A DNA stretch of 64,000 nucleotides, from positions 29,388,001-29,452,000 of the forward strand of contig OY740794.1 of assembly GCA_963514005.1 (NCBI GenBank), written 5' to 3'. Under the pieces are notes generated by a model, which worked only from the letters and a program-made list of their open reading frames with translations, did no database searches and had not been told where the DNA came from. Shown piece by piece: positions 1-64,000 of the stretch. Both the position numbers and the translations under genes were made by a program. Within the stretch, counting starts at the first letter, position 1, and every line of letters starts with the position of its first letter. Source of the DNA: Raja brachyura (taxonomy: Eukaryota).

Positions 1-210
1 AACTCTGCCTGTCTCGCCGGGTTAACATACAGCTGTTCCTGGACTTACGGAAATGACGGCCCAGGCTTACAGCCAGCGTGGAGAAGCAGCGCTAACTGCA
101 CAGCTCCGGGCTGGTGTCCCGTCAGTCCAGGCAGGGCTGGTAGGTTAACCCGGCGAGACAGGCAGAGTTGAGCTGGATTTAGCGCTGCTTCTCCGCGCTG
201 GCCGTGAGCT
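1..210. repeat. GC-rich interleaved inverted repeats, truncated by the window edge
   Basis: 1-26 is the exact reverse complement of 144-169. 65-95 is the reverse complement of 179-209 with 3 transitions. Confidence 0.8.
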
Positions 211-756
211 CTGATCCCGTGCTCTGGGGGCACTCGAGGGGGACGGGGATGGTCCAGTGGCGGTTTGGCAGCAATTGCGGCGCCAGAGACCCGGATGAGG
301 CCCAGGTCTGTGTTCATACCGTGGCACAGCTGACGAGAGTTTTTATCGCTTGCGGCCTTGACAAATCCCATGATTCCTTGCGTTTTTAAGAAAAACGAAC
401 TCACTTATTTAGTTCCCGAAAGCAGAGCTTCGTTATCGTGGAAAGCTTTTCAAAAAGGTACTTTTTGAAGGTTTTCAAAAGTAAACAGAATAAAGTGTGA
501 CTATGGATGGGGCAGAATACAAATGTTGTGGTAGATATCTGGAGCAGCATAACTGCAACAGAGCAGAGCATAACAGTCAGCTGGACAAGCCTTTCGTCCC
601 TCACTCCTTCTGTTCCAGTCAGTAACATCATGGCGATCTCTCACCTGGTTGCCACATTTCTGCACCAACACGTGCTCAAATCTCCTCATATACAAAGATG
701 AATTGGTCTTTGACTTGTTCATGAGGTGTTTATGCCGTCCCAGATAGCAATCCCAT

Positions 757-1090
757 TCATAGAAACATAGAAAATAGGTGCAGGAGGAGGCCATTCGGCC
801 CTTCGAGCCAGCATTGCCATTCATTGCGATCATGGCTGATCGTCCCCAATCAATAACCCGTGCCTGCCTTCTCCCCATATCGCTTGATTCCACTAGGCCC
901 ATGAGCTCTATCTAACTCTCTCTTAAATCCATCCAGTGATTTGGCCTCCACTGCCCTCTGTGGCAGGGAGTTTCACAAATTCACAACTCCCTGGGTGCAA
1001 AATAGCCTCACCTTTATTCTAAGACTGTGGCCCCTGGTTCTAGACTCGCCCAACATTGGGAAAATTTTTGCTGCATCTAGCTTGTCCAGT
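757..1090 (-). mobile_element. CR1-type LINE 3' end
   Basis: It has a (CATAGAAA)n-type tail and the GGCCATTCGGCCCTTCGAGCC 3'UTR motif. The same family recurs at about 5985-6150, 13887-13950 and 57640-57775. Confidence 0.75.
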
Positions 1091-1094
1091 CCTT

Positions 1095-1350
1095 GTTCCC
1101 AGTATATGTTCCCTGTAATCTATTCTCCCTACATTCCCGTCAATTACCTCCAGATTCTTCCACTTCCACACTGGAGCAATTTGCAGCTGCCAATTAAGCT
1201 ACTAACCCGCAGGTCTTTGGGATATGGGAGAAATTGGAAAACCCTGGGAAAATCAACATGGTCACTGGGAGAACGTGCAAACTCCACACAGATGGTAGTG
1301 GAGGTCAGGATCGAAACCGGCTCGTCTGTACTGTGAATCAGCAGCTCTCC
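1095..1350 (-). mobile_element. V-SINE (decayed)
   Basis: It contains the reverse complement of the V-domain core (GGAGTTTGCACGTTCTCCC) and of a B-box-like GGTTTCGATCC. Confidence 0.65.
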
Positions 1351-1639
1351 TAACACTCGGCAGTCACTGCACCCAACTACTGAAAGTTTCATAATCTCAT
1401 CAACCAATGCTTGAAACCATTTTCCTCATCTCTACCCCAAATGGTTAGTCCCTTATTCTGAAACCATAACCCTGTTCTAATCATATCAGCCAAGGGAAAC
1501 ATCATCTCCCTGGACCAAATCCCCACCCCAAGCTCACTGCTCCCCAGAACGGGACCCCGAATGCCGCTGGGTGCCACAGCTCTCCCCCTGCCTCTGACCA
1601 TGCCATGTCACACCACCTCATCTCCAACCAACTCACACA

Positions 1640-2215
1640 CCGCCACTGAACTCATCTTCTCATATCAAGACTCTATTTTGTCTCCGAACTTGTCCAGTCC
1701 CTTCATACCAGCATCTAGAGCATCTCGCATGTTCGCCACCATTTCAACAACTTCCAATTGCTTGGCCCCCTCCACTCATCTTCTCCATAGATGCCCAGTC
1801 CCAATGCACTTCCATTCCCCATCAGAAAGACCTTGGGGCTCGTTTTGTTTCTTTCTAGATCATGGATCATTGTATTTGTTTGAGATGAGTCTTCCACTCC
1901 AGGACCTTGGAACTGTCCTCCTCCTTCAGGAAATGGGCTTCCCCCCACACTGGGACCGGTGGTCCAGCTTCCCACAACTCAATTTCCGGCACATCTGTTC
2001 TCAACCTGCCTCCCCGCAAACAGAACAGGGATAGAGTGCCCCAGGTCCTCAGCTTTCAACCCACCAGCCTCTGCATCCAGCATATTATTCTTCAACATTT
2101 ACGCCAGCTACAACACAATCCCACTGCCAGTCACATCTTGCCATCCCCAAGTCTTTCTGCTTTCCGCAGGAGCCACTCCCTCCACGATTCCCTACTTCGC
2201 TCATCCCCACCTTTC
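1640..2215 (+). mobile_element. Penelope-like element, degenerate RT/endonuclease fragment
   Basis: Frameshifted peptides TELIFSYQDSILSP and QHIILQHLRQLQHNPTASHILPSPSLSAFRRSHSLHDSL are homologous to the minus-strand copies at 4.1-4.9 kb and 28.6-29.2 kb. Confidence 0.7.
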
Positions 2216-4101
2216 TTATTTGTTTCACCGCCCTATCTCATTGGTATGCATCATCTGGTTACTTCTATGAATCACGTCACATCTTCTGTTGTTAGTTCCA
2301 CTCCTCTTTGCCCAACTGACTACCAGCACGTGCCTTTATTTATACCATTAAACCCCTCTTATATATTTCAATAAGATCACCCTTCATTCTTCTAAAAACA
2401 GCTAATGGGCCAGCCTGCTTCATCTTTGCTCAGAAGAGCAAACCCGCCATCCCAAGAAGTGATCTGGTATAGCTTCACTGTACTCACCCCATTGTTGATA
2501 TACCCTACAATAGGTAGTGAGAGAGACCTACACAATATTGCAGTTGCAATTTCACTAAGGTTACATTTAATTAAAACAAGACTTCCTCATTCCTGTCCAC
2601 AAATCCTCTTACACTATACGGCAATGTACTGTTTTCCTAACTGGAAACATGAACTCCATCACTTTATGTCTTTTTCTTAAAAACTAGTATCTGCAGTTCC
2701 TTGTTTATCTTATTAATTTTTAATGTTTTGTGTGCAAAGATGCCTGGTTCCCTCTGAACACCGACACCGCTCAAATCTCTCCATGCTTATAACATACTTC
2801 ACCTTGTTAGTTTTACTACTCATGGATTGATAGCAATGGAAAGACAAAAATTATATTTAATTTCTCCAATGTCTTTTGTTAGCTTGGACCCATTAACAGC
2901 AACTAATAAATAAAGATAGCCAATTAACACCCACATTACGGAGGTTTTGCATTGCTAGAAATGTGCCTGTATCCCGTTTCAATAAGGTGAACCCTTTTTC
3001 CTAATTGAATCATATTATAACTAACGAGGTGCTTGTATGGGAAGTTATACACTCTCTCAACAGTAATGTCCCCATGGGTGTGCAATCTAAATGCAAGACA
3101 TTCCAATTGCCTTGTAGGCTGAAGAGAAAGTGAATGTTTAAATGCTGTGTAATTAACTAGAAATGAATGCTAAGTTATTTGGTAAGGTATTGTTGTACGA
3201 TTATCTATGAAAACGATAGCTTTGTCTGTTTCCAAAGCTATTCTAAGCGGCCTGCTGCGAACCATAATCTTTGCTGCAAACCTGCACCCTGAGATCGTTG
3301 TTTTTGATAAACTAGCTCGGTTCTCCGTAAACATTTAGAGATTATTAATTTTTCACACAAATCCTGAAAATCGTTTTTAATTCTCAAATTTTTGTTGGCT
3401 ATTTGTGAATGCTAGAAGGGTGAATTTCTGCGACATGAACTGCCATAATGTGAGAGTACACTGCGCTTTTGTAAACCACCATCTACAGCTCCCTGTGTCT
3501 GCTCTTTCAGTGATGCCGTTTTATGGAATATCACTGGCTAAGGGCAAGCATGACTCTTCACTTCTTTCCGATGGTGGCCTCGGAACTGAATGGGTAAACA
3601 CCAACTCGCAGCTTATCTATGGCAAGTGGCAAGTAACATTTGAACCACAGAAAAATACCAGCTCACTTAATAGAAAATCTAAACACCTACTCTAACACCT
3701 ACACATGCTAATCTAAACTACTTGGCTATTAAGACATTACCATCACTGATTCTCCCATCACAATACCCTCGGGATCACCAATGACCAGGCACTCAACTGG
3801 ACCTTCAAAAGCAATTCAGATGCTAGATTGTCTGCAGCAAGCACTGGAATATATTGCACTGGCCTGGCTGAGTATAGTTCCAGCGACACCAGAAATTTGA
3901 CACTATCCAAGACCACGTAGAACAACAGTACAGCACAGGAACTGGCCTCTGGTCCACAGTGCCTGTGCTGAACATGTTACAACCAACTCTTATCTCATAA
4001 AGCAACTGAGTTTAAATAAATATTGAGTCAACCTAAATATTAATTTCCTCCACCACCACCATACACTAGCTGTGTTCTGTGCGATTTATACAATTCATTT
4101 G

Positions 4102-4925
4102 GTAGACACAAAAAACTGGAGTAAATCTGCGAAACAGGCAGCATCTCCAGAGAGACGTTTTGGGCCGAGAACTTTCTTCGGGCTGATGTCAGGGGAATGG
4201 GCGGTACAGAGATAAACTGTAGTCGCAGACAGTAAGACTGGTAGGTGAACTGGGAAGGGGAAGGGGATTGAGAGAATGGGAAAGCAAGGGCTACTTCAAG
4301 TTAGAGAAGTCAATGTTCATACCGCTGGGGTGTAAGCTAACCAAGCAAAATATGATGCGCTGTTGCTCCAATTTGCGCTCGGTCTCGCTCTGACAATGGA
4401 AGAGGCCCAGGACAGAAATGGCAGATTGGAAATGGGAGGGGGAGTTAAAGTGCTGAGCAACCGGGAGATCAGGTAGGTTTAGGTGGACTGAGCGGAGGTG
4501 TTCAGCGAAATGATTGCCGAGACTGGTCTAGCCGATATACAGGAGTTGACACCTGGAACAGTGGATATAGTAGATGAGGTTGGAGGAGGTGCAAATGAAC
4601 GTCTGCCTCACCTGAAAAGACTGTTGGGGTCCTTGCACGGAGTCGAGCTAAAGGGACAGGTGTTGCATCTCCTGTGGTTGCAGGGGAACGTACCTGGGGA
4701 TGGGGTGGTTTGGGTGGGGAGGGCCGAGTTGACCAGGGAGTTGCGGAGGGAACGGTCTCTGCAGAAAGCTGAAAGGGGTGGAGATGGGAAGATGTGGCCA
4801 GTAGTGGGATCCCGTTGGAGGTGGCAAAAGTGTCAGATGATTATTTGCTGTATGCGACGGTTGATGGGGTGGAAGGTGAGGACAAGGGGGACTCTCTCCT
4901 TGTTATGAAAGGGGGGGAGGGGGAG
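4102..4925 (-). mobile_element. Penelope-like element 3' portion with pLTR
   Basis: It is clearly similar to 28281-29313, covering the GIY-YIG C-terminal region and a pLTR with a decayed hammerhead motif at about 4154-4181. Confidence 0.8.
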
Positions 4926-6922
4926 CAATATTGATTGTATTCCTGTACAATTCATTTGTTTGTTTCTTATCTAGACTTATTTATATCTTATCTATAACAG
5001 GCCTCAAACCTCCAACCATAGGAAGACATAGACAGAATGCCCATGAATTGGAAAACTAACATAATCCTAGTCACCGGGGAACTCCCTCACCCATCAGTCC
5101 TGGGGTGTAGCTTCATTAGAAGAACTGAAATGGTTCTAATAAGCAATTTATACAATGTTGGCCGGGAATGGCCATGAAATGAATGAAAAGAATGGCCATT
5201 AAATGCTGACTTTGCTGGCAAATTATAAAAACTGAATACAATAAAGGCCCTTGACATTATAAATTCTCTCTGATCAAAACCTTATGGATCCACATATCAT
5301 TAAAAATATGGCATTAGTCATAATCATACAGCATGGAAACTGGCCCCTCAGCCCAACCTTCCATACCACATCTACATTCGGCCCATTTGTCTGTGTTTGA
5401 GCCGTATCCCTCTAAACATCCCTATCGATGTACCTGTCCAAATGTATTTTAAATGTTGTTATTACTCTGCTTTTAATGCTATTATTTTGGCTACATTAAA
5501 AAATAACTAACATTGCTTAGAAATGACCACAAAAATTCCTTTATGTCTGTAGGGAAATAGCCGTGTGAAACTGTTGCAATGCAAACTCAATCCAGGAGGT
5601 GGTGTTATGGAGAGAGCTTCTGAATTCACCCAACTCCAACTTGCTCAGTTCCCTGTGGCTACAGACCGGTTTACCAGTTGCAAGTGCTGAGAAAGTGGGC
5701 GACTCAGCAACAACCCTGATTGCAGTCTCCTACTCAATGGCAGGAGCTACAAAGTAGTAGCAGCACATCAGACAGTTGCTGCTACTTTCATTCTCTGAAG
5801 AGCTTGCCCAGAGTTAGCTTTCCTAAGTGCCTGGAACTGCCTTATTAGTGGTCAGGACATGCTTGTGGGTCTTGACTGAGAGAGCTAATATGGGATTAGT
5901 TTGGTACAAGTTCGCGTTAAGCATACTCCGTTTCTCATTCAATTTCCACGTCCCAAGGGTCCTTACCCGAAACATCATCTGTCCATTAGGCTGGTTCTCT
6001 GGATGCTTTCAAGAGAGAGTTAGATAGAGCTCTTAGGGATAGCGAAGTTAAGGGATATGGAGAGAAGGCAGGAACGGAGTACTAATTGTGGATGATCAGC
6101 CATGATCACATTGAATGACGGTGCTGGCTCAAAGGGCCGAATGGCCTACTCCTTTGTCAATTGTCATTGTCATTCCTTCCACAGATGCTGCCTGACACGC
6201 TGGGTTCCTCCAGCACTTTGTGTTTACTGTGCAGCAGGCTTCACCTGCAATCAAATCCAAATTAGAGGAATGAGAGGAAATCTCATCAGAAGACACAACA
6301 TTGTGACACGATTCTTCCCCAGGCTGGGAGGAATGAAGAGCCAGGCATCGCGGTCTCTGAATGTGGAGAAGAACATTTAGCACTGACGAGGAGAAATTAT
6401 TCAGATGGTGGCGAATTTGTGGAATTCTCTGTCACACAAGGTTAATTAGCCATATTGCCTCACAGAAAAGGTTGAAGTTAACGTTGATTTGTTGTTTATG
6501 GTTAATAGACCCACTCAAAAAGCAACATTGATGTCCGTGGTATTAAACAATCAGCGGTTCCACTGAGAAGAAACTGGCTCTAAGACCAAAAGCAGAGTCG
6601 TTGCAAACAATTTTTAGACTGGCAGTGTTTACTAGTATTCCTGAGGGATCAATGCCAGGACCACTGCTTTCATTGCTCTATATCGGTAAGTTAAATAAAG
6701 CCGTGCAGGATACAACTCCCACATTAGTGGACAGAACAAAGCAGGACAGTGATACTGGTAGAATGGGCAGCAGATGAGGTGTTTGAAAGGGTGTGTCTAT
6801 ACTCAAGGACCATGTGTACAGAAATCCTAGAATGAGCAAGAAATGCAGAAAGACCCATTTGTAAACTATTTGAAATCCTGGGAGTCATACTTTCCTTGAA
6901 CTCAAAACCTATCTGTTCTTCA

Positions 6923-7100
6923 ACCCTCAGTACTACCCCTCCCACAGTGCCGCGTTCCCTCACTGCCCCTCCCAGCGTGGCACCCCTTCAGTATTGTCCC
7001 TCCTGCGGTGCAGCGCTCCCACAGTACTGCCCTTCTCACACTGCGGCACTCCCTCAGTACTGCCCTTAGCATAGTGCGATGCTCACCCCTGAACTGCCAC
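6923..7100. repeat. Degenerate ~32-bp minisatellite
   Basis: About 5 diverged copies of a CCCTCAGTACTGCCCCTCCCACAGTGCGGCACT-like unit. Confidence 0.7.
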
Positions 7101-8229
7101 GGTTGGGGGGGCTGTCAACAGCTCCCGGCAGAGCTTGACCGACTGAGTCTCCAAACACCTTCAACCCGCACATCAGTAAACCTTTAAATTCAGATGTATT
7201 GATCCACAGATGCTCCTAGGGAGGCTGCACGATTGAGAGTATGAAGGGGAGGAGAGTGATCTCAGATTATAATAATTCTCTGCTTCATGTTAACATGCCT
7301 GTTTGTTGTGTAATCAGCACTGCCGTAAACTTGGGAAAGAACGATTTATGTTGCTGAGGGAAATAAATGTCATATTTATACTGGGAGAAAAAAAGTGCAA
7401 TGCTCCCTCAGTCCCTACCATCCCTCAGTCCCAGGTAGCCACAATGACGGCATGGTGACAACTTATTCTGGGTATGTTTTGGTCAAATGCTTGGAGATGA
7501 AGAGGAATTATAGAACTGAAGGCTGTGAACTGGGCAATTAGTACGTGAAGGACAAAGAGTTAGGTTCATGTGTCCAGTCAGTTAGGAAAACATGACATGA
7601 GAACATAGCCTGTTAAAATATTAAATAATCCCTAAAGTGTAGGAAAGTAAGCACAGTCACATCTGATCCAATGGCAATACTTGTATTTCTGGTTCCTTGC
7701 TTATTTTGAATATTAGTGATTAGACTTAAACCATCCACAGTCAAGCAAGTCATACAACAGACATCTGGATTTAAAAGGCAAAGGTGAGACTTTTATTCTT
7801 CAGAACTTCTAAGCTTGGGAGTGTTTTCTAAAGTTTACAAGGCCAAGGTTGAAATGACAGCTGGAAACAAGGCAGGAACATCCAGTCCTGCAGCACACCC
7901 TGCAGCTGAAAATGATTTTGTGAGGGTGCTGGGAGGGAGTGCAGTTGCCAAGGCAGCATCAAAAAAATGGGTGCAGCTCAAAGCCAACAAAGCAGAAAAT
8001 GAGAATGTGGGAATGATGATCTGCTCCCTCTCGATGGTGGGGAAGAAACTGGTTGTCAGAGGCCAGATGCTGTTGCTGTACAGTACTGGTGCAACTCATT
8101 CCCCACTTCTCTGTTGAAGCAGTCACACACTTGGCTTGCAGATCCAAAATGAATCTCATCTGCAGAGATGCTCTGTACAAACCTCCTGAGAAGGGGTGAG
8201 AAAAATGTAGCCAGCATGGCCCCTACCCT

Positions 8230-8284
8230 TCTCCTTCGCTCCTTAGATGCTGCTGCACCCGCTGAGTTTCTCCAGCTTTTTGTG
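8230..8284 (+). mobile_element. 55-bp Penelope pLTR fragment with 13-bp TSD
   Basis: TGGCCCCTACCCT is duplicated at 8217-8229 and 8285-8297 around the AGATGCTGCTGCACCCGCTGAGTTTCTCCAGC motif. Confidence 0.8.
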
Positions 8285-8370
8285 TGGCCCCTACCCTAAT
8301 GACCCAGGAGTTCTCTGGAGGCCTACAGGAAAAGGAGAATGTGGATCTCGAGTCAGACATTCAAACATTA

Positions 8371-8648
8371 GGGGCACCACAGCTGCACAGCGGTAGAGTT
8401 GCTGATTTACAGCTCTGGGTTCGAAACAGACTACGGGTGCTGCGTGTACGGAGTTTGTACGTTCTCCCTGTGACCGCATGGGTTTTCTCTGTTGCTTCAA
8501 TTTCCTCCCACGTGCGGGTTGTAGGTTAATTGGCTTCTGTTAAATTGTCCCTCGTGTGTAGGATAGAACTAGTGTACGGGTGATCGCTGGTCGGCGTGGA
8601 CTCGGTGGGCTGAAGAGTCTGTTTCTATGCTGTATCTCTAAACTAAAC
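8371..8648 (+). mobile_element. V-SINE (HE1-like elasmobranch SINE)
   Basis: It has a tRNA-like head (GCGGTAGAG...GGGTTCGAAAC), the V-domain GGAGTTTGTACGTTCTCCCTGTGACCGCATGGG, a CR1-like tail ending (CTAAA)n and a possible TSD AAACATT. Confidence 0.85.
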
Positions 8649-8649
8649 A

Positions 8650-9340
8650 TTCCATGAGCACTCTGTGATCTCATGCAATGCCTTGTCACCAGAAGTTTCA
8701 AACAAGCACCAGGACCTAAGTTGGCTGATGGTGAAAAAGGCTCCTCTTGTAAGGCCCTTCATACGCAGCGTCATCACACACACTGTCCTCGAGACGGTTG
8801 TGCAGGGGATGAGACCATTATACATCTCCTTTGGGATTGTTCTTTTGTCTAGAGAGTCTGGAAAGGGTAGCGGTGGTGTTTATGGAACTCTGTCCTGAGC
8901 AGGACTCTGCCCCATGATACGTCATAGGGTTGCATCCCGAGACAAACAATGACTGCTGCTAGACGATCAGCAAGGCGATTGAGTTGCTTCTGGTTTCTCT
9001 GAAACATGTTATCTTCTGATGCCAGGAGCTGACCGCAACCAAATGTGGCAGACTGGCACATTTATGCGCTCTGCTCAGGAATGCTCTGAAGCAGGGTACA
9101 GGCCAGTTAGGGCTTCATAGAGAGTGGCCACAGGGAGAGGACCTTCCACCTTTATACAATGAGCATTTGGAACCGTGTAAAACCCTCTTGGACTTGTTGG
9201 TCATGGAATGTTTGTGAAGAAAAAGTTGATGTGTTGCTGATATGAACAAATAGAAAAAGATGTCTTACACTTAAAACAGTGACCTGGACACACCATAAAT
9301 ACTTGCAATTTTTTTTAAAATAAAGAATATTTTCCAAAAA
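8650..9340 (+). mobile_element. Tx1/L1-clade LINE ORF2 3' fragment
   Basis: SPEVSNKHQDLSWLMVKK is followed, after a frameshift, by CPRDGCAGDETIIHLLWDC (CCHC zinc-binding motif). An A-rich end with AATAAA lies near 9320-9340. Confidence 0.7.
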
Positions 9341-9499
9341 GAAACCTGTGGACACAGTTTTAAACCTATGTTTCGGTAGGAAAGACCCCAGAATGTTTGC
9401 AAAGATCAGTATCACACAGAAACGTCATTGGTGGCAATGATGGGTTTTCTTTGGAACATTTACTGGATTATCAATGATCCAATCTTCCAGTAAGCCACA

Positions 9500-9780
9500 T
9501 GACTATGGTGAGTAATTTTTCCTGTTTACTTCAAAGTTTCTCAGCCAGGGCAGGACAGGTTTGATCAGGTAGGTTTTTGGAATGGAGGTGGCTTCCCTCG
9601 CCCAGACTCACGCTGTGGGCGATAGACACAGGCAAGTTACAACACAAACGGACGCGTTGGTAGGCTCTCCGGCGCCTCTGGTCTTGCCTCTCTTGCATAG
9701 CTTGCAAGTAGTGTCATGTCCTGCAAAGTCTGAAATCTGTTTCATGTGTCAGGCAGATAGAGCCTTTCTTTCAAACTATA
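9500..9780. promoter_or_regulatory. Candidate intronic epithelial enhancer with a p63-type response element
   Basis: A non-repetitive block with TTGCAAGTAG-TGTCATGTCC (9702-9721, two CWWG cores 10 bp apart) and nearby AP-1-like, FOX, TCF, GRHL-like and TEAD motifs. Confidence 0.45.
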
Positions 9781-9847
9781 AAAAACACACGCACCTGCCT
9801 GGTGTCTGGAAAAAAACAAGACTGGCTCACAGAGGTAAGGGGAAAGG

Positions 9848-10025
9848 GCAAAAATGATCACTTTGACTGAAGCAGTACTTAAATATAGCTGAGAATCAGC
9901 AACCAAAGGGAAAGAGTTTTGAATAAATAATGCCATTATTTATTCAAAACTCTTGCCCTTCGGTTACGGTTTTTCAGCTATATTTAACATTTAAGTGCCG
10001 CTTCAGTCAAAGTGATCATTTTTGC
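9848..10025. repeat. 178-bp near-perfect inverted repeat (palindrome)
   Basis: GCAAAAATGATCACTTTGACTGAAGC...GAGTTTTGAATAAATAATG-C-CATTATTTATTCAAAACTC...GCTTCAGTCAAAGTGATCATTTTTGC, centred at 9933. Confidence 0.92.
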
Positions 10026-10659
10026 TTCAGGTAAAACAAGGGATATTAAATTGGGTGCAAGATACGTTTTCCACATAATTTAGGGCACAGTGAAGCCAAG
10101 GCCACACAGTACCCGGTACCTATCTCATGTCCATGGTGTTATAGTGTGGTTTCTGAAATTAGGACCCTGCACTGAATGTGTGAGCTGACAAACTGATGTG
10201 GGGAGTCAGGGGTCTTGACCCGGAACAATGTATGCCCATTTCCCTCCATAGATGCTGCCTGACCCGGTGAGCTCCTCCAGCAGTTTTTTTTTTTTGCTCA
10301 AGATTCCAGCATTCGTAGTCTCTTGTTTCTCCATTTCAGTGTAACCTCATAGGGTTTAAAGTACAATTGGAGGGAGAGCTCACAATCTGGAAAGAATGGT
10401 GGTGAGCGATACCCAAATAACATCCCTGGGCATTGTTGCTGATGCCTAAAAGTTGGAAGCCTCAGCCTGGAGGGACAAAAGGAAAATATTACAGGGGTGA
10501 AGGATCAGCAGGAAAATGGGATGTGAATAGGTAGTTCCTGCTTGCATGACAAACAAAGATTCTATCTGTTAATTACATTTCTCGAAGCAAGTAGTCCTGT
10601 CTTTTAATGGGAGCGCCAGGTTTCAGAAGATTTACGGGACACAATCCAATGGAGTGTTT

Positions 10660-11090
10660 CTCTGCTCGGGTACAGCCCCCTCTTCCATCTCAAGCATCTA
10701 CATGAAGCGCTGCCTCAAGAAGGCAGCATTTATCATCAAGGATCCTCACTGTCTGGGTCATGCTCTCTTTTCGCTGCTACCATCAGGTGCAGAAGTCCGA
10801 AGTCCCACACCACCAGGTTCAGGAACAGCTACTTTCCGACAACCATCAGGTTCTTGAACCCAGCCTGCACAGCCCTAACCCAAGGGAACACTACAGACCA
10901 CCTCTTGCACTATCTAGACTTGTTTTCTAATTACATTTATCATTACTGATTTGTTTTTGCATCTTTTTATCTTCACTGTCTTGTATAAGTTATGGATAAT
11001 TTATGTTTTGTGTGTAAAACTGTTGGAAACAAGATTTTCATTGCACATGTACTTTACTGTACGTGCACAATGTGATAAATACTTGAATCT
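10660..11090 (+). mobile_element. Rex1/Babar-type LINE 3' fragment
   Basis: Peptide IYMKRCLKKAAFIIKDPHCLGHALFSLLPSG matches the C-terminal region of the long copy at 61.6-63.4 kb. Confidence 0.7.
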
Positions 11091-11094
11091 AACA

Positions 11095-11810
11095 CTTGCT
11101 CTGGCATCATGTTCCATCAACTCACCACCCTGTGTGAAAAGTGTACCCCAGAGGTCGCCTTCAAATAATTTTCCTTGCACTTTAAATCTACGTCAACAAG
11201 TTTTAGACTCTCCTACGCTGGGGAAAAGACGGGCACAATCCACCTTATCTATGCCCCTCACTTCGATAACATCACACCACAGTCTCCAATGCTCCAGGTT
11301 AAAAAAAAAATCTCAGCCTAGCAAGCTGCTCCTCATAATTCAAACCCTCTGGACCCGGGCTTCTTCGTAAATCTTCTTTACACCCTTTCTAGTTTAATGA
11401 CATCCTACCTATAGGGCAACCATAAATGTACACAATACCCCAAAACTGGCCTTACCAATGTTTTACACTGCGATAATATGATGTTCCAACTGCTGTATTC
11501 AATACCTTGATCAATGAAAGCAAGTGCGCCAAACGCCTGCATCACCACCCTGTCCACCTGTGTCAACACCTTCTATGTACCTGAACTCATAGGCCTTCCT
11601 GTTGTACAACATTACCCAGGGTCCTACTATTTACTGTGCAAGTCCTCCCTGGTTTGTCATACCAAAGTGCACCATCTTGCATTTATTTGAACTAAACTCC
11701 ATCTGCCATTCTCAGTTCATTGGCCTAGTTGATCAGATCCTTTTATAACCAGAGATAACCTTGTGTACTACCACTATAGCAATATTTTTCTTTTCATTCG
11801 CAAACTTACT
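11095..11810 (-). mobile_element. CR1-type LINE fragment
   Basis: It is collinear and similar to the CR1 copy at 31325-32645. Confidence 0.65.
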
Positions 11811-14800
11811 AAGTATGAATTATTTGGGCCAAAGGGCCCATTTCCATGCTGTATACAGAGAGGCAACTTGATCAGCATGGACAAAGTGGGCCAAAGGAAG
11901 GCCCCATTTCATGCTGTAGAGCGATACTGTAAATGTGTTGCATTTGATTGATTTTCAACCTTTTCTGATTTCCATTTCAGAGGTTTTTCCTCAGTGCACA
12001 GGCATTCCAAAACATTGTGAAATCTATAGAATCCCAGGTACTGTGCCTGATGTTTAGAAGTACTTGATGTGAAAAACAAGTCATAACAGGTCTTGGCACA
12101 GAAACAAGTTTGTGCCTCGTCACATGTTGAATGGGCTGGTAGCAGATGTTCTGTGCATGCTGCATCTTGCTTCAGCTCAAGTATTTGAATGAAAACTATA
12201 AAGTCTGGACTCAAATATGGTATCCTGGGGAGAGAGGGTTAGCCACTCACACACAGCAAGACAGAATAGTCTAAAGCAGAATCATTCCTGGGCATCCCAG
12301 TTTAGAATCAATGGAGAACAAAGAGCTAAGCTATTTGCTACAGCGTAGTGAAGGTCCAAAACCCCCAGTTCATAGAACCAGCTGCACTGATTCCAAAAGT
12401 GTTCTCATCGATCCACAACCAATGTGACAGCAGTAAACCAGAGTACTGTCTGCCACGCACCGACTGATATACCATTGGCACACAAGGAACAGACTCAAAA
12501 TTAAATTATTGGGTACTTTGTCCATTGTGATGTCTCTGTCATATGTTATGTTATCACAAAGCATTTTTAATGGAAACAATACACAATTTATTTAGACCAT
12601 AAACACGGTGCACTACAAATAAATCCAAGTATATTTTGGAATTTAAGTTTGCTGTTTAGTAAGAGCCAAGACAAATGCAGACATATGAGACCAGCCCATG
12701 GTCCGTTTCCATGCTGTACAGCTCTATGACTCTAATCCCACGGACTCATGGTTGTGAGTCAGGAAGTTTCTTCTATTCCCTCTTCTCAATCCCTTAAGTT
12801 TTTCTATCCTTGAATCCTCAGACACTGGAAACATTCTACCTCTAAGTGGAGAAGGAAACAGATTTAAGGTTTCATCTTTCTTCAAATGCTGATCATTCTG
12901 ATGGAAGTCCAGTGATCAATCCCATTCACTCTAGTTTACTTGACATCAATGCTAACTTGCTAAGGATTTCCAGTATCTCTAATTTAGTTTATCACATCAC
13001 ATTACAGCAATTCCAATGATGCTGCAGAGACTTGAGCTATCCATTCACTTTTATCTTTCCATCGGCAATTCAAGTCATTTCATTGTATTTATGAAATGCT
13101 CATCTACGTACACCGATTCAGCATCACTCATTGTTATATCCACAAACCATCTGTCTTTTCCAATGCCTTTTCCCTAACATGCACCGATCTTTAATGAACG
13201 TGAGCACCAGAATTTAGCTGAAAACAATGTTTGATCTGGTTCTGAAAAAGGGTCCCAATCCGAAACATCACCTATCCAGAGATGCCGCCAGACTTGCTGA
13301 GTTACTCCAGCATTTTGTGGCTATCTTTGGTTTGAACCAACACCTGCAGTTCCTTTTTATTACATTTGTTCTGGTTCTGTTTGATATTGCTGTTTGTCAC
13401 GTGGTTTGACGGCTCACCGGTTCTGATGAATGAAAAATATTTTTGCTTGAGAATTACTGTAGTTGCAAAAATTGTGAAACTATTGTCAAATGCTTTCACT
13501 GCACAAGAGGGTCAGCAACCTGTTGTGGGTCGTTTCTTCTCATGGCCTGATAATGTTGTGCTTAGTACACAAGGCCCAACTGAGTTTATAATGTATAGTC
13601 ACAGTTTCAACATCTGGCTCTAATTACCTATTTAAAAATATACACTGTAGATTGGCTATTATAAAAATCATTATATTTAAAAACATATATTTTAAAGTAA
13701 TGAAAATGTCCATGTTCCTGTCTGTGAGAGCTCTTAAATGTCATCTGGACATCAAGGACACAGCTTAACTGATGCCCGATCGTAACCAATGCCAGGAATG
13801 GTTCTAGGCACATTAGAGGGACTACACATTCTGGCCTTGCCAGTAACAACCATACATCTTGTAAAAACATAAACAGGCATTGCAAATAGAAACATAGAAA
13901 ATAGGTGAAGAAGTAGAAAATAGGTGAAGTAGGCCATTCGGCCCTTCGAGTCTTTGCTGTGCTACTGACCGTGAATCTGGACCATAATATCATCAGGATT
14001 ACATTATTCAGAATGCTTACTGACCAGTTAGCTCATGATCACATTAAGACAGTTATTGCATAGGGGAAGGTACAAATAGCCTGTCAGATACCTCTGCTTT
14101 AGCACAGGCTATATGACAAACCAGGCAGGCCAAAAAAAGGCAGGGAGATGAATCAATTAAAAAGCTTTTCCCAAAGCAAGGTTTCAATACTCAAACAAAT
14201 AAGCAAACGTCTGATCCCTTTTTATTCTCTCTCCAGAGCAGGAATATCTTTCCTATTCATATTAGCAAAATGCTTTGGCTTTGGAAACTGTCACTCCTTT
14301 TCCCTCTTCTACTGTAAAAAAGCACCATTATCCCAATTAACTCTGTTACCAATCCACTCACACATGGCTGGTGGTAACCTCAAAGCACCAAGTATGGTAT
14401 AACATTATGCTCAAACCTATGCTCATTCCTTCTTTGTTCTCTCTTCAATATTTCTAAGTTATAAATTTCAGCTGGAATCTGTTGTTGCGAACATGGAATT
14501 TCATTGCACTCTGGTGGATATGACAATGCACTGATCTGAATCTTGCATTGACACTTGTGCAACAAGTAAACACTTGGTTCTGTCTCTCCATACTTCTTCT
14601 ATTGATTATTCCCAGCCCCTGTTCCTACCTTCCAAAATGTATCATCTTAAAATATATATATTTTTAAATCCTTTTTTGCCCATTTCACAAACTTGACCAA
14701 ACCTTCAAGGTAGATGTATTTTCCAAGATTAGAAACCAACGCTTACCCACTGGCTTGGATGCTTTTAAAGCTGTCATATATATGGTGAACATCAAATTCA

Positions 14801-14838
14801 GAGCATGTACCAGGAAATTGTTGGTTGAGATAACTTAC

Positions 14839-15090
14839 TGTCCATGTGGCAGACTTGGCTGTGCTGGACTGCTGGAATGACACATCAAACCCATGTGGGC
14901 CTGGGTAATCTGTGTTTGACGGGATAGCTGGTGATGGTGAGAGAGCCTCGAAGGTGGAGCTGGGCTGAGCATATGGCGAGGGTGCTGTGATGCTGGGAGT
15001 GTGGTCGTTGTTGTAGGGGCTGGTGGAGGATGATCCGTTCGGTATCTGTTGCTCCATACTGTTGAGGAGCCCCAAGTTCGTGAACTGAGG
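14839..15090 (-). CDS. TP63: TP63 exon 4 (common exon, leading into the DNA-binding domain)
   Basis: The minus strand reads cccctgcag|CCT CAG TTC ... TGG ACA|gtaagt. The exon is 252 nt and encodes 84 aa, [26 protein letters not shown]...[28 protein letters not shown]. The N-terminal part is p63-type rather than p73-type. It lies within ORF 14743..15189. Confidence 0.98.
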
Positions 15091-15105
15091 CTGCAGGGGA
15101 TAAAG

Positions 15106-15111
<6 letters not shown>

Positions 15112-15176
<65 letters not shown>

Positions 15177-15180
15177 GAGA
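15112..15180. repeat. (GA)n/(CT)n microsatellite in the exon 4 polypyrimidine tract
   Basis: About 34 GA units with one interruption, ending about 20 nt upstream of the exon 4 acceptor on the minus strand. Confidence 0.98.
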
Positions 15181-17096
15181 ACTTGGCATTAGTAATATTC
15201 ACATCAGCACATCCTGTTTAATGACTGATCAGGATATCCACAATATTTTATGGAAACAGAATATATATATATTTTTTACAATGCTTACAATTTTTTACAA
15301 GAGCATCAGACAAATAAATCACAATCTAATCACCTAAGATATGGTATTCAAAATTCAAACATTTCATTCACCAATGCACGTTATTATGAAGCAATTATAA
15401 GCACTATTATGAAGCATCTTAGCAGAAATAATTTTCATTGTCTGCTCTAACAAGAGTTAAACAGCTCCACTGATCAAACTCCATTCTGCAGTTTACAATG
15501 CTGAAAATATTTGCTCTGTTTTCTGAGGAAAGATTACTCATACTGAGGTAAAGCAGGCAGATGGGGCAGAATGGAATTGTTGCTCAGATGTTTCAGTTTC
15601 AAATGCATGGTTCAAAATCTAAAGACATTTGGTCAACTAGCCCGAATCTTAGTACCAATCAACTTTGATGAATGGTCAGCCACATCTTCTTAGATGCTGA
15701 TTGACTGCTGAGCATATCTTTAGTTACCTGCATATTTAAAGCTGTCTTTTATTCATATCATAGGCAAATGGATTACATGCAGGCAGATAAGGCAGATTGT
15801 CTTGGCATCATATTTGGTGCAGACAATGTGGGCTGAAGGGGCTGTTCTTGTGGTGTACTGTTCTGTTGTATAGTCCATGCAATTTATGGGCATGCAAGGA
15901 CAATTTGGCATCTGGAGATTTCTACACTGAAATGCGTTTATCACTTTTGCCCACCACACCTCACAAGCAGATAAAGTGCGACGTAATCATGGTCGATAGT
16001 ACAATGACACATAAATACTATAGCAAAATGTTTGACAGACACATTAAGCACAGTTTTTCCGTGGAGCAGCTGTGATATGTGCCAGCCTGTTCTTTGACAC
16101 CTATTAATAACAGCTTCCATCAAAAACATTTTTCCTTACTTCCCCAGAGTTTTATCACTCTGTTTAATACAAACTTGTTCCATTATGTTGCTTCCCTCAG
16201 CTCTCCTATGTGTATCAATAACAACTGGTTCAGTTTACCTAGTCAGGCAATGAAATGATTCTCTGTGATGCCTATTAAAGGACTTCGATAAAACCTCCCG
16301 AGGAAAGAAAATTTGCCTTCATGCATTATTGTAGATTATACAGTTCCTCACATAGCATTGGTATACACGGATCACTGCAGTTAATCAGTAAGAACAATGA
16401 TACCAATAAACATACCAATACCAACTTCAACCCTTACAACCCAATGGTGCAAATAATACCTTTGTACCATGCACCTGCCTTCAGAGAACAAAACCAGAAC
16501 CTATGGCTCCTCAGACAATCCGGCTCCTTTACTGCATTAACGGGATATTTGATTTAGTAAATATTTTACAGCTACAGGATGTATCCGTTTACAAAATGGA
16601 GAAATAACAAAATCTCCAGGTTTTTCCAGCATTTGCACTTCTTTCTTAAACAAATCTCCAGGTAACGCTCCCTGCACAAATTTGGTGTGTAGCACTACTA
16701 TATAAAACATCAGCAAGCATGGTCAACTGCAGGCTCAGTCATCCACCTCCATCCAAGTCAACAGTAACCATCTAAAAAAACTCGGGACCCTCCCTGCAAC
16801 AGCAGTCTTTGACTAAAGACGTTAAACGTCTCTTTATACAAGAGATCATCGTCTGGTAAATGTAAATTCTCAAATTACAGCTGCAATAATAGTCATCGAC
16901 TCTTCATGCCTTAAGTGAGCCAGAACCTTACAGCAGATGTACCATAGCACCCAACAAGCTGCATAGTGTATGTTAAACTAGAAGGTGACTCTTCTGGGAA
17001 ATAACCTACAGAATATGGATATAAACGGAACTACCGAGGTGACTTGATTAATCAACTTAATAGACATTAGCATGGTTATCCAATTGCATTTTAGAT

Positions 17097-17266
17097 GTAG
17101 AAACAAGGAACTGCAGATGCTGGTTTATAATAAAGAATGACACAAAATGCTGGAGTAACTCAGTGGGTCAGGCAGCATCTCTGGGGAAAAGTTATGGGTG
17201 ATGTTACGGGTCGAGACCCTTCTTCAGACTGCCTGACCTGTTGAGTTACTCCAGCGTTTTGTGCCT
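17097..17266 (-). mobile_element. Penelope pLTR-derived short element with an inverted partial copy
   Basis: A minus-strand pLTR ending CGAGACCCTTCTTCAGAC is followed directly by the plus-strand TGCCTGACCTGTTGAGTTACTCCAGC. Confidence 0.75.
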
Positions 17267-20200
17267 ATGCCATTTTAAATATCACTGGGACTGCATACAT
17301 CTATTCATAGGTTTAGTATAGCAAATATATTACTAGTGAATACTATACTAGTATAGCAAAATGCCAATTGCACCATTATGTCTACTGTAGCCAAAGGAGA
17401 TCACTTTCAGTTCTTGATGCATAACTTCATAGGTTATGACTCTTCAAGTATTCATCAAGTACCATCTGATTATAATGTGGGTTTGAGCACCCACACTTTT
17501 TAGATGCAACATGAATTATTCGGACTCCCCTTTAATCCTTCCACTAATTCCCTCGAATCCATCCATTAATCTATCTATGCCCTCCAGACACTGACCTCAC
17601 CACTAAAGAAACAGGATCCCTCCTATCCAAGCCCCCATTACCAACACAGCTCAATTACATTTCCCCTTGGAATCTTCTGCTAGAGCGCAAACAACCTTAT
17701 CTCGGTCTCATTCCTCACACTGCGCTTCACCTGCCCTTACAGCGTCCTCGTCACACTGGCCTGCAACCCTTCCTAGAGCGGTTGTGGTGCTGAGCAAAAC
17801 ATTTGTGCTCAGTAAAGTGGTTGATTTCTGAGCCTGGAGCATAACCATGCAAACACTCACAGCATCACACACATTAGCTCAAGTACATCCCTGCACCAAT
17901 CTATCCTGTTTTTTAATTTTGTTTCTCAATTCTGATTCATCAATCTTCTGATACTTTACACAAATGACTAAGTCAGACAATGGTAAAACCTAGCCCCACC
18001 CCCTTACGCACCTTCCACCCGTCAGTTGAAAGATGCTGTCCAGCCGGTGGTGAATACTGAATGTCAAAGAAAAAGAACAGAATTTAAAATTATTTCAAAC
18101 AGTGCAACCATTATTTCTGACGGCGTGCATGTTGAAAATACAACCTCAGCATGGAAAAGAATCTAAAACACTGTTTAACTTGAAGTCTATGATTCTATCT
18201 GTTTAACATGAAGTCTATCTACTCTCACCATGTCCTGCCCACCCTTTATCACCTCTGTCCTTACTAACACTAGCTCGAGTTTTCCCACCAACATATCGAC
18301 TCTCATCCTCAGGAAGGCACGGCCATTTTCTCGGTATATAACCACCAATTAGAGCAGAGATTTCCAAGTTTGAAAATATAATAAAACTTTTATTCAAGTG
18401 AATGTGTCACTGGATGTGGGCAGTCAGGAGCTGCAGAAATGTTTTCCAACTGCGAACCGATAGCCTGACCTATTACACACGATATAATTACCATCCAGGA
18501 ACAAACCCCAAGAATGCCAGCATCAGATGTACTAACAGCAAGGTGGAAAACTACCAAAGTCTCAATAAATCGTAGAGGTGAGATTAGAACAACTGAGCCT
18601 GACATTAAAATTATATTTAAGGAAATGTAATGTCCGTGTGTTAATGAGGTTAATGCGCTTCAAAGGGAAATCATTCCACTAGCTACAGTCACATTGTACG
18701 TCGAGGAAGACAAATGTGATTGTTGGAGCCAAACTGTCTTAGCCAGGACACTGTTACAATGTTCCTGGGCTGCTTGGAGCAGCCTACTTGGCCCACATTT
18801 TCAGCAGTTTTAAAAATGACCTTTTCACCATCACAGAGTCAGAAGTGGGAGGTTCGCTAATAATTTCAGGGTTCAATTCTCTCTGAAACTCCTCAGGTAA
18901 TGAAACAATCCACCAGAAAGACCTGAACAGCAGACAAATGTTGATAATATGTTGAACCGATGGATATCTCTTGGGAATCTGTAAGGCCATGTGCACTATC
19001 AGAGAAACTATTTCCTTAAACAGAATTTTGCAGCAAGGTGGCAACTCGCCACCGCAATCAATTATTACATGCTTGATTTACAGATCACCATAAAAAAGAT
19101 GCAATGAAATATTTCAGAATAATATTTACACTAATACAAGATGACTTTCATTTAACTACCACCTTTCACAAACTAGGAATCTTGTAAATGCTTTACATTG
19201 AAGTACTTTTGACATTTAGTTAATGATTTAAAAGCGGTGAACACAGCAACTAATTTGCTAACAGATAAATAATGTCTTGTGGTGTTGGTCAAGGGAAATT
19301 GTCCAGGACACCGAGAAAAACTCCAGTATTTCAAAACATTCTTCTGAGATTATTCACATCTAGCAAGGTGAGCAGACAGAGCCTCTGTTTAATATCTTTT
19401 CTGAAAAATGACCAGACAGTGCTGCACCTCTTTAACATTGTCCACGTGAATGGTTTTGCCCACGACCCTGGTGTTCATCACTCTCACTTCACATTTTATA
19501 TTTATGTGAATCATTCCATGACTCTTGCCCAGTTTTAAACAAACAACCTTTCTATTATTTTGTCCATTCCAAATTTTTCATGTGGTCCAAATTTTGCAAT
19601 TTAACGTGATTTAGGTATCGTATCAATGGTTAAAATTCTGAGTTTTGATTAGTGAAGTGTAAGATAGCACCAAGGCACAAAAGACTGTAGATACGGGACT
19701 CTTGAGCAAAACGAAAATGCTGGAGGAACTCAGCAGGTCAGGCAGCATCTGTGGAAGGAAACGGCAGAGGATGTCTCATGTCGGGACCCTTCTTTAGACT
19801 GATGGTTTTTGGGGTGAAAGCTAAAAAATTGAGGTGGGGGCGGGGAAAGGCCCCAAATAGGACTAGCTTCGATCAGCCATTTTGCTCAGCATGGACGAAT
19901 TGAGTTGAAGGGCTGCATAACTCTGAATCTCATAAGAATGCTCAGTAAGCAGACAGGGTAACAAATCTTCAAATGCTACAACACTTTGGAAATTAATCAA
20001 TTATTTGTACCCCTAACAAAACAATGTCTGAGGGTGGTTCATGTTAACATCTTCAAAAATCAGATTACTGCAGCTACTGGAAATCAAAAAACAGAATGGT
20101 AGAAACATTGGCAGCACAGACAGCATGAATGGAGAGAGAAACAGAGGTAACATTTCAGGTCAGTCACCTTTCATCAGGTGGAAGATGAAGACCATCAACC

Positions 20201-21214
20201 TGATAAATTAACTGTTTCACACTCCATTGTTGCTGCCTTAGCTGTTGAGTATTTCTACCATTTTCTTTTTTTATTATCAAAATAGAATTTGACGTTGAGC
20301 CCAATAGATTGACAGTGCAGTAGTGCAGATAACTAAAGATTTGATCAAGTACTATGTATTCAAAGGACATAGGAGGGGTAAGAGATTTAGGTACCTCTTG
20401 TGTGGATGGCAAAAACCTAGCAAATAAATCTGGTCGAAACAATGGTAAAAAAAATTAAAACTTTGCCCTTTTTTAATGCAATCATTGCAATCCATATCTC
20501 CCCCATATGGGTCCTGTCCCTAGAAACTATAGCTGGATATGACACAGTTATTCTGCATTGTTCCATAACATTGCTTCTTTTACTAATCCCCAATCAAACT
20601 GCGGTAAATCTCAGTGAGGCACTGCACACATTTAACACCACCATACTCATTCCAATGCACACATTCCTCAGATGGCTGCTGTCTCCCACTCACTCTCCAA
20701 ACACCTATTAATCTGTCTACACCCATCATAACGTTGAGTGCCTGTGCAGCTGTCGCTCTTGCATTACCTCAGCAGGTGGTGAACTTTCAGGTAAGAGATG
20801 CACACCTAAAATGATCATGTGCCTTGGAAACACCACTCACAAAGTCCGGAAAGAGGCATTGCATTGACTGTTCCTGCTGAAGGTTAAGGATATGTTTTGG
20901 AACGGGAGGGGGAACTGAACATATTCTTCATTAAACCGTGGCTAATCTTTTCAGTGCCACGTGCTGCGTGACACCTAAACAATTAATGGAATAAACTGCA
21001 GGTGCCAAGTGGAATTTTGTTAATTCTTAAGGACAGAACTCTTTACAGTCCTACCCCACAATATGTTTTATAAATGCACGTTTTGCTTTGGGTTTGGAGA
21101 GGGGTTAGACATTCTGGGAGGCAGTGAAGATGGGGGAAACCACACCATGCTAGAGGGCAAAATTGGAAATGGAAGGTACACGCAATGATAGGAAAGCACA
21201 CCAATTCCCTACTT

Positions 21215-21745
21215 CCTCAGAATAGTTTGGCATGTCTCCAAGACTCTTACCAGTTTCTGCAGATGCACTGTAGAAAGCATCCTACAGGGATGCATCACAG
21301 CTTGGTTTGGCCTAAAGCTGCAAGAAATTGAAATTACAGGCTGTTGTGGACACAGCCCAGTCCACACAAACTAACACCACCACGAACACTGCTCCCAATC
21401 TATACTTCACACTGCCTCGAGAAAGCAGCCAATAGAACCAATGATCGTTTTCATCGCGGTGATCCTATCTTCTACCCTCTCCTGTTGAGCAGAAGATAGA
21501 AAAGTTTGAAAGCACACACCACCAGATTCAACAACAGCTTCTTCCCCACTATTATAAAACTACAGAACAGTTCTCTCATAAGTTAGGATGTAGTCCTGAT
21601 CTCCCAATTTACCTCATTGTGAACAATGCACTATTTTTTATCTACACTTTCTCTGTAAATGTAATGCTATAATGCTGTAACACTATATTCTACTCTCTGA
21701 TCATTTTCTCTTTGCATGCAAACATGATAATAATACACCAATAGC
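21215..21745 (+). mobile_element. Rex1/Babar-type LINE 3' fragment
   Basis: It has decayed similarity to the 3' part of the 61.6-63.4 kb element. Related pieces lie at about 37560-38200 (-), 48890-49480 (-) and 58570-58870 (+). Confidence 0.6.
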
Positions 21746-22429
21746 ATTAACAATCTACACTGCCTCATGCCTTAAACAGAGAATAAAAATCAAACATTCC
21801 CAGTGCAAGCAGCTAAAGGGCCTGTCCCACTTCGCGACCTTTACAGGTGACTGCTAGCGTGTATTCCTCAACTTTCTTTTAAGCTTCAGAAGCTCCTTTA
21901 TCTACTCATTCATGGTTTTCACAGCACATGGTTAATTCTCTACAAATGGAGCAATCTGCCCAGCCATCCATGCTCCATCCAAGGGACAAAGGTCCACCAT
22001 GAAAGGCAGCTCACCATATGTTACTGGGCACAAGAAATCCGACTTTGATACAGAGACAGAATGTCAGGATGCAGTGACGGCACCATGCTCAGTAGCATTC
22101 CTTTGACAAAATGTCAGGTTAATTATCTTCTGAGATTTAAAACACTCCATTTTTCCTTCATGGCATTCTACCACCGGAAACAATTTTCACTATTACCTTT
22201 TATCTACTGTGATTAATCATCACTACATTGCACTACAGATAGAGTATAGAAAAAACTACAGCACAACTACTGTACAGAGCCGTGCAGACAAGGATAATTC
22301 ACAAACTTAATTCTTAGTCCACCCACAGTTCTTTTTAAACAGGAGGAGCAATAAGATTGCAAGTGAGTTATTGCCTCTGAAGAACTAAGCAGAGAGATTG
22401 TAAAACAAGAATGTAGATAAGAAGAAGAA

Positions 22430-22785
22430 ACAAAGAACTGCAGATGTTGATGTGCAAAAAAAGACAGAGTGCTAGAATAACTCAGTGGGTCAGGCAGCAT
22501 CTCTGCAGAACATGCTTTGGTGACATTTCGGGTCAGGACCCTTCTTGTGGTGGTGGGGGGGGGGGGGGGGTGAATGGAAAGCTGGAAGAGAGGAGGGGCA
22601 GGATAAAGCCTGGCCAGTGATATAAGTGAGGAGGGGTTTTGATAGGTAGATGGTCGGACATATGCCAGAGGTGAAAAGACAATGTAGGTGGAAGGGGGGA
22701 TGGAGGGGAGAAATGGATGCAAGTCCAGGTGGGGGCACAGGAAAGGGAGGGGGGGGGGGGAAGGATGTTTAGTCAATTACCTATT
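22430..22785 (-). mobile_element. Penelope-like 3' end/pLTR
   Basis: The pLTR motif (AACTCAGTGGGTCAGGCAGCATCTCTG...CATTTCGGGTCAGGACCCTTCT) is followed by G-rich PLE 3' sequence. Confidence 0.7.
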
Positions 22786-23601
22786 TTTTTGGTTGAGCCC
22801 CAAACTGGGAGGCCTGGAAATGGAGGTGTTTACTGATTGAAGTTCCTATGGCTGCTCATAGTTCGGTGTTAAAAGAAATGTTGTACCTTTCAAACCCCAG
22901 CATGGAGAGAGACAGGCATCGAACCTGACCATCAAAAGGTGATAAACCCCAGACATAATTAGATCGCCAGAGCGATTTTTGATTCGCTTCCATAATTCTG
23001 TTTGGTCACTGTATTTTAATGCCATTAGGGAAGTTGCCCTTGCATTGCTACATTCACAGGTTCCTGGGCGACCACACATTTCACTGTACCAATTGGTACA
23101 TGTGACAAATAAATGTATCTTGTGCCTTGTAGTGAATTCACAGAAGGACATGAAGCAACTGAGCCTTGCAGGCACTTGCTAAAACTGTCAATTTCCTTTA
23201 CTGAACTGTACAATCTGAGCACAGAACTGAGAGATAAGACCTCTTCACAATAACCAGCATTATTTAAAGTGCAGCCGGCATGATGAAGTGCAGCCAGCAC
23301 AATGAAGTGAGCTGTGCCTAGTGCGTGTTGGTTCCCATCTGAGCAATGAAGGTCAGGGATGAGGGTATACCGCTGTCTTAGTAGGGATCTTGGACCAGGG
23401 ACCTAGGCGCAGGCCCAAGAAGACCCAAGTAGAAGGATTCTAAAATCCTTTTGACTCTAGAAGGATAGAAATTTAAAACTTAAAAAGTGACAAATTCATG
23501 ACAGAAAAATGTAACCAAATATTGAACGAACCTCATGCCAAGACGCTTTCCGAACCAGTTGGCATGGTACAAACAGCCATCACAACATTAAAACATAATA
23601 T

Positions 23602-23725
23602 ATACACACTGAAGGGTCTCGACCCGAAACGTCACCCATTCCTTCTCTCCAGATATGCTGCCTGTTCCACTAGCTTTGTGTGTCTATCCTTGGTTTAAGC
23701 CAGCATCTGCTGTTTCTTCTTACTC
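23602..23725 (+). mobile_element. Short pLTR-derived insertion with 12-bp TSD
   Basis: AAAACATAATAT is duplicated at 23590-23601 and 23726-23737. The insert contains GGGTCTCGACCCGAAACGTC. Confidence 0.8.
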
Positions 23726-24499
23726 AAAACATAATATGCTGGATATCAGAATTGGAACCTCACAATCTACAACACAGGCAATTTTGTAGATTTTTCTGAC
23801 CACTAAACTAGCTCTTGAGAGTATGTTCTCCAACATTTGGGATCTGAGCTACATTCACCCGTTGATATTTAAATTCCCTCAGGTTAAATTTATTTTGATC
23901 AGTGATCTAGCAAGCCCATCAGATTAAGTTCAAAATGGAAGACAAGCTTTCAAGGACCAAAATGTGAGGCCAAATCTATCCTATTTTCAACAGTGGGAAC
24001 TATACTTGAAAATACTTTGATGTTGGGTGTCCAAGCGTCTGATTTATTTTCCTTGTTGAAAAGTCTGTCAACGACACAGAAAGGGCAAGGACTGATCCCC
24101 TGCAGGTATCCCAGGCCATATCATCTTCAGTGGAAGGTTCTAAGTTTTGTCCCTATTTAGCCCTTCAAAGGAAAGATTCCTCAGTAAAATTAGATGTATA
24201 AAAAACACCTAAGAAAATTGGGTATTATTCTGTTTTTTAAACAAAGAATCATGAAAAACAACTGAACTAGATCCTCTACATAATATGGAATGATGCATTG
24301 ATTGTTAACTGCCATCATTCTTTGGATTCAGAGAGAAAGCATAGAAACTGCAAATTAAATTATATAAAGCAAAAAAAAACAAGAAACTTCAAGTCAATCA
24401 GTTTGACACCTGTCGCTGGGAAAGGCTAGAAACTATTATTACAGCAGTCAATCATACAGTGTCAGGATGGTTTTATGAAAGAGAAATAATGTTTAACAA

Positions 24500-25815
24500 T
24501 TTGCCAGCGTTTTAGTTGCATGCTATAAGAGGGATGGAAAGGCTGTAGAAAAGTTTCACAGGATGGTGCCGGAGTGTTCAACTGCAAGGAGAGACTGCTG
24601 TTGCCAGGAGAGACTTGAAAGGCAGAGGCATTAATATTTATGTGGAGGATAAGGGGAAACGTTTTTCACGCTGTATCCTATCCAAAGTGTCTATAACTGG
24701 AGGGCCCGGAAACCTGGGGGGGGGGGGTTGAGGAAGTAGTATTTAGATGGGCACTTGAAATGTCATAGCAAAGGCTACAGAAAGGGAATAGGATTAGCAT
24801 TAGCATTATAAAATAAGGCTGGCAAGAGCATGGTGGGCTGATAGGCTTATTTCCACGTTGAGCCTTGCAAAAATAGGAACTGCACTAATATATGACTACG
24901 GAGAGGGAATTGGCTACTAATAGAGTAAGGATAAATGGGTTCAGGATTATTTTTAATTTTTAGATTAGCAATCAGTTTATAGTGAGATGCCAAAGGGGTC
25001 AGTGCTGGGGTCTCAACTATTTATAATCCATGTTGATGAAGGGACTAAATTTTTCTGATGATGCAAAACAAAGGGTGGGTTAGCAACTGATGAGGAGAAC
25101 ACAAGGAATATAGTCAAAAGAGGACAGAGTGCTGGAGTAATAGGGGTCAAGCAGATCTCTGGAAAAGATGGATCGGTGACATTCTGGGTCGGGACAGTTC
25201 TTCAGACCAGAATATGGACAGGTTATATCAGCGGGCAGGATGTTGGCAGGCAGAAGATAAAATGGAAAAATGTGAGATATTGGAACGAGGAAAGATTATA
25301 ATTATTAATTCAAATTATTATTGAAACAGAATGAGACTATGAATTATTGCAGGGCAAAGATTTGTGGGTTCTAGTGCATAACACAAAATGTCAGCGTAAA
25401 GGTATAGTAAGTAGTTAGGAAGTCTGTGGAAATGTTTTTTATTGGAAGAGGTATAGGAGTCTACAACTAGTGATGCTTTTTAGAACATTACAGCGTGCTG
25501 TTGAGAGCAGACATGAAGAACTGCATACATTTCTTACAGGCATTGTATCAGGAAGATGTGATTGTCCCTGTCATTCAGCAATGAGAATGAACTTCTTTCA
25601 GAGAGCCGAGAATCTTTAGGTCTATGCAGAGAACAGTGGAGGAAGAGTTATTGAATATATTCAAGGAAAGACTGACAGATGTTTAAACTCCAAGAGTGTC
25701 AAAGTGCATTGGGGAGGGAATGGAAAAGTGCTACTGAAGCCATGATTGGATCAGTTATGATCATACTGAAAGGTGGAACAAACGTGTGTGGAAAATCCTG
25801 CTCTTGTTTCTTATA
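24500..25815 (+). mobile_element. Cluster of old CR1-type LINE fragments, with a nested pLTR copy at about 25115-25208
   Basis: It contains decayed RT-region sequence (GGGTCAGTGCTGGGGTCTCAACTATTT, i.e. the PQGSVLGP-like region) and CR1 3'UTR ends. Confidence 0.55.
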
Positions 25816-27121
25816 TTTTAAGATTTTATTCCTGCTCTAATTTGATCTACTAGTGGGACTTTAACAGTCCGTCACGTAAGAACACAAGTTAACCCTAACC
25901 CCAAACCAGCTAACACCCAGATTTTTAACAAAGGACGACTTAATACACACTAACCCCAAAGATACTTGTAATGTGTATGTCAGCAATTTTAAAACCACTT
26001 TAAAGATTAAATAACATGACACGCCTTCCTTCCCATGGAATAAATGCTGCTGTTTTATTTCGGTAGTCCCTCGTTATCAACGTTGATTTGCTTCTGCTCC
26101 AGTTCTGAACAGTAGATGATTGAGTGTCATTGTATGATTAATGTGAGCTGGTCATTGTACATCATGTAGCACAAAACAGTACAGTACAGGACCTTCAGGC
26201 CTACAATGTCCATGCCGAACATGATGCCAAATTTAACTAATTTCTTGTGCCTACATGAGATCTTATCCTTCCATTTTTCCCCACATGTCTTTTAAACTCT
26301 ATTATCATATTTAACTCCACCACCATCCCCAACAGCTGTTCTAGGCACCACCACTCTGTGTAAAACAACGTACCCCACACATCTCCTTTAAACTATCCCC
26401 CTCTAAACTTAAAGCTATGCCTCTAGTCTTTGATATGTCCACCCTGAGAAAAATATTCTGATTGACTACTCGATCTAAGCCCCTCATAATTTTATATATT
26501 TATATCAACTATTCCCATAGCTCCAATGTTGTAGAGAAAAAAAAGTCTGACCTCTCCTTATAGCTAACACCCTCTAATCCAAGCAGCATCCAGGTGAGTG
26601 TGTTATGCATCCTTTAAAGCCTCCTTCCTGTAAAGAGGTGACTAGAACTACTCACAAAGATACTTGTAATGTGTATGTCTGTAAATTTAAAACCACTTTA
26701 AGAGATGAAGTGACATGACATAAACTGCAAGAATAACACCAGCTAGCAAGTGGATTTGATAGTGCGAGCAGGTGACCCAGGTGCTCTGCCAGCAGGTTGG
26801 TGGGTCCAGGTGTTGCCATTTCTGGTCAAATGGGCTGGATTTATCAAGGAACAAATTTTACTTAGTATATTTTACTTAGCTGCTGGAGTCACAAAATTTT
26901 TAATGGCTCAAAGCTTTCCTCAACTTCAGTAGAAGTGTCCCCTGCATTAGTTTTAAACTCACGGAGCCTAAATGCAAATGTACTATGTTGAACCGATTTT
27001 GTTCTTAAATTTTGCATGCCCATCTACCAGATGTACCTGTTCCTTCTCTCTATATTAGGACAATGAATCATTGTGGGATGATCTTATAGAGGTATACAAA
27101 ATCATGACGAAAATAGACTGG

Positions 27122-27547
27122 AAAGAATAAGACTTGCCCTTTCAGGCAAGTTAGACCAATTTAATGTGATTTGGTCTCCATTCCTTGAATATCTTAAGGG
27201 ATCAATATGACTCGGTTTGCAGACTTGATCGAGACCTGAACGAAGGATTAGACGAAGAATAATACATTATTGATCACGGATATATTATTATATAAATACT
27301 GTTTGTATAATATACCACTGTCATTTTATTTACTTTTTTCTTTTGGCTATTTTATAACTATCTTTATGTTAATCATTTTTCACATTTTCCTACTTTTCAC
27401 TATAAAAAAACTAAAATAAAATGTTTAGAAGTATATATAAGAAAACATGGTAATTATTACCTATCTCTTTATCAAGAACGTTGTTTTGATAGGTACTTAT
27501 ACTTGTACTTATACCTGTACTTATACTTCTAATAAAAAATATTCAAC
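27122..27547 (+). mobile_element. 5'-truncated L1-clade insertion nested in a CR1 fragment
   Basis: A perfect 15-bp TSD ACGAAAATAGACTGG lies at 27107-27121 and 27548-27562. The insert encodes LERIRLALSGKLDQFNVIWSPFLEYLKG and has AATAAA near its 3' end. The host CR1 spans about 27075-27905. Confidence 0.8.
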
Positions 27548-28280
27548 ACGAAAATAGACTGGGTAAATGCACAGAATCTTTTACGTAGGGTAGGGGAATC
27601 AACAAGGAATAAATGACATAAGGTTTAAGATGAGAGGGGAAAGATTTAATATTTAACAGGCAACTGTGGGAAACAGTTTTATACTGTGGGTAGTGGGCAT
27701 ATGGAAAGTACTTGCAGATTAAGTATTTGAAGCAGGTACAATAACAACATTTAAGAGCTATTTGGGCAGGGATGGATAGGTGCATGGATAGGAATGGTTT
27801 AGAGGGATACGGACCAAATGCAGACAAATAGAACTGGCGTAGATGGGGGCATCTTGGACAGCATGGACGTAGGCCCAGGACCTGTTGCCGTGCAGTATGA
27901 CTCTACATCTCTGTTGTGCGACATTCATAAATTATTTCAAGCTGCAACACCCCTGAAAATTAAAATGGGAAAAAAACCTGCAGATTATGAAAATCTTATA
28001 TTAAGCAGACAATGCTGGAAACACTCAGTAGGCCAGGAGAGAGAAACAATCAATGTTTCAGATTAAAGACCTTCATCAGAACTCAACTTTTCATCTGTCT
28101 CAATGAGATGGTCAATGTTCACTTGCTGAGAGAGCCACAACCAAGCATACTCAGCCTGGCTAGACCCACAGTTGGGCATTTGCTACACAGGAGGTAACAA
28201 CAGCAGGAAAATAGGACGGTCGTTCCCACGTTCCCCAACTCCCTCACTCCATCAGTTCGAGACCAGGCATATTCTCACTG

Positions 28281-29313
28281 TAGATAGACACAGAAAGCTG
28301 GAGTAACTCAGCGGGACAGGCAGCATCTCTGGAGAGAAGGAATGGGTGATGTTTCGGGTCNNNNNNNNNNNNNNNNNNNNNNNNNNNNNNNNNNNNNNNN
28401 NNNNNNNNNNNNNNNNNNNNNNNNNNNNNNNNNNNNNNNNNNNNNNNNNNNNNNNNNNNNNNNNNNNNNNNNNNNNNNNNNNNNNNNNNNNNNNNNNNNN
28501 NNNNNNNNNNNNNNNNNNNNNNNNNNNNNNNNNNNNNNNNNNNNNNNNNNNNNNNNNNNNNNNNNNNNNNNNNNNNNNNNNNNNNNNNNNNNNNNNNNNN
28601 NNNNNAAGTGAGCAAAATCAATATTCATACCATTGAGCCATAAGCTGCCCAAGCAAAATATGAGATGCTGTTCCTCCAATTTGCGTTTAGCCTCACTGTG
28701 ACAATGGAGGAGACCGAGGACAGAAAGGTCTGTGTAGGAATGGGAAGGAGAATTAAAGTATCCAGCAAACAGGAAATCAGGTTGGTTCACGTGGGCTTAG
28801 CGAAGGTGTTCCGCAAAACGATCGCCCAGTCTGCGTTTGGTCTCGCCGATGTATAGGAGTCCACATCTTGAACAACGGATGCAGCAGATGAGGTTGGGGG
28901 AGGTGCAAGTGAACCTCTGCCTAACCTGAAAGGACTGTCAGGGTCCCTGAACAGAGTCGAGGGAGGAGGGCTAGCGACAGGTGTTGCATCTTCTGCGGTT
29001 GCAGGGGAACGTACCTGGGGAAGGGGTAGTTTGGGTGGGAAGGGATGAGTTAACCAGGGAGTTGCGGAGGGAACGGTCTCTGCGGAAGGCAGAATGGGGT
29101 GGAGATGGGGAAATGTGACTAGTGGTGGGACCCCGTTGGAGGTGGCGGATATTTTGGAGGATTAGGTGTTTATCCCTGACCAGTCCGAAGAAGGGTCTCG
29201 ACCAGAAACGTCACCCATTCCTTCTCTCCAGACTTGCCGCCTATCCCGCTGAGTTACTCCAGCTTTTTGTGTCTATCTTCGGTTTAAACCAGCATCTGCA
29301 GTTCCTTCGTACA
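28281..29313 (-). mobile_element. Penelope-like element with inverted terminal pLTR and 13-bp TSD
   Basis: CATATTCTCACTG is duplicated at 28268-28280 and 29314-29326. The minus-strand peptide FNSPSHSYTDLSVLGLLHCHSEAKRKLEEQHLIFCLGSLWLNGMNIDF is a PLE GIY-YIG C-terminus. pLTRs occur in opposite orientation at the two ends. Confidence 0.88.
28361..28605. other. Assembly gap (245 N)
   Basis: A run of n characters inside the Penelope element. Confidence 1.
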
Positions 29314-31324
29314 CATATTCTCACTGGAATGGATTACGCGCTTTCTGGATATAGAAAGGTAAAAGGATTAGATAAAATCAGCTGTACAAAACTGTTTTAG
29401 CATAACACGACTTCTTTAATAAAAAAAGTCAGCCAAAACAGTATTTAAGGATGGAAGTTTTGTAGGGCTACAATTGATATACATGGTACTAGTGAGTTGA
29501 AAATAAAGTTAAATTTGTTTGAAAAATAAACACTTTGTTTAAAGTAAAATGTCTCCTTCACATTAGCAAGGGTCTGATTAGCAGGTAGGTTCTTGACCGG
29601 ATCTGGATGTGGTCCTTTCCTCCACACCTCCCTTCGAGCCCACTGCACTATTAATTTCCCAGCCGGGAATGGGAACACGTACTCATTTTCAGCCCTTTTG
29701 CTGACAGCTGACAGTCTCTAATCACGGGGAAGCCTCTTTTACAGCTTTGTCCAAGTCTCGGTGTCTGGGCTCACTGGTGAACTTTGTGCATTACAACTTG
29801 CATGCATGCACCTCTGACACACCTTGTTCTGCTTCCCTCAAAACCACAACTGGTTCACAAGAAACACAAGTCACACCAATCAGTTGTGTGCCCTGAATTG
29901 TACACTCCCAAGTAAAAACAGCCAAAGGAAAGTATGAACACAACATGAAATGAAGTGGAACACTCAGTCAGTTTAGCCTATGAAACAGACTTAGTCAACA
30001 AGCTGGCCTCAGGCTGAATAATCATCATTTTTCAGCCCAACCACCTGTCCCCATGAATCATTCTACTTCTTACACCCAGGATTACAAAAGCAAAACAAAA
30101 AAAATAAAAAATCCTTAAAGGTCAAACTCAGGGACTGCAAAGAATGTCGAGAATATATGAAAAGTTGGAATAAAAAAACATATTCATTGAAACAAATAGG
30201 GCAGCGAGATCTCCAAATGCTCCATGATGTCAAGGAACCAATCCTGTCAACTGCACTGTCCAACACACAGCATGACCCTCACGTAGACAGGCAGAGTAAG
30301 GGCTCCGAGGCTAAAAACACCAACCTGAAGGAACAAACTTGCACTAATAGAATGCCTTTTGCAAACTCAGGCTGTTCCTGTGTACTGTACTGCCAAAGTA
30401 ACACATGTTAAAGCAAAATCACAACTATTATTTTGGAAATACAGCAGCCAATTTGGGTATAACAATTCCCAAACACAGCAATGCCCATTGATCTTTTTAA
30501 AACACTGCTTGAAGAATAAATATAGGCCAAACAATATCATTTCATGATCAACATCTCAACAGGGTAAAATGGTGCCTCACATGAATGTTATCAATAGTTG
30601 AAATTGAGGGGTTGGAGGTAGATTATAAGCAATTGGCTAAAAGAAGTGCGCGATCGTGAGATTAGGCTAGGAACTCCAGTGCTTAGTGCTTCAAGGGCAT
30701 ACAGCACTGCTGCCTCTGGTAACTATTTAGATTCAGGGACTCTAGTGGCTGGAAGCATTTGTATAGGTGTAAAAGGGCAGGGAGGTGGACAAATTTGAAA
30801 TGTAATAATAGAATTTAACGATGCTCAGGACAATCTGCCCACTGGAAAGCCCAGAGACCTTTATTGGATGAAAGATGATCTGAAAAGAATATGCTGGAAA
30901 AATTCAAAGTTCTCAGGTCATGATAGTAAGAAGTGATGTTACAATGGCAATGCCACTTCCAACATAAATTTGGGAACCTATAAATGTGCGTATTACTAGT
31001 AATGCCACATCATGCACATTAACAACAGGGATTATTTCAGGATCTTTAATACTTGGCCATTCATTAAGTCAGCCAACTATGACTAATTCTACAGGTGTGA
31101 TAGTGCCCACGAATTGTCAAATATGTCAATTTTATCATGTCAGGTAAGTAAGTAAAATAAAATCTGAATGCAACAAGGCCATCTAACCCGATTTACAGGT
31201 TGTCACATAACCTGAAACTCTCAGATATTTCCTGCTTCTTCCTCCCTAATTCACAGCATCATATCATCTCAGTGATATATAAAATATTTAATCCCCATGT
31301 TATGTCTGGTATCAGTTGGTTTCA

Positions 31325-32645
31325 GACATAGCCATTGAGTCATACAGCATGGAAACAGGCCCTTCAGCCCAACTTTCCCATGCCAACCACGCCCCTTATA
31401 CATTATTCCCACCTGCCTGCATTTGGCCCATATCCCTCTAAATCATTCCTATTCATATACCTGTTCAAATGTCTTTTAAATGTTGTTATAGTAGTTACCT
31501 CAACTACCTCCGCTGGCAGCTCATTTCAAATACCCACCACCCTCAGTGTGAAAAAGTTGTCCTTCAGGTTCCCATTAACTCTTTCCCCTCTCATCATAAA
31601 CCCAAGTCCCCTGGTTCTTGATTCCCCTAGCCTGGATAATTCATCCTGTCTCTTCGTCTTGTGATCTTATACACCTCTAAAACATCACCCCTTAGGCTCA
31701 TGTGCCCCAAGGAATAAAGTTTTCCCAATCTCTTCTATTTGCTCTGCTCTCAAGTCCTTGCAACATCCTCGTAAACCTTTGCCGCATTCTTTAGAGCTAA
31801 ACAACATCCTTCCTATAGCCGGGTGACCAAAACTGAACACAATACTCCAAATGTGGCCTCACCAACAACTTGTACAACTGTAACATAACAGTTCACAGTC
31901 TGACATTCACAGTCTGAAGAATGGTCTCGACCTTAAATGTCACCTATTCATTTTCACCAGAGATGCTGTCTGACCCGCAGAGTTACACCAACTTTTTTGT
32001 GTCTATCTTCGGTTTAAGCCAGCATCTGCGGTTCCTTCCTACACATGTAACATAACATCCTATACTCAATACCCCGACTGATGAAAGCCAATGTGCCGAA
32101 AGCTTTCTTGACCACCGTATCTACCTGTGACGCCACTTTCAGGGAACTATGTACATGCACCTCTAAATTCTCTGCTCTCCAAAGCTCCCCAGGGGCCTGC
32201 CATTCACTGTGAAGGTCCTGCCTTGGTTTCATTTCCAAAAATGCAACATCTTGTACTTATCTGCATTAAACTCCATTAACCATTCCTCGGCCCACTTGCC
32301 TAACTGATCAAGCTGTAATTTTGATAACGATTATCACTATCTACAATACCACCTAATTTAGTGTCATCTGCAAACTTACCAATCATTCCTTCTACATTCA
32401 CACCCAATTCGTTGAGATAAACAACAAACAGCCATGGGTCCAATTCCTAAGGCACACCACTAATCACAGGCCTTCAGTTTGAAAAACAATCTTCCACCAT
32501 CACCCTCGGCATACTTCAATGAAGCCAATTCTCTATCCAGTTTTCAAGCTCTCCTTGATCCCATGTGATCTAACATTTCAGAGCAGTCTACCACACAGAA
32601 CCTTATCAAATGCCATGCTGAAGTCCATATAGACAGAGTGTACAG
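31325..32645 (-). mobile_element. CR1-type LINE, 3' ~1.3 kb, with a nested pLTR insertion (31891-32045, TSD TGTAACATAACA)
   Basis: It encodes VHSSLKVASQVDTVVKKAFGTLAFISRGIEY (CR1 ORF2) and has a CR1 3'UTR at 31325-31500. The TSD lies at 31879-31890 and 32046-32057. Confidence 0.85.
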
Positions 32646-33329
32646 CTTTGGGTGTGTAACTGTCATGAATCTCTTTTGAGCTTCATATGTTCACTGATGA
32701 AGAGTTCAGCATTTGGTTTTTCCAAAATATTTCAGATCCAGCCAACTGTAAGCATTTATTAACAAGTAATCACAGACTACCACATATCAGTACATGCATT
32801 GTGCAATTGGGAAACTATCAGCATCTTATCATAATGCTGGGCTTAACCCTACAGCACGTTTTCAGAACCTTGGGGGACATAGATCCATTAATGAGGCAAG
32901 CAAGTATACGAGCTGTTTGCCTGCAGTGCTGCAAAGAAACAAGGAACTTTGTGGGAAACGATATTTCAGTAATTACTCAAATGCACGTTTCATCAGAATA
33001 TGATTTTATTTGGAATAAGACACGCCTCCCACAATGATGTATCAAGGCTTTCTGAGAAATATTTAATTACTCGTGACTTTGATATCTTTAGTCACAAGAT
33101 CGGCAGCTCCATTAAAACATGTTATATATAAGTTGTTGGTCAGCACAGAGCATGGAGTTTTCAAATATTCAGTAACAATACTCAATTTCTGCAAGTAACC
33201 ATGTGAAAAAAAAAGGGTTGGGGAAAATGGTGCAAGATAAACCATAGGTGGTTCAGAGAAGTGTATGCAGTTATATACACTGGTCGGTCACATGCATCCC
33301 ATTAAATGAAGAACTGGACCTTAAAGGCA

Positions 33330-33795
33330 CATTGGGAGCATTGTGTGTAGTTCTGGTCATCCCATTGTAGAAAGGATGTGGAGGCTTTGACGAGGGTGCA
33401 GAAAAGGTTCACATGAATGCTGCCTCGTTTAAACAGTATTGGCTATGAGGAGAAATTGGACAAGCTTGGATTGTTTTCTCTAGAGCATCAGAGACTGAGG
33501 GGAGGCCTGACAGAGGTTTATAAAATTATCAGTGGCATAGATAGGTGAGAAAGAGAAGTTTAAAGGAAATGTGAGACACAAGTTTTTTTTGTTACAGAGT
33601 GTGGTAGCAGCCTGGAACTTGCTGACGAGGGAAAAGGTAGAAGCAGATGTGATAGTGATGTTTAGTAGGCTTTTAGACAGGCACATGAATATTCCCGTAT
33701 TGGAGGGATTCATGGATGGGATCAGTTGTATTTGGCATCATAGTCAGTACAATCATCATGAGCTGACGGGTCTGTTCTTGTCCTATGCTCTATGA
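33330..33795 (+). mobile_element. CR1-type LINE 3' fragment
   Basis: Peptide FFLLQSVVAAWNLLTREKVEADVIVMFSRLLDRHMN is a CR1 C-terminus. Similar ends occur at about 26165-26650 (-), 46480-47120, 47850-48360, 51810-51960, 58890-59240 and 59825-60100. Confidence 0.75.
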
Positions 33796-36700
33796 AGGCA
33801 TCATGCACTTTGTGCCATTTTGGAGTAGCCTTTTTCAACTGAGTCTTTTCTCAGTGATTGAATGAGCAACAATACAGGATTAAATTAAAAGTGACACTGT
33901 TCCACCCCGTCCTCCCTTGCCACCTGCACCAATCTGCCCAATGATCAACGACGGGAGTAGTCCCCAGGAGTGGAGTTAAGAGAAATACTATTGTGCAGGT
34001 TTGCTCAGAGCATGACAAGAGGACGGCTGTAACCAACCAGGCATTCCTGTACACATTCACGTTCACACCACATGCAACAAGAAAATCCACCCACCACAAT
34101 GCTTCATGAAGAAAACAACTTCTTCAAGAACTATAGCTTCTGAACAAAGATTTAGGGAGCAACGTTCAGAGGCCACAAAAGTCGATTCAGAGCACCATAG
34201 TTTAGTCTAGGTTTGCATGTCTAGTGCAGGTGTTACCTAGGCCAATATGGCTGAGGCATTTAACAAAATTTTATATACATTTTCACAAAAGATGACAAAA
34301 ATGTACCAGGAACAGGAGTTTAAACCAGTTGTTCCTAACCTTTCCTGAATGCAAGCCTCACTTGCTCATGCTCAAGGGTAATATATGCAGCTCCCATAAA
34401 CATCAAATATATCACCAGCCGCTGTTTTTAAGGAATTTGGGTCGCCCCAGGGATTCACGTAGACAGTCAACAGCGTTATGGCCAGGGACACTGGATTGCT
34501 AGGTATATCTATTCCTCAACTTTTACTTTATTTGTCAACTTTCTAACCAAATCACCTTGATTTTTAAAGCTGCACAGACCCTCTGCTGCCATCCCAACGC
34601 TTCGCCCTTCATCTCAAAATGGAAACTATAACTAAAGGGTTTACCCATGAATAAAATAAATGGCATATTGACAGTAGTCCAGAAAAAGCACCTGAGAAAT
34701 TCAGGAGACCAACATTTGAAAGTGCCCAAGCCTGGTGGGCGTACATCGCGGACACTACACCAGGACATGCAGAGGGAACAATGGATTCATGAGGATTATC
34801 CAAAATTCCCCAATTTTCTTAACAGGTCATGTGCAATTGAAAGTAGCAAATTTACCACCACAACTCAGAGGGGAGAGAAATAATATTCAACAGAGTTCGC
34901 ATGGTTTCAATAAAAGTGTTTGATAAATTAATTTTATTTGAGAATGTAAATCGCAAGATAAGAGGAGGACCCAGCAGATATATTACATCTTAATTTTCAA
35001 AATGCATGAAATTACATAGAAAGGCTTGTAATATGATACAAGTGGACTTCATCACCGAGCATGGATGATTGGTTAAAGAACAAAAAAAAGTGGGACCAAT
35101 CTGGTATTTTTCAAGTTGGCAGCCTATTCCTGTAGTGTGTCAATGATCAGTACTAGGCACAGGTTTTAGTGAAATATTCTGTGACATCAAGGTTGCCAAT
35201 GATACAAAACTGGGAGGGAGAATGAGCTTCGAGAAAGATGCAGATGCTGCAGAGGGATATAGGTCAAGTATATATACACACAAGAGAATGCGAAAGATAA
35301 TGTGAAACAGTGATAATGTGAAACAGCCTTTTTTTTTTAAATGGTGAGAAACAAAACAATTTGGGTGTGCTGGTTGTTGAAGTACAAAAGTATTGCCTCC
35401 ATACAGAAAGCAATTAGGAGGCAACTATAATCCATTTTTGCCTCAACTGTATGCAACTTGGAGGGGAACTTGTTGGAGGTTGCATCCTAATCTGCCTGGT
35501 GCCCTTGTGCTTCGTGATCATAGAGGATGCAGATTTGAAGGTGTTATTGGAGTATCCTGGGAAAATGACTGATTTTTTGTAGCAGGTACAGACTGAAGAG
35601 TCTTGGTATTAATGGTGGAGGGAACACATTTTAGAGTGGTAGATGGGGATCAAGAAATTGCAGAGAGTTGTAGATGTAGCCCAATGGATCACACAGACCA
35701 GGCATTACCTACTGTTCTGATTGGATAGCATGGAAAACAATGCTTTTCCCTGTACCTTGGTACACATGACAGTAATAAACCTAAACCTAAAAGCCAAACA
35801 CAAGTGGGCTGGTTTGTCTGCATGGTGTTGAGCTCAAGAGTTGCTGGAATTGTGCTCACCTGGCCAATGGGGAGAGATGCCCATTACACTCTTGATCTAC
35901 AGATTGTGGATGGCCATTAGGGATGTCGGGTGCAAATCACTTGCCAAAGCTTACCGAACACCCACAAATATTTATGTCACTAGTCCCATTGAGTTTCAGA
36001 TCAAAGGTGATCCCTATGAGACTGGTGGTGGTGGATACAGTGATTGTAATTCCATGGAACACATTTTGTCAAATGTGGCGACAACAAGCCCGTGGGGATG
36101 TGGAGGACTGCCATCTTGTCTCACTGTTGTAATTCAGTTCTCTGGTCTGTGTCTGGACCAAGGATGACAATGAGGCCTGGAACAGAGCAGCATTAGCAAA
36201 ACCAAAACTGTGCATCAGCAAGCAGGTTATTGGTAGGTAACTATCATCTATAGTAGGTATCACCTTGCTGATAACGAAGAGTGGACTGATAGGCAGGTAG
36301 TTAGCAGGATTCGATTTGTCCTGCTTTTTGTGAACAGGTCATAACTGGACAACATTTCACATTGTCGATAGATGCCAGTATTGTAACTGTATTGGAACAG
36401 ACTGACTGGGGCCATGAGCCGCTATTCAGTGCTACAGTCAGGATGTTGTCTGGTCCTCTCGCCTTTTTTGTATCCAGCGGTCTTAACTGCTTTTAAATAT
36501 CACAAGGGCACCAAAATAGAATGAATGGCAATTTAAAAAAAGGAAAGGTTTAATCTGACAAGTGTGCCAAAGTTTCACTCCCTAAAATAGCCTTCAAAGC
36601 AACCAAACTACTTGGTCAAGGATTTGGATAACAAACACAGCAACAATCATTGCAAATATATTTCAAAATCTAAAATATTATTTGGAACAATACTTGCTTT

Positions 36701-39700
36701 GTTATCTTTGTTGCTCTGTGGTATTGCTTTTAACTCTTCTAGGTCCAAGCAAGAATCGAAAGACCAGATTACAAAAGCCGATGGGTGACATTTTAATGCA
36801 TTACTATTGGGATTGGTTTATTGGAGGTAATATAGTATAGTACACAGTACCATCTACACTCCCTTTGGAAGCGTAGATACAGGCCCTTCGGCCCATTGTA
36901 TCTATGGTGATCATCATGATCTATAACAATCCCACGCCACCATCTATGCCTCGTACCTTCTATACCTTGCTCATTCAGAATCTGTCCAGATGCCCGTTTG
37001 TTTGTTGTTACTGTTCCTGATTCTACTTTACAAATGTCAAGTGCTTTGGAACATCCTGAAAGGGCTGCAGAGGGCAATTCATAAATGCAAGTTTCTTTAT
37101 TTTGCTTTCAGCAACTGGGCAAGATCTGAAATGTTGGGAGCCACGCCTCTCAAAACAAAAGTGCGACTGCACATACCAATTTCGCCAGAAAATGGTGTTT
37201 AAGATATTATTTTTCTCTATTTGCTTTGAGACGTGGATCACACAGAGAGAGGCCCCTCTGCTTTAACGTTCATCCCCAGAGCACTTACAAATGGAAAGTA
37301 CACTAAGTGATGTGGATCATACAGATATACAGCATTGAAACAGGCCCTTTGGCCCACTGTGTCTATGTTGACCAGCTTGCCTACCTAAATCTCACTTGCG
37401 TGTATTAATTCTATAACCTGTAAGGCCTTGCTCATTCAAGTACCTGTCCAGATGCCTCTGAAATGTCATTACCGTTCCTGCCTCTACCACCTCCTCTGGC
37501 TGTTCAGTCTAGATACCAACTACTCTTGATGATAATGTGGACAGTGGGAGAATAAATGGCAGATGGAACTTAACTTCCAGCCTTCCTGGTGCAATACACT
37601 GTGAACATGCACTGGATAGAAGGAAGTGATGAGCCTGTGATAGACTAGGCTGCATTCATTGCTCTCTGCAGGTTCGGGCAGTCAAGAGCATAGCAGTTGC
37701 CAAAGCAAGCTGAGATGCATTCCACCAGAATACTTTATATCCCGCATCTGTAGTAGTTCAAGAGAATCATTGTGGACATGTTGAATCTTCATAGGCGCCC
37801 AAGATAAAGCTGACCTGCTTTCTTGATCACTGCATCAATGTGAAGGGACAGGTTTGGTTGCTGGTGATGTGGATGCTGAGGACTTTGAAGCTGCTTACCA
37901 TCTCCATTGTAGTTGTTGATGAGGGCAGGTTTGTGTTCACCTCTTCCCACTTTCTTAGATGAACAAACAATTCTCTTATTTTGCTGCCCTTAATGGCCAG
38001 GAAGTTGTCCTGACTCCATGACACAGGTTTTGGATCTATTTCCTGTACTTTGTCTCATCATTGTTGTATATCCATCCGGCAACAGTGGTGAACACAAAGA
38101 TTGAATTGCCGTTATTCTTGGCCAAACCACCATGGGTGTACAGGGAGAGGAGCAAGGCACAGGGAACACAAATCTGAGGCTCATCAGTGTTGAGAAGGCG
38201 CTGACTATCTCTATTCAGTTCTTCCTTTGCTAAGTAAAAATAAATCTTGTTTCTCAGAATCCCTTCTAATAATGTTCCCACTACTGATGCAAGACTCTCT
38301 GATCTCTCGTAGGTTTAACTGTCACTCTTTTTCCCCATCATCTGTCCGCGGCACGGCATTGCCAGCTCCACCCCTCAATCCATTACAGTTCTGTCAAAAG
38401 CAAATTGAAAAATAACTTTATACAATTCAATTGTGACCAACAGGGACACTACTGAAGAAGGGTTGCTGCCTGATCCACTGAGTTAGTCCAGCACTTTGTG
38501 CCTTTCCAGGATCACTATAACTAGCCTTCTAAATGTACTTTATGGAAGGACCAGGGTTTTACCTAGTACTTGATTCACAACTACCATAAGTCCTGATAAC
38601 CTTTGCACTGCATTCCCATAAGGACTGTCAGAGACACTGGACAGGTGGGGAATTACTAACCCCCATAAATTACTTCCCTAGACTACGACAGTGCTTTGAT
38701 CAACATTAAAGAGCAGCAACATGCAGCCTAGGTGAGGGTTTAACTTTGTTCTCTTTAGCCTGATTGAACACTGCAATTAGGTAGAATACTCAACCTCTCT
38801 CAGCTGGTGATCAAAATAGTTTGTAATTGCCAATGTGTTGGAAATCCAGAGCACATCAGGAATCCAGGCCTCAACTGTTCAGTTAATTCCATGCAGTGGC
38901 TGAGCGAAGATCCATGCCTAATGCACAGAGTGTTTAAAAAGCACCAGTAAAATAGTGTTACTGACATTTCACCAACGTAATTATATGGCATCTTTGCTCT
39001 TGTCTATATATTTATTATATATTTCAGGACCAGGGTTTGCATCTGAAGATACTGATATATTATTTAAACTGATGAAGCAGTTTCTCCTAAAGTCTCCACA
39101 GTTTGGAAAGATCTCTCACTCGTTGCAGCTCCCTGCAGCCATTAGTTTCATAAAATAAAACAATCTGTCCAGTCACGAATGAATAAATCATATAATTTCT
39201 GGCCTAGGCTCTTTGTCAAGATAGACTGTTGCATATTTATGGATGCACTTGGAAATTAGAGGCATACAAGTTGTGGTCTCAGTCAGCTGGTTTGTGAGCC
39301 AAACCCTGAAGGTCTGCTGTGCTGAAGAACTTAATCTTAAGTGCTTCTACATAATATTTCCTTCATATTGCTTACTGATTTGAAGCACGCTTGTGTGTCC
39401 TTGCTCATATTCGTTACAAATCATTCCGAACAGAATTCTTACTTGGAGAAGCTTCCTAATGACAATACAAACCTTCCTCGATGCAACCCCTTCCTGATAA
39501 GTGCCCAGAAGAAGAATGCATTAGATCCTGCAGGCAATTTTTCCTTGCATATTTAATTCTTCCAATAATGGAAGAGTTTTGCAAAAATTCAAGAACAAAG
39601 TTGCAGATGAAAATTCACTTCATATTTATTATTTCAAATTTTCCATTTTGGTGTGACTTCCTTCACAATTCAAATTATTCAATAATTTAGCAATTCTGTT

Positions 39701-41099
39701 CAATAATGACTTGGAATTTTCATCAAGTTATGCGCATAACCACAAATTGCAAAAAAAGGTAGAAATTCATAAATGAATTTAACTCAAAGATTCTTCATCA
39801 GTTTCTCAGTATCTGTGTCCTTACTTGCTTTTGCAGAAGCAGGATTATAGAATTCAGTGAGTTCTCATTGTCACCTTTACACATCAAACATTTAAGAAGG
39901 GTGTAACACATCAGTAAACTGTGTCCCCCCTGAGTGAATAGCCGTGTTATGACGATGGACAAGTACTTTCTGCTGGATTACCATCGACTGTGATTTCCCC
40001 AAACACAGGTTTGACAATTCAATTCTACAGCTTGTGTACTTCAAGAAAGGAAAGAATCAAGTGAAAAAACAACAGGGTCATATGCTTGCAGAAATGGCAT
40101 GTAAACAGTTCCTTTTATCCCCCAAAAATGTTGAAAATGAGTAGTGTTTGAGCTTCAAATAAACAGTCCAGGAAACTGAACATGTTATTTTGATGCTGTC
40201 TTTTAGCAGCTGAACGCAACCGAGACTACTCCGTGATTTGGGGAGACCGCATACTTTTGTTTCATTTGAAGAAGACAGCTTCTCTTTCAAGAGATAACAA
40301 TTTGACTAAGATTCCTGCATTATTAATAAGTTAACCCACACCTTCAAGCTTCACATTTCCCTCTTCACTGGTCATTTCCAGTGCACTTTCCTTGCAACAG
40401 ACATTTGCACATTTTCAACCCATTCACCTGGACTACTTTAAAACACTGGATGAACATTTTGAAAAGGTTTGTACGAATCAATGAGTTACCGACAGCACAG
40501 TTCGTAAAGGTCAGCTGCCATTGTACAGCACATAATTTTGTAAGTACTTCAATCCATTACCTGCCATCACAAAACATAAACATTTAAACAAAATTCTTCA
40601 AGACAATTATGTTGTCTAGAAGTTTCCAACATTAATAGAACTGAAACGTCAAGTTCTTCACTACCCATAATCCAAAGACTAGAAATGACGGTCAAGTTTA
40701 AGATTTTGAACATCAGCCCTATTACAATCACAACATAATTGCAACTTTTCATTCTATTCTCTGAACTATCTCAGGGTTTTGATAAAGATGTTTCAATAAA
40801 TAAATTAACTCCAGCAATCTGTAAAGTTGTCATTCTTAATAGTTGCTAATCTTGAACTTGGCTGTTCAAAGTGACAGTTGTGATTTAATCTATTTAATTT
40901 AAGATATTAGTTAAATTATTTAAATATCTATTTAGAAAATTACAAATGTAATTAATTCAATTGTAGTTCAGAGTCTGGAAGCTTTACTCCGAGGAGGCCC
41001 TTATGAAGGATAACTTGCCGAATAAATCATACTAGGAGCCAATCTGTAGAGGTCCTGAAGCGGTGGATGCGAGGTTTGTATACTTGTTGATCTACTTAC

Positions 41100-41141
41100 C
41101 TCACTGTACTGTGACTGGGCTGCATTCTCTAGGTACAGCAT
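41100..41141 (-). CDS. TP63: TP63 exon 3' coding part (DeltaNp63 first exon)
   Basis: The minus strand reads gcaaacATG CTG TAC CTA GAG AAT GCA GCC CAG TCA CAG TAC AGT GAG|gtaagt = MLYLENAAQSQYSE, matching the DeltaNp63 N-terminus (human MLYLENNAQTQFSE). It has a consensus donor in phase 0 and is too short for the ORF track. Confidence 0.96.
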
Positions 41142-41224
41142 GTTTGCAGCTATGTTGATGAGCACCTCTGTGCCGTCCCCTGGCTCCAGATTTGTGCTAT
41201 GTGTACGGTGGGTCCTTTACTTCA

Positions 41225-41400
41225 GATTGAGTGAGTGTGTGTGTTTTTAAAGCAGATTCTCTTATATCCAGACCTGGTTGAACAGGTAAAGTGCAAAGGG
41301 GTGGGATCTCCACACCAGCTGCCAGCCAATCTTTCCCAAAGTTCCACCTGAAACTTTTAAACTTACACCAATGGAATTCTCCAGTAGCTAATCTACATAT
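41225..41400 (-). promoter_or_regulatory. DeltaNp63 internal (P2) core promoter
   Basis: There is a minus-strand TATAAG at 41261-41266, about 120 nt upstream of the DeltaN ATG. Two CCAAT boxes (41326-41330, 41368-41372) flank a CAGGTG E-box (41345-41350). A TATA box with multiple CCAAT boxes is the known architecture of the mammalian DeltaNp63 promoter. The TSS is inferred near 41235. Confidence 0.75.
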
Positions 41401-44400
41401 CAGCCTCTCCCCCACTATTATTTTCCTTACTTCCTACTTTTCCCAAACTTTCTCTTTCCTTCATGAAGATTAATTATCGCTGCTGCTTACTTATTATCAA
41501 CGTGGCTTTAGGATGTTTCCCTGTCATTTGTAACTAGATTGGAGTGTGGGGGGGGGGGGATAGGTTAATAGGAGGAGATCTTTGACAATAAATGTAGCTG
41601 TTAATTAGCAAAATCACAGCTCCCCACTGTAGCAGTGCTCCTTCCCGCCTCACCTCCCGCTTCTGTACAATCAACCAGCTAATTGACAACAATAACAACA
41701 CAGTGACCTCTGCTCTCTGCCCTACTCCAGGCACTTAGTACATTTACTGAAGCTTGCTCTGGAGATACTTATTGTAAACCTGGTTAGAGCCGTAATGTGG
41801 TTAAGGCACAATTAAGGAGTAATATACAGGTGTACAACTATGGCCGTCAAGTGAAAAGGTAAGAGACACGAGCATGAACTTGGGAGTCATTTAAATCAGA
41901 AAATCCCTAACTCAAACTGATCAGTCAGGGAAAATGTGTATATTAACCCCTTCATTGCATCATCCTTTTCAACTGTTAGAACTTATTAACATGCTGACTG
42001 CAATTAAGTTTTTTGGGATATAACATTTTCCACTTCAATTCAATTTTAATGAACTGCGTATCTATCTTACACAGCAGCAATATGAAAACAGGTTCTCTTC
42101 CACACACACTGCAGCTCATCAGTTTGAATTGGTCCCCAGCTCTACAATTTATGATTGGCTGTAGCCTCTTCGTGTTCAAATTTAAACATTCTCAATTAAG
42201 CTGCTACACAATTTCATAAACGAGAAAATGTAGTCTGGATTATCCAGGGCTCAGTGATAAAAGGAGTGGTTGTGAGAGAAGTGGTGAGACATGGTGTGGA
42301 AGGGCACAGTGACATTAGTTCTAGAACTCAGCCACATCGCTGAGCTGCTGGTGAACAGAACAGGGCAGCAGGGAACATGGTACGTTGTGGCAGAAGCTGC
42401 ACACCTCAGCTGCAAATTGGCATACATCTGGGACCAGTGAATGGTGAAGACAAAAAAAAGCGATAATCTCAATAAAATATTTGTAAAGCCACACGCCCCC
42501 AAAAAATGATGAATTGTAACGATGACTCTGAGACAGGAAGGTGACACCATAATGAGTTGAAGATGAAATGTTCTGCAAGAAATGAGTCATCCACAATGGT
42601 TTCAAAATCACAAGTACGGAAATATAAATGAGCACCTGAAAACATTGTGTTGCTGCATTTCTCTGTAAAACCATCACAACATCCAAACCTGTCATAGTCC
42701 TTCAATCTCCATCAAGGTTATTTCCATCCATAGTGGGCAAGGGTCTGGGGCTAGTTTCCCCCTTTCCCTGAAAACTTTGCTTGTGTTATTGGAAATTAAA
42801 CACCTAAGCTCAAAAATAAAGAGGGTACCAGTGATGCAATGTGGCCGACTTAGAGCTAACTAACCATCTACTTCACAGTCAACAAATACACAATTCACAG
42901 GAAGTAGATTGCATATTTGGCACCAAGTATACAAGTTGTTGTTGTTAACTGATGAAGCAAGTGCTGAACATTGATGGAGGGGATGGATGATATCAGGAAA
43001 GGTTCGTGGAAATATATCTTAATGGAATAAACACAGCAAGAAGCCTGCACTAACTCTGGGCTGAGAGATAGCCCTGGGCGATTCAAAGAGCAGTCCATGA
43101 GAAAGTGACACTGAGAAATAAAAGTGTAAAGGACCAACGCAGTGAGACAGTGACCAACTCACTTGCTTGAATTGTTAAGATAATTTTAGTCAAATGGGGA
43201 GCTCCCAACTACTATGCAATTTTTAATTGCTGGTTTCTAGTGTGGCAAAGTCATTTACAAGGTCAATGAAAGGCTATGTGATGTGTACAGGGTGTGCACA
43301 GCGTCTCTGTCTTTCACACACACACCAGTTTGCTAACTACAGACACTCAGAAAAAAGGTTACATCAATTTAGGACTTCCTTTAATACAACCCCAACCTGT
43401 ACTGTAAAAAAAGTGTAGAAAACAATTAAAATATTCCAATGTTTAAGACAGTTCTAATGAAGGGCCATCAAAATGACCCACTAATTATCTTCCTCTCTCC
43501 ACATTTGCAGCCGGGTCAGTTGAATATGTCCAGCATTCTCAGTTTTCATGAATCCAGGAATTGGTTTCTAACTAAGATGCAAGTGAAGCAAAGCAAGATC
43601 CCAGCACCAAGAGGCGTAACACTGTTGTAGGGTAGAAAGCCGCATATTTGGTCCATTTGGAAGCAGCTCATACAGCTGTGGCCACTGAAGAATGAAAATG
43701 GAGAGACACGAGCAAGCAAGACACAGCTCATGGGGTAGGAGGCATACACAGAAATACTTAACATTGCAAATCCTTGGTTAGTCTGAATGGTCAGACATCT
43801 AAGAATTTGCTGGTCGTTCTCCCAACAATGATCAGGACTGAACCCGTTACTTGCTGCTTTCTGTCCTCACCCTCGCTGCAGGAAATAAATCTCACCGTGA
43901 GTCAGCAAGTCTTTCAATGGAAGGCACATGCACTTGACCCGTACAGATCCAATGTCCAAACAGGACAAGAGCTATGCACTGAAGAATTGATTCAAGGTTC
44001 AATATCTTTAAATTAAAGACATTGAATCTCCTCATCCTAAATTCTGGAATGAGCACCACTGGCACTCCAGCCCTGAGGAGTCAACATAGTAGAGTCCAGC
44101 TTCAGACCTGTGCTCTTATACCTCAAGTTATTCAGAAGTTCAAGGCATATATTCACCCACTGAGGTATACTGTATACTTAGCCCCCACTCTGTGAGTGGC
44201 ACAGGCAAGGTATACCATATCTCCAGTCAGAACTGAATGCATCGGCTAATGTTATACCCAAGCACTTATATTTACTCAGATCATCGACAAACAAGCAGTT
44301 ACATTCCACAGTTGCATTTGTGCGTTTTAGCAGTTTATCCCTGGAACTACCTGTGACCCTGCTGGACTGTACCCCTCCTTGTTGGTCCTACACTTCACTG

Positions 44401-45652
44401 AAGACACAGAGACAGTTCCAACAAAAGCATCTACTCATGGGTGTTCCCCTGCACGGTTGTGCTGCTGTAGTTAGTTAATCTGTCAAAAATGTAGGCTAGA
44501 GGCACTCCCTTTATTCTGCACTCCCATCCTTTTAATGCAGCAGAATTCACAGCAAGCTGAAATTTACACATTCACATCGACTTGCAATGCAGTACAAACC
44601 AAATAACCACACGCAAAATAATCACTCCAATGCTTAACCTCAGATGGTTCAGAGATGATTTTAATGGAGGTGTTAAATTCAGATACTGTAGATGCAGAAA
44701 AATACTTTCAGAGGCTGGAGGTTGGCGACTAGAGGTTTAAAGTGATTGCTTGAGACAGCAGAGGGATTCGAGAATTTTAGTAGTGAGTGGCTGTGATTTG
44801 CATTGAGATGCATGAATGATGGTGAAAGCAGATGTAACAGGAACTGCCAAGAGTGTTGACAAATAATTTTAAGGGAAAAAACAGTAGATCTATGAGGAAA
44901 AAGGGAGAGAACAGACAAAGTAGATAAACATTTCAAAGAATCGGCAGAAGCACACTCCCAATGCCCTGCTCCTGTAAATTACACATGAAGCAGTGATATA
45001 AACTCAACGACAATCATGATCGACAATCATCTTACTGATACTCAGAGGGGAGAATGACTACCTTCTGAAGGCCATTTTCATGAGGGGAGACAGAAGGAAA
45101 CATACTCTGTATACAATCTACTTCAGAGACTTGAGCATCGAACCTAAGCTACTGCCTTAGTATGGTGCCAATTGCTGCTGCAATGTCAGAGATATATGGA
45201 GGGTGAGTCACACCTCTGAGGGATAACATTGAGCACTGGTCAGACTATTAAAGAGGCATTGCTGAGTGAGTGTTATACTGTCAGAGGCACAGTGATAAGT
45301 GCACACCCTTGGAAGGGCAGGGCTGAGGAAGTGATTCACTGTCAGTGCTGCAGGACTGAGAGACTATGCTTGGTAAATTCTGATAATTATTTATTTAAAT
45401 CTTTTCTATATGGATTTTTATTTTCTGACATCCTATTTGTCATTCCATCATTTAAAATCTCTTTCCCTCTAAACAATTCTGCTTTTGCTCTCTTTTGTCC
45501 CCACACTCCTTCTCCACCTCATAATAGTTTTCCAGTTCAGTGGAAATACTACTGATGTTATCTATTTCCCTCTCTACAGATACCACCCCTTTGCCAAAAC
45601 AATTTTGACCGTTTCTTTCTCCTTTAGATCCCAAGAGTTTTAGAATAATATA

Positions 45653-45745
45653 CTGAAAAAGGGTCTCGACCCGAAACGTTGCCTATTTCCTTCGCTCCAT
45701 AAATACTGCCTCACCCGCTGAGGTTTTCCAGCATTTTTGTCTACC
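45653..45745 (+). mobile_element. 93-bp hammerhead-motif mini-element with 13-bp TSD
   Basis: TTAGAATAATATA is duplicated at 45640-45652 and 45746-45758. The insert begins CTGAAAAAGGGTCTCGACCCGAAACGTT. Confidence 0.85.
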
Positions 45746-48700
45746 TTAGAATAATATATGATTAGACTGCACTGGACGGGAAACTATACGAAGATGCCCA
45801 AGCATGGCAGGAGTCCAAGTCTGCAGTCGATTGTGTGCGACCTTCATTCATAGTCTTTCATTCATTGTCCAGTGGTAAAAGGCTAATATTTCTCACCTAG
45901 CATCGTCAAAGTCCCTTGTACCTGCACTAGGTAATGCGATGACTGTGGACATCATGACCAGCAAGTGTGGAAAGTGGAACCACAGCATGTTGCATTTCAA
46001 TTCACTGTCATTAGTTCATTCTCCTTTTCATGTGTAGTTAAATGAAGGTTGCAATCAGGAGGTGCCTACATTTTACAATATGTAGCAGGTTGAGGATTAG
46101 GGCATTCTGACTGGTGTCCCACTCTCAGCTCCCACAATATCAGGCTCAATAAAGATGTTTTTCCACATCACATTAATGTACTAGAGCAATCATCCCCGAC
46201 TGACAGTGCTGGGGTTAGGTTAGGAGTTTTAGGCAGTACTTTTCACATGGAGTTTTATTCAGAAGGATGGATTTGAATCCACCTCTTAGATGTCAAAATC
46301 CTCAACCAAATTCTGCCAACTCTGACTCGGGATCCAACTGATGGCGAGGCACATTGCCAAAGCATGAAACATCAAGAGGGGTGCTCAAAACCTTAGTCCA
46401 AAACAGAGGCTAAAAGGAGGGTCTAACTGAGGTGACAGAGATAGTTGATGAAGGGTTCTGTGGAAAGGGTAAATCCTTGAGCAGGAAAACAAGAACACTT
46501 TTGCAACGTTGTACCTTTTACAATCGCAGCTTGTCCTCGAGCATTAAACCAAATGAAATGCAAGGCATATGCGATAACTGCCTTCATTAACTGAGGTATA
46601 GAATATAAGAGCAGTGATGTAATGATACAACAATATAAAACATTGGTTACATCACTGCTGGACAATTGTGGTCACCACACCTTTAGAAGGAAGTAAATGC
46701 TAAAGAACACAAATTGCTCATTTTTATGTAAACCAGCATCTGGTTCCTTGTTTCTACAAAGGATTAAAAGCAGATTCATCAGGACGTTGCTTTCAGTTAG
46801 GAGGAGAGGCTGGATAGGCTGATGTTCCTTGCAGCAGAGAGAGCATTTGTGAAATGAATGGCAGAGGTTGGCTGGACAGTGGTAAGCATGTTTAAATACA
46901 CAAAACAATGGTTTAAGATAAGGGGCAAAAAATATTTGAAGAAATTTGAAGAATTCTTTCACACAGATGGTGGTTGAATTCCAGGGAGGATTCAGAAAGT
47001 CTCACAACCCAAGAAGCATTAAGATGAGGTTTGGTATATTGTATCGAGCAAGTGCTGGAAAATGCTACTCGATGACTGGCTAGGACCCAGCCAGCCAGAG
47101 GTCAGTTTCTTTGCTGTACGACTCCACGTTTTGGGTTTTTTTTTTGCACCAACCTGAACAGCAAAGGAACAATTACATCTGAACATCCAACTGGAAGAAA
47201 CACTGAATTAGGATTAGGGTGGTATTAACATTAATGTAAACACTATTGTAATGATAAAGATCCAGATGGTATCCATGCCAGGATAAAGTGAGTAGGTAGA
47301 GGAATGATAGATACTCTGAGTATGAGTCTCTCATAATTCTGGGACCACTCCTTTTGGTTGGAAAATTGTATATATTACCCCTATTTAAGCGCATTGTTAG
47401 TCTATTGCTACTCTATAATTAAGGCTGGAATGACTGAACACCATATCAAACTGAACAGTTATCTGTGGGAGCCTGCACAGATCTGTAAAGAATGGATTAC
47501 ATCTATTAAATCTGAAATTAAGCAGGTTTTTTTTATATACTCCGTTTTTTGGGACCTGGACATTATTGGCAAACCCAGTGTTTATTAAACACAAAAACTT
47601 GCAGCTGATGAAAATCCGTAATAAAAACGGAAAATGCTGGAGATGTTCAGCAGGTTAGGGAGCATCTGTGGGAAGAGAAACAGTTAATGTTTCAGGCCTG
47701 AGACCCTTTGTCAGACTGGGAAAGAGAGAACATTATTTTTTACAATATTGAACCACTGCTGTGTCTGTGATGAATGTGTGACCAGAGTGATGTTGGGAGG
47801 GAATTCCAGGATTCCAGATGATCTAGACATTTGAAGCACATGGGACCTAGTGCAAGCAGGCTAATTGGATCCAAAATGTGTTTATTGTTAGGCTGCAGTG
47901 GGTGGTGGATGGGTGTATATCTGACTGGAAATTTGTGACCGGTGGTGTACCACGTGGACCAGTGCCAACGCCTTTGGAGTGAAGGCTAAGGGTTAACCTG
48001 ATGGGTGTAAAACATGATGAAAGACATAGAAAGGCCTCATGGTCAAAAGCTGTCTGCCGTGATATGAACAGCAAAGACAAGAGGTCATAGATTTAAAGGT
48101 GAGAGGAAGGAGTTTTAATGGAGATTTGAAGGGTATGTTTTTATTTAAAAGCAGAGTGGTTAATATCTGGAACGTGTTACCAGAGGATGTGGTGGAATCA
48201 GATACAATTGCTGCATTTATGAAGCATTTAGACTGACACTTAAATAGGCATGGAGTAGAGGAATTGGACCAAACGCAGGCAAATGTGATTTGTATAGACG
48301 GACAAAGGTGTTAGCATGGATGTGGTGGGCTGAAGGGCCCATTTTCTGTGCTATGTGGCTCTACAATACCATTAACAATCAGTGATCTAATTCACATTAC
48401 AACCAAGGAATACCAATGTGATTGCAAACTGTTGGTGCAAAACCATGTCATCATTGGTTGCTGGACAAAGTAATGACAACCACAAGTGGTGCAGGTCCTA
48501 ACCATGTTTGCACCGCAAACCTTCAAATAAACTGAGGGACCTGTCTCTGTGCACTTATGTTAAATAGTGATTGTATCTAAAAGATAGTTAGGTTTGCGAT
48601 AGGAAGAAATCAGACCAGAGTTTCTGAGATGAATAGCAGCATGACCAAGTGTAATCTGGTAACTTGCAGCCACCAAAACATGTTCAAAAACAAACCGTTT

Positions 48701-49662
48701 ACGGTAAAGCTAGATTCACTCTTGTCCTTCAGGAAGAGATCACTGCCTGCAAATATTTACTTTTCTCTTGGGCGAGGTTTGGGGGAGGGGGGGTGGGGGT
48801 GAGGCAATTCAGCATTGAGCGCAGTGGGGGAGAAGGACAATTAACTGGGTTTTTTTACTCCAAAGTCAGACACTCGGTTCATAGCGTGGTATTGGTTTAA
48901 TATTGTCATGTGTATTGGAATAAATTGAAATGCTTTGCTTGATGGCTAACCAGTGAAATGATACTATACACAAGTAAAATGAAACCATGCACAAGTAGTG
49001 CAAGAAGAAATAACCAGAGTGCAGAATATAGTGCTACAGGATTACAGCCATAGAGAACGTGCAGATTAAAAAAGGAAAATGTGGGTTGGGAGATTGGGTA
49101 TACACCATTAGTTTATGGAAGGACCAGTCAGTAGTCTGATAACAGAGAGGAAGTGCCTATTCCACGGTCTGGTGGTGCATGATTTCAAGCTTTTGTATCT
49201 TTTATTCAAAGGGAGAGGAGGGAAGAGGGAATGATCAGGGTGTAAATGGTCCTCGATTTTATTGGCTGCTTTCCCGAGGCAGTGCAAAGTGTAGATGGTC
49301 AATGGAGGTGTGGAGAGTGAGGGTGGGAGGCTGAATTGTGCAATGGACTGCATAGCATTCACAGCTCTCTGCAATTGCTTGCTGTCTCACGCAGAACTGT
49401 GGCCAATCCAAGCTGTGATACATTCCAATAGGATACTTTCCACAGAGCATGTGTAGAAATCAGCACGAATTACTGGAGCCTCCTTTCCTTTGTGAGATGC
49501 CGCAAGCAGCACCGGGAGGGGGAGTGACAGGATGTGGTTACAAGGACAGAAGAGTTACTGAGAGACTGACCTGCACAAAAATACACCTCAGCATTGTTCA
49601 GTACATGTAATTTTATGAACATCAGCGGGTGCAGCAGCATCTAAGGAGTGAAGGAGATAGGC

Positions 49663-49690
49663 GACGTTTCGGGTCGAGGCCCTTCTTCAG
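49663..49690 (-). ncRNA. Minimal type I hammerhead ribozyme motif (second tandem copy)
   Basis: Minus-strand RNA is CUGAAGA-A-GGG(CCUCGA)CCC-GAAA-CG-UC. Confidence 0.6.
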
Positions 49691-49968
49691 ACTCCACAGG
49701 CAACACCGAGGAAGCAGATGTGGCTATGGTATCGAGTCTGGGTGAGGATGTGGTCGTAGAGTTGGAGGGAAGGGGGTATCTCAGAGGGGGAGCAGTTAGA
49801 GAGGAGGTTGTGAAACTGTCTTCGTAGGGAGGAGGAGAACTTCTTCAAAGTAGGCATACCTTGAGGAGATATCGCAGTGGAGTAGACAAAGTGTTAAAGA
49901 AGGAACTGCAGATGCTGGAGAATCGAGGGTACACAAAAGGCAGCATCTAAGAAGTGAAGGAGATAGGC

Positions 49969-49996
49969 GACGTTTCGGGTCGAGACCCTTCTTCAG
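49969..49996 (-). ncRNA. Minimal type I hammerhead ribozyme motif (PLE-associated)
   Basis: Minus-strand RNA is CUGAAGA-A-GGGU(CUCG)ACCC-GAAA-CG-UC: both conserved core boxes, stem II, a vestigial stem III and a GUC cleavage triplet. Activity is not demonstrated. Confidence 0.65.
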
Positions 49997-51980
49997 ACTG
50001 AATTTTGGAATTAAATTTTTGGAATTTTTACAAAACTATTTAACACAAAATTGAACCCCAATACAGAACTGATTATCTTTGGATCAGTGGAAGAGGGAAG
50101 TAAACTAACTATATTCCAAGAAGCTTTTCTTAATTACGGTCTAATAACAGCAAAAAAACTTATACTCAAATTTTGGAAAAACGCAATCACGCCAACATCC
50201 AAAATGTGGATTTCAAATATGTCTGAAACGCTTCATCTTGAAGAAATGAGATTTCTCCTACTAGGCAAAGTAGACCAATTCTCAAAGACTTGGTCTCCTT
50301 TTATCAACTTTTTGCAAGCATATGGTGCAACATAACATAACCTCAGAAATTAAATGGTTTGGAACCGGGTGACGGATGGGCAAAAATACGAAATGGGTAG
50401 ATCTCTCCTAATCTCTCTTTTCTTTACTTTCTCCTTCTATTTCAATCTTTTCAGCTTCTCTTCTATGTCCTTTATTTCTTTTGCGATCTGTTTCTACTCG
50501 CTTGTCTATCGATTCCAACACTCTTTATTTCTTTTTTCTTTCACTGTTCTTTTATTATTAAATCAAAAGTATGAAGTTGTACAAGAATGGAAATATGTAT
50601 GTATGTATTAGGTACTCAAGTACCACACTATTGTACTTCTAACAAAAATAAACAAAAAAAAACTGGAGAAACTCAGCGGGTGGAGCAGCATCTAAGGAGC
50701 GAAGGAGATAGGTGACGTTTCGAGTCAAGTCCCTTCTTCAGTCTGAAGAAGGGTCTCAACCCGAAACGTTGCCTATCTCCTTCACTCCTTAGATGCTGCT
50801 GCACCCGCTGAGTTTCTCCAGCCTTTTGTGTACCCTCGATTCTCCAGCTTCTGCAGTTCCTTCTTTAAGTACTTTAGGATGCTTTGAGACAAAGTACGAA
50901 TACAAGTATGTCATTTCATTAATCACGCTATCATCTGATTTACTTAGAATTGATTTGAAGGTTTGATGCTGCGCATCATATGAACACATCACCTATCCAT
51001 CTCATGCTGAAGGGTCTTCAGTTCTTGACAGAGTTGGGTTATTATCATTTTAAATTCCAAGAGGCTGTAGTGTTGTTTACAATCTGCCATTTCTACTCTC
51101 CCGACACACATTGTCACAGTTAGCAGTTATAGGAGACCTTTCACAATTGTTGTTTAGGTGTATGGAGGCTATTGAAACACCTCCATCATCCCATTCAGTT
51201 CATCACTTAAAAGCAGGAACCAATGGAAGAGTACTAGGCTACCCTTTTCAAACAAGTGTTCAAGCACCAGGGAGCTTTGTCTTCCTTCAGCGTGCTGGCA
51301 AATGAAATTGGAATTCATAGGCAAAAGGGTCAGCATGGCATGGTGGGCCGAAGGAGCTGCATCTGTACTGTATGACTCAATGGCTGGCTCTGTAAATTGA
51401 TCATCTCTTACCAATCATATCTCACTCAGTGCTCAATGTGTTTGAGCCCCCAAGCTATGATCGCAGAGCAAAGTTCAAGTCTGTCACTTTTGGGATTATC
51501 TACGAAAGTCCTGACATTTCAGGTCTGGAACTTCATATTGTGCATTGGAAGTTGACCGTGCAATTTTCATAACCACAGGTTGCATCAATTTTCTGACGTT
51601 TTCTCAGTCTTTCTCACTTCCAACAAACTTCCCTCTGAGAAAATGGCAACTACACCATAACCAAGTTTACCAAAAGTTCAGCATATGAAGAGCAGGCAGC
51701 AGGTGTGGTCGTGTATGCTCAGTTGCTGAGCTCCAAGCTCCAAGTCTATGCTTTCCCTGAAGAACCTACTTAACATTCAACATTTACAGGAGAATACCAA
51801 TCACCAGAGAATATGGCTGAGGCAGGTACAATGACAACATTTAAGACATTTGGACAGGTACATGAACAGGAAAGGTTTAGAGGTGGAAAGACTAGTTTAG
51901 ATAGAACACCTTAGTCAGTATGGACAAGTTAGGCAGAAAGGCCTGTTTCAGTGCTGTATGACAACACTGTCGTGTTTAGT

Positions 51981-52272
51981 GGAAACAGACCTTTCGGCCC
52001 ACCAAGTCCACACCAACCAGTGATCCACGCACATTAACGCTACCCTATACACACTAGGAACATTTTTTTTTTAAATGTATATACCAAGCCAATTAACCTA
52101 CAAACCTATACGTCTTTGAAGTGTGGGAGGAAAGCGAAGAACTGAGAGAAGCCCCACGCAGGTCACGGGGAGAACGTACAAACTCCGTACAGACAGCACC
52201 CGTAGTCAGGAATGAACCCGGGTCTCTGGCGCTGTAAGGCAGCAACTCTACAACTGCACCACTGCGCCGCCC
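51981..52272 (-). mobile_element. V-SINE (HE1-like), near full length
   Basis: The minus strand has a head GGGCGGCGCAGTGGTGCAGTTGTAGAG...CCGGGTTCATTCC, the V-domain GGAGTTTGTACGTTCTCCCCGTGACCTGCGTGGG and a CR1-like tail. Confidence 0.88.
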
Positions 52273-52870
52273 TTCGATCAAAGTTCACCGTGTCGTCGGG
52301 ATAAACATGGACTGTTTCCCACATCTTGAGAACCACCACTTCGTAATGTCAGACTGCCATGAAACTCCCTATCACTTTCAATGTACCAGCACATCCTTGG
52401 ACTGATTGAGAAAGATTTCTGAACATCAAGACCTCAGACCGGACATAAAAGCCATGGTCTACCAGGCAGCAGTGATTCCTGTCCTCCTACATGCTTCGGA
52501 GACCTGCACTGCATACAGCACTAGGTCATGTGAATGGAGACTACCACCAATGCTACTTGCAAAATTCTCCACATAGATGTATATCCCACCAATGCCAGTG
52601 AGCTGACCCAGGACAGCATCCCTGGTACAGAGGCCATCGTTATATTCAGTCAGCTAAGTTGGAAGATCATGGCGTTCACTTCCCCGGCACCCAACTCCAA
52701 AAACAGACTTTCTATTCAGCACAATCGCCGAGATTCCCAGCTTGACAGAGGAAACTATTTAAGGGTGTGCCCTGGAGAAATGCAAAAATTCTCCTTGGAT
52801 CATGACTTGCTCAAAGTAGAGCAGACAGGGCGACAGTGGGAATGTCAAGGCCACATACATGTAGCCCACA

Positions 52871-53698
52871 TTGAATTGAATTACCTTTATTGTCATTCAG
52901 ACCTTTCGGTCTGAACGAAATTTCGTGCCTGCAGTCATACATATATTAAAAGTAACAAAACCACACAATAAACACAAATTTAACATCCACCACAGTGAGT
53001 TCACCAAACACCTCCTCACTGTGGTGGAAGTCAAAAGTCTTAGAGTCTCTGTCTTCTTCCCTCCTTGTTCTCCCTCTGCGCTGAGGAGATCCAGGCCTCC
53101 GATGTTGTCGTCCACCAGGCCCGCGTCCGAGCCTCCGAAACCGGGCCGCCGCCACCGCCGTCGCCGGAAAGGCGGAACACCGCCACAGGGCCCGCCGCTG
53201 GAACGCTGGAGCACCGCAGCTCCAAAGCCAGGTCGCCGCTGGAGCACTGCAGCCCCGAAAGCCAGGCCGCCGCTGGAGCACCGCAGCCCCGAAAGCCAGG
53301 TCGCCGCTGGAGCACCGCAGCCCCGAAAGCCAGGTCGCCGCTGGAGCACCGCAGCCCCGAAAGCCAGGCCGCCGGAACGCCACTGGAGCACCGCAGCTCC
53401 GAAAGCCTGGTCGCCGCTGAAGCTCCGAAGCCATGCTGCCGCTGCTGGAAGCTGGAAGGCCGCCAGCTGCGCCATTAGTGCCTCAGCACAGACGGAGACG
53501 GGGACGGGGCACACGGCAAGAAAAGTCGCATCCCCCCGAAGGGAGAGACTAACACCCTGTTTCTCCCCCCCCCACACACACACACACAGCCTAATAAACC
53601 AAAATAATCGCTAAAAACAGACACGAAGACAAAAATAAAATAAAAAACAGACGGACTGCAAGTGAGCCGCATCTGCCAAGCAGCGCCGCCACTTCCGA
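52871..53698 (-). mobile_element. Young CpG-rich non-autonomous retroelement with an internal minisatellite
   Basis: The minus strand starts CGGAAGTGGCGGCG and ends with a stem-loop, AATAAA and an (ATTCA)n tail. It has no credible ORF. Confidence 0.7.
53193..53420. repeat. 34-bp GC-rich minisatellite, about 6.5 copies
   Basis: The unit CGCCGCTGGAGCACCGCAGCCCCGAAAGCCAGGT starts at 53234, 53268, 53302 and 53336, with variant copies on both sides. Confidence 0.95.
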
Positions 53699-56600
53699 TG
53701 ATCCTACATGTGTGACAGGAAGAGCGATCCACCTTATTCAACCCATCTGTCCATCCCGCCAGCATCACCTGCCTGCTTACCTTCGGCAGAGCAGTCCCCA
53801 CACTGGCCTCATCATCCACCTCAGAAAGCCCAGACCAAAAAATCTCCAGAAGTAAGCCTGCTATTATTGATCTCACCGACAGCGTTTGGTGAAATCAGCT
53901 AACAACAAAAACAGGTCAGCAAACAGTACTGTGGTAACTCAGTGAGTCAGGCTGCAACTCTGGCGAAAAAGGATGGGCGACATTTCGGGTTGGGACCCTT
54001 CTTCAGACTGTACTTTGAGACTATCTATGGTATAAACCAGCATCTGGGTTCTTTGTTTCTACATTTTGTCAGCAGGGAGAAATTCATTTTGGTTTCCCAA
54101 AATAAAATGGAAAGCATGAATTTATGAATCACTGCAACAGCTATTGAGTATTGAAAGTAAAGTTTCATACAAAGAGAATTTCACTTCCTTTCAGTAAGCA
54201 AAACATTTCATTGGGATTAATCAAGGGAGTTGCTGCATTGCAACTTAACTGGTGACACGTTCAAAAAAGATTTTTTTTGAAAAACACTTTTGGAATTATC
54301 TTCAGATCTGAACCAGGGGATCAGCCATTTGCTGTAAGTGCATTATTATATTTCTCCTCATTCCTTTTTGTTGCAGTTGCCACTGTTTATGCTGAATTCT
54401 TTCGTGTTATTTGCACTCCTCACCCCTACAAACTGGGATATTTAAGAATATCTGACAAATGCCACAGACACAGTTCAGCTCCCAGATAGGCAGGTGTTGT
54501 CAGAATTCTGTGCCTCAAGCTAGTAAAAAAGGCATTTCAGATTAAACAAATGCTACAAAAGCAATCACCTCCCACATCACTAAACCCTGCCGATGCAAGC
54601 TGTATTCAAATGAGGAGTCCTGTGCTGGCACACCCACATAGACAGACTCTGCTGTTCTCTTGCACACTAAGATCTTTCAAACTTTACTCAGAACTTAAGT
54701 GGTAATTTTGCAACTTTAGAATCCTGAGCACCTGATGATTACAGAAATTAGACCACATTTTCTGTAAAAAAAATATTCCAAAAGCTAGGAACAAACAACA
54801 CTTTGCTGAAATGGAAGAGTATGTTTTTCTAAGCTACGGTACATCTTTTTTCTCTAACAAGTATCATGAGCAAATTATCATTAGAGTCACAGAGACAGAG
54901 AATGGAAGCAGACCCTTCAGTCCAACTCATCCATACCGAATAAGTGCCTACCTGAGCTGGTCCTATTTGTCTCATTTTGTCCTTTTAAACTATCAGTTCC
55001 ATATTATTCTCAAAGAATTTCCCCAATTTGATCTGAGCAAATTCAGTTTTGGCATTTTGACAAAACTCAGAAGGGATCAGTTTTCTCAGCTGAATTTAAT
55101 TCTACCATCAGCTGTGGTTGTTTTAACATGAAATAATTATTGTCTCCCATTATAAATATCGTTTCGCGTTATAAATACGGCTTCACTGTGCAAAGGTGCT
55201 GAGGCAGCTCGAAAATGCAGAGCTTTTCACTCCCCGTTTTCCCTTTGTTCAAACTAAGTACAACATTTTTTCAGACTGTTCCCCTTTTATGTTACATTAC
55301 TGTGCCTTCATTCTGAAATCCCCATTTCTCTGTGAATCAGAGTTCAGAAGACGAAGGCCTGGGGAATGCGAGCCCTGAGGGCATGTTTCCACCTACATAT
55401 TGCTGCAGACTGCTGACACTGCATATCTCCCTCACCCATCCCATTAAGCAATCCATAGCAACACAGTTTTGGATCTGTATTATGAATTGTCTTCTTCAAT
55501 GAATAGCCTACTTTTGTCAAAGCCTCTACCTAGTATGCAACAATAAGCAGCAGTTAAGCACTGGAATACTTAATGCACAAAGTCATTCTATACTTTTGAT
55601 AATTGAACTTTACAATACAGCTTAACAAACTTAGTTATGACAAATACAATGTCTAGACTTTGATACTGAATAATATGTTCTTAAACAGACTTTGGTCCTT
55701 CAATGGCAAATAGATTAACTGGGGAGAACTGGGACATTCATCTACCACGTGTGCATAATTTATAATTGGAGGCAAATCTACATTATTTAAGGACCTTTTT
55801 CTATTGTTTTATCCTTCAGTTAGGCTCCGGGGCAAGAGGTTAGGTATTATGTAAAAACAAAGAACTGTGGATGTTGGTTAATACACAAAAGCACACAAAG
55901 TGCCGGAGTAACACAGCAGGTTGGGCAGCATCTCTAGAGAACATGGATAGGTGACGTTTCAGGTCAAAAGGTTCTGACCCAAAACATCACCTACCCAGGT
56001 TAGGCGTTGCTAGCTATCTACAAATACTGAATTAAAGATGTGAAAAGTTCAGTTGCCACAGCTGGTGAGGACATATTTTCACATTAATAGGCTAACATCT
56101 CAGTCATGTCAGCACAGAGGAGAATCACAAAGGACATTTACCAAAGGAAGAAACTGGAATAATTAGTGTGAACAGTGGTCACCCACAAAAATGTTCTTCA
56201 CTAAAGCTCAGCAGTGGATGGGCTATACAAACACTGAACACCCACCCACAAGAGGGCGTGAGGCTTCGAGCTGAAGAAAGCCACGTTATATTTGGCAGAT
56301 ACACTTTATTACAGTCCTTTTGCCTGTTAAGACAAGTTTTAAAAAACTCTAGTCCAACACAATTTTTCATTGTGAATTTTTTTATTGTAATAATTAGATT
56401 TATTACAATCTTAATTCCATTGAAGGGCTGGTGTTTGCTCAATGCATGGCCATTGCCAAAAGGCCAATCTCAAGTATCTGAAACACAGTTGAGATTCACA
56501 AACTAACCCTCTTACATATGCAGCCAAATCGTTTCTAACCCCAGGGCAACTTAAAAAGTTAATTAAAAATCCACAAGGACCAGACACACGAGTGTATCAT

Positions 56601-59600
56601 TCCTGGTTACCAGGGTACAATCCAACTCAAAGCACTTGCATATAGTTAAGTGGAACTGCTGCAAAACCACTTATCCGGATAGACATCAGTCTCTTTAATC
56701 AGAAATCATGTAATTTCAAATGAAGGCTCGTCAGCCCATTCAAATCTGCTGCTGCAGGATACTTATCACACCCACTCTCCATTGCAGTATCTTACTGTTT
56801 CTTACATCAGCCAAGTAATTGCTACAATCACACTTCCTAGAGGTCTGTTACAGCTGCTGACCACACCATGTACACAAATGGTTTGTTCTGGCAATCTTAA
56901 ACTTGCCCTTCACACCACAAATCTGTGACACCGGCTACAATGCAACATTAACAGCCACTTTCTTTTTCCTGATCTTTCAATGCCTGCTCTAGTACAGAAT
57001 CATTTTCTATCTATTTTAAAGCAGATTAAAATTCTCATATCTATGTCCTTCCTATCAACTTACCTTACAGATTGCTAGGGCCACATTTCTAATGACAGCT
57101 GATAATGTAAGCATATCATATTGTAATTGCACCGTTTTGCCTGTGGAGGCACTGCTGGGTGTATTACAAGATGATTCCATGGCAGCTTCCATTAATAACA
57201 CAAACAAGCAGTTAAAATACAAATATAAAAATAAGGGCTCAAAGCAAGACTGCTTGGCAGAGATGATGTCTGGGCAATGCTATCTATTCTCCAAATCCAC
57301 CACGTGAAACCTTGTCTCAATTCCTCAAGTGCAGGATCAAAGAAGTCTATTAGAAAATATTGCCTAACAAAAAGGTGAGCATTTGGGATGTAGTGAGATG
57401 ATACAGTTACCTCTCATCTCCAAGATAATGACACACTGTTGTGATGACAATCTAATTTCACTGACAACTATCTCAAGTCCCTGGGGATGGAATTCCACAA
57501 ATCAAACAAGCACACAATTCTACATTCACTTAAAGCACAAAAGGATGGGGAAAAAAAAAACAATCTCAAAGGAGGGCCACAACATAGAAGAGAAAACTAC
57601 TAAGATATCCCAACTCCGACTAAGTTCAGAACATCTATTATTGATTCGTATTGGTGTCAAGGGTCAGTTGTGAAGGCAGGAGAATGGGGTTGAGAGGGAA
57701 AGGTAGATCAGCCATGATTGAATGGGCGAGTAGACTTGATGGGCCGAATGGCCTAATTCTGCTCCTCGAACTTATGAACATATTTTCTCCCCACTTAGTG
57801 ATACCGTAACAAGGATTATAAAATGTTCTTATGAGGCACTTTATCTGAACCACAGCAGTAAAAACAATTCAAGTAGCATTACGCAGAACAAATCAAAATA
57901 CTAAAAGCAGAAAATGCTATAGCTCCTCAGCAGACAAGGCACTATCTGTGCAAAAAGAAATATAACGAATGTTTAAATCATTGACTGTGATTCAGTAAAT
58001 GAAAATTAATAAGCAGCAGGTGCTGGAAAGACTGAAATAAAAGATGTTGAGGCACTGAGACAGAGTGCATCTGTGGAAAGAGAAACAGTGAATGTTTCAG
58101 ATCAATGAAGCGAAAGTGAATAAATATGACTTCCTTTAACTCTATCAATTACCGACAAACTGAGAACTGCTATGCGATTATTCCGAAACACTACTTTTGG
58201 CATCTGGCTCATGAGTGATGCATCCCACACCCCCTTGAAACTCCCTGGGCCCAGACTTCCCATTCTCTGGTAAACTTAGCTGGTTTACTAGAAATGTATA
58301 ATATACTAATTAATACGTAAAAACAGTGAATCAAAAGTGCAGTATAATAGAAATAACATCTAGTGTTCTGGACAATCAGATGAAAGTCCTGGGAGAGGCA
58401 GGTTATCATATTATTCCAACATAAACATCACCCCACACAGCTCGGTCATTCCCTCTTCTCTTTCTGTCGGGCATCTCCCGAGGGATGACTTTATGGAGGT
58501 TTATGAGGAATATAGATAGGATGGATGGAGACTTTTTCCTAGAGTGTAGGAGTCTAGAACAAATGTTTTTAACATACCACCAGATTCAGGAATAGCTTTT
58601 TCCCTGCTGTTATCAGACAACCATGAGACTCTTATGAACTATGGGTGCAGCCCCAATTTACCAACCTTCCTAATTACAAACCTTGTAGTTTTATTCAAAT
58701 CTGTATTTTCTCTATAACTGTAATACTATTACACTATAACATTTTTTCTCTTTGCACTACCTGTTGTACTTGCGTATGGCTTGAATTGTACTCATGTACT
58801 GTATGACCTGACTGGATAGCAGGCAAAGCTTTTCACTATATCTTGCAACATTTGTCAATAATAAACCATTACCAATATTGTTAGAAGAGATTGAATATGC
58901 TGGGTTTGTTGTCACTGGAACCTAAGAGGCTGAGGGATGATTATATGGAGATTTATGAGGGACACAGATAGGGTAGATAGTCAGGGCATGTCTAGAACAA
59001 GTGGTGAGAGGGGAGAAAGTTAAAGGAAAACTGAGGACAAATATTTCACTCAGAGGGCGGTGGATATATGGAACGAGCTGCCAGAGGAAGTGGTGGAGGC
59101 AAGTACAATTACAACATCCAGAAAACATTTGTATGGGAGAGGGGTAGAGGGATCGGTCTAATGCAGAACAATTGCATAATTATAAATAAACTGCAGTCAG
59201 CATGAATGAGTTGGGCTGAAGGGCCTGTTGTGTGCTTTGCAGCTTTATTACTTGGAAAGGACATGGAAGATTGTTTCCCCCACATTCATTTTTGAAACAT
59301 TATCTCTTTTACTTTCTGCACATTACAATAGCTAACCTGCTGAGTATTTCTAGGGTTCTCTCCGTCACTCTTAAAGTAAAATCTGTACAGTTCAATCATC
59401 ATTCTACCAAGCAGTCGAGGAAATACTAGATAGTTATTGCAGTTTACAGCAGAAATGGTTCAGAGTGTAATGGTCAAGTTCAGTATCTGAAATTATCACT
59501 GGACAAGCAACATCGATACCTCAAACAGCTCGAGTAGCAGGATGGTGACAGCGGAGCACATACACACAGGAATAACAGACACTCAGATTTTCAGGAGTGG

Positions 59601-60607
59601 CAATGAGGTAACAGAGGGGAGCATATTTCAGAACAGCACAGGGCAACAACAAACAATGGAGGGGTGCAATGTCCAAGGGAGTGAGTAAAGTGCCATGGAT
59701 GAGCAGTGTGCTGGAAACTATGCTCCACAAGGACCAAAGACTTGAAGGAGAATTAAGAACATCTTCAAAGAGAAGCAATGCAATCCAAAGATTTCACTAT
59801 ACATCAATGAAAAAAATCAAATGTTATAAGAGGGCATAGCTTTAGGGTGAAAGGGCAAAGATTAAAGGAGGTGTGCGGGGCAACTTTTGTTTTACATGCA
59901 GAAGGTGGTGAGTGCCTGGAATACATTGCCAGGATTGGTGGTTGAGACAGATTTGATAGTGGCATTCAAGAGGCTTTTGGATTGACACATGCATGTGCAG
60001 GGAATGGAGGGATAATGCACAGGTAGGCAAGAGATTGTCTGGGCATCATGTTTGACATGGACATTGTGGGCTGAAGGGCCTGTCTTGTGCTGTTCTATAT
60101 TCTATCAAACCAGTTAGCTGATCTCAGGACTGGTGTGATATTTGTAAACATTCCAGCAGTTAATAATCTGAATCTTGTGAATTGGTGTCTTGTATTGGTA
60201 ACTAATTCCCATTACCTATTATTGCTGTTCCGAATTAGATTGTATTACCTTCAATAAAGAGAGAATAAAATGGTACAGAACGTTAGTGTTAATCAGCGAC
60301 GTCTCTGAAAGACTGCATCAGTTGTTAAACGCTGGCCTGACACAGAGAGGCTGTTTCTATTCTTGACGTGATCCATTTAAAACTCAGCTCTCCGGCTCTA
60401 ACTGCCTGCCGGTCGGTCATTCCGAGTGGCTACTACTGTTGTGGACCCCTAGTGGACATCAGGAAAACCAAGGCAGCTGTTCACCCAGTTAAAGAGGACA
60501 GCCACTCCGAGGATAGACCAGTTCTCATAGGTGTTAGTGAGTTTAATATTGGTAGCCATTTCACCTTTCATCTTTTCACATTCATTGCGAACCAGACCGT
60601 GCCGTTT

Positions 60608-60735
60608 CCCTGACCTATGCAACTCATCATACAACCTCCCTGACTCAGACAGCCCAGTAAACTGTCACCCTGACACAGACAGCCCAGCATGCCATCACCC
60701 TGACCCAGATATCCCACCGTGCTGTCACCCAGACC
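60608..60735. repeat. Degenerate 30-bp tandem repeat, about 4 copies
   Basis: CCCTGAC recurs at 60608, 60638, 60668 and 60698, with CCCAGAC at 60728. Confidence 0.8.
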
Positions 60736-61145
60736 GCCTACCACAGCTATTTCCTTGCTGAACAGAAGCAGAGACAGCCAGTCACATCTCCATGCCTGCT
60801 CTATTCTTCAATATCACAGTTGACCTTTCATCTGAGCTCTAGCCTCCTGCTAGAAATCCCTTGAAAACCTGAACATCCAAAAACCTCTGACTGAATATAC
60901 TCAGCAAGTGAATCTCCACAGCCCCCTTGGGTCTTGAATTCCAAAGGTTTACACCATGTGAGACACCCTCCAATGACTCAGTACCTTCTGGGTGAAGACA
61001 TTTTTGTTTACTTCTGCCCCCAATGGCTGAGCCTTAGTTTGGAGACAATAACCCCGGCTTTCAAAACCCTAGCCAGGGGAAATGTCCGCTCCACACTGTT
61101 GCATAATTCATTCATAACACTAGCAACTCTACAGTTTGTACTCAC

Positions 61146-61278
61146 CCACATTGGATTCATCGGCTCCACATCTTGCATGCGCACCATATCCATGCTGATC
61201 TCGATCCTATTCCCGGGCACCCCCTCGTGTGGCTCATCGCTGAACGATAGGTCAATTGGCTGAATGTTTAAAACCGGC
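61146..61278 (-). CDS. TP63: TP63 exon 3 (TA-isoform-specific, transactivation region)
   Basis: The minus strand reads ttatgcag|G CCG GTT ... ATG TGG|gtgagt. The exon is 133 nt and encodes PVLNIQPIDLSFSDEPHEGVPGNRIEISMDMVRMQDVEPMNPMW, collinear with recalled human TAp63 [44 protein letters not shown]. It ends in phase 0, compatible with exon 4. Confidence 0.93.
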
Positions 61279-61610
61279 CTGCATAATTACAACACCTCAC
61301 AGAATGTTATCAAGTCTACCACGCCCATTCAAGAGCAACTCACTAATTCCACCCCTGCCCCTTCTCCCTCACCTTGCAAAGTTTTCCTCACCATAAATTT
61401 ATCCAATTCCCTCTTGAAGACCAACATGGAACCTACCTCCATCACATTTGCAGGCAATGTGCTCTAGATCCCAGCCACATTAGAACATAAAACAGTACAG
61501 CACAAGAGCAGCCTTTTAGCCCACAATGTCTGTGCCGAACATCATGCCAAGTTAAATTAATCTTCTCTGCCTGCATACTATGGAAAAGTGTTTGGACACA
61601 TCTTGGATAG

Positions 61611-63380
61611 TCAAGTCAAGAGTCAAGAGAGTTTTACTGTCATGTGTCCCAGATAGAACAATGAAATTATTGCTTGCTGCAGCACAACAGATTATGTAAA
61701 CATAATACAGAACAGGAGATAAAAGTTCAGTGTGTCAAGTTCAATAGGCTGTTATTGTTCAGACCTTGTTTGATGTTGTGATTAATAGCCTGATGGCTGT
61801 GGTGAAGAAGCTGTTCCTGAACCTGGATGTTCCAGATTTCAAGCTCCTGTACCTTCTTCCCGATGGCAACGGAGAGATGAGTATGTGGCCAGGATGGTGT
61901 GGGTCTTTGATGACGTTGGCAGCCTTTGAGGCTGCGACTGCGATACATCCCTTCGATGGTGGGGAGGTCAGAGCAGATGATGGACTGGGCAGTGGTCACA
62001 ACTTTCTGCATTCTTTTCCACTCCTGGACGTTCAAGTTGCCAAACCAAGCCACGATGCAGCCGGTCTGTATGCTCTCTACTGTGCACCCGTAGAAGTTCG
62101 AGAGTGTCCTCCTTGACATACCGACTCTCCGTAATCTTCTCAGGAAGTAGAGGCGCTGATGTGCCTTCATTATAATTGCATCAGTGTGCTGGGACCATGA
62201 AAGATCTTCGGAAATATGCACGCCCAGGAATTTGGAGTTCGTGACCCTTTCCACCATCATCCCGTTGATAGAAACGGGATTATGGGTCCCTATCCTACTT
62301 CTTCCAAAGTCCACAATCAGTTCCTTAGTTTTGCTGGTGTTGAGAGCCAGGTTGGTGTGCTAGCACCATTTGGTCAATCGTTCGATCTCACTTCTATACT
62401 CTGGCTCATCACCATCAGTGATTCGTCCCACAACAGCGGTGTCATCGGCGAACTTGATGATGCGCAGCTACACAGTCATGAGTATAGAGTACAGCAGGGG
62501 GCTGAGCACGCAGCCTCGAGTTGCTCCCATGCCGATTGTTATCGAGGATGACACATTTCCACCAAAACGGACAGACTGTGGTCTGTGGATGAGGAAGTCG
62601 AGAATCCAATTGCAGAGGGATGCACAGAGGCCCAGATCCGTGAGTTTGGTAACCAGCTTGGAGGGGATGATGGTATTAAACGCCAAGCTGTAGTCTATGA
62701 ACAACAGCCTGACATATGCGTTTTTGTTGTCCAAGTGGTCCAGAGCGGAGTGGAGAGCCAGCGAGATCACATCCACCGTTGACCTGTTGTGGCGATAAGC
62801 GAACTGCAGTGGGTCGAGGTTCTTGTTGAGGTAGGAGTTGATATGCACCATGATCAACCTCTCAAAGCACTTCACCACCACAGCCACTGGTCGATAGTCA
62901 TTGAGGCACATCACCTTGCTCTTCTTGTATTATTGATGCCGTGTTAAAGCAGGTGGGATCCTCAGATCTCAGAAGTGGGAGGTTGAAAATGTTGGTAAAA
63001 ACTCCAGCCAGTTGGTCTGCACAGGTTTTGAGAACACGACCGGGTATACCATCAGTCCAGGCGCTTTCCGAGGGTTCACCCCTCTGAAGGATCTGACGTC
63101 GGCCTCTGTGAATGAAACACTATCACGGCGAATGGGGACTCGGGAAGGCACATCAGTGTTCTCCCTATCAAAGCGTGTGTAGCATGCATTGAGCTCGCCA
63201 GGGAGTGATGCTTCACTGACATTTGAGCTGCCTCCTGATTTCGCCTTGTAGGAAGTGATGGCAATCAAGCCCTGCCACAGTTGCCGAACATCCGTCTCAT
63301 CCTCCAGTTTGGATTAGGTCCCTTTTGGCCTTTTTGAGGGCCTTACCAAGGTCGTATCTGGACTTCTTGTAGACCTCAGC
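61611..63380 (-). mobile_element. Rex1/Babar-clade LINE, 5'-truncated, frameshifted RT
   Basis: ORFs 62468..62914 (NDYRPVA...KCFERL...[14 protein letters not shown]...[17 protein letters not shown]), 61727..62314 (KFLGVHISEDLSWS...AHQRLYFLRRLRR) and 62969..63268 are pieces of one RT, followed by a (CTTGA)n tail. Confidence 0.92.
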
Positions 63381-64000
63381 ATAGGAAAGGAGTAGAGGGA
63401 TATAGTCCTAATGCAGGCAGGTGGAATTAACATAGATAGATATCATTGTTATGATGGATGAGTTGGACTGAATGGCCTGTTTCTATGCTTTCCACCTCTC
63501 TGCCATATAGCAATGACAGTTGTGGGAGATGTGTAAGCTTTGTACTAGATTTCGGCCATAAATCTATTCCCTGAAATGATGGCAAAGGAATCGAGAAATG
63601 CAAGAATCAGAAATGAAAATGAAAGCAACAATTCAGAAATTGGCAGCAGAATTGTGGCATTTTCACATTATGTGCATGTACCGTCAATATATCAGAAAAA
63701 AGACAAAAGCAGAGGATCAAGTACGACTGGAACACAGACCATTCCACAAACTCAACATTAGATCAAGCACAGCTTGTGGTTCTTATAGGTTCCCGCAGTC
63801 ACACCTGTGACCTGGAGAAAGTGAGTGGAACTGAAGAATTTATTTAGTGCAAGGATTGCAGCCATTGTTGAAGGTTGAGAAAGACTGGTTAGGCCTCTGT
63901 TCAAAAAGGGAACGGCCCTCAGACTATTCTGCGAAACAGGGGCTGAGGAAGGGAATGCAATGGAAGTGGACAGCCAGATACCATAAAAAAAGGCAAAGAT

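What the first reader, a model, noticed from the sequence alone, without database searches (positions are those of the whole stretch)
49622..54006. Cluster of core-intact hammerhead ribozyme motifs on the TP63 sense strand, in the TA-only part of the intron
Seen: minus-strand CUGAAGA...GAAA-YG-UC motifs at 49663-49690, 49969-49996, 50714-50741 and 53979-54006. The first two are 306 nt apart in tandem. Most copies I checked elsewhere have broken cores (e.g. CCGAAGA at about 29185, CTGAAAA at 45653, GTAA at about 17207). Known: Penelope-like elements carry minimal type I hammerheads that lack a stable stem III and cleave as dimers. Inference: tandem same-strand copies could dimerise in cis and cut nascent TAp63 pre-mRNA upstream of the DeltaN promoter, attenuating TA but not DeltaN transcripts. 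Caveats: stem I is only about 2 bp, there is an extra A before stem II, and the intact cores may only reflect a young insertion.
Basis: partly seen in the sequence, partly recalled or inferred. Interest (0 to 1): 0.7.

Follow-up and report, generated by a model that had tools for sequence, protein, structure and literature searches.

The report
Penelope transposon hammerhead stubs in TP63
The four motifs are real copies of a tiny self-cutting RNA fold carried by a very abundant jumping gene (about 129,000 such motifs in this genome), three of them inside one recent insertion, and they most likely sit inert in the TP63 intron rather than regulating it.

Summary
The four cores are present, on the TP63 sense strand, between TA exon 3 and the DeltaN start. 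They are the minimal hammerhead in the pseudo-LTR of a Neptune-like Penelope retroelement. The 306-nt tandem is one truncated pLTR-body-pLTR insertion. Three cores lie in a 1.27-kb block that a contig of a related organism (about 4% diverged) skips. Only 49969 is fully family-typical; helix I is at most 2 bp. In 1.6 Mb inside 14 other genes, intact cores are not depleted on the sense strand (57 sense, 36 antisense), which argues against efficient cutting of pre-mRNA. Published relatives cleave weakly, or only with the element's protein. Verdict: ordinary member of a known kind. TAp63 attenuation is unsupported but untested (about 5%). The scan noted the same motif class before in other shark and skate genomes.

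The parts
49598..50866 (.). Young compound insertion block (Penelope pLTR copies plus a LINE 3' end) holding three of the four named cores and the fifth core
   Evidence: Run X10 (organism D) record 10 aligns 49276-49597 and 50867-51500 with only 40 letters between; one contig, one run
49607..49696 (-). Second pLTR stub of the tandem; hammerhead core 49663-49690, stem II with a C.A mismatch, 2-bp helix I
   Evidence: 97% identical to the full-length unit's first 73 nt
49697..50001 (-). First pLTR (core 49969-49996, the family-typical 28-mer) plus tail (with an internal deletion) plus about 200 nt of element body including the ORF start; this is the 306-nt spacer
   Evidence: matches unit positions 1-329; body part 98-99% identical at the 39 other loci scored, 1785 candidates
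50008..50657 (+). 3' end of an unrelated poly(A)-tailed LINE (ORF end, 3' UTR, A tail); L1-like by recall, no Pfam hit
   Evidence: 98-99% copies at 39 other loci, 2240 candidates; 5 of 5 copies inspected have no hammerhead nearby; Pfam blank
50657..50746 (-). pLTR stub with core 50714-50741; 3-bp stem II, no first helix I pair; one arm of the hairpin
50738..50866 (+).
   Evidence: I5, 88% complementary; -145 kcal/mol for 195 nt
53906..54012 (-). Older solo pLTR stub with core 53979-54006 (UG in the palindrome), shared with organisms C, D and E
   Evidence: X12 record 9 spans 53698-54700 in one contig; X7, X10, X13 cover it in overlapping contigs
61146..61278 (-). TP63 TA-type exon 3 (133 nt, AG...GT); gene name recalled from the translated sequence
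41100..41141 (-). Coding part of the DeltaN first exon (MLYLEN...), followed by a GT donor
14839..15090 (-). TP63 exon 4, shared by TA and DeltaN
   Evidence: PF00870 exons follow on the same strand just outside the window

Best explanation
The motifs are the minimal hammerhead carried in the end repeat of a very abundant Penelope-like retroelement, left in TP63 intron 3 by what are likely two insertion episodes, and they are likely inert in the host pre-mRNA. SHOWN: a full-length 3,965-bp unit elsewhere in the genome has this motif about 160 nt upstream of an ORF with RT, a CX4CX2C linker and GIY-YIG; the 306-nt spacer is that unit's own 5' part; the motif has about 129,000 copies. INFERRED: reverse transcription starts in the tail about 70-130 nt downstream of the core, runs to the RNA 5' end four bases upstream of the core, and then either integrates (solo stub), jumps to another element RNA (tandem pair) or folds back (inverted pair). 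INFERRED: the ribozyme serves the element, folding as a dimer with help from the element's protein; genomic stubs then decay neutrally.
For: Parent element and domains. The same pLTR-body-pLTR form has a second core 336-1296 nt away at 9 of 19 other spacer-bearing loci; 7 other loci have a second core within 60 nt of the same body point; 581 exact tail-body junctions exist. Block 49598-50866 is skipped by an organism D contig. Core 50714 is paired with probability near 1 in the hairpin. In 1.6 Mb inside 14 other genes: all copies 347 sense and 345 antisense, intact cores 57 and 36, so no sense depletion. Core divergence 8.3% sense and 9.7% antisense against tail 9.9% and 9.5%. Literature: single min-HHR inactive and dimers weak (PMC4209133); anole PLE hammerhead cleaves only with element protein and no RNA-seq reads end at its site (PMC11167929); partial tandems, inverted copies and tails are the standard PLE footprint (PMC8557442).
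Against: No cleavage or RNA data were obtained. The strand test covers mostly solo copies: none of the 93 intact cores in the gene sample had a same-strand partner closer than 862 nt, so close sense-strand tandems like 49663/49969 were not tested and could be active and selected against. Tandem retrozymes are reported as depleted from Xenopus introns (10.64898/2026.07.22.740005). A fast engineered hammerhead in an intron does knock down a fish gene (PMC11856399). The small sense excess (57:36, p=0.04) is only partly explained. Absence in organism D rests on one contig. Pfam RT and GIY-YIG hits are below their curated cut-offs.
Confidence: 0.88

Rival explanations
1. The 49969/49663 pair folds as a cis double hammerhead, alone or helped by the element's protein, and cuts a fraction of nascent TAp63 transcripts as an accidental, lineage-specific side effect of a young insertion.
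For: Both cores keep all 11 invariant positions and a 4-bp ACGU/ACGU stem III can be drawn between them. They lie on the sense strand in the TA-only intron. Close tandems are rare in my gene sample, 0 of 93 cores. Protein-assisted cleavage is shown for a related element, and intronic cleavage can lower mRNA.
Against: Helix I is 2 bp at both sites and the second stem II is damaged. The constrained dimer fold lies 28.9 kcal/mol above the ensemble, similar to three other element copies (26-34; uncalibrated, no positive control). Published min-HHR dimers cleave weakly. No in vivo ends were found for the anole element.
Confidence: 0.07
2. The cluster is a selected, exapted attenuator that sets the TA to DeltaN ratio.
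For: Position and strand fit. The 53979 copy is retained in organisms C, D and E.
Against: Three cores are absent from the organism D contig. The retained copy is solo and has UG in the palindrome. Retention at about 4% flank divergence is the neutral expectation. Motif density is the genome average. The other p53-family gene and other long genes carry sense cores too.
Confidence: 0.02
3. Any effect on TP63 comes from the 85-bp hairpin and other inverted copies acting as double-stranded RNA (editing or splicing effects), not from catalysis.
For: Very stable hairpin on the sense transcript; many inverted pairs in the window.
Against: Head-to-head pairs are common elsewhere (several among the first 100 listed matches). 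The hairpin is over 9 kb from either flanking exon. No RNA data.
Confidence: 0.03

Closest known systems
Minimal type I hammerheads (min-HHR) in pLTRs of metazoan Penelope-like elements (Cervera and De la Pena 2014, PMC4209133)
   Same: Conserved core, unpaired base between A9 and G10.1, G10.1-C11.1 pair, palindromic 15.2-16.2 with no loop III, location in the pLTR, mostly solo copies, opposite-strand pairs nearby.
   Different: Helix I is 2 bp (4-5 bp in the Schistosoma families; 2 bp in the D. virilis variant), helix II is 4 bp, and copy number (about 129,000 by a loose pattern) exceeds the 4,000-9,000 reported for coelacanth and Xenopus, though descriptors differ.
Neptune/Nematis-type EN+ Penelope-like elements (PMC8557442)
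   Same: ORF with RT and C-terminal GIY-YIG, CX2-5CxxC linker, partial tandem and inverted insertions with a tail.
   Different: No tree was built, so Neptune against Nematis is not resolved. Here truncated copies keep the 5' part of the ORF between two pLTRs.
Poseidon element PAc of Anolis (Frangieh et al. 2024, PMC11167929)
   Same: Hammerhead at the pLTR-ORF junction; most copies end at two tail points downstream of it, as expected from internal RT initiation.
   Different: In PAc the ORF starts inside the hammerhead; here the ATG is about 160 nt downstream of the core. Different clade.
Non-LTR retrozymes (bioRxiv 10.64898/2026.07.22.740005)
   Same: Tandem units of about 300 nt bounded by type I hammerheads and related to PLE pLTRs.
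   Different: Here spacer length varies from locus to locus (336-1296 nt) and is the element's own ORF start, so these are truncated insertions, not a fixed monomer family.
Intronic host-gene ribozymes (CPEB3 HDV-like, PMC10274809; engineered T3H48, PMC11856399)
   Same: Ribozyme motif on the sense strand of an intron.
   Different: Those are full monomer-competent ribozymes with measured cleavage; this motif cannot form stem III alone and is one of about 129,000 repeat copies.

Membership tests
min-HHR of metazoan PLEs | Core C3 U4 G5 A6 N7 G8 A9 ... G12 A13 A14 A15.1 ... U16.1 H17 | tested here: met
   All four named cores and the fifth
min-HHR of metazoan PLEs | Stem II closed by G10.1-C11.1 with an unpaired base after A9 | tested here: met
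   4 bp at 49969 and 53979, 3 bp at 49663 and 50714
min-HHR of metazoan PLEs | Palindromic 15.2-16.2 allowing stem III only as a dimer | tested here: met
   ACGU in three cores, AUGU at 53979; 4-bp stem III drawable between 49969 and 49663
min-HHR of metazoan PLEs | Helix I flanking the cleavage site (4-5 bp in most families, 2 bp in D. virilis) | tested here: inconclusive
   2 bp (U-G or U-A, then G-C) across subfamilies; first pair broken at 50714
min-HHR of metazoan PLEs | Located in the pLTR of a PLE | tested here: met
   L035:5718-5745, between the stop of one unit's ORF and the start of the next
min-HHR of metazoan PLEs | Self-cleavage as a dimer or with element protein | not testable with these tools
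   Needs an in vitro assay
Rfam hammerhead families | Covariance-model match | tested here: not met
   No hammerhead among the 7 matches at E<=10; expected for a motif without stem III and with a 2-bp stem I
EN+ PLE, Neptune/Nematis type | RT plus C-terminal GIY-YIG in one ORF | tested here: met
   Both in the 1033-aa frame, E 5e-4 and 1.4e-3, below curated cut-offs; N-terminal frame continuous for 550 aa in L028
EN+ PLE, Neptune/Nematis type | CX2-5CxxC linker upstream of GIY-YIG | tested here: met
   C-X4-C-X2-C read in the translation; definition
EN+ PLE, Neptune/Nematis type | Partial tandem and inverted insertions with tail | tested here: met
EN+ PLE, Neptune/Nematis type | RT phylogeny places it in Neptune | not tested
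   No reference set was at hand
Non-LTR retrozyme | Fixed-length non-coding monomer repeated in tandem | tested here: not met
   Spacer varies from 336 to 1296 nt and is the ORF start
Exapted intronic regulatory ribozyme | Conserved at the orthologous site across relatives | tested here: not met
   Block with three cores skipped in an organism D contig; the fourth is retained but solo
Exapted intronic regulatory ribozyme | Cleavage of host pre-mRNA in vivo | not testable with these tools
   Only contigs could be laid; they cannot show RNA ends

The most novel reading that the evidence does not exclude
When the Penelope element is active, its protein chaperones the intronic 49969/49663 pair into a double hammerhead that cuts nascent TAp63 RNA, so a transposon dampens the TP63 isoform that guards oocyte genome integrity (that role is recalled from mammals) while sparing DeltaNp63; hundreds of similar tandems could do the same in other genes.
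Probability: 0.05. Interest if true: 0.75.

Novelty: new member of a known kind. Interest (0 to 1): 0.14.

Why it matters
As found, it matters little: it is one of about 129,000 copies of a described retroelement motif. The useful by-products are a baseline (sense-strand minimal hammerheads are tolerated at about one per 28 kb inside long genes) and a young, abundant element family in which the open question of what PLE hammerheads do could be tested. If protein-assisted cutting of TAp63 RNA were real, it would be a direct way for a retroelement to weaken a host germline checkpoint.

Tried and rejected
Rfam scan: no hammerhead. Sense-strand depletion as a sign of activity: not seen. Sense-strand excess as a sign of host selection: rejected as weak. 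Dimer folding energy has no positive control, so it is not used as proof; 3 of the 4 comparison loci were computed. A spliced form that would lengthen helix I: no fitting donor found in the unit and no second common upstream sequence among the 54 of 162 contexts printed. Split ORF in the C18 array as a family feature: rejected, 6 of 6 other copies spanning that point carry five more bases. TA exons 1-2 were not located by motif search in about 90 kb upstream; 'TA-only' rests on exon 3. No RNA holder listed. Target-site duplications of the block were not resolved. Searches for prior reports: Penelope + hammerhead + Chondrichthyes gave 3 papers, Penelope + skate + transposable elements + Leucoraja gave 1, TAp63 + ribozyme + intron gave 2 unrelated; none of the listings describes this locus. 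No supplements were opened; those of PMC4209133 or the bioRxiv preprint (closed) may list this family.
Full report
Observation. The four motifs are in the sequence at the stated places on the minus strand. A 133-nt TA-type exon 3 lies at 61146-61278, a DeltaN first exon starts MLYLEN at 41141, and exon 4 lies at 14839-15090, all on the minus strand. PF00870 exons follow just outside the window. The name TP63 is recalled from the translations. The organism is probably a cartilaginous fish; that is recalled and comes from no call. So the motifs are sense and upstream of the DeltaN start. In a fold of the sense RNA the third core's conserved bases are paired with probability near 1. Only 49969-49996 is family-typical throughout. 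49663 has a mismatch at the top of stem II, 50714 lacks the first helix I pair, and 53979 has UG in the palindrome. Rfam finds no hammerhead.

Is it more than chance? The motif is part of a repeat of about 130 nt with more than 30 profile hits in the window, on both strands. The exact 28-mer occurs 50,608 times in the genome. That predicts about 3 per 64 kb; 4 are seen, P=0.36. Four on one strand in about 20 kb would be unusual if independent (P=0.0014), but they are not independent (below); two events give P=0.08.

What it is. The 306-nt spacer is itself repeated: the 39 other loci scored are 98-99% identical, out of 1785 candidates. Four hits recur every 3,965 bases on C18. [quoted passage not shown] The linker defines Neptune and Nematis PLEs (PMC8557442, passages); no tree was built. 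Window 49697-50000 matches unit positions 1-329 and 49622-49693 matches positions 2-73, so the tandem is pLTR, start of the body, pLTR. The same form is common. Nine of 19 other spacer-bearing loci have a second same-strand core 336-1296 nt away, 7 other loci have one within 60 nt of the same body point, and 581 exact tail-body junctions exist. Between the tandem and the hairpin lies the poly(A)-tailed 3' end of an unrelated LINE.

Age. A contig of organism D, about 4% diverged in the flanks, aligns to 49276-49597 and 50867-51500 with 40 letters between, so it lacks the 1.27-kb block that holds three named cores and the fifth (run X10, record 10). This is one contig in one run; I did not lay the second D sample or organism E on this stretch. 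Organism B bridges the left junction, and C reaches about 25 bases into both ends, short of the tool's 31-base rule. The fourth copy is older and present in C, D and E. Whether the LINE piece came in the same event or later is unresolved.

Does the host select on such cores? I sampled 160 stretches of 10 kb between same-strand CUB or spectrin exon hits in 14 gene spans, 6 on plus and 8 on minus. All copies: 347 sense, 345 antisense. There is no sense depletion. A sense core occurs about every 28 kb inside long genes, which is hard to square with efficient cutting. The small excess is weak (9 of 14 spans, p=0.42; 83 of 180 against 67 of 174 by alignment, p=0.16) and partly due to strand-asymmetric CpG decay that the YG pattern admits in one direction only. 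Core positions diverge about as much as the tail (8-10%). Non-CpG core positions differ less than their neighbours on both strands (6-7% against 10-12%), which fits conservation among the active master elements rather than by the host. Against my reading: no same-strand pair closer than 862 nt was in the sample, so close tandems were not tested.

Mechanism. Shown: anatomy, parentage, copy number, youth. Inferred: most copies begin four bases upstream of the core and end at one of two tail points. This fits reverse transcription starting inside the RNA, as shown for the anole element (PMC11167929, parts 1-2 of 4 read), followed by integration, a jump to another element RNA, or fold-back. The ribozyme would serve the element. 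A 4-bp stem III can be drawn between the two tandem cores, but helix I is 2 bp at each site and the fold lies 28.9 kcal/mol above the ensemble, like three other element copies; this number is uncalibrated. Published min-HHRs were inactive as monomers and weak as dimers (PMC4209133, parts 1-2 of 4 read). The anole hammerhead cut only with the element's protein, and no RNA-seq reads ended at its site. On the other side, an engineered fast hammerhead in an intron lowers mRNA up to 20-fold in zebrafish (PMC11856399, passages), and tandem retrozymes are reported as depleted from Xenopus introns (10.64898/2026.07.22.740005, passages). Accidental cutting is therefore not excluded.

Comparison and verdict. 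It works like, and meets the sequence tests for, the min-HHR of metazoan PLE pLTRs; helix I is at the short end and activity is untested. It is not a fixed-monomer retrozyme and fails the conservation test for an exapted intronic ribozyme. Inverted pLTR plus tail is also described in PMC3846280 (passages). PMC10274809 was seen only as a listing and abstract start. The scan held no note near this place but eight notes from other shark and skate genomes reach the same class of reading; they are AI notes and were read after my own reading was fixed. New member of a known kind, interest 0.14. Confidence 0.88 that the stubs are inert passengers, 0.07 for accidental cleavage, 0.02 for a selected TA attenuator, 0.03 for a double-stranded RNA effect.

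Noticed in passing
L035:5640-5724 and many genomic copies: Most short copies start at (C)AGT four bases before the core. In full-length context this follows a long pyrimidine run and CTGAC or CTAAC a few bases upstream, so it reads as either an initiator (CCAGTCT fits YYANWYY, recalled) or a 3' splice site; the D. virilis element has an intron ending at helix I. No fitting donor was found.
   Followed up: partly
L055-L214 (gene sample): Slight excess of intact cores on the sense strand (57:36; strict pattern 35:19) and strand-asymmetric CpG decay (TG:CA 98:83 sense, 90:117 antisense, p=0.04).
   Followed up: partly
L035/L036 (G000:C18:46.36-46.38 Mb): Tandem array of near-identical 3,965-bp Penelope units whose ORF is split into two frames; 6 of 6 other copies spanning that point carry five more bases.
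   Followed up: yes
G000:C1:162939585-162940238: Three exact tail-body junctions at a 311-nt period: a retrozyme-like trimer of the same element.
   Followed up: no
window 4299-4925 and 28645-29308: Older-family Penelope endonuclease-region fragments on the minus strand, about 76% identical to the young unit; the second abuts an inverted pLTR.
   Followed up: partly
window 53204-53432: GC-rich 34-nt tandem repeat, 6.5 copies, inside what looks like another repeat element.
   Followed up: no
window 9887-9979: Near-perfect 92-nt hairpin with a weak, sub-threshold MIR1523 match on both strands; probably a small inverted-repeat element.
   Followed up: no
window 20067-20177, 27976-28081, 47620-47719: Much older, diverged pLTR-like stubs, two with a CUGAUGA start, showing earlier families of the same motif.
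   Followed up: no
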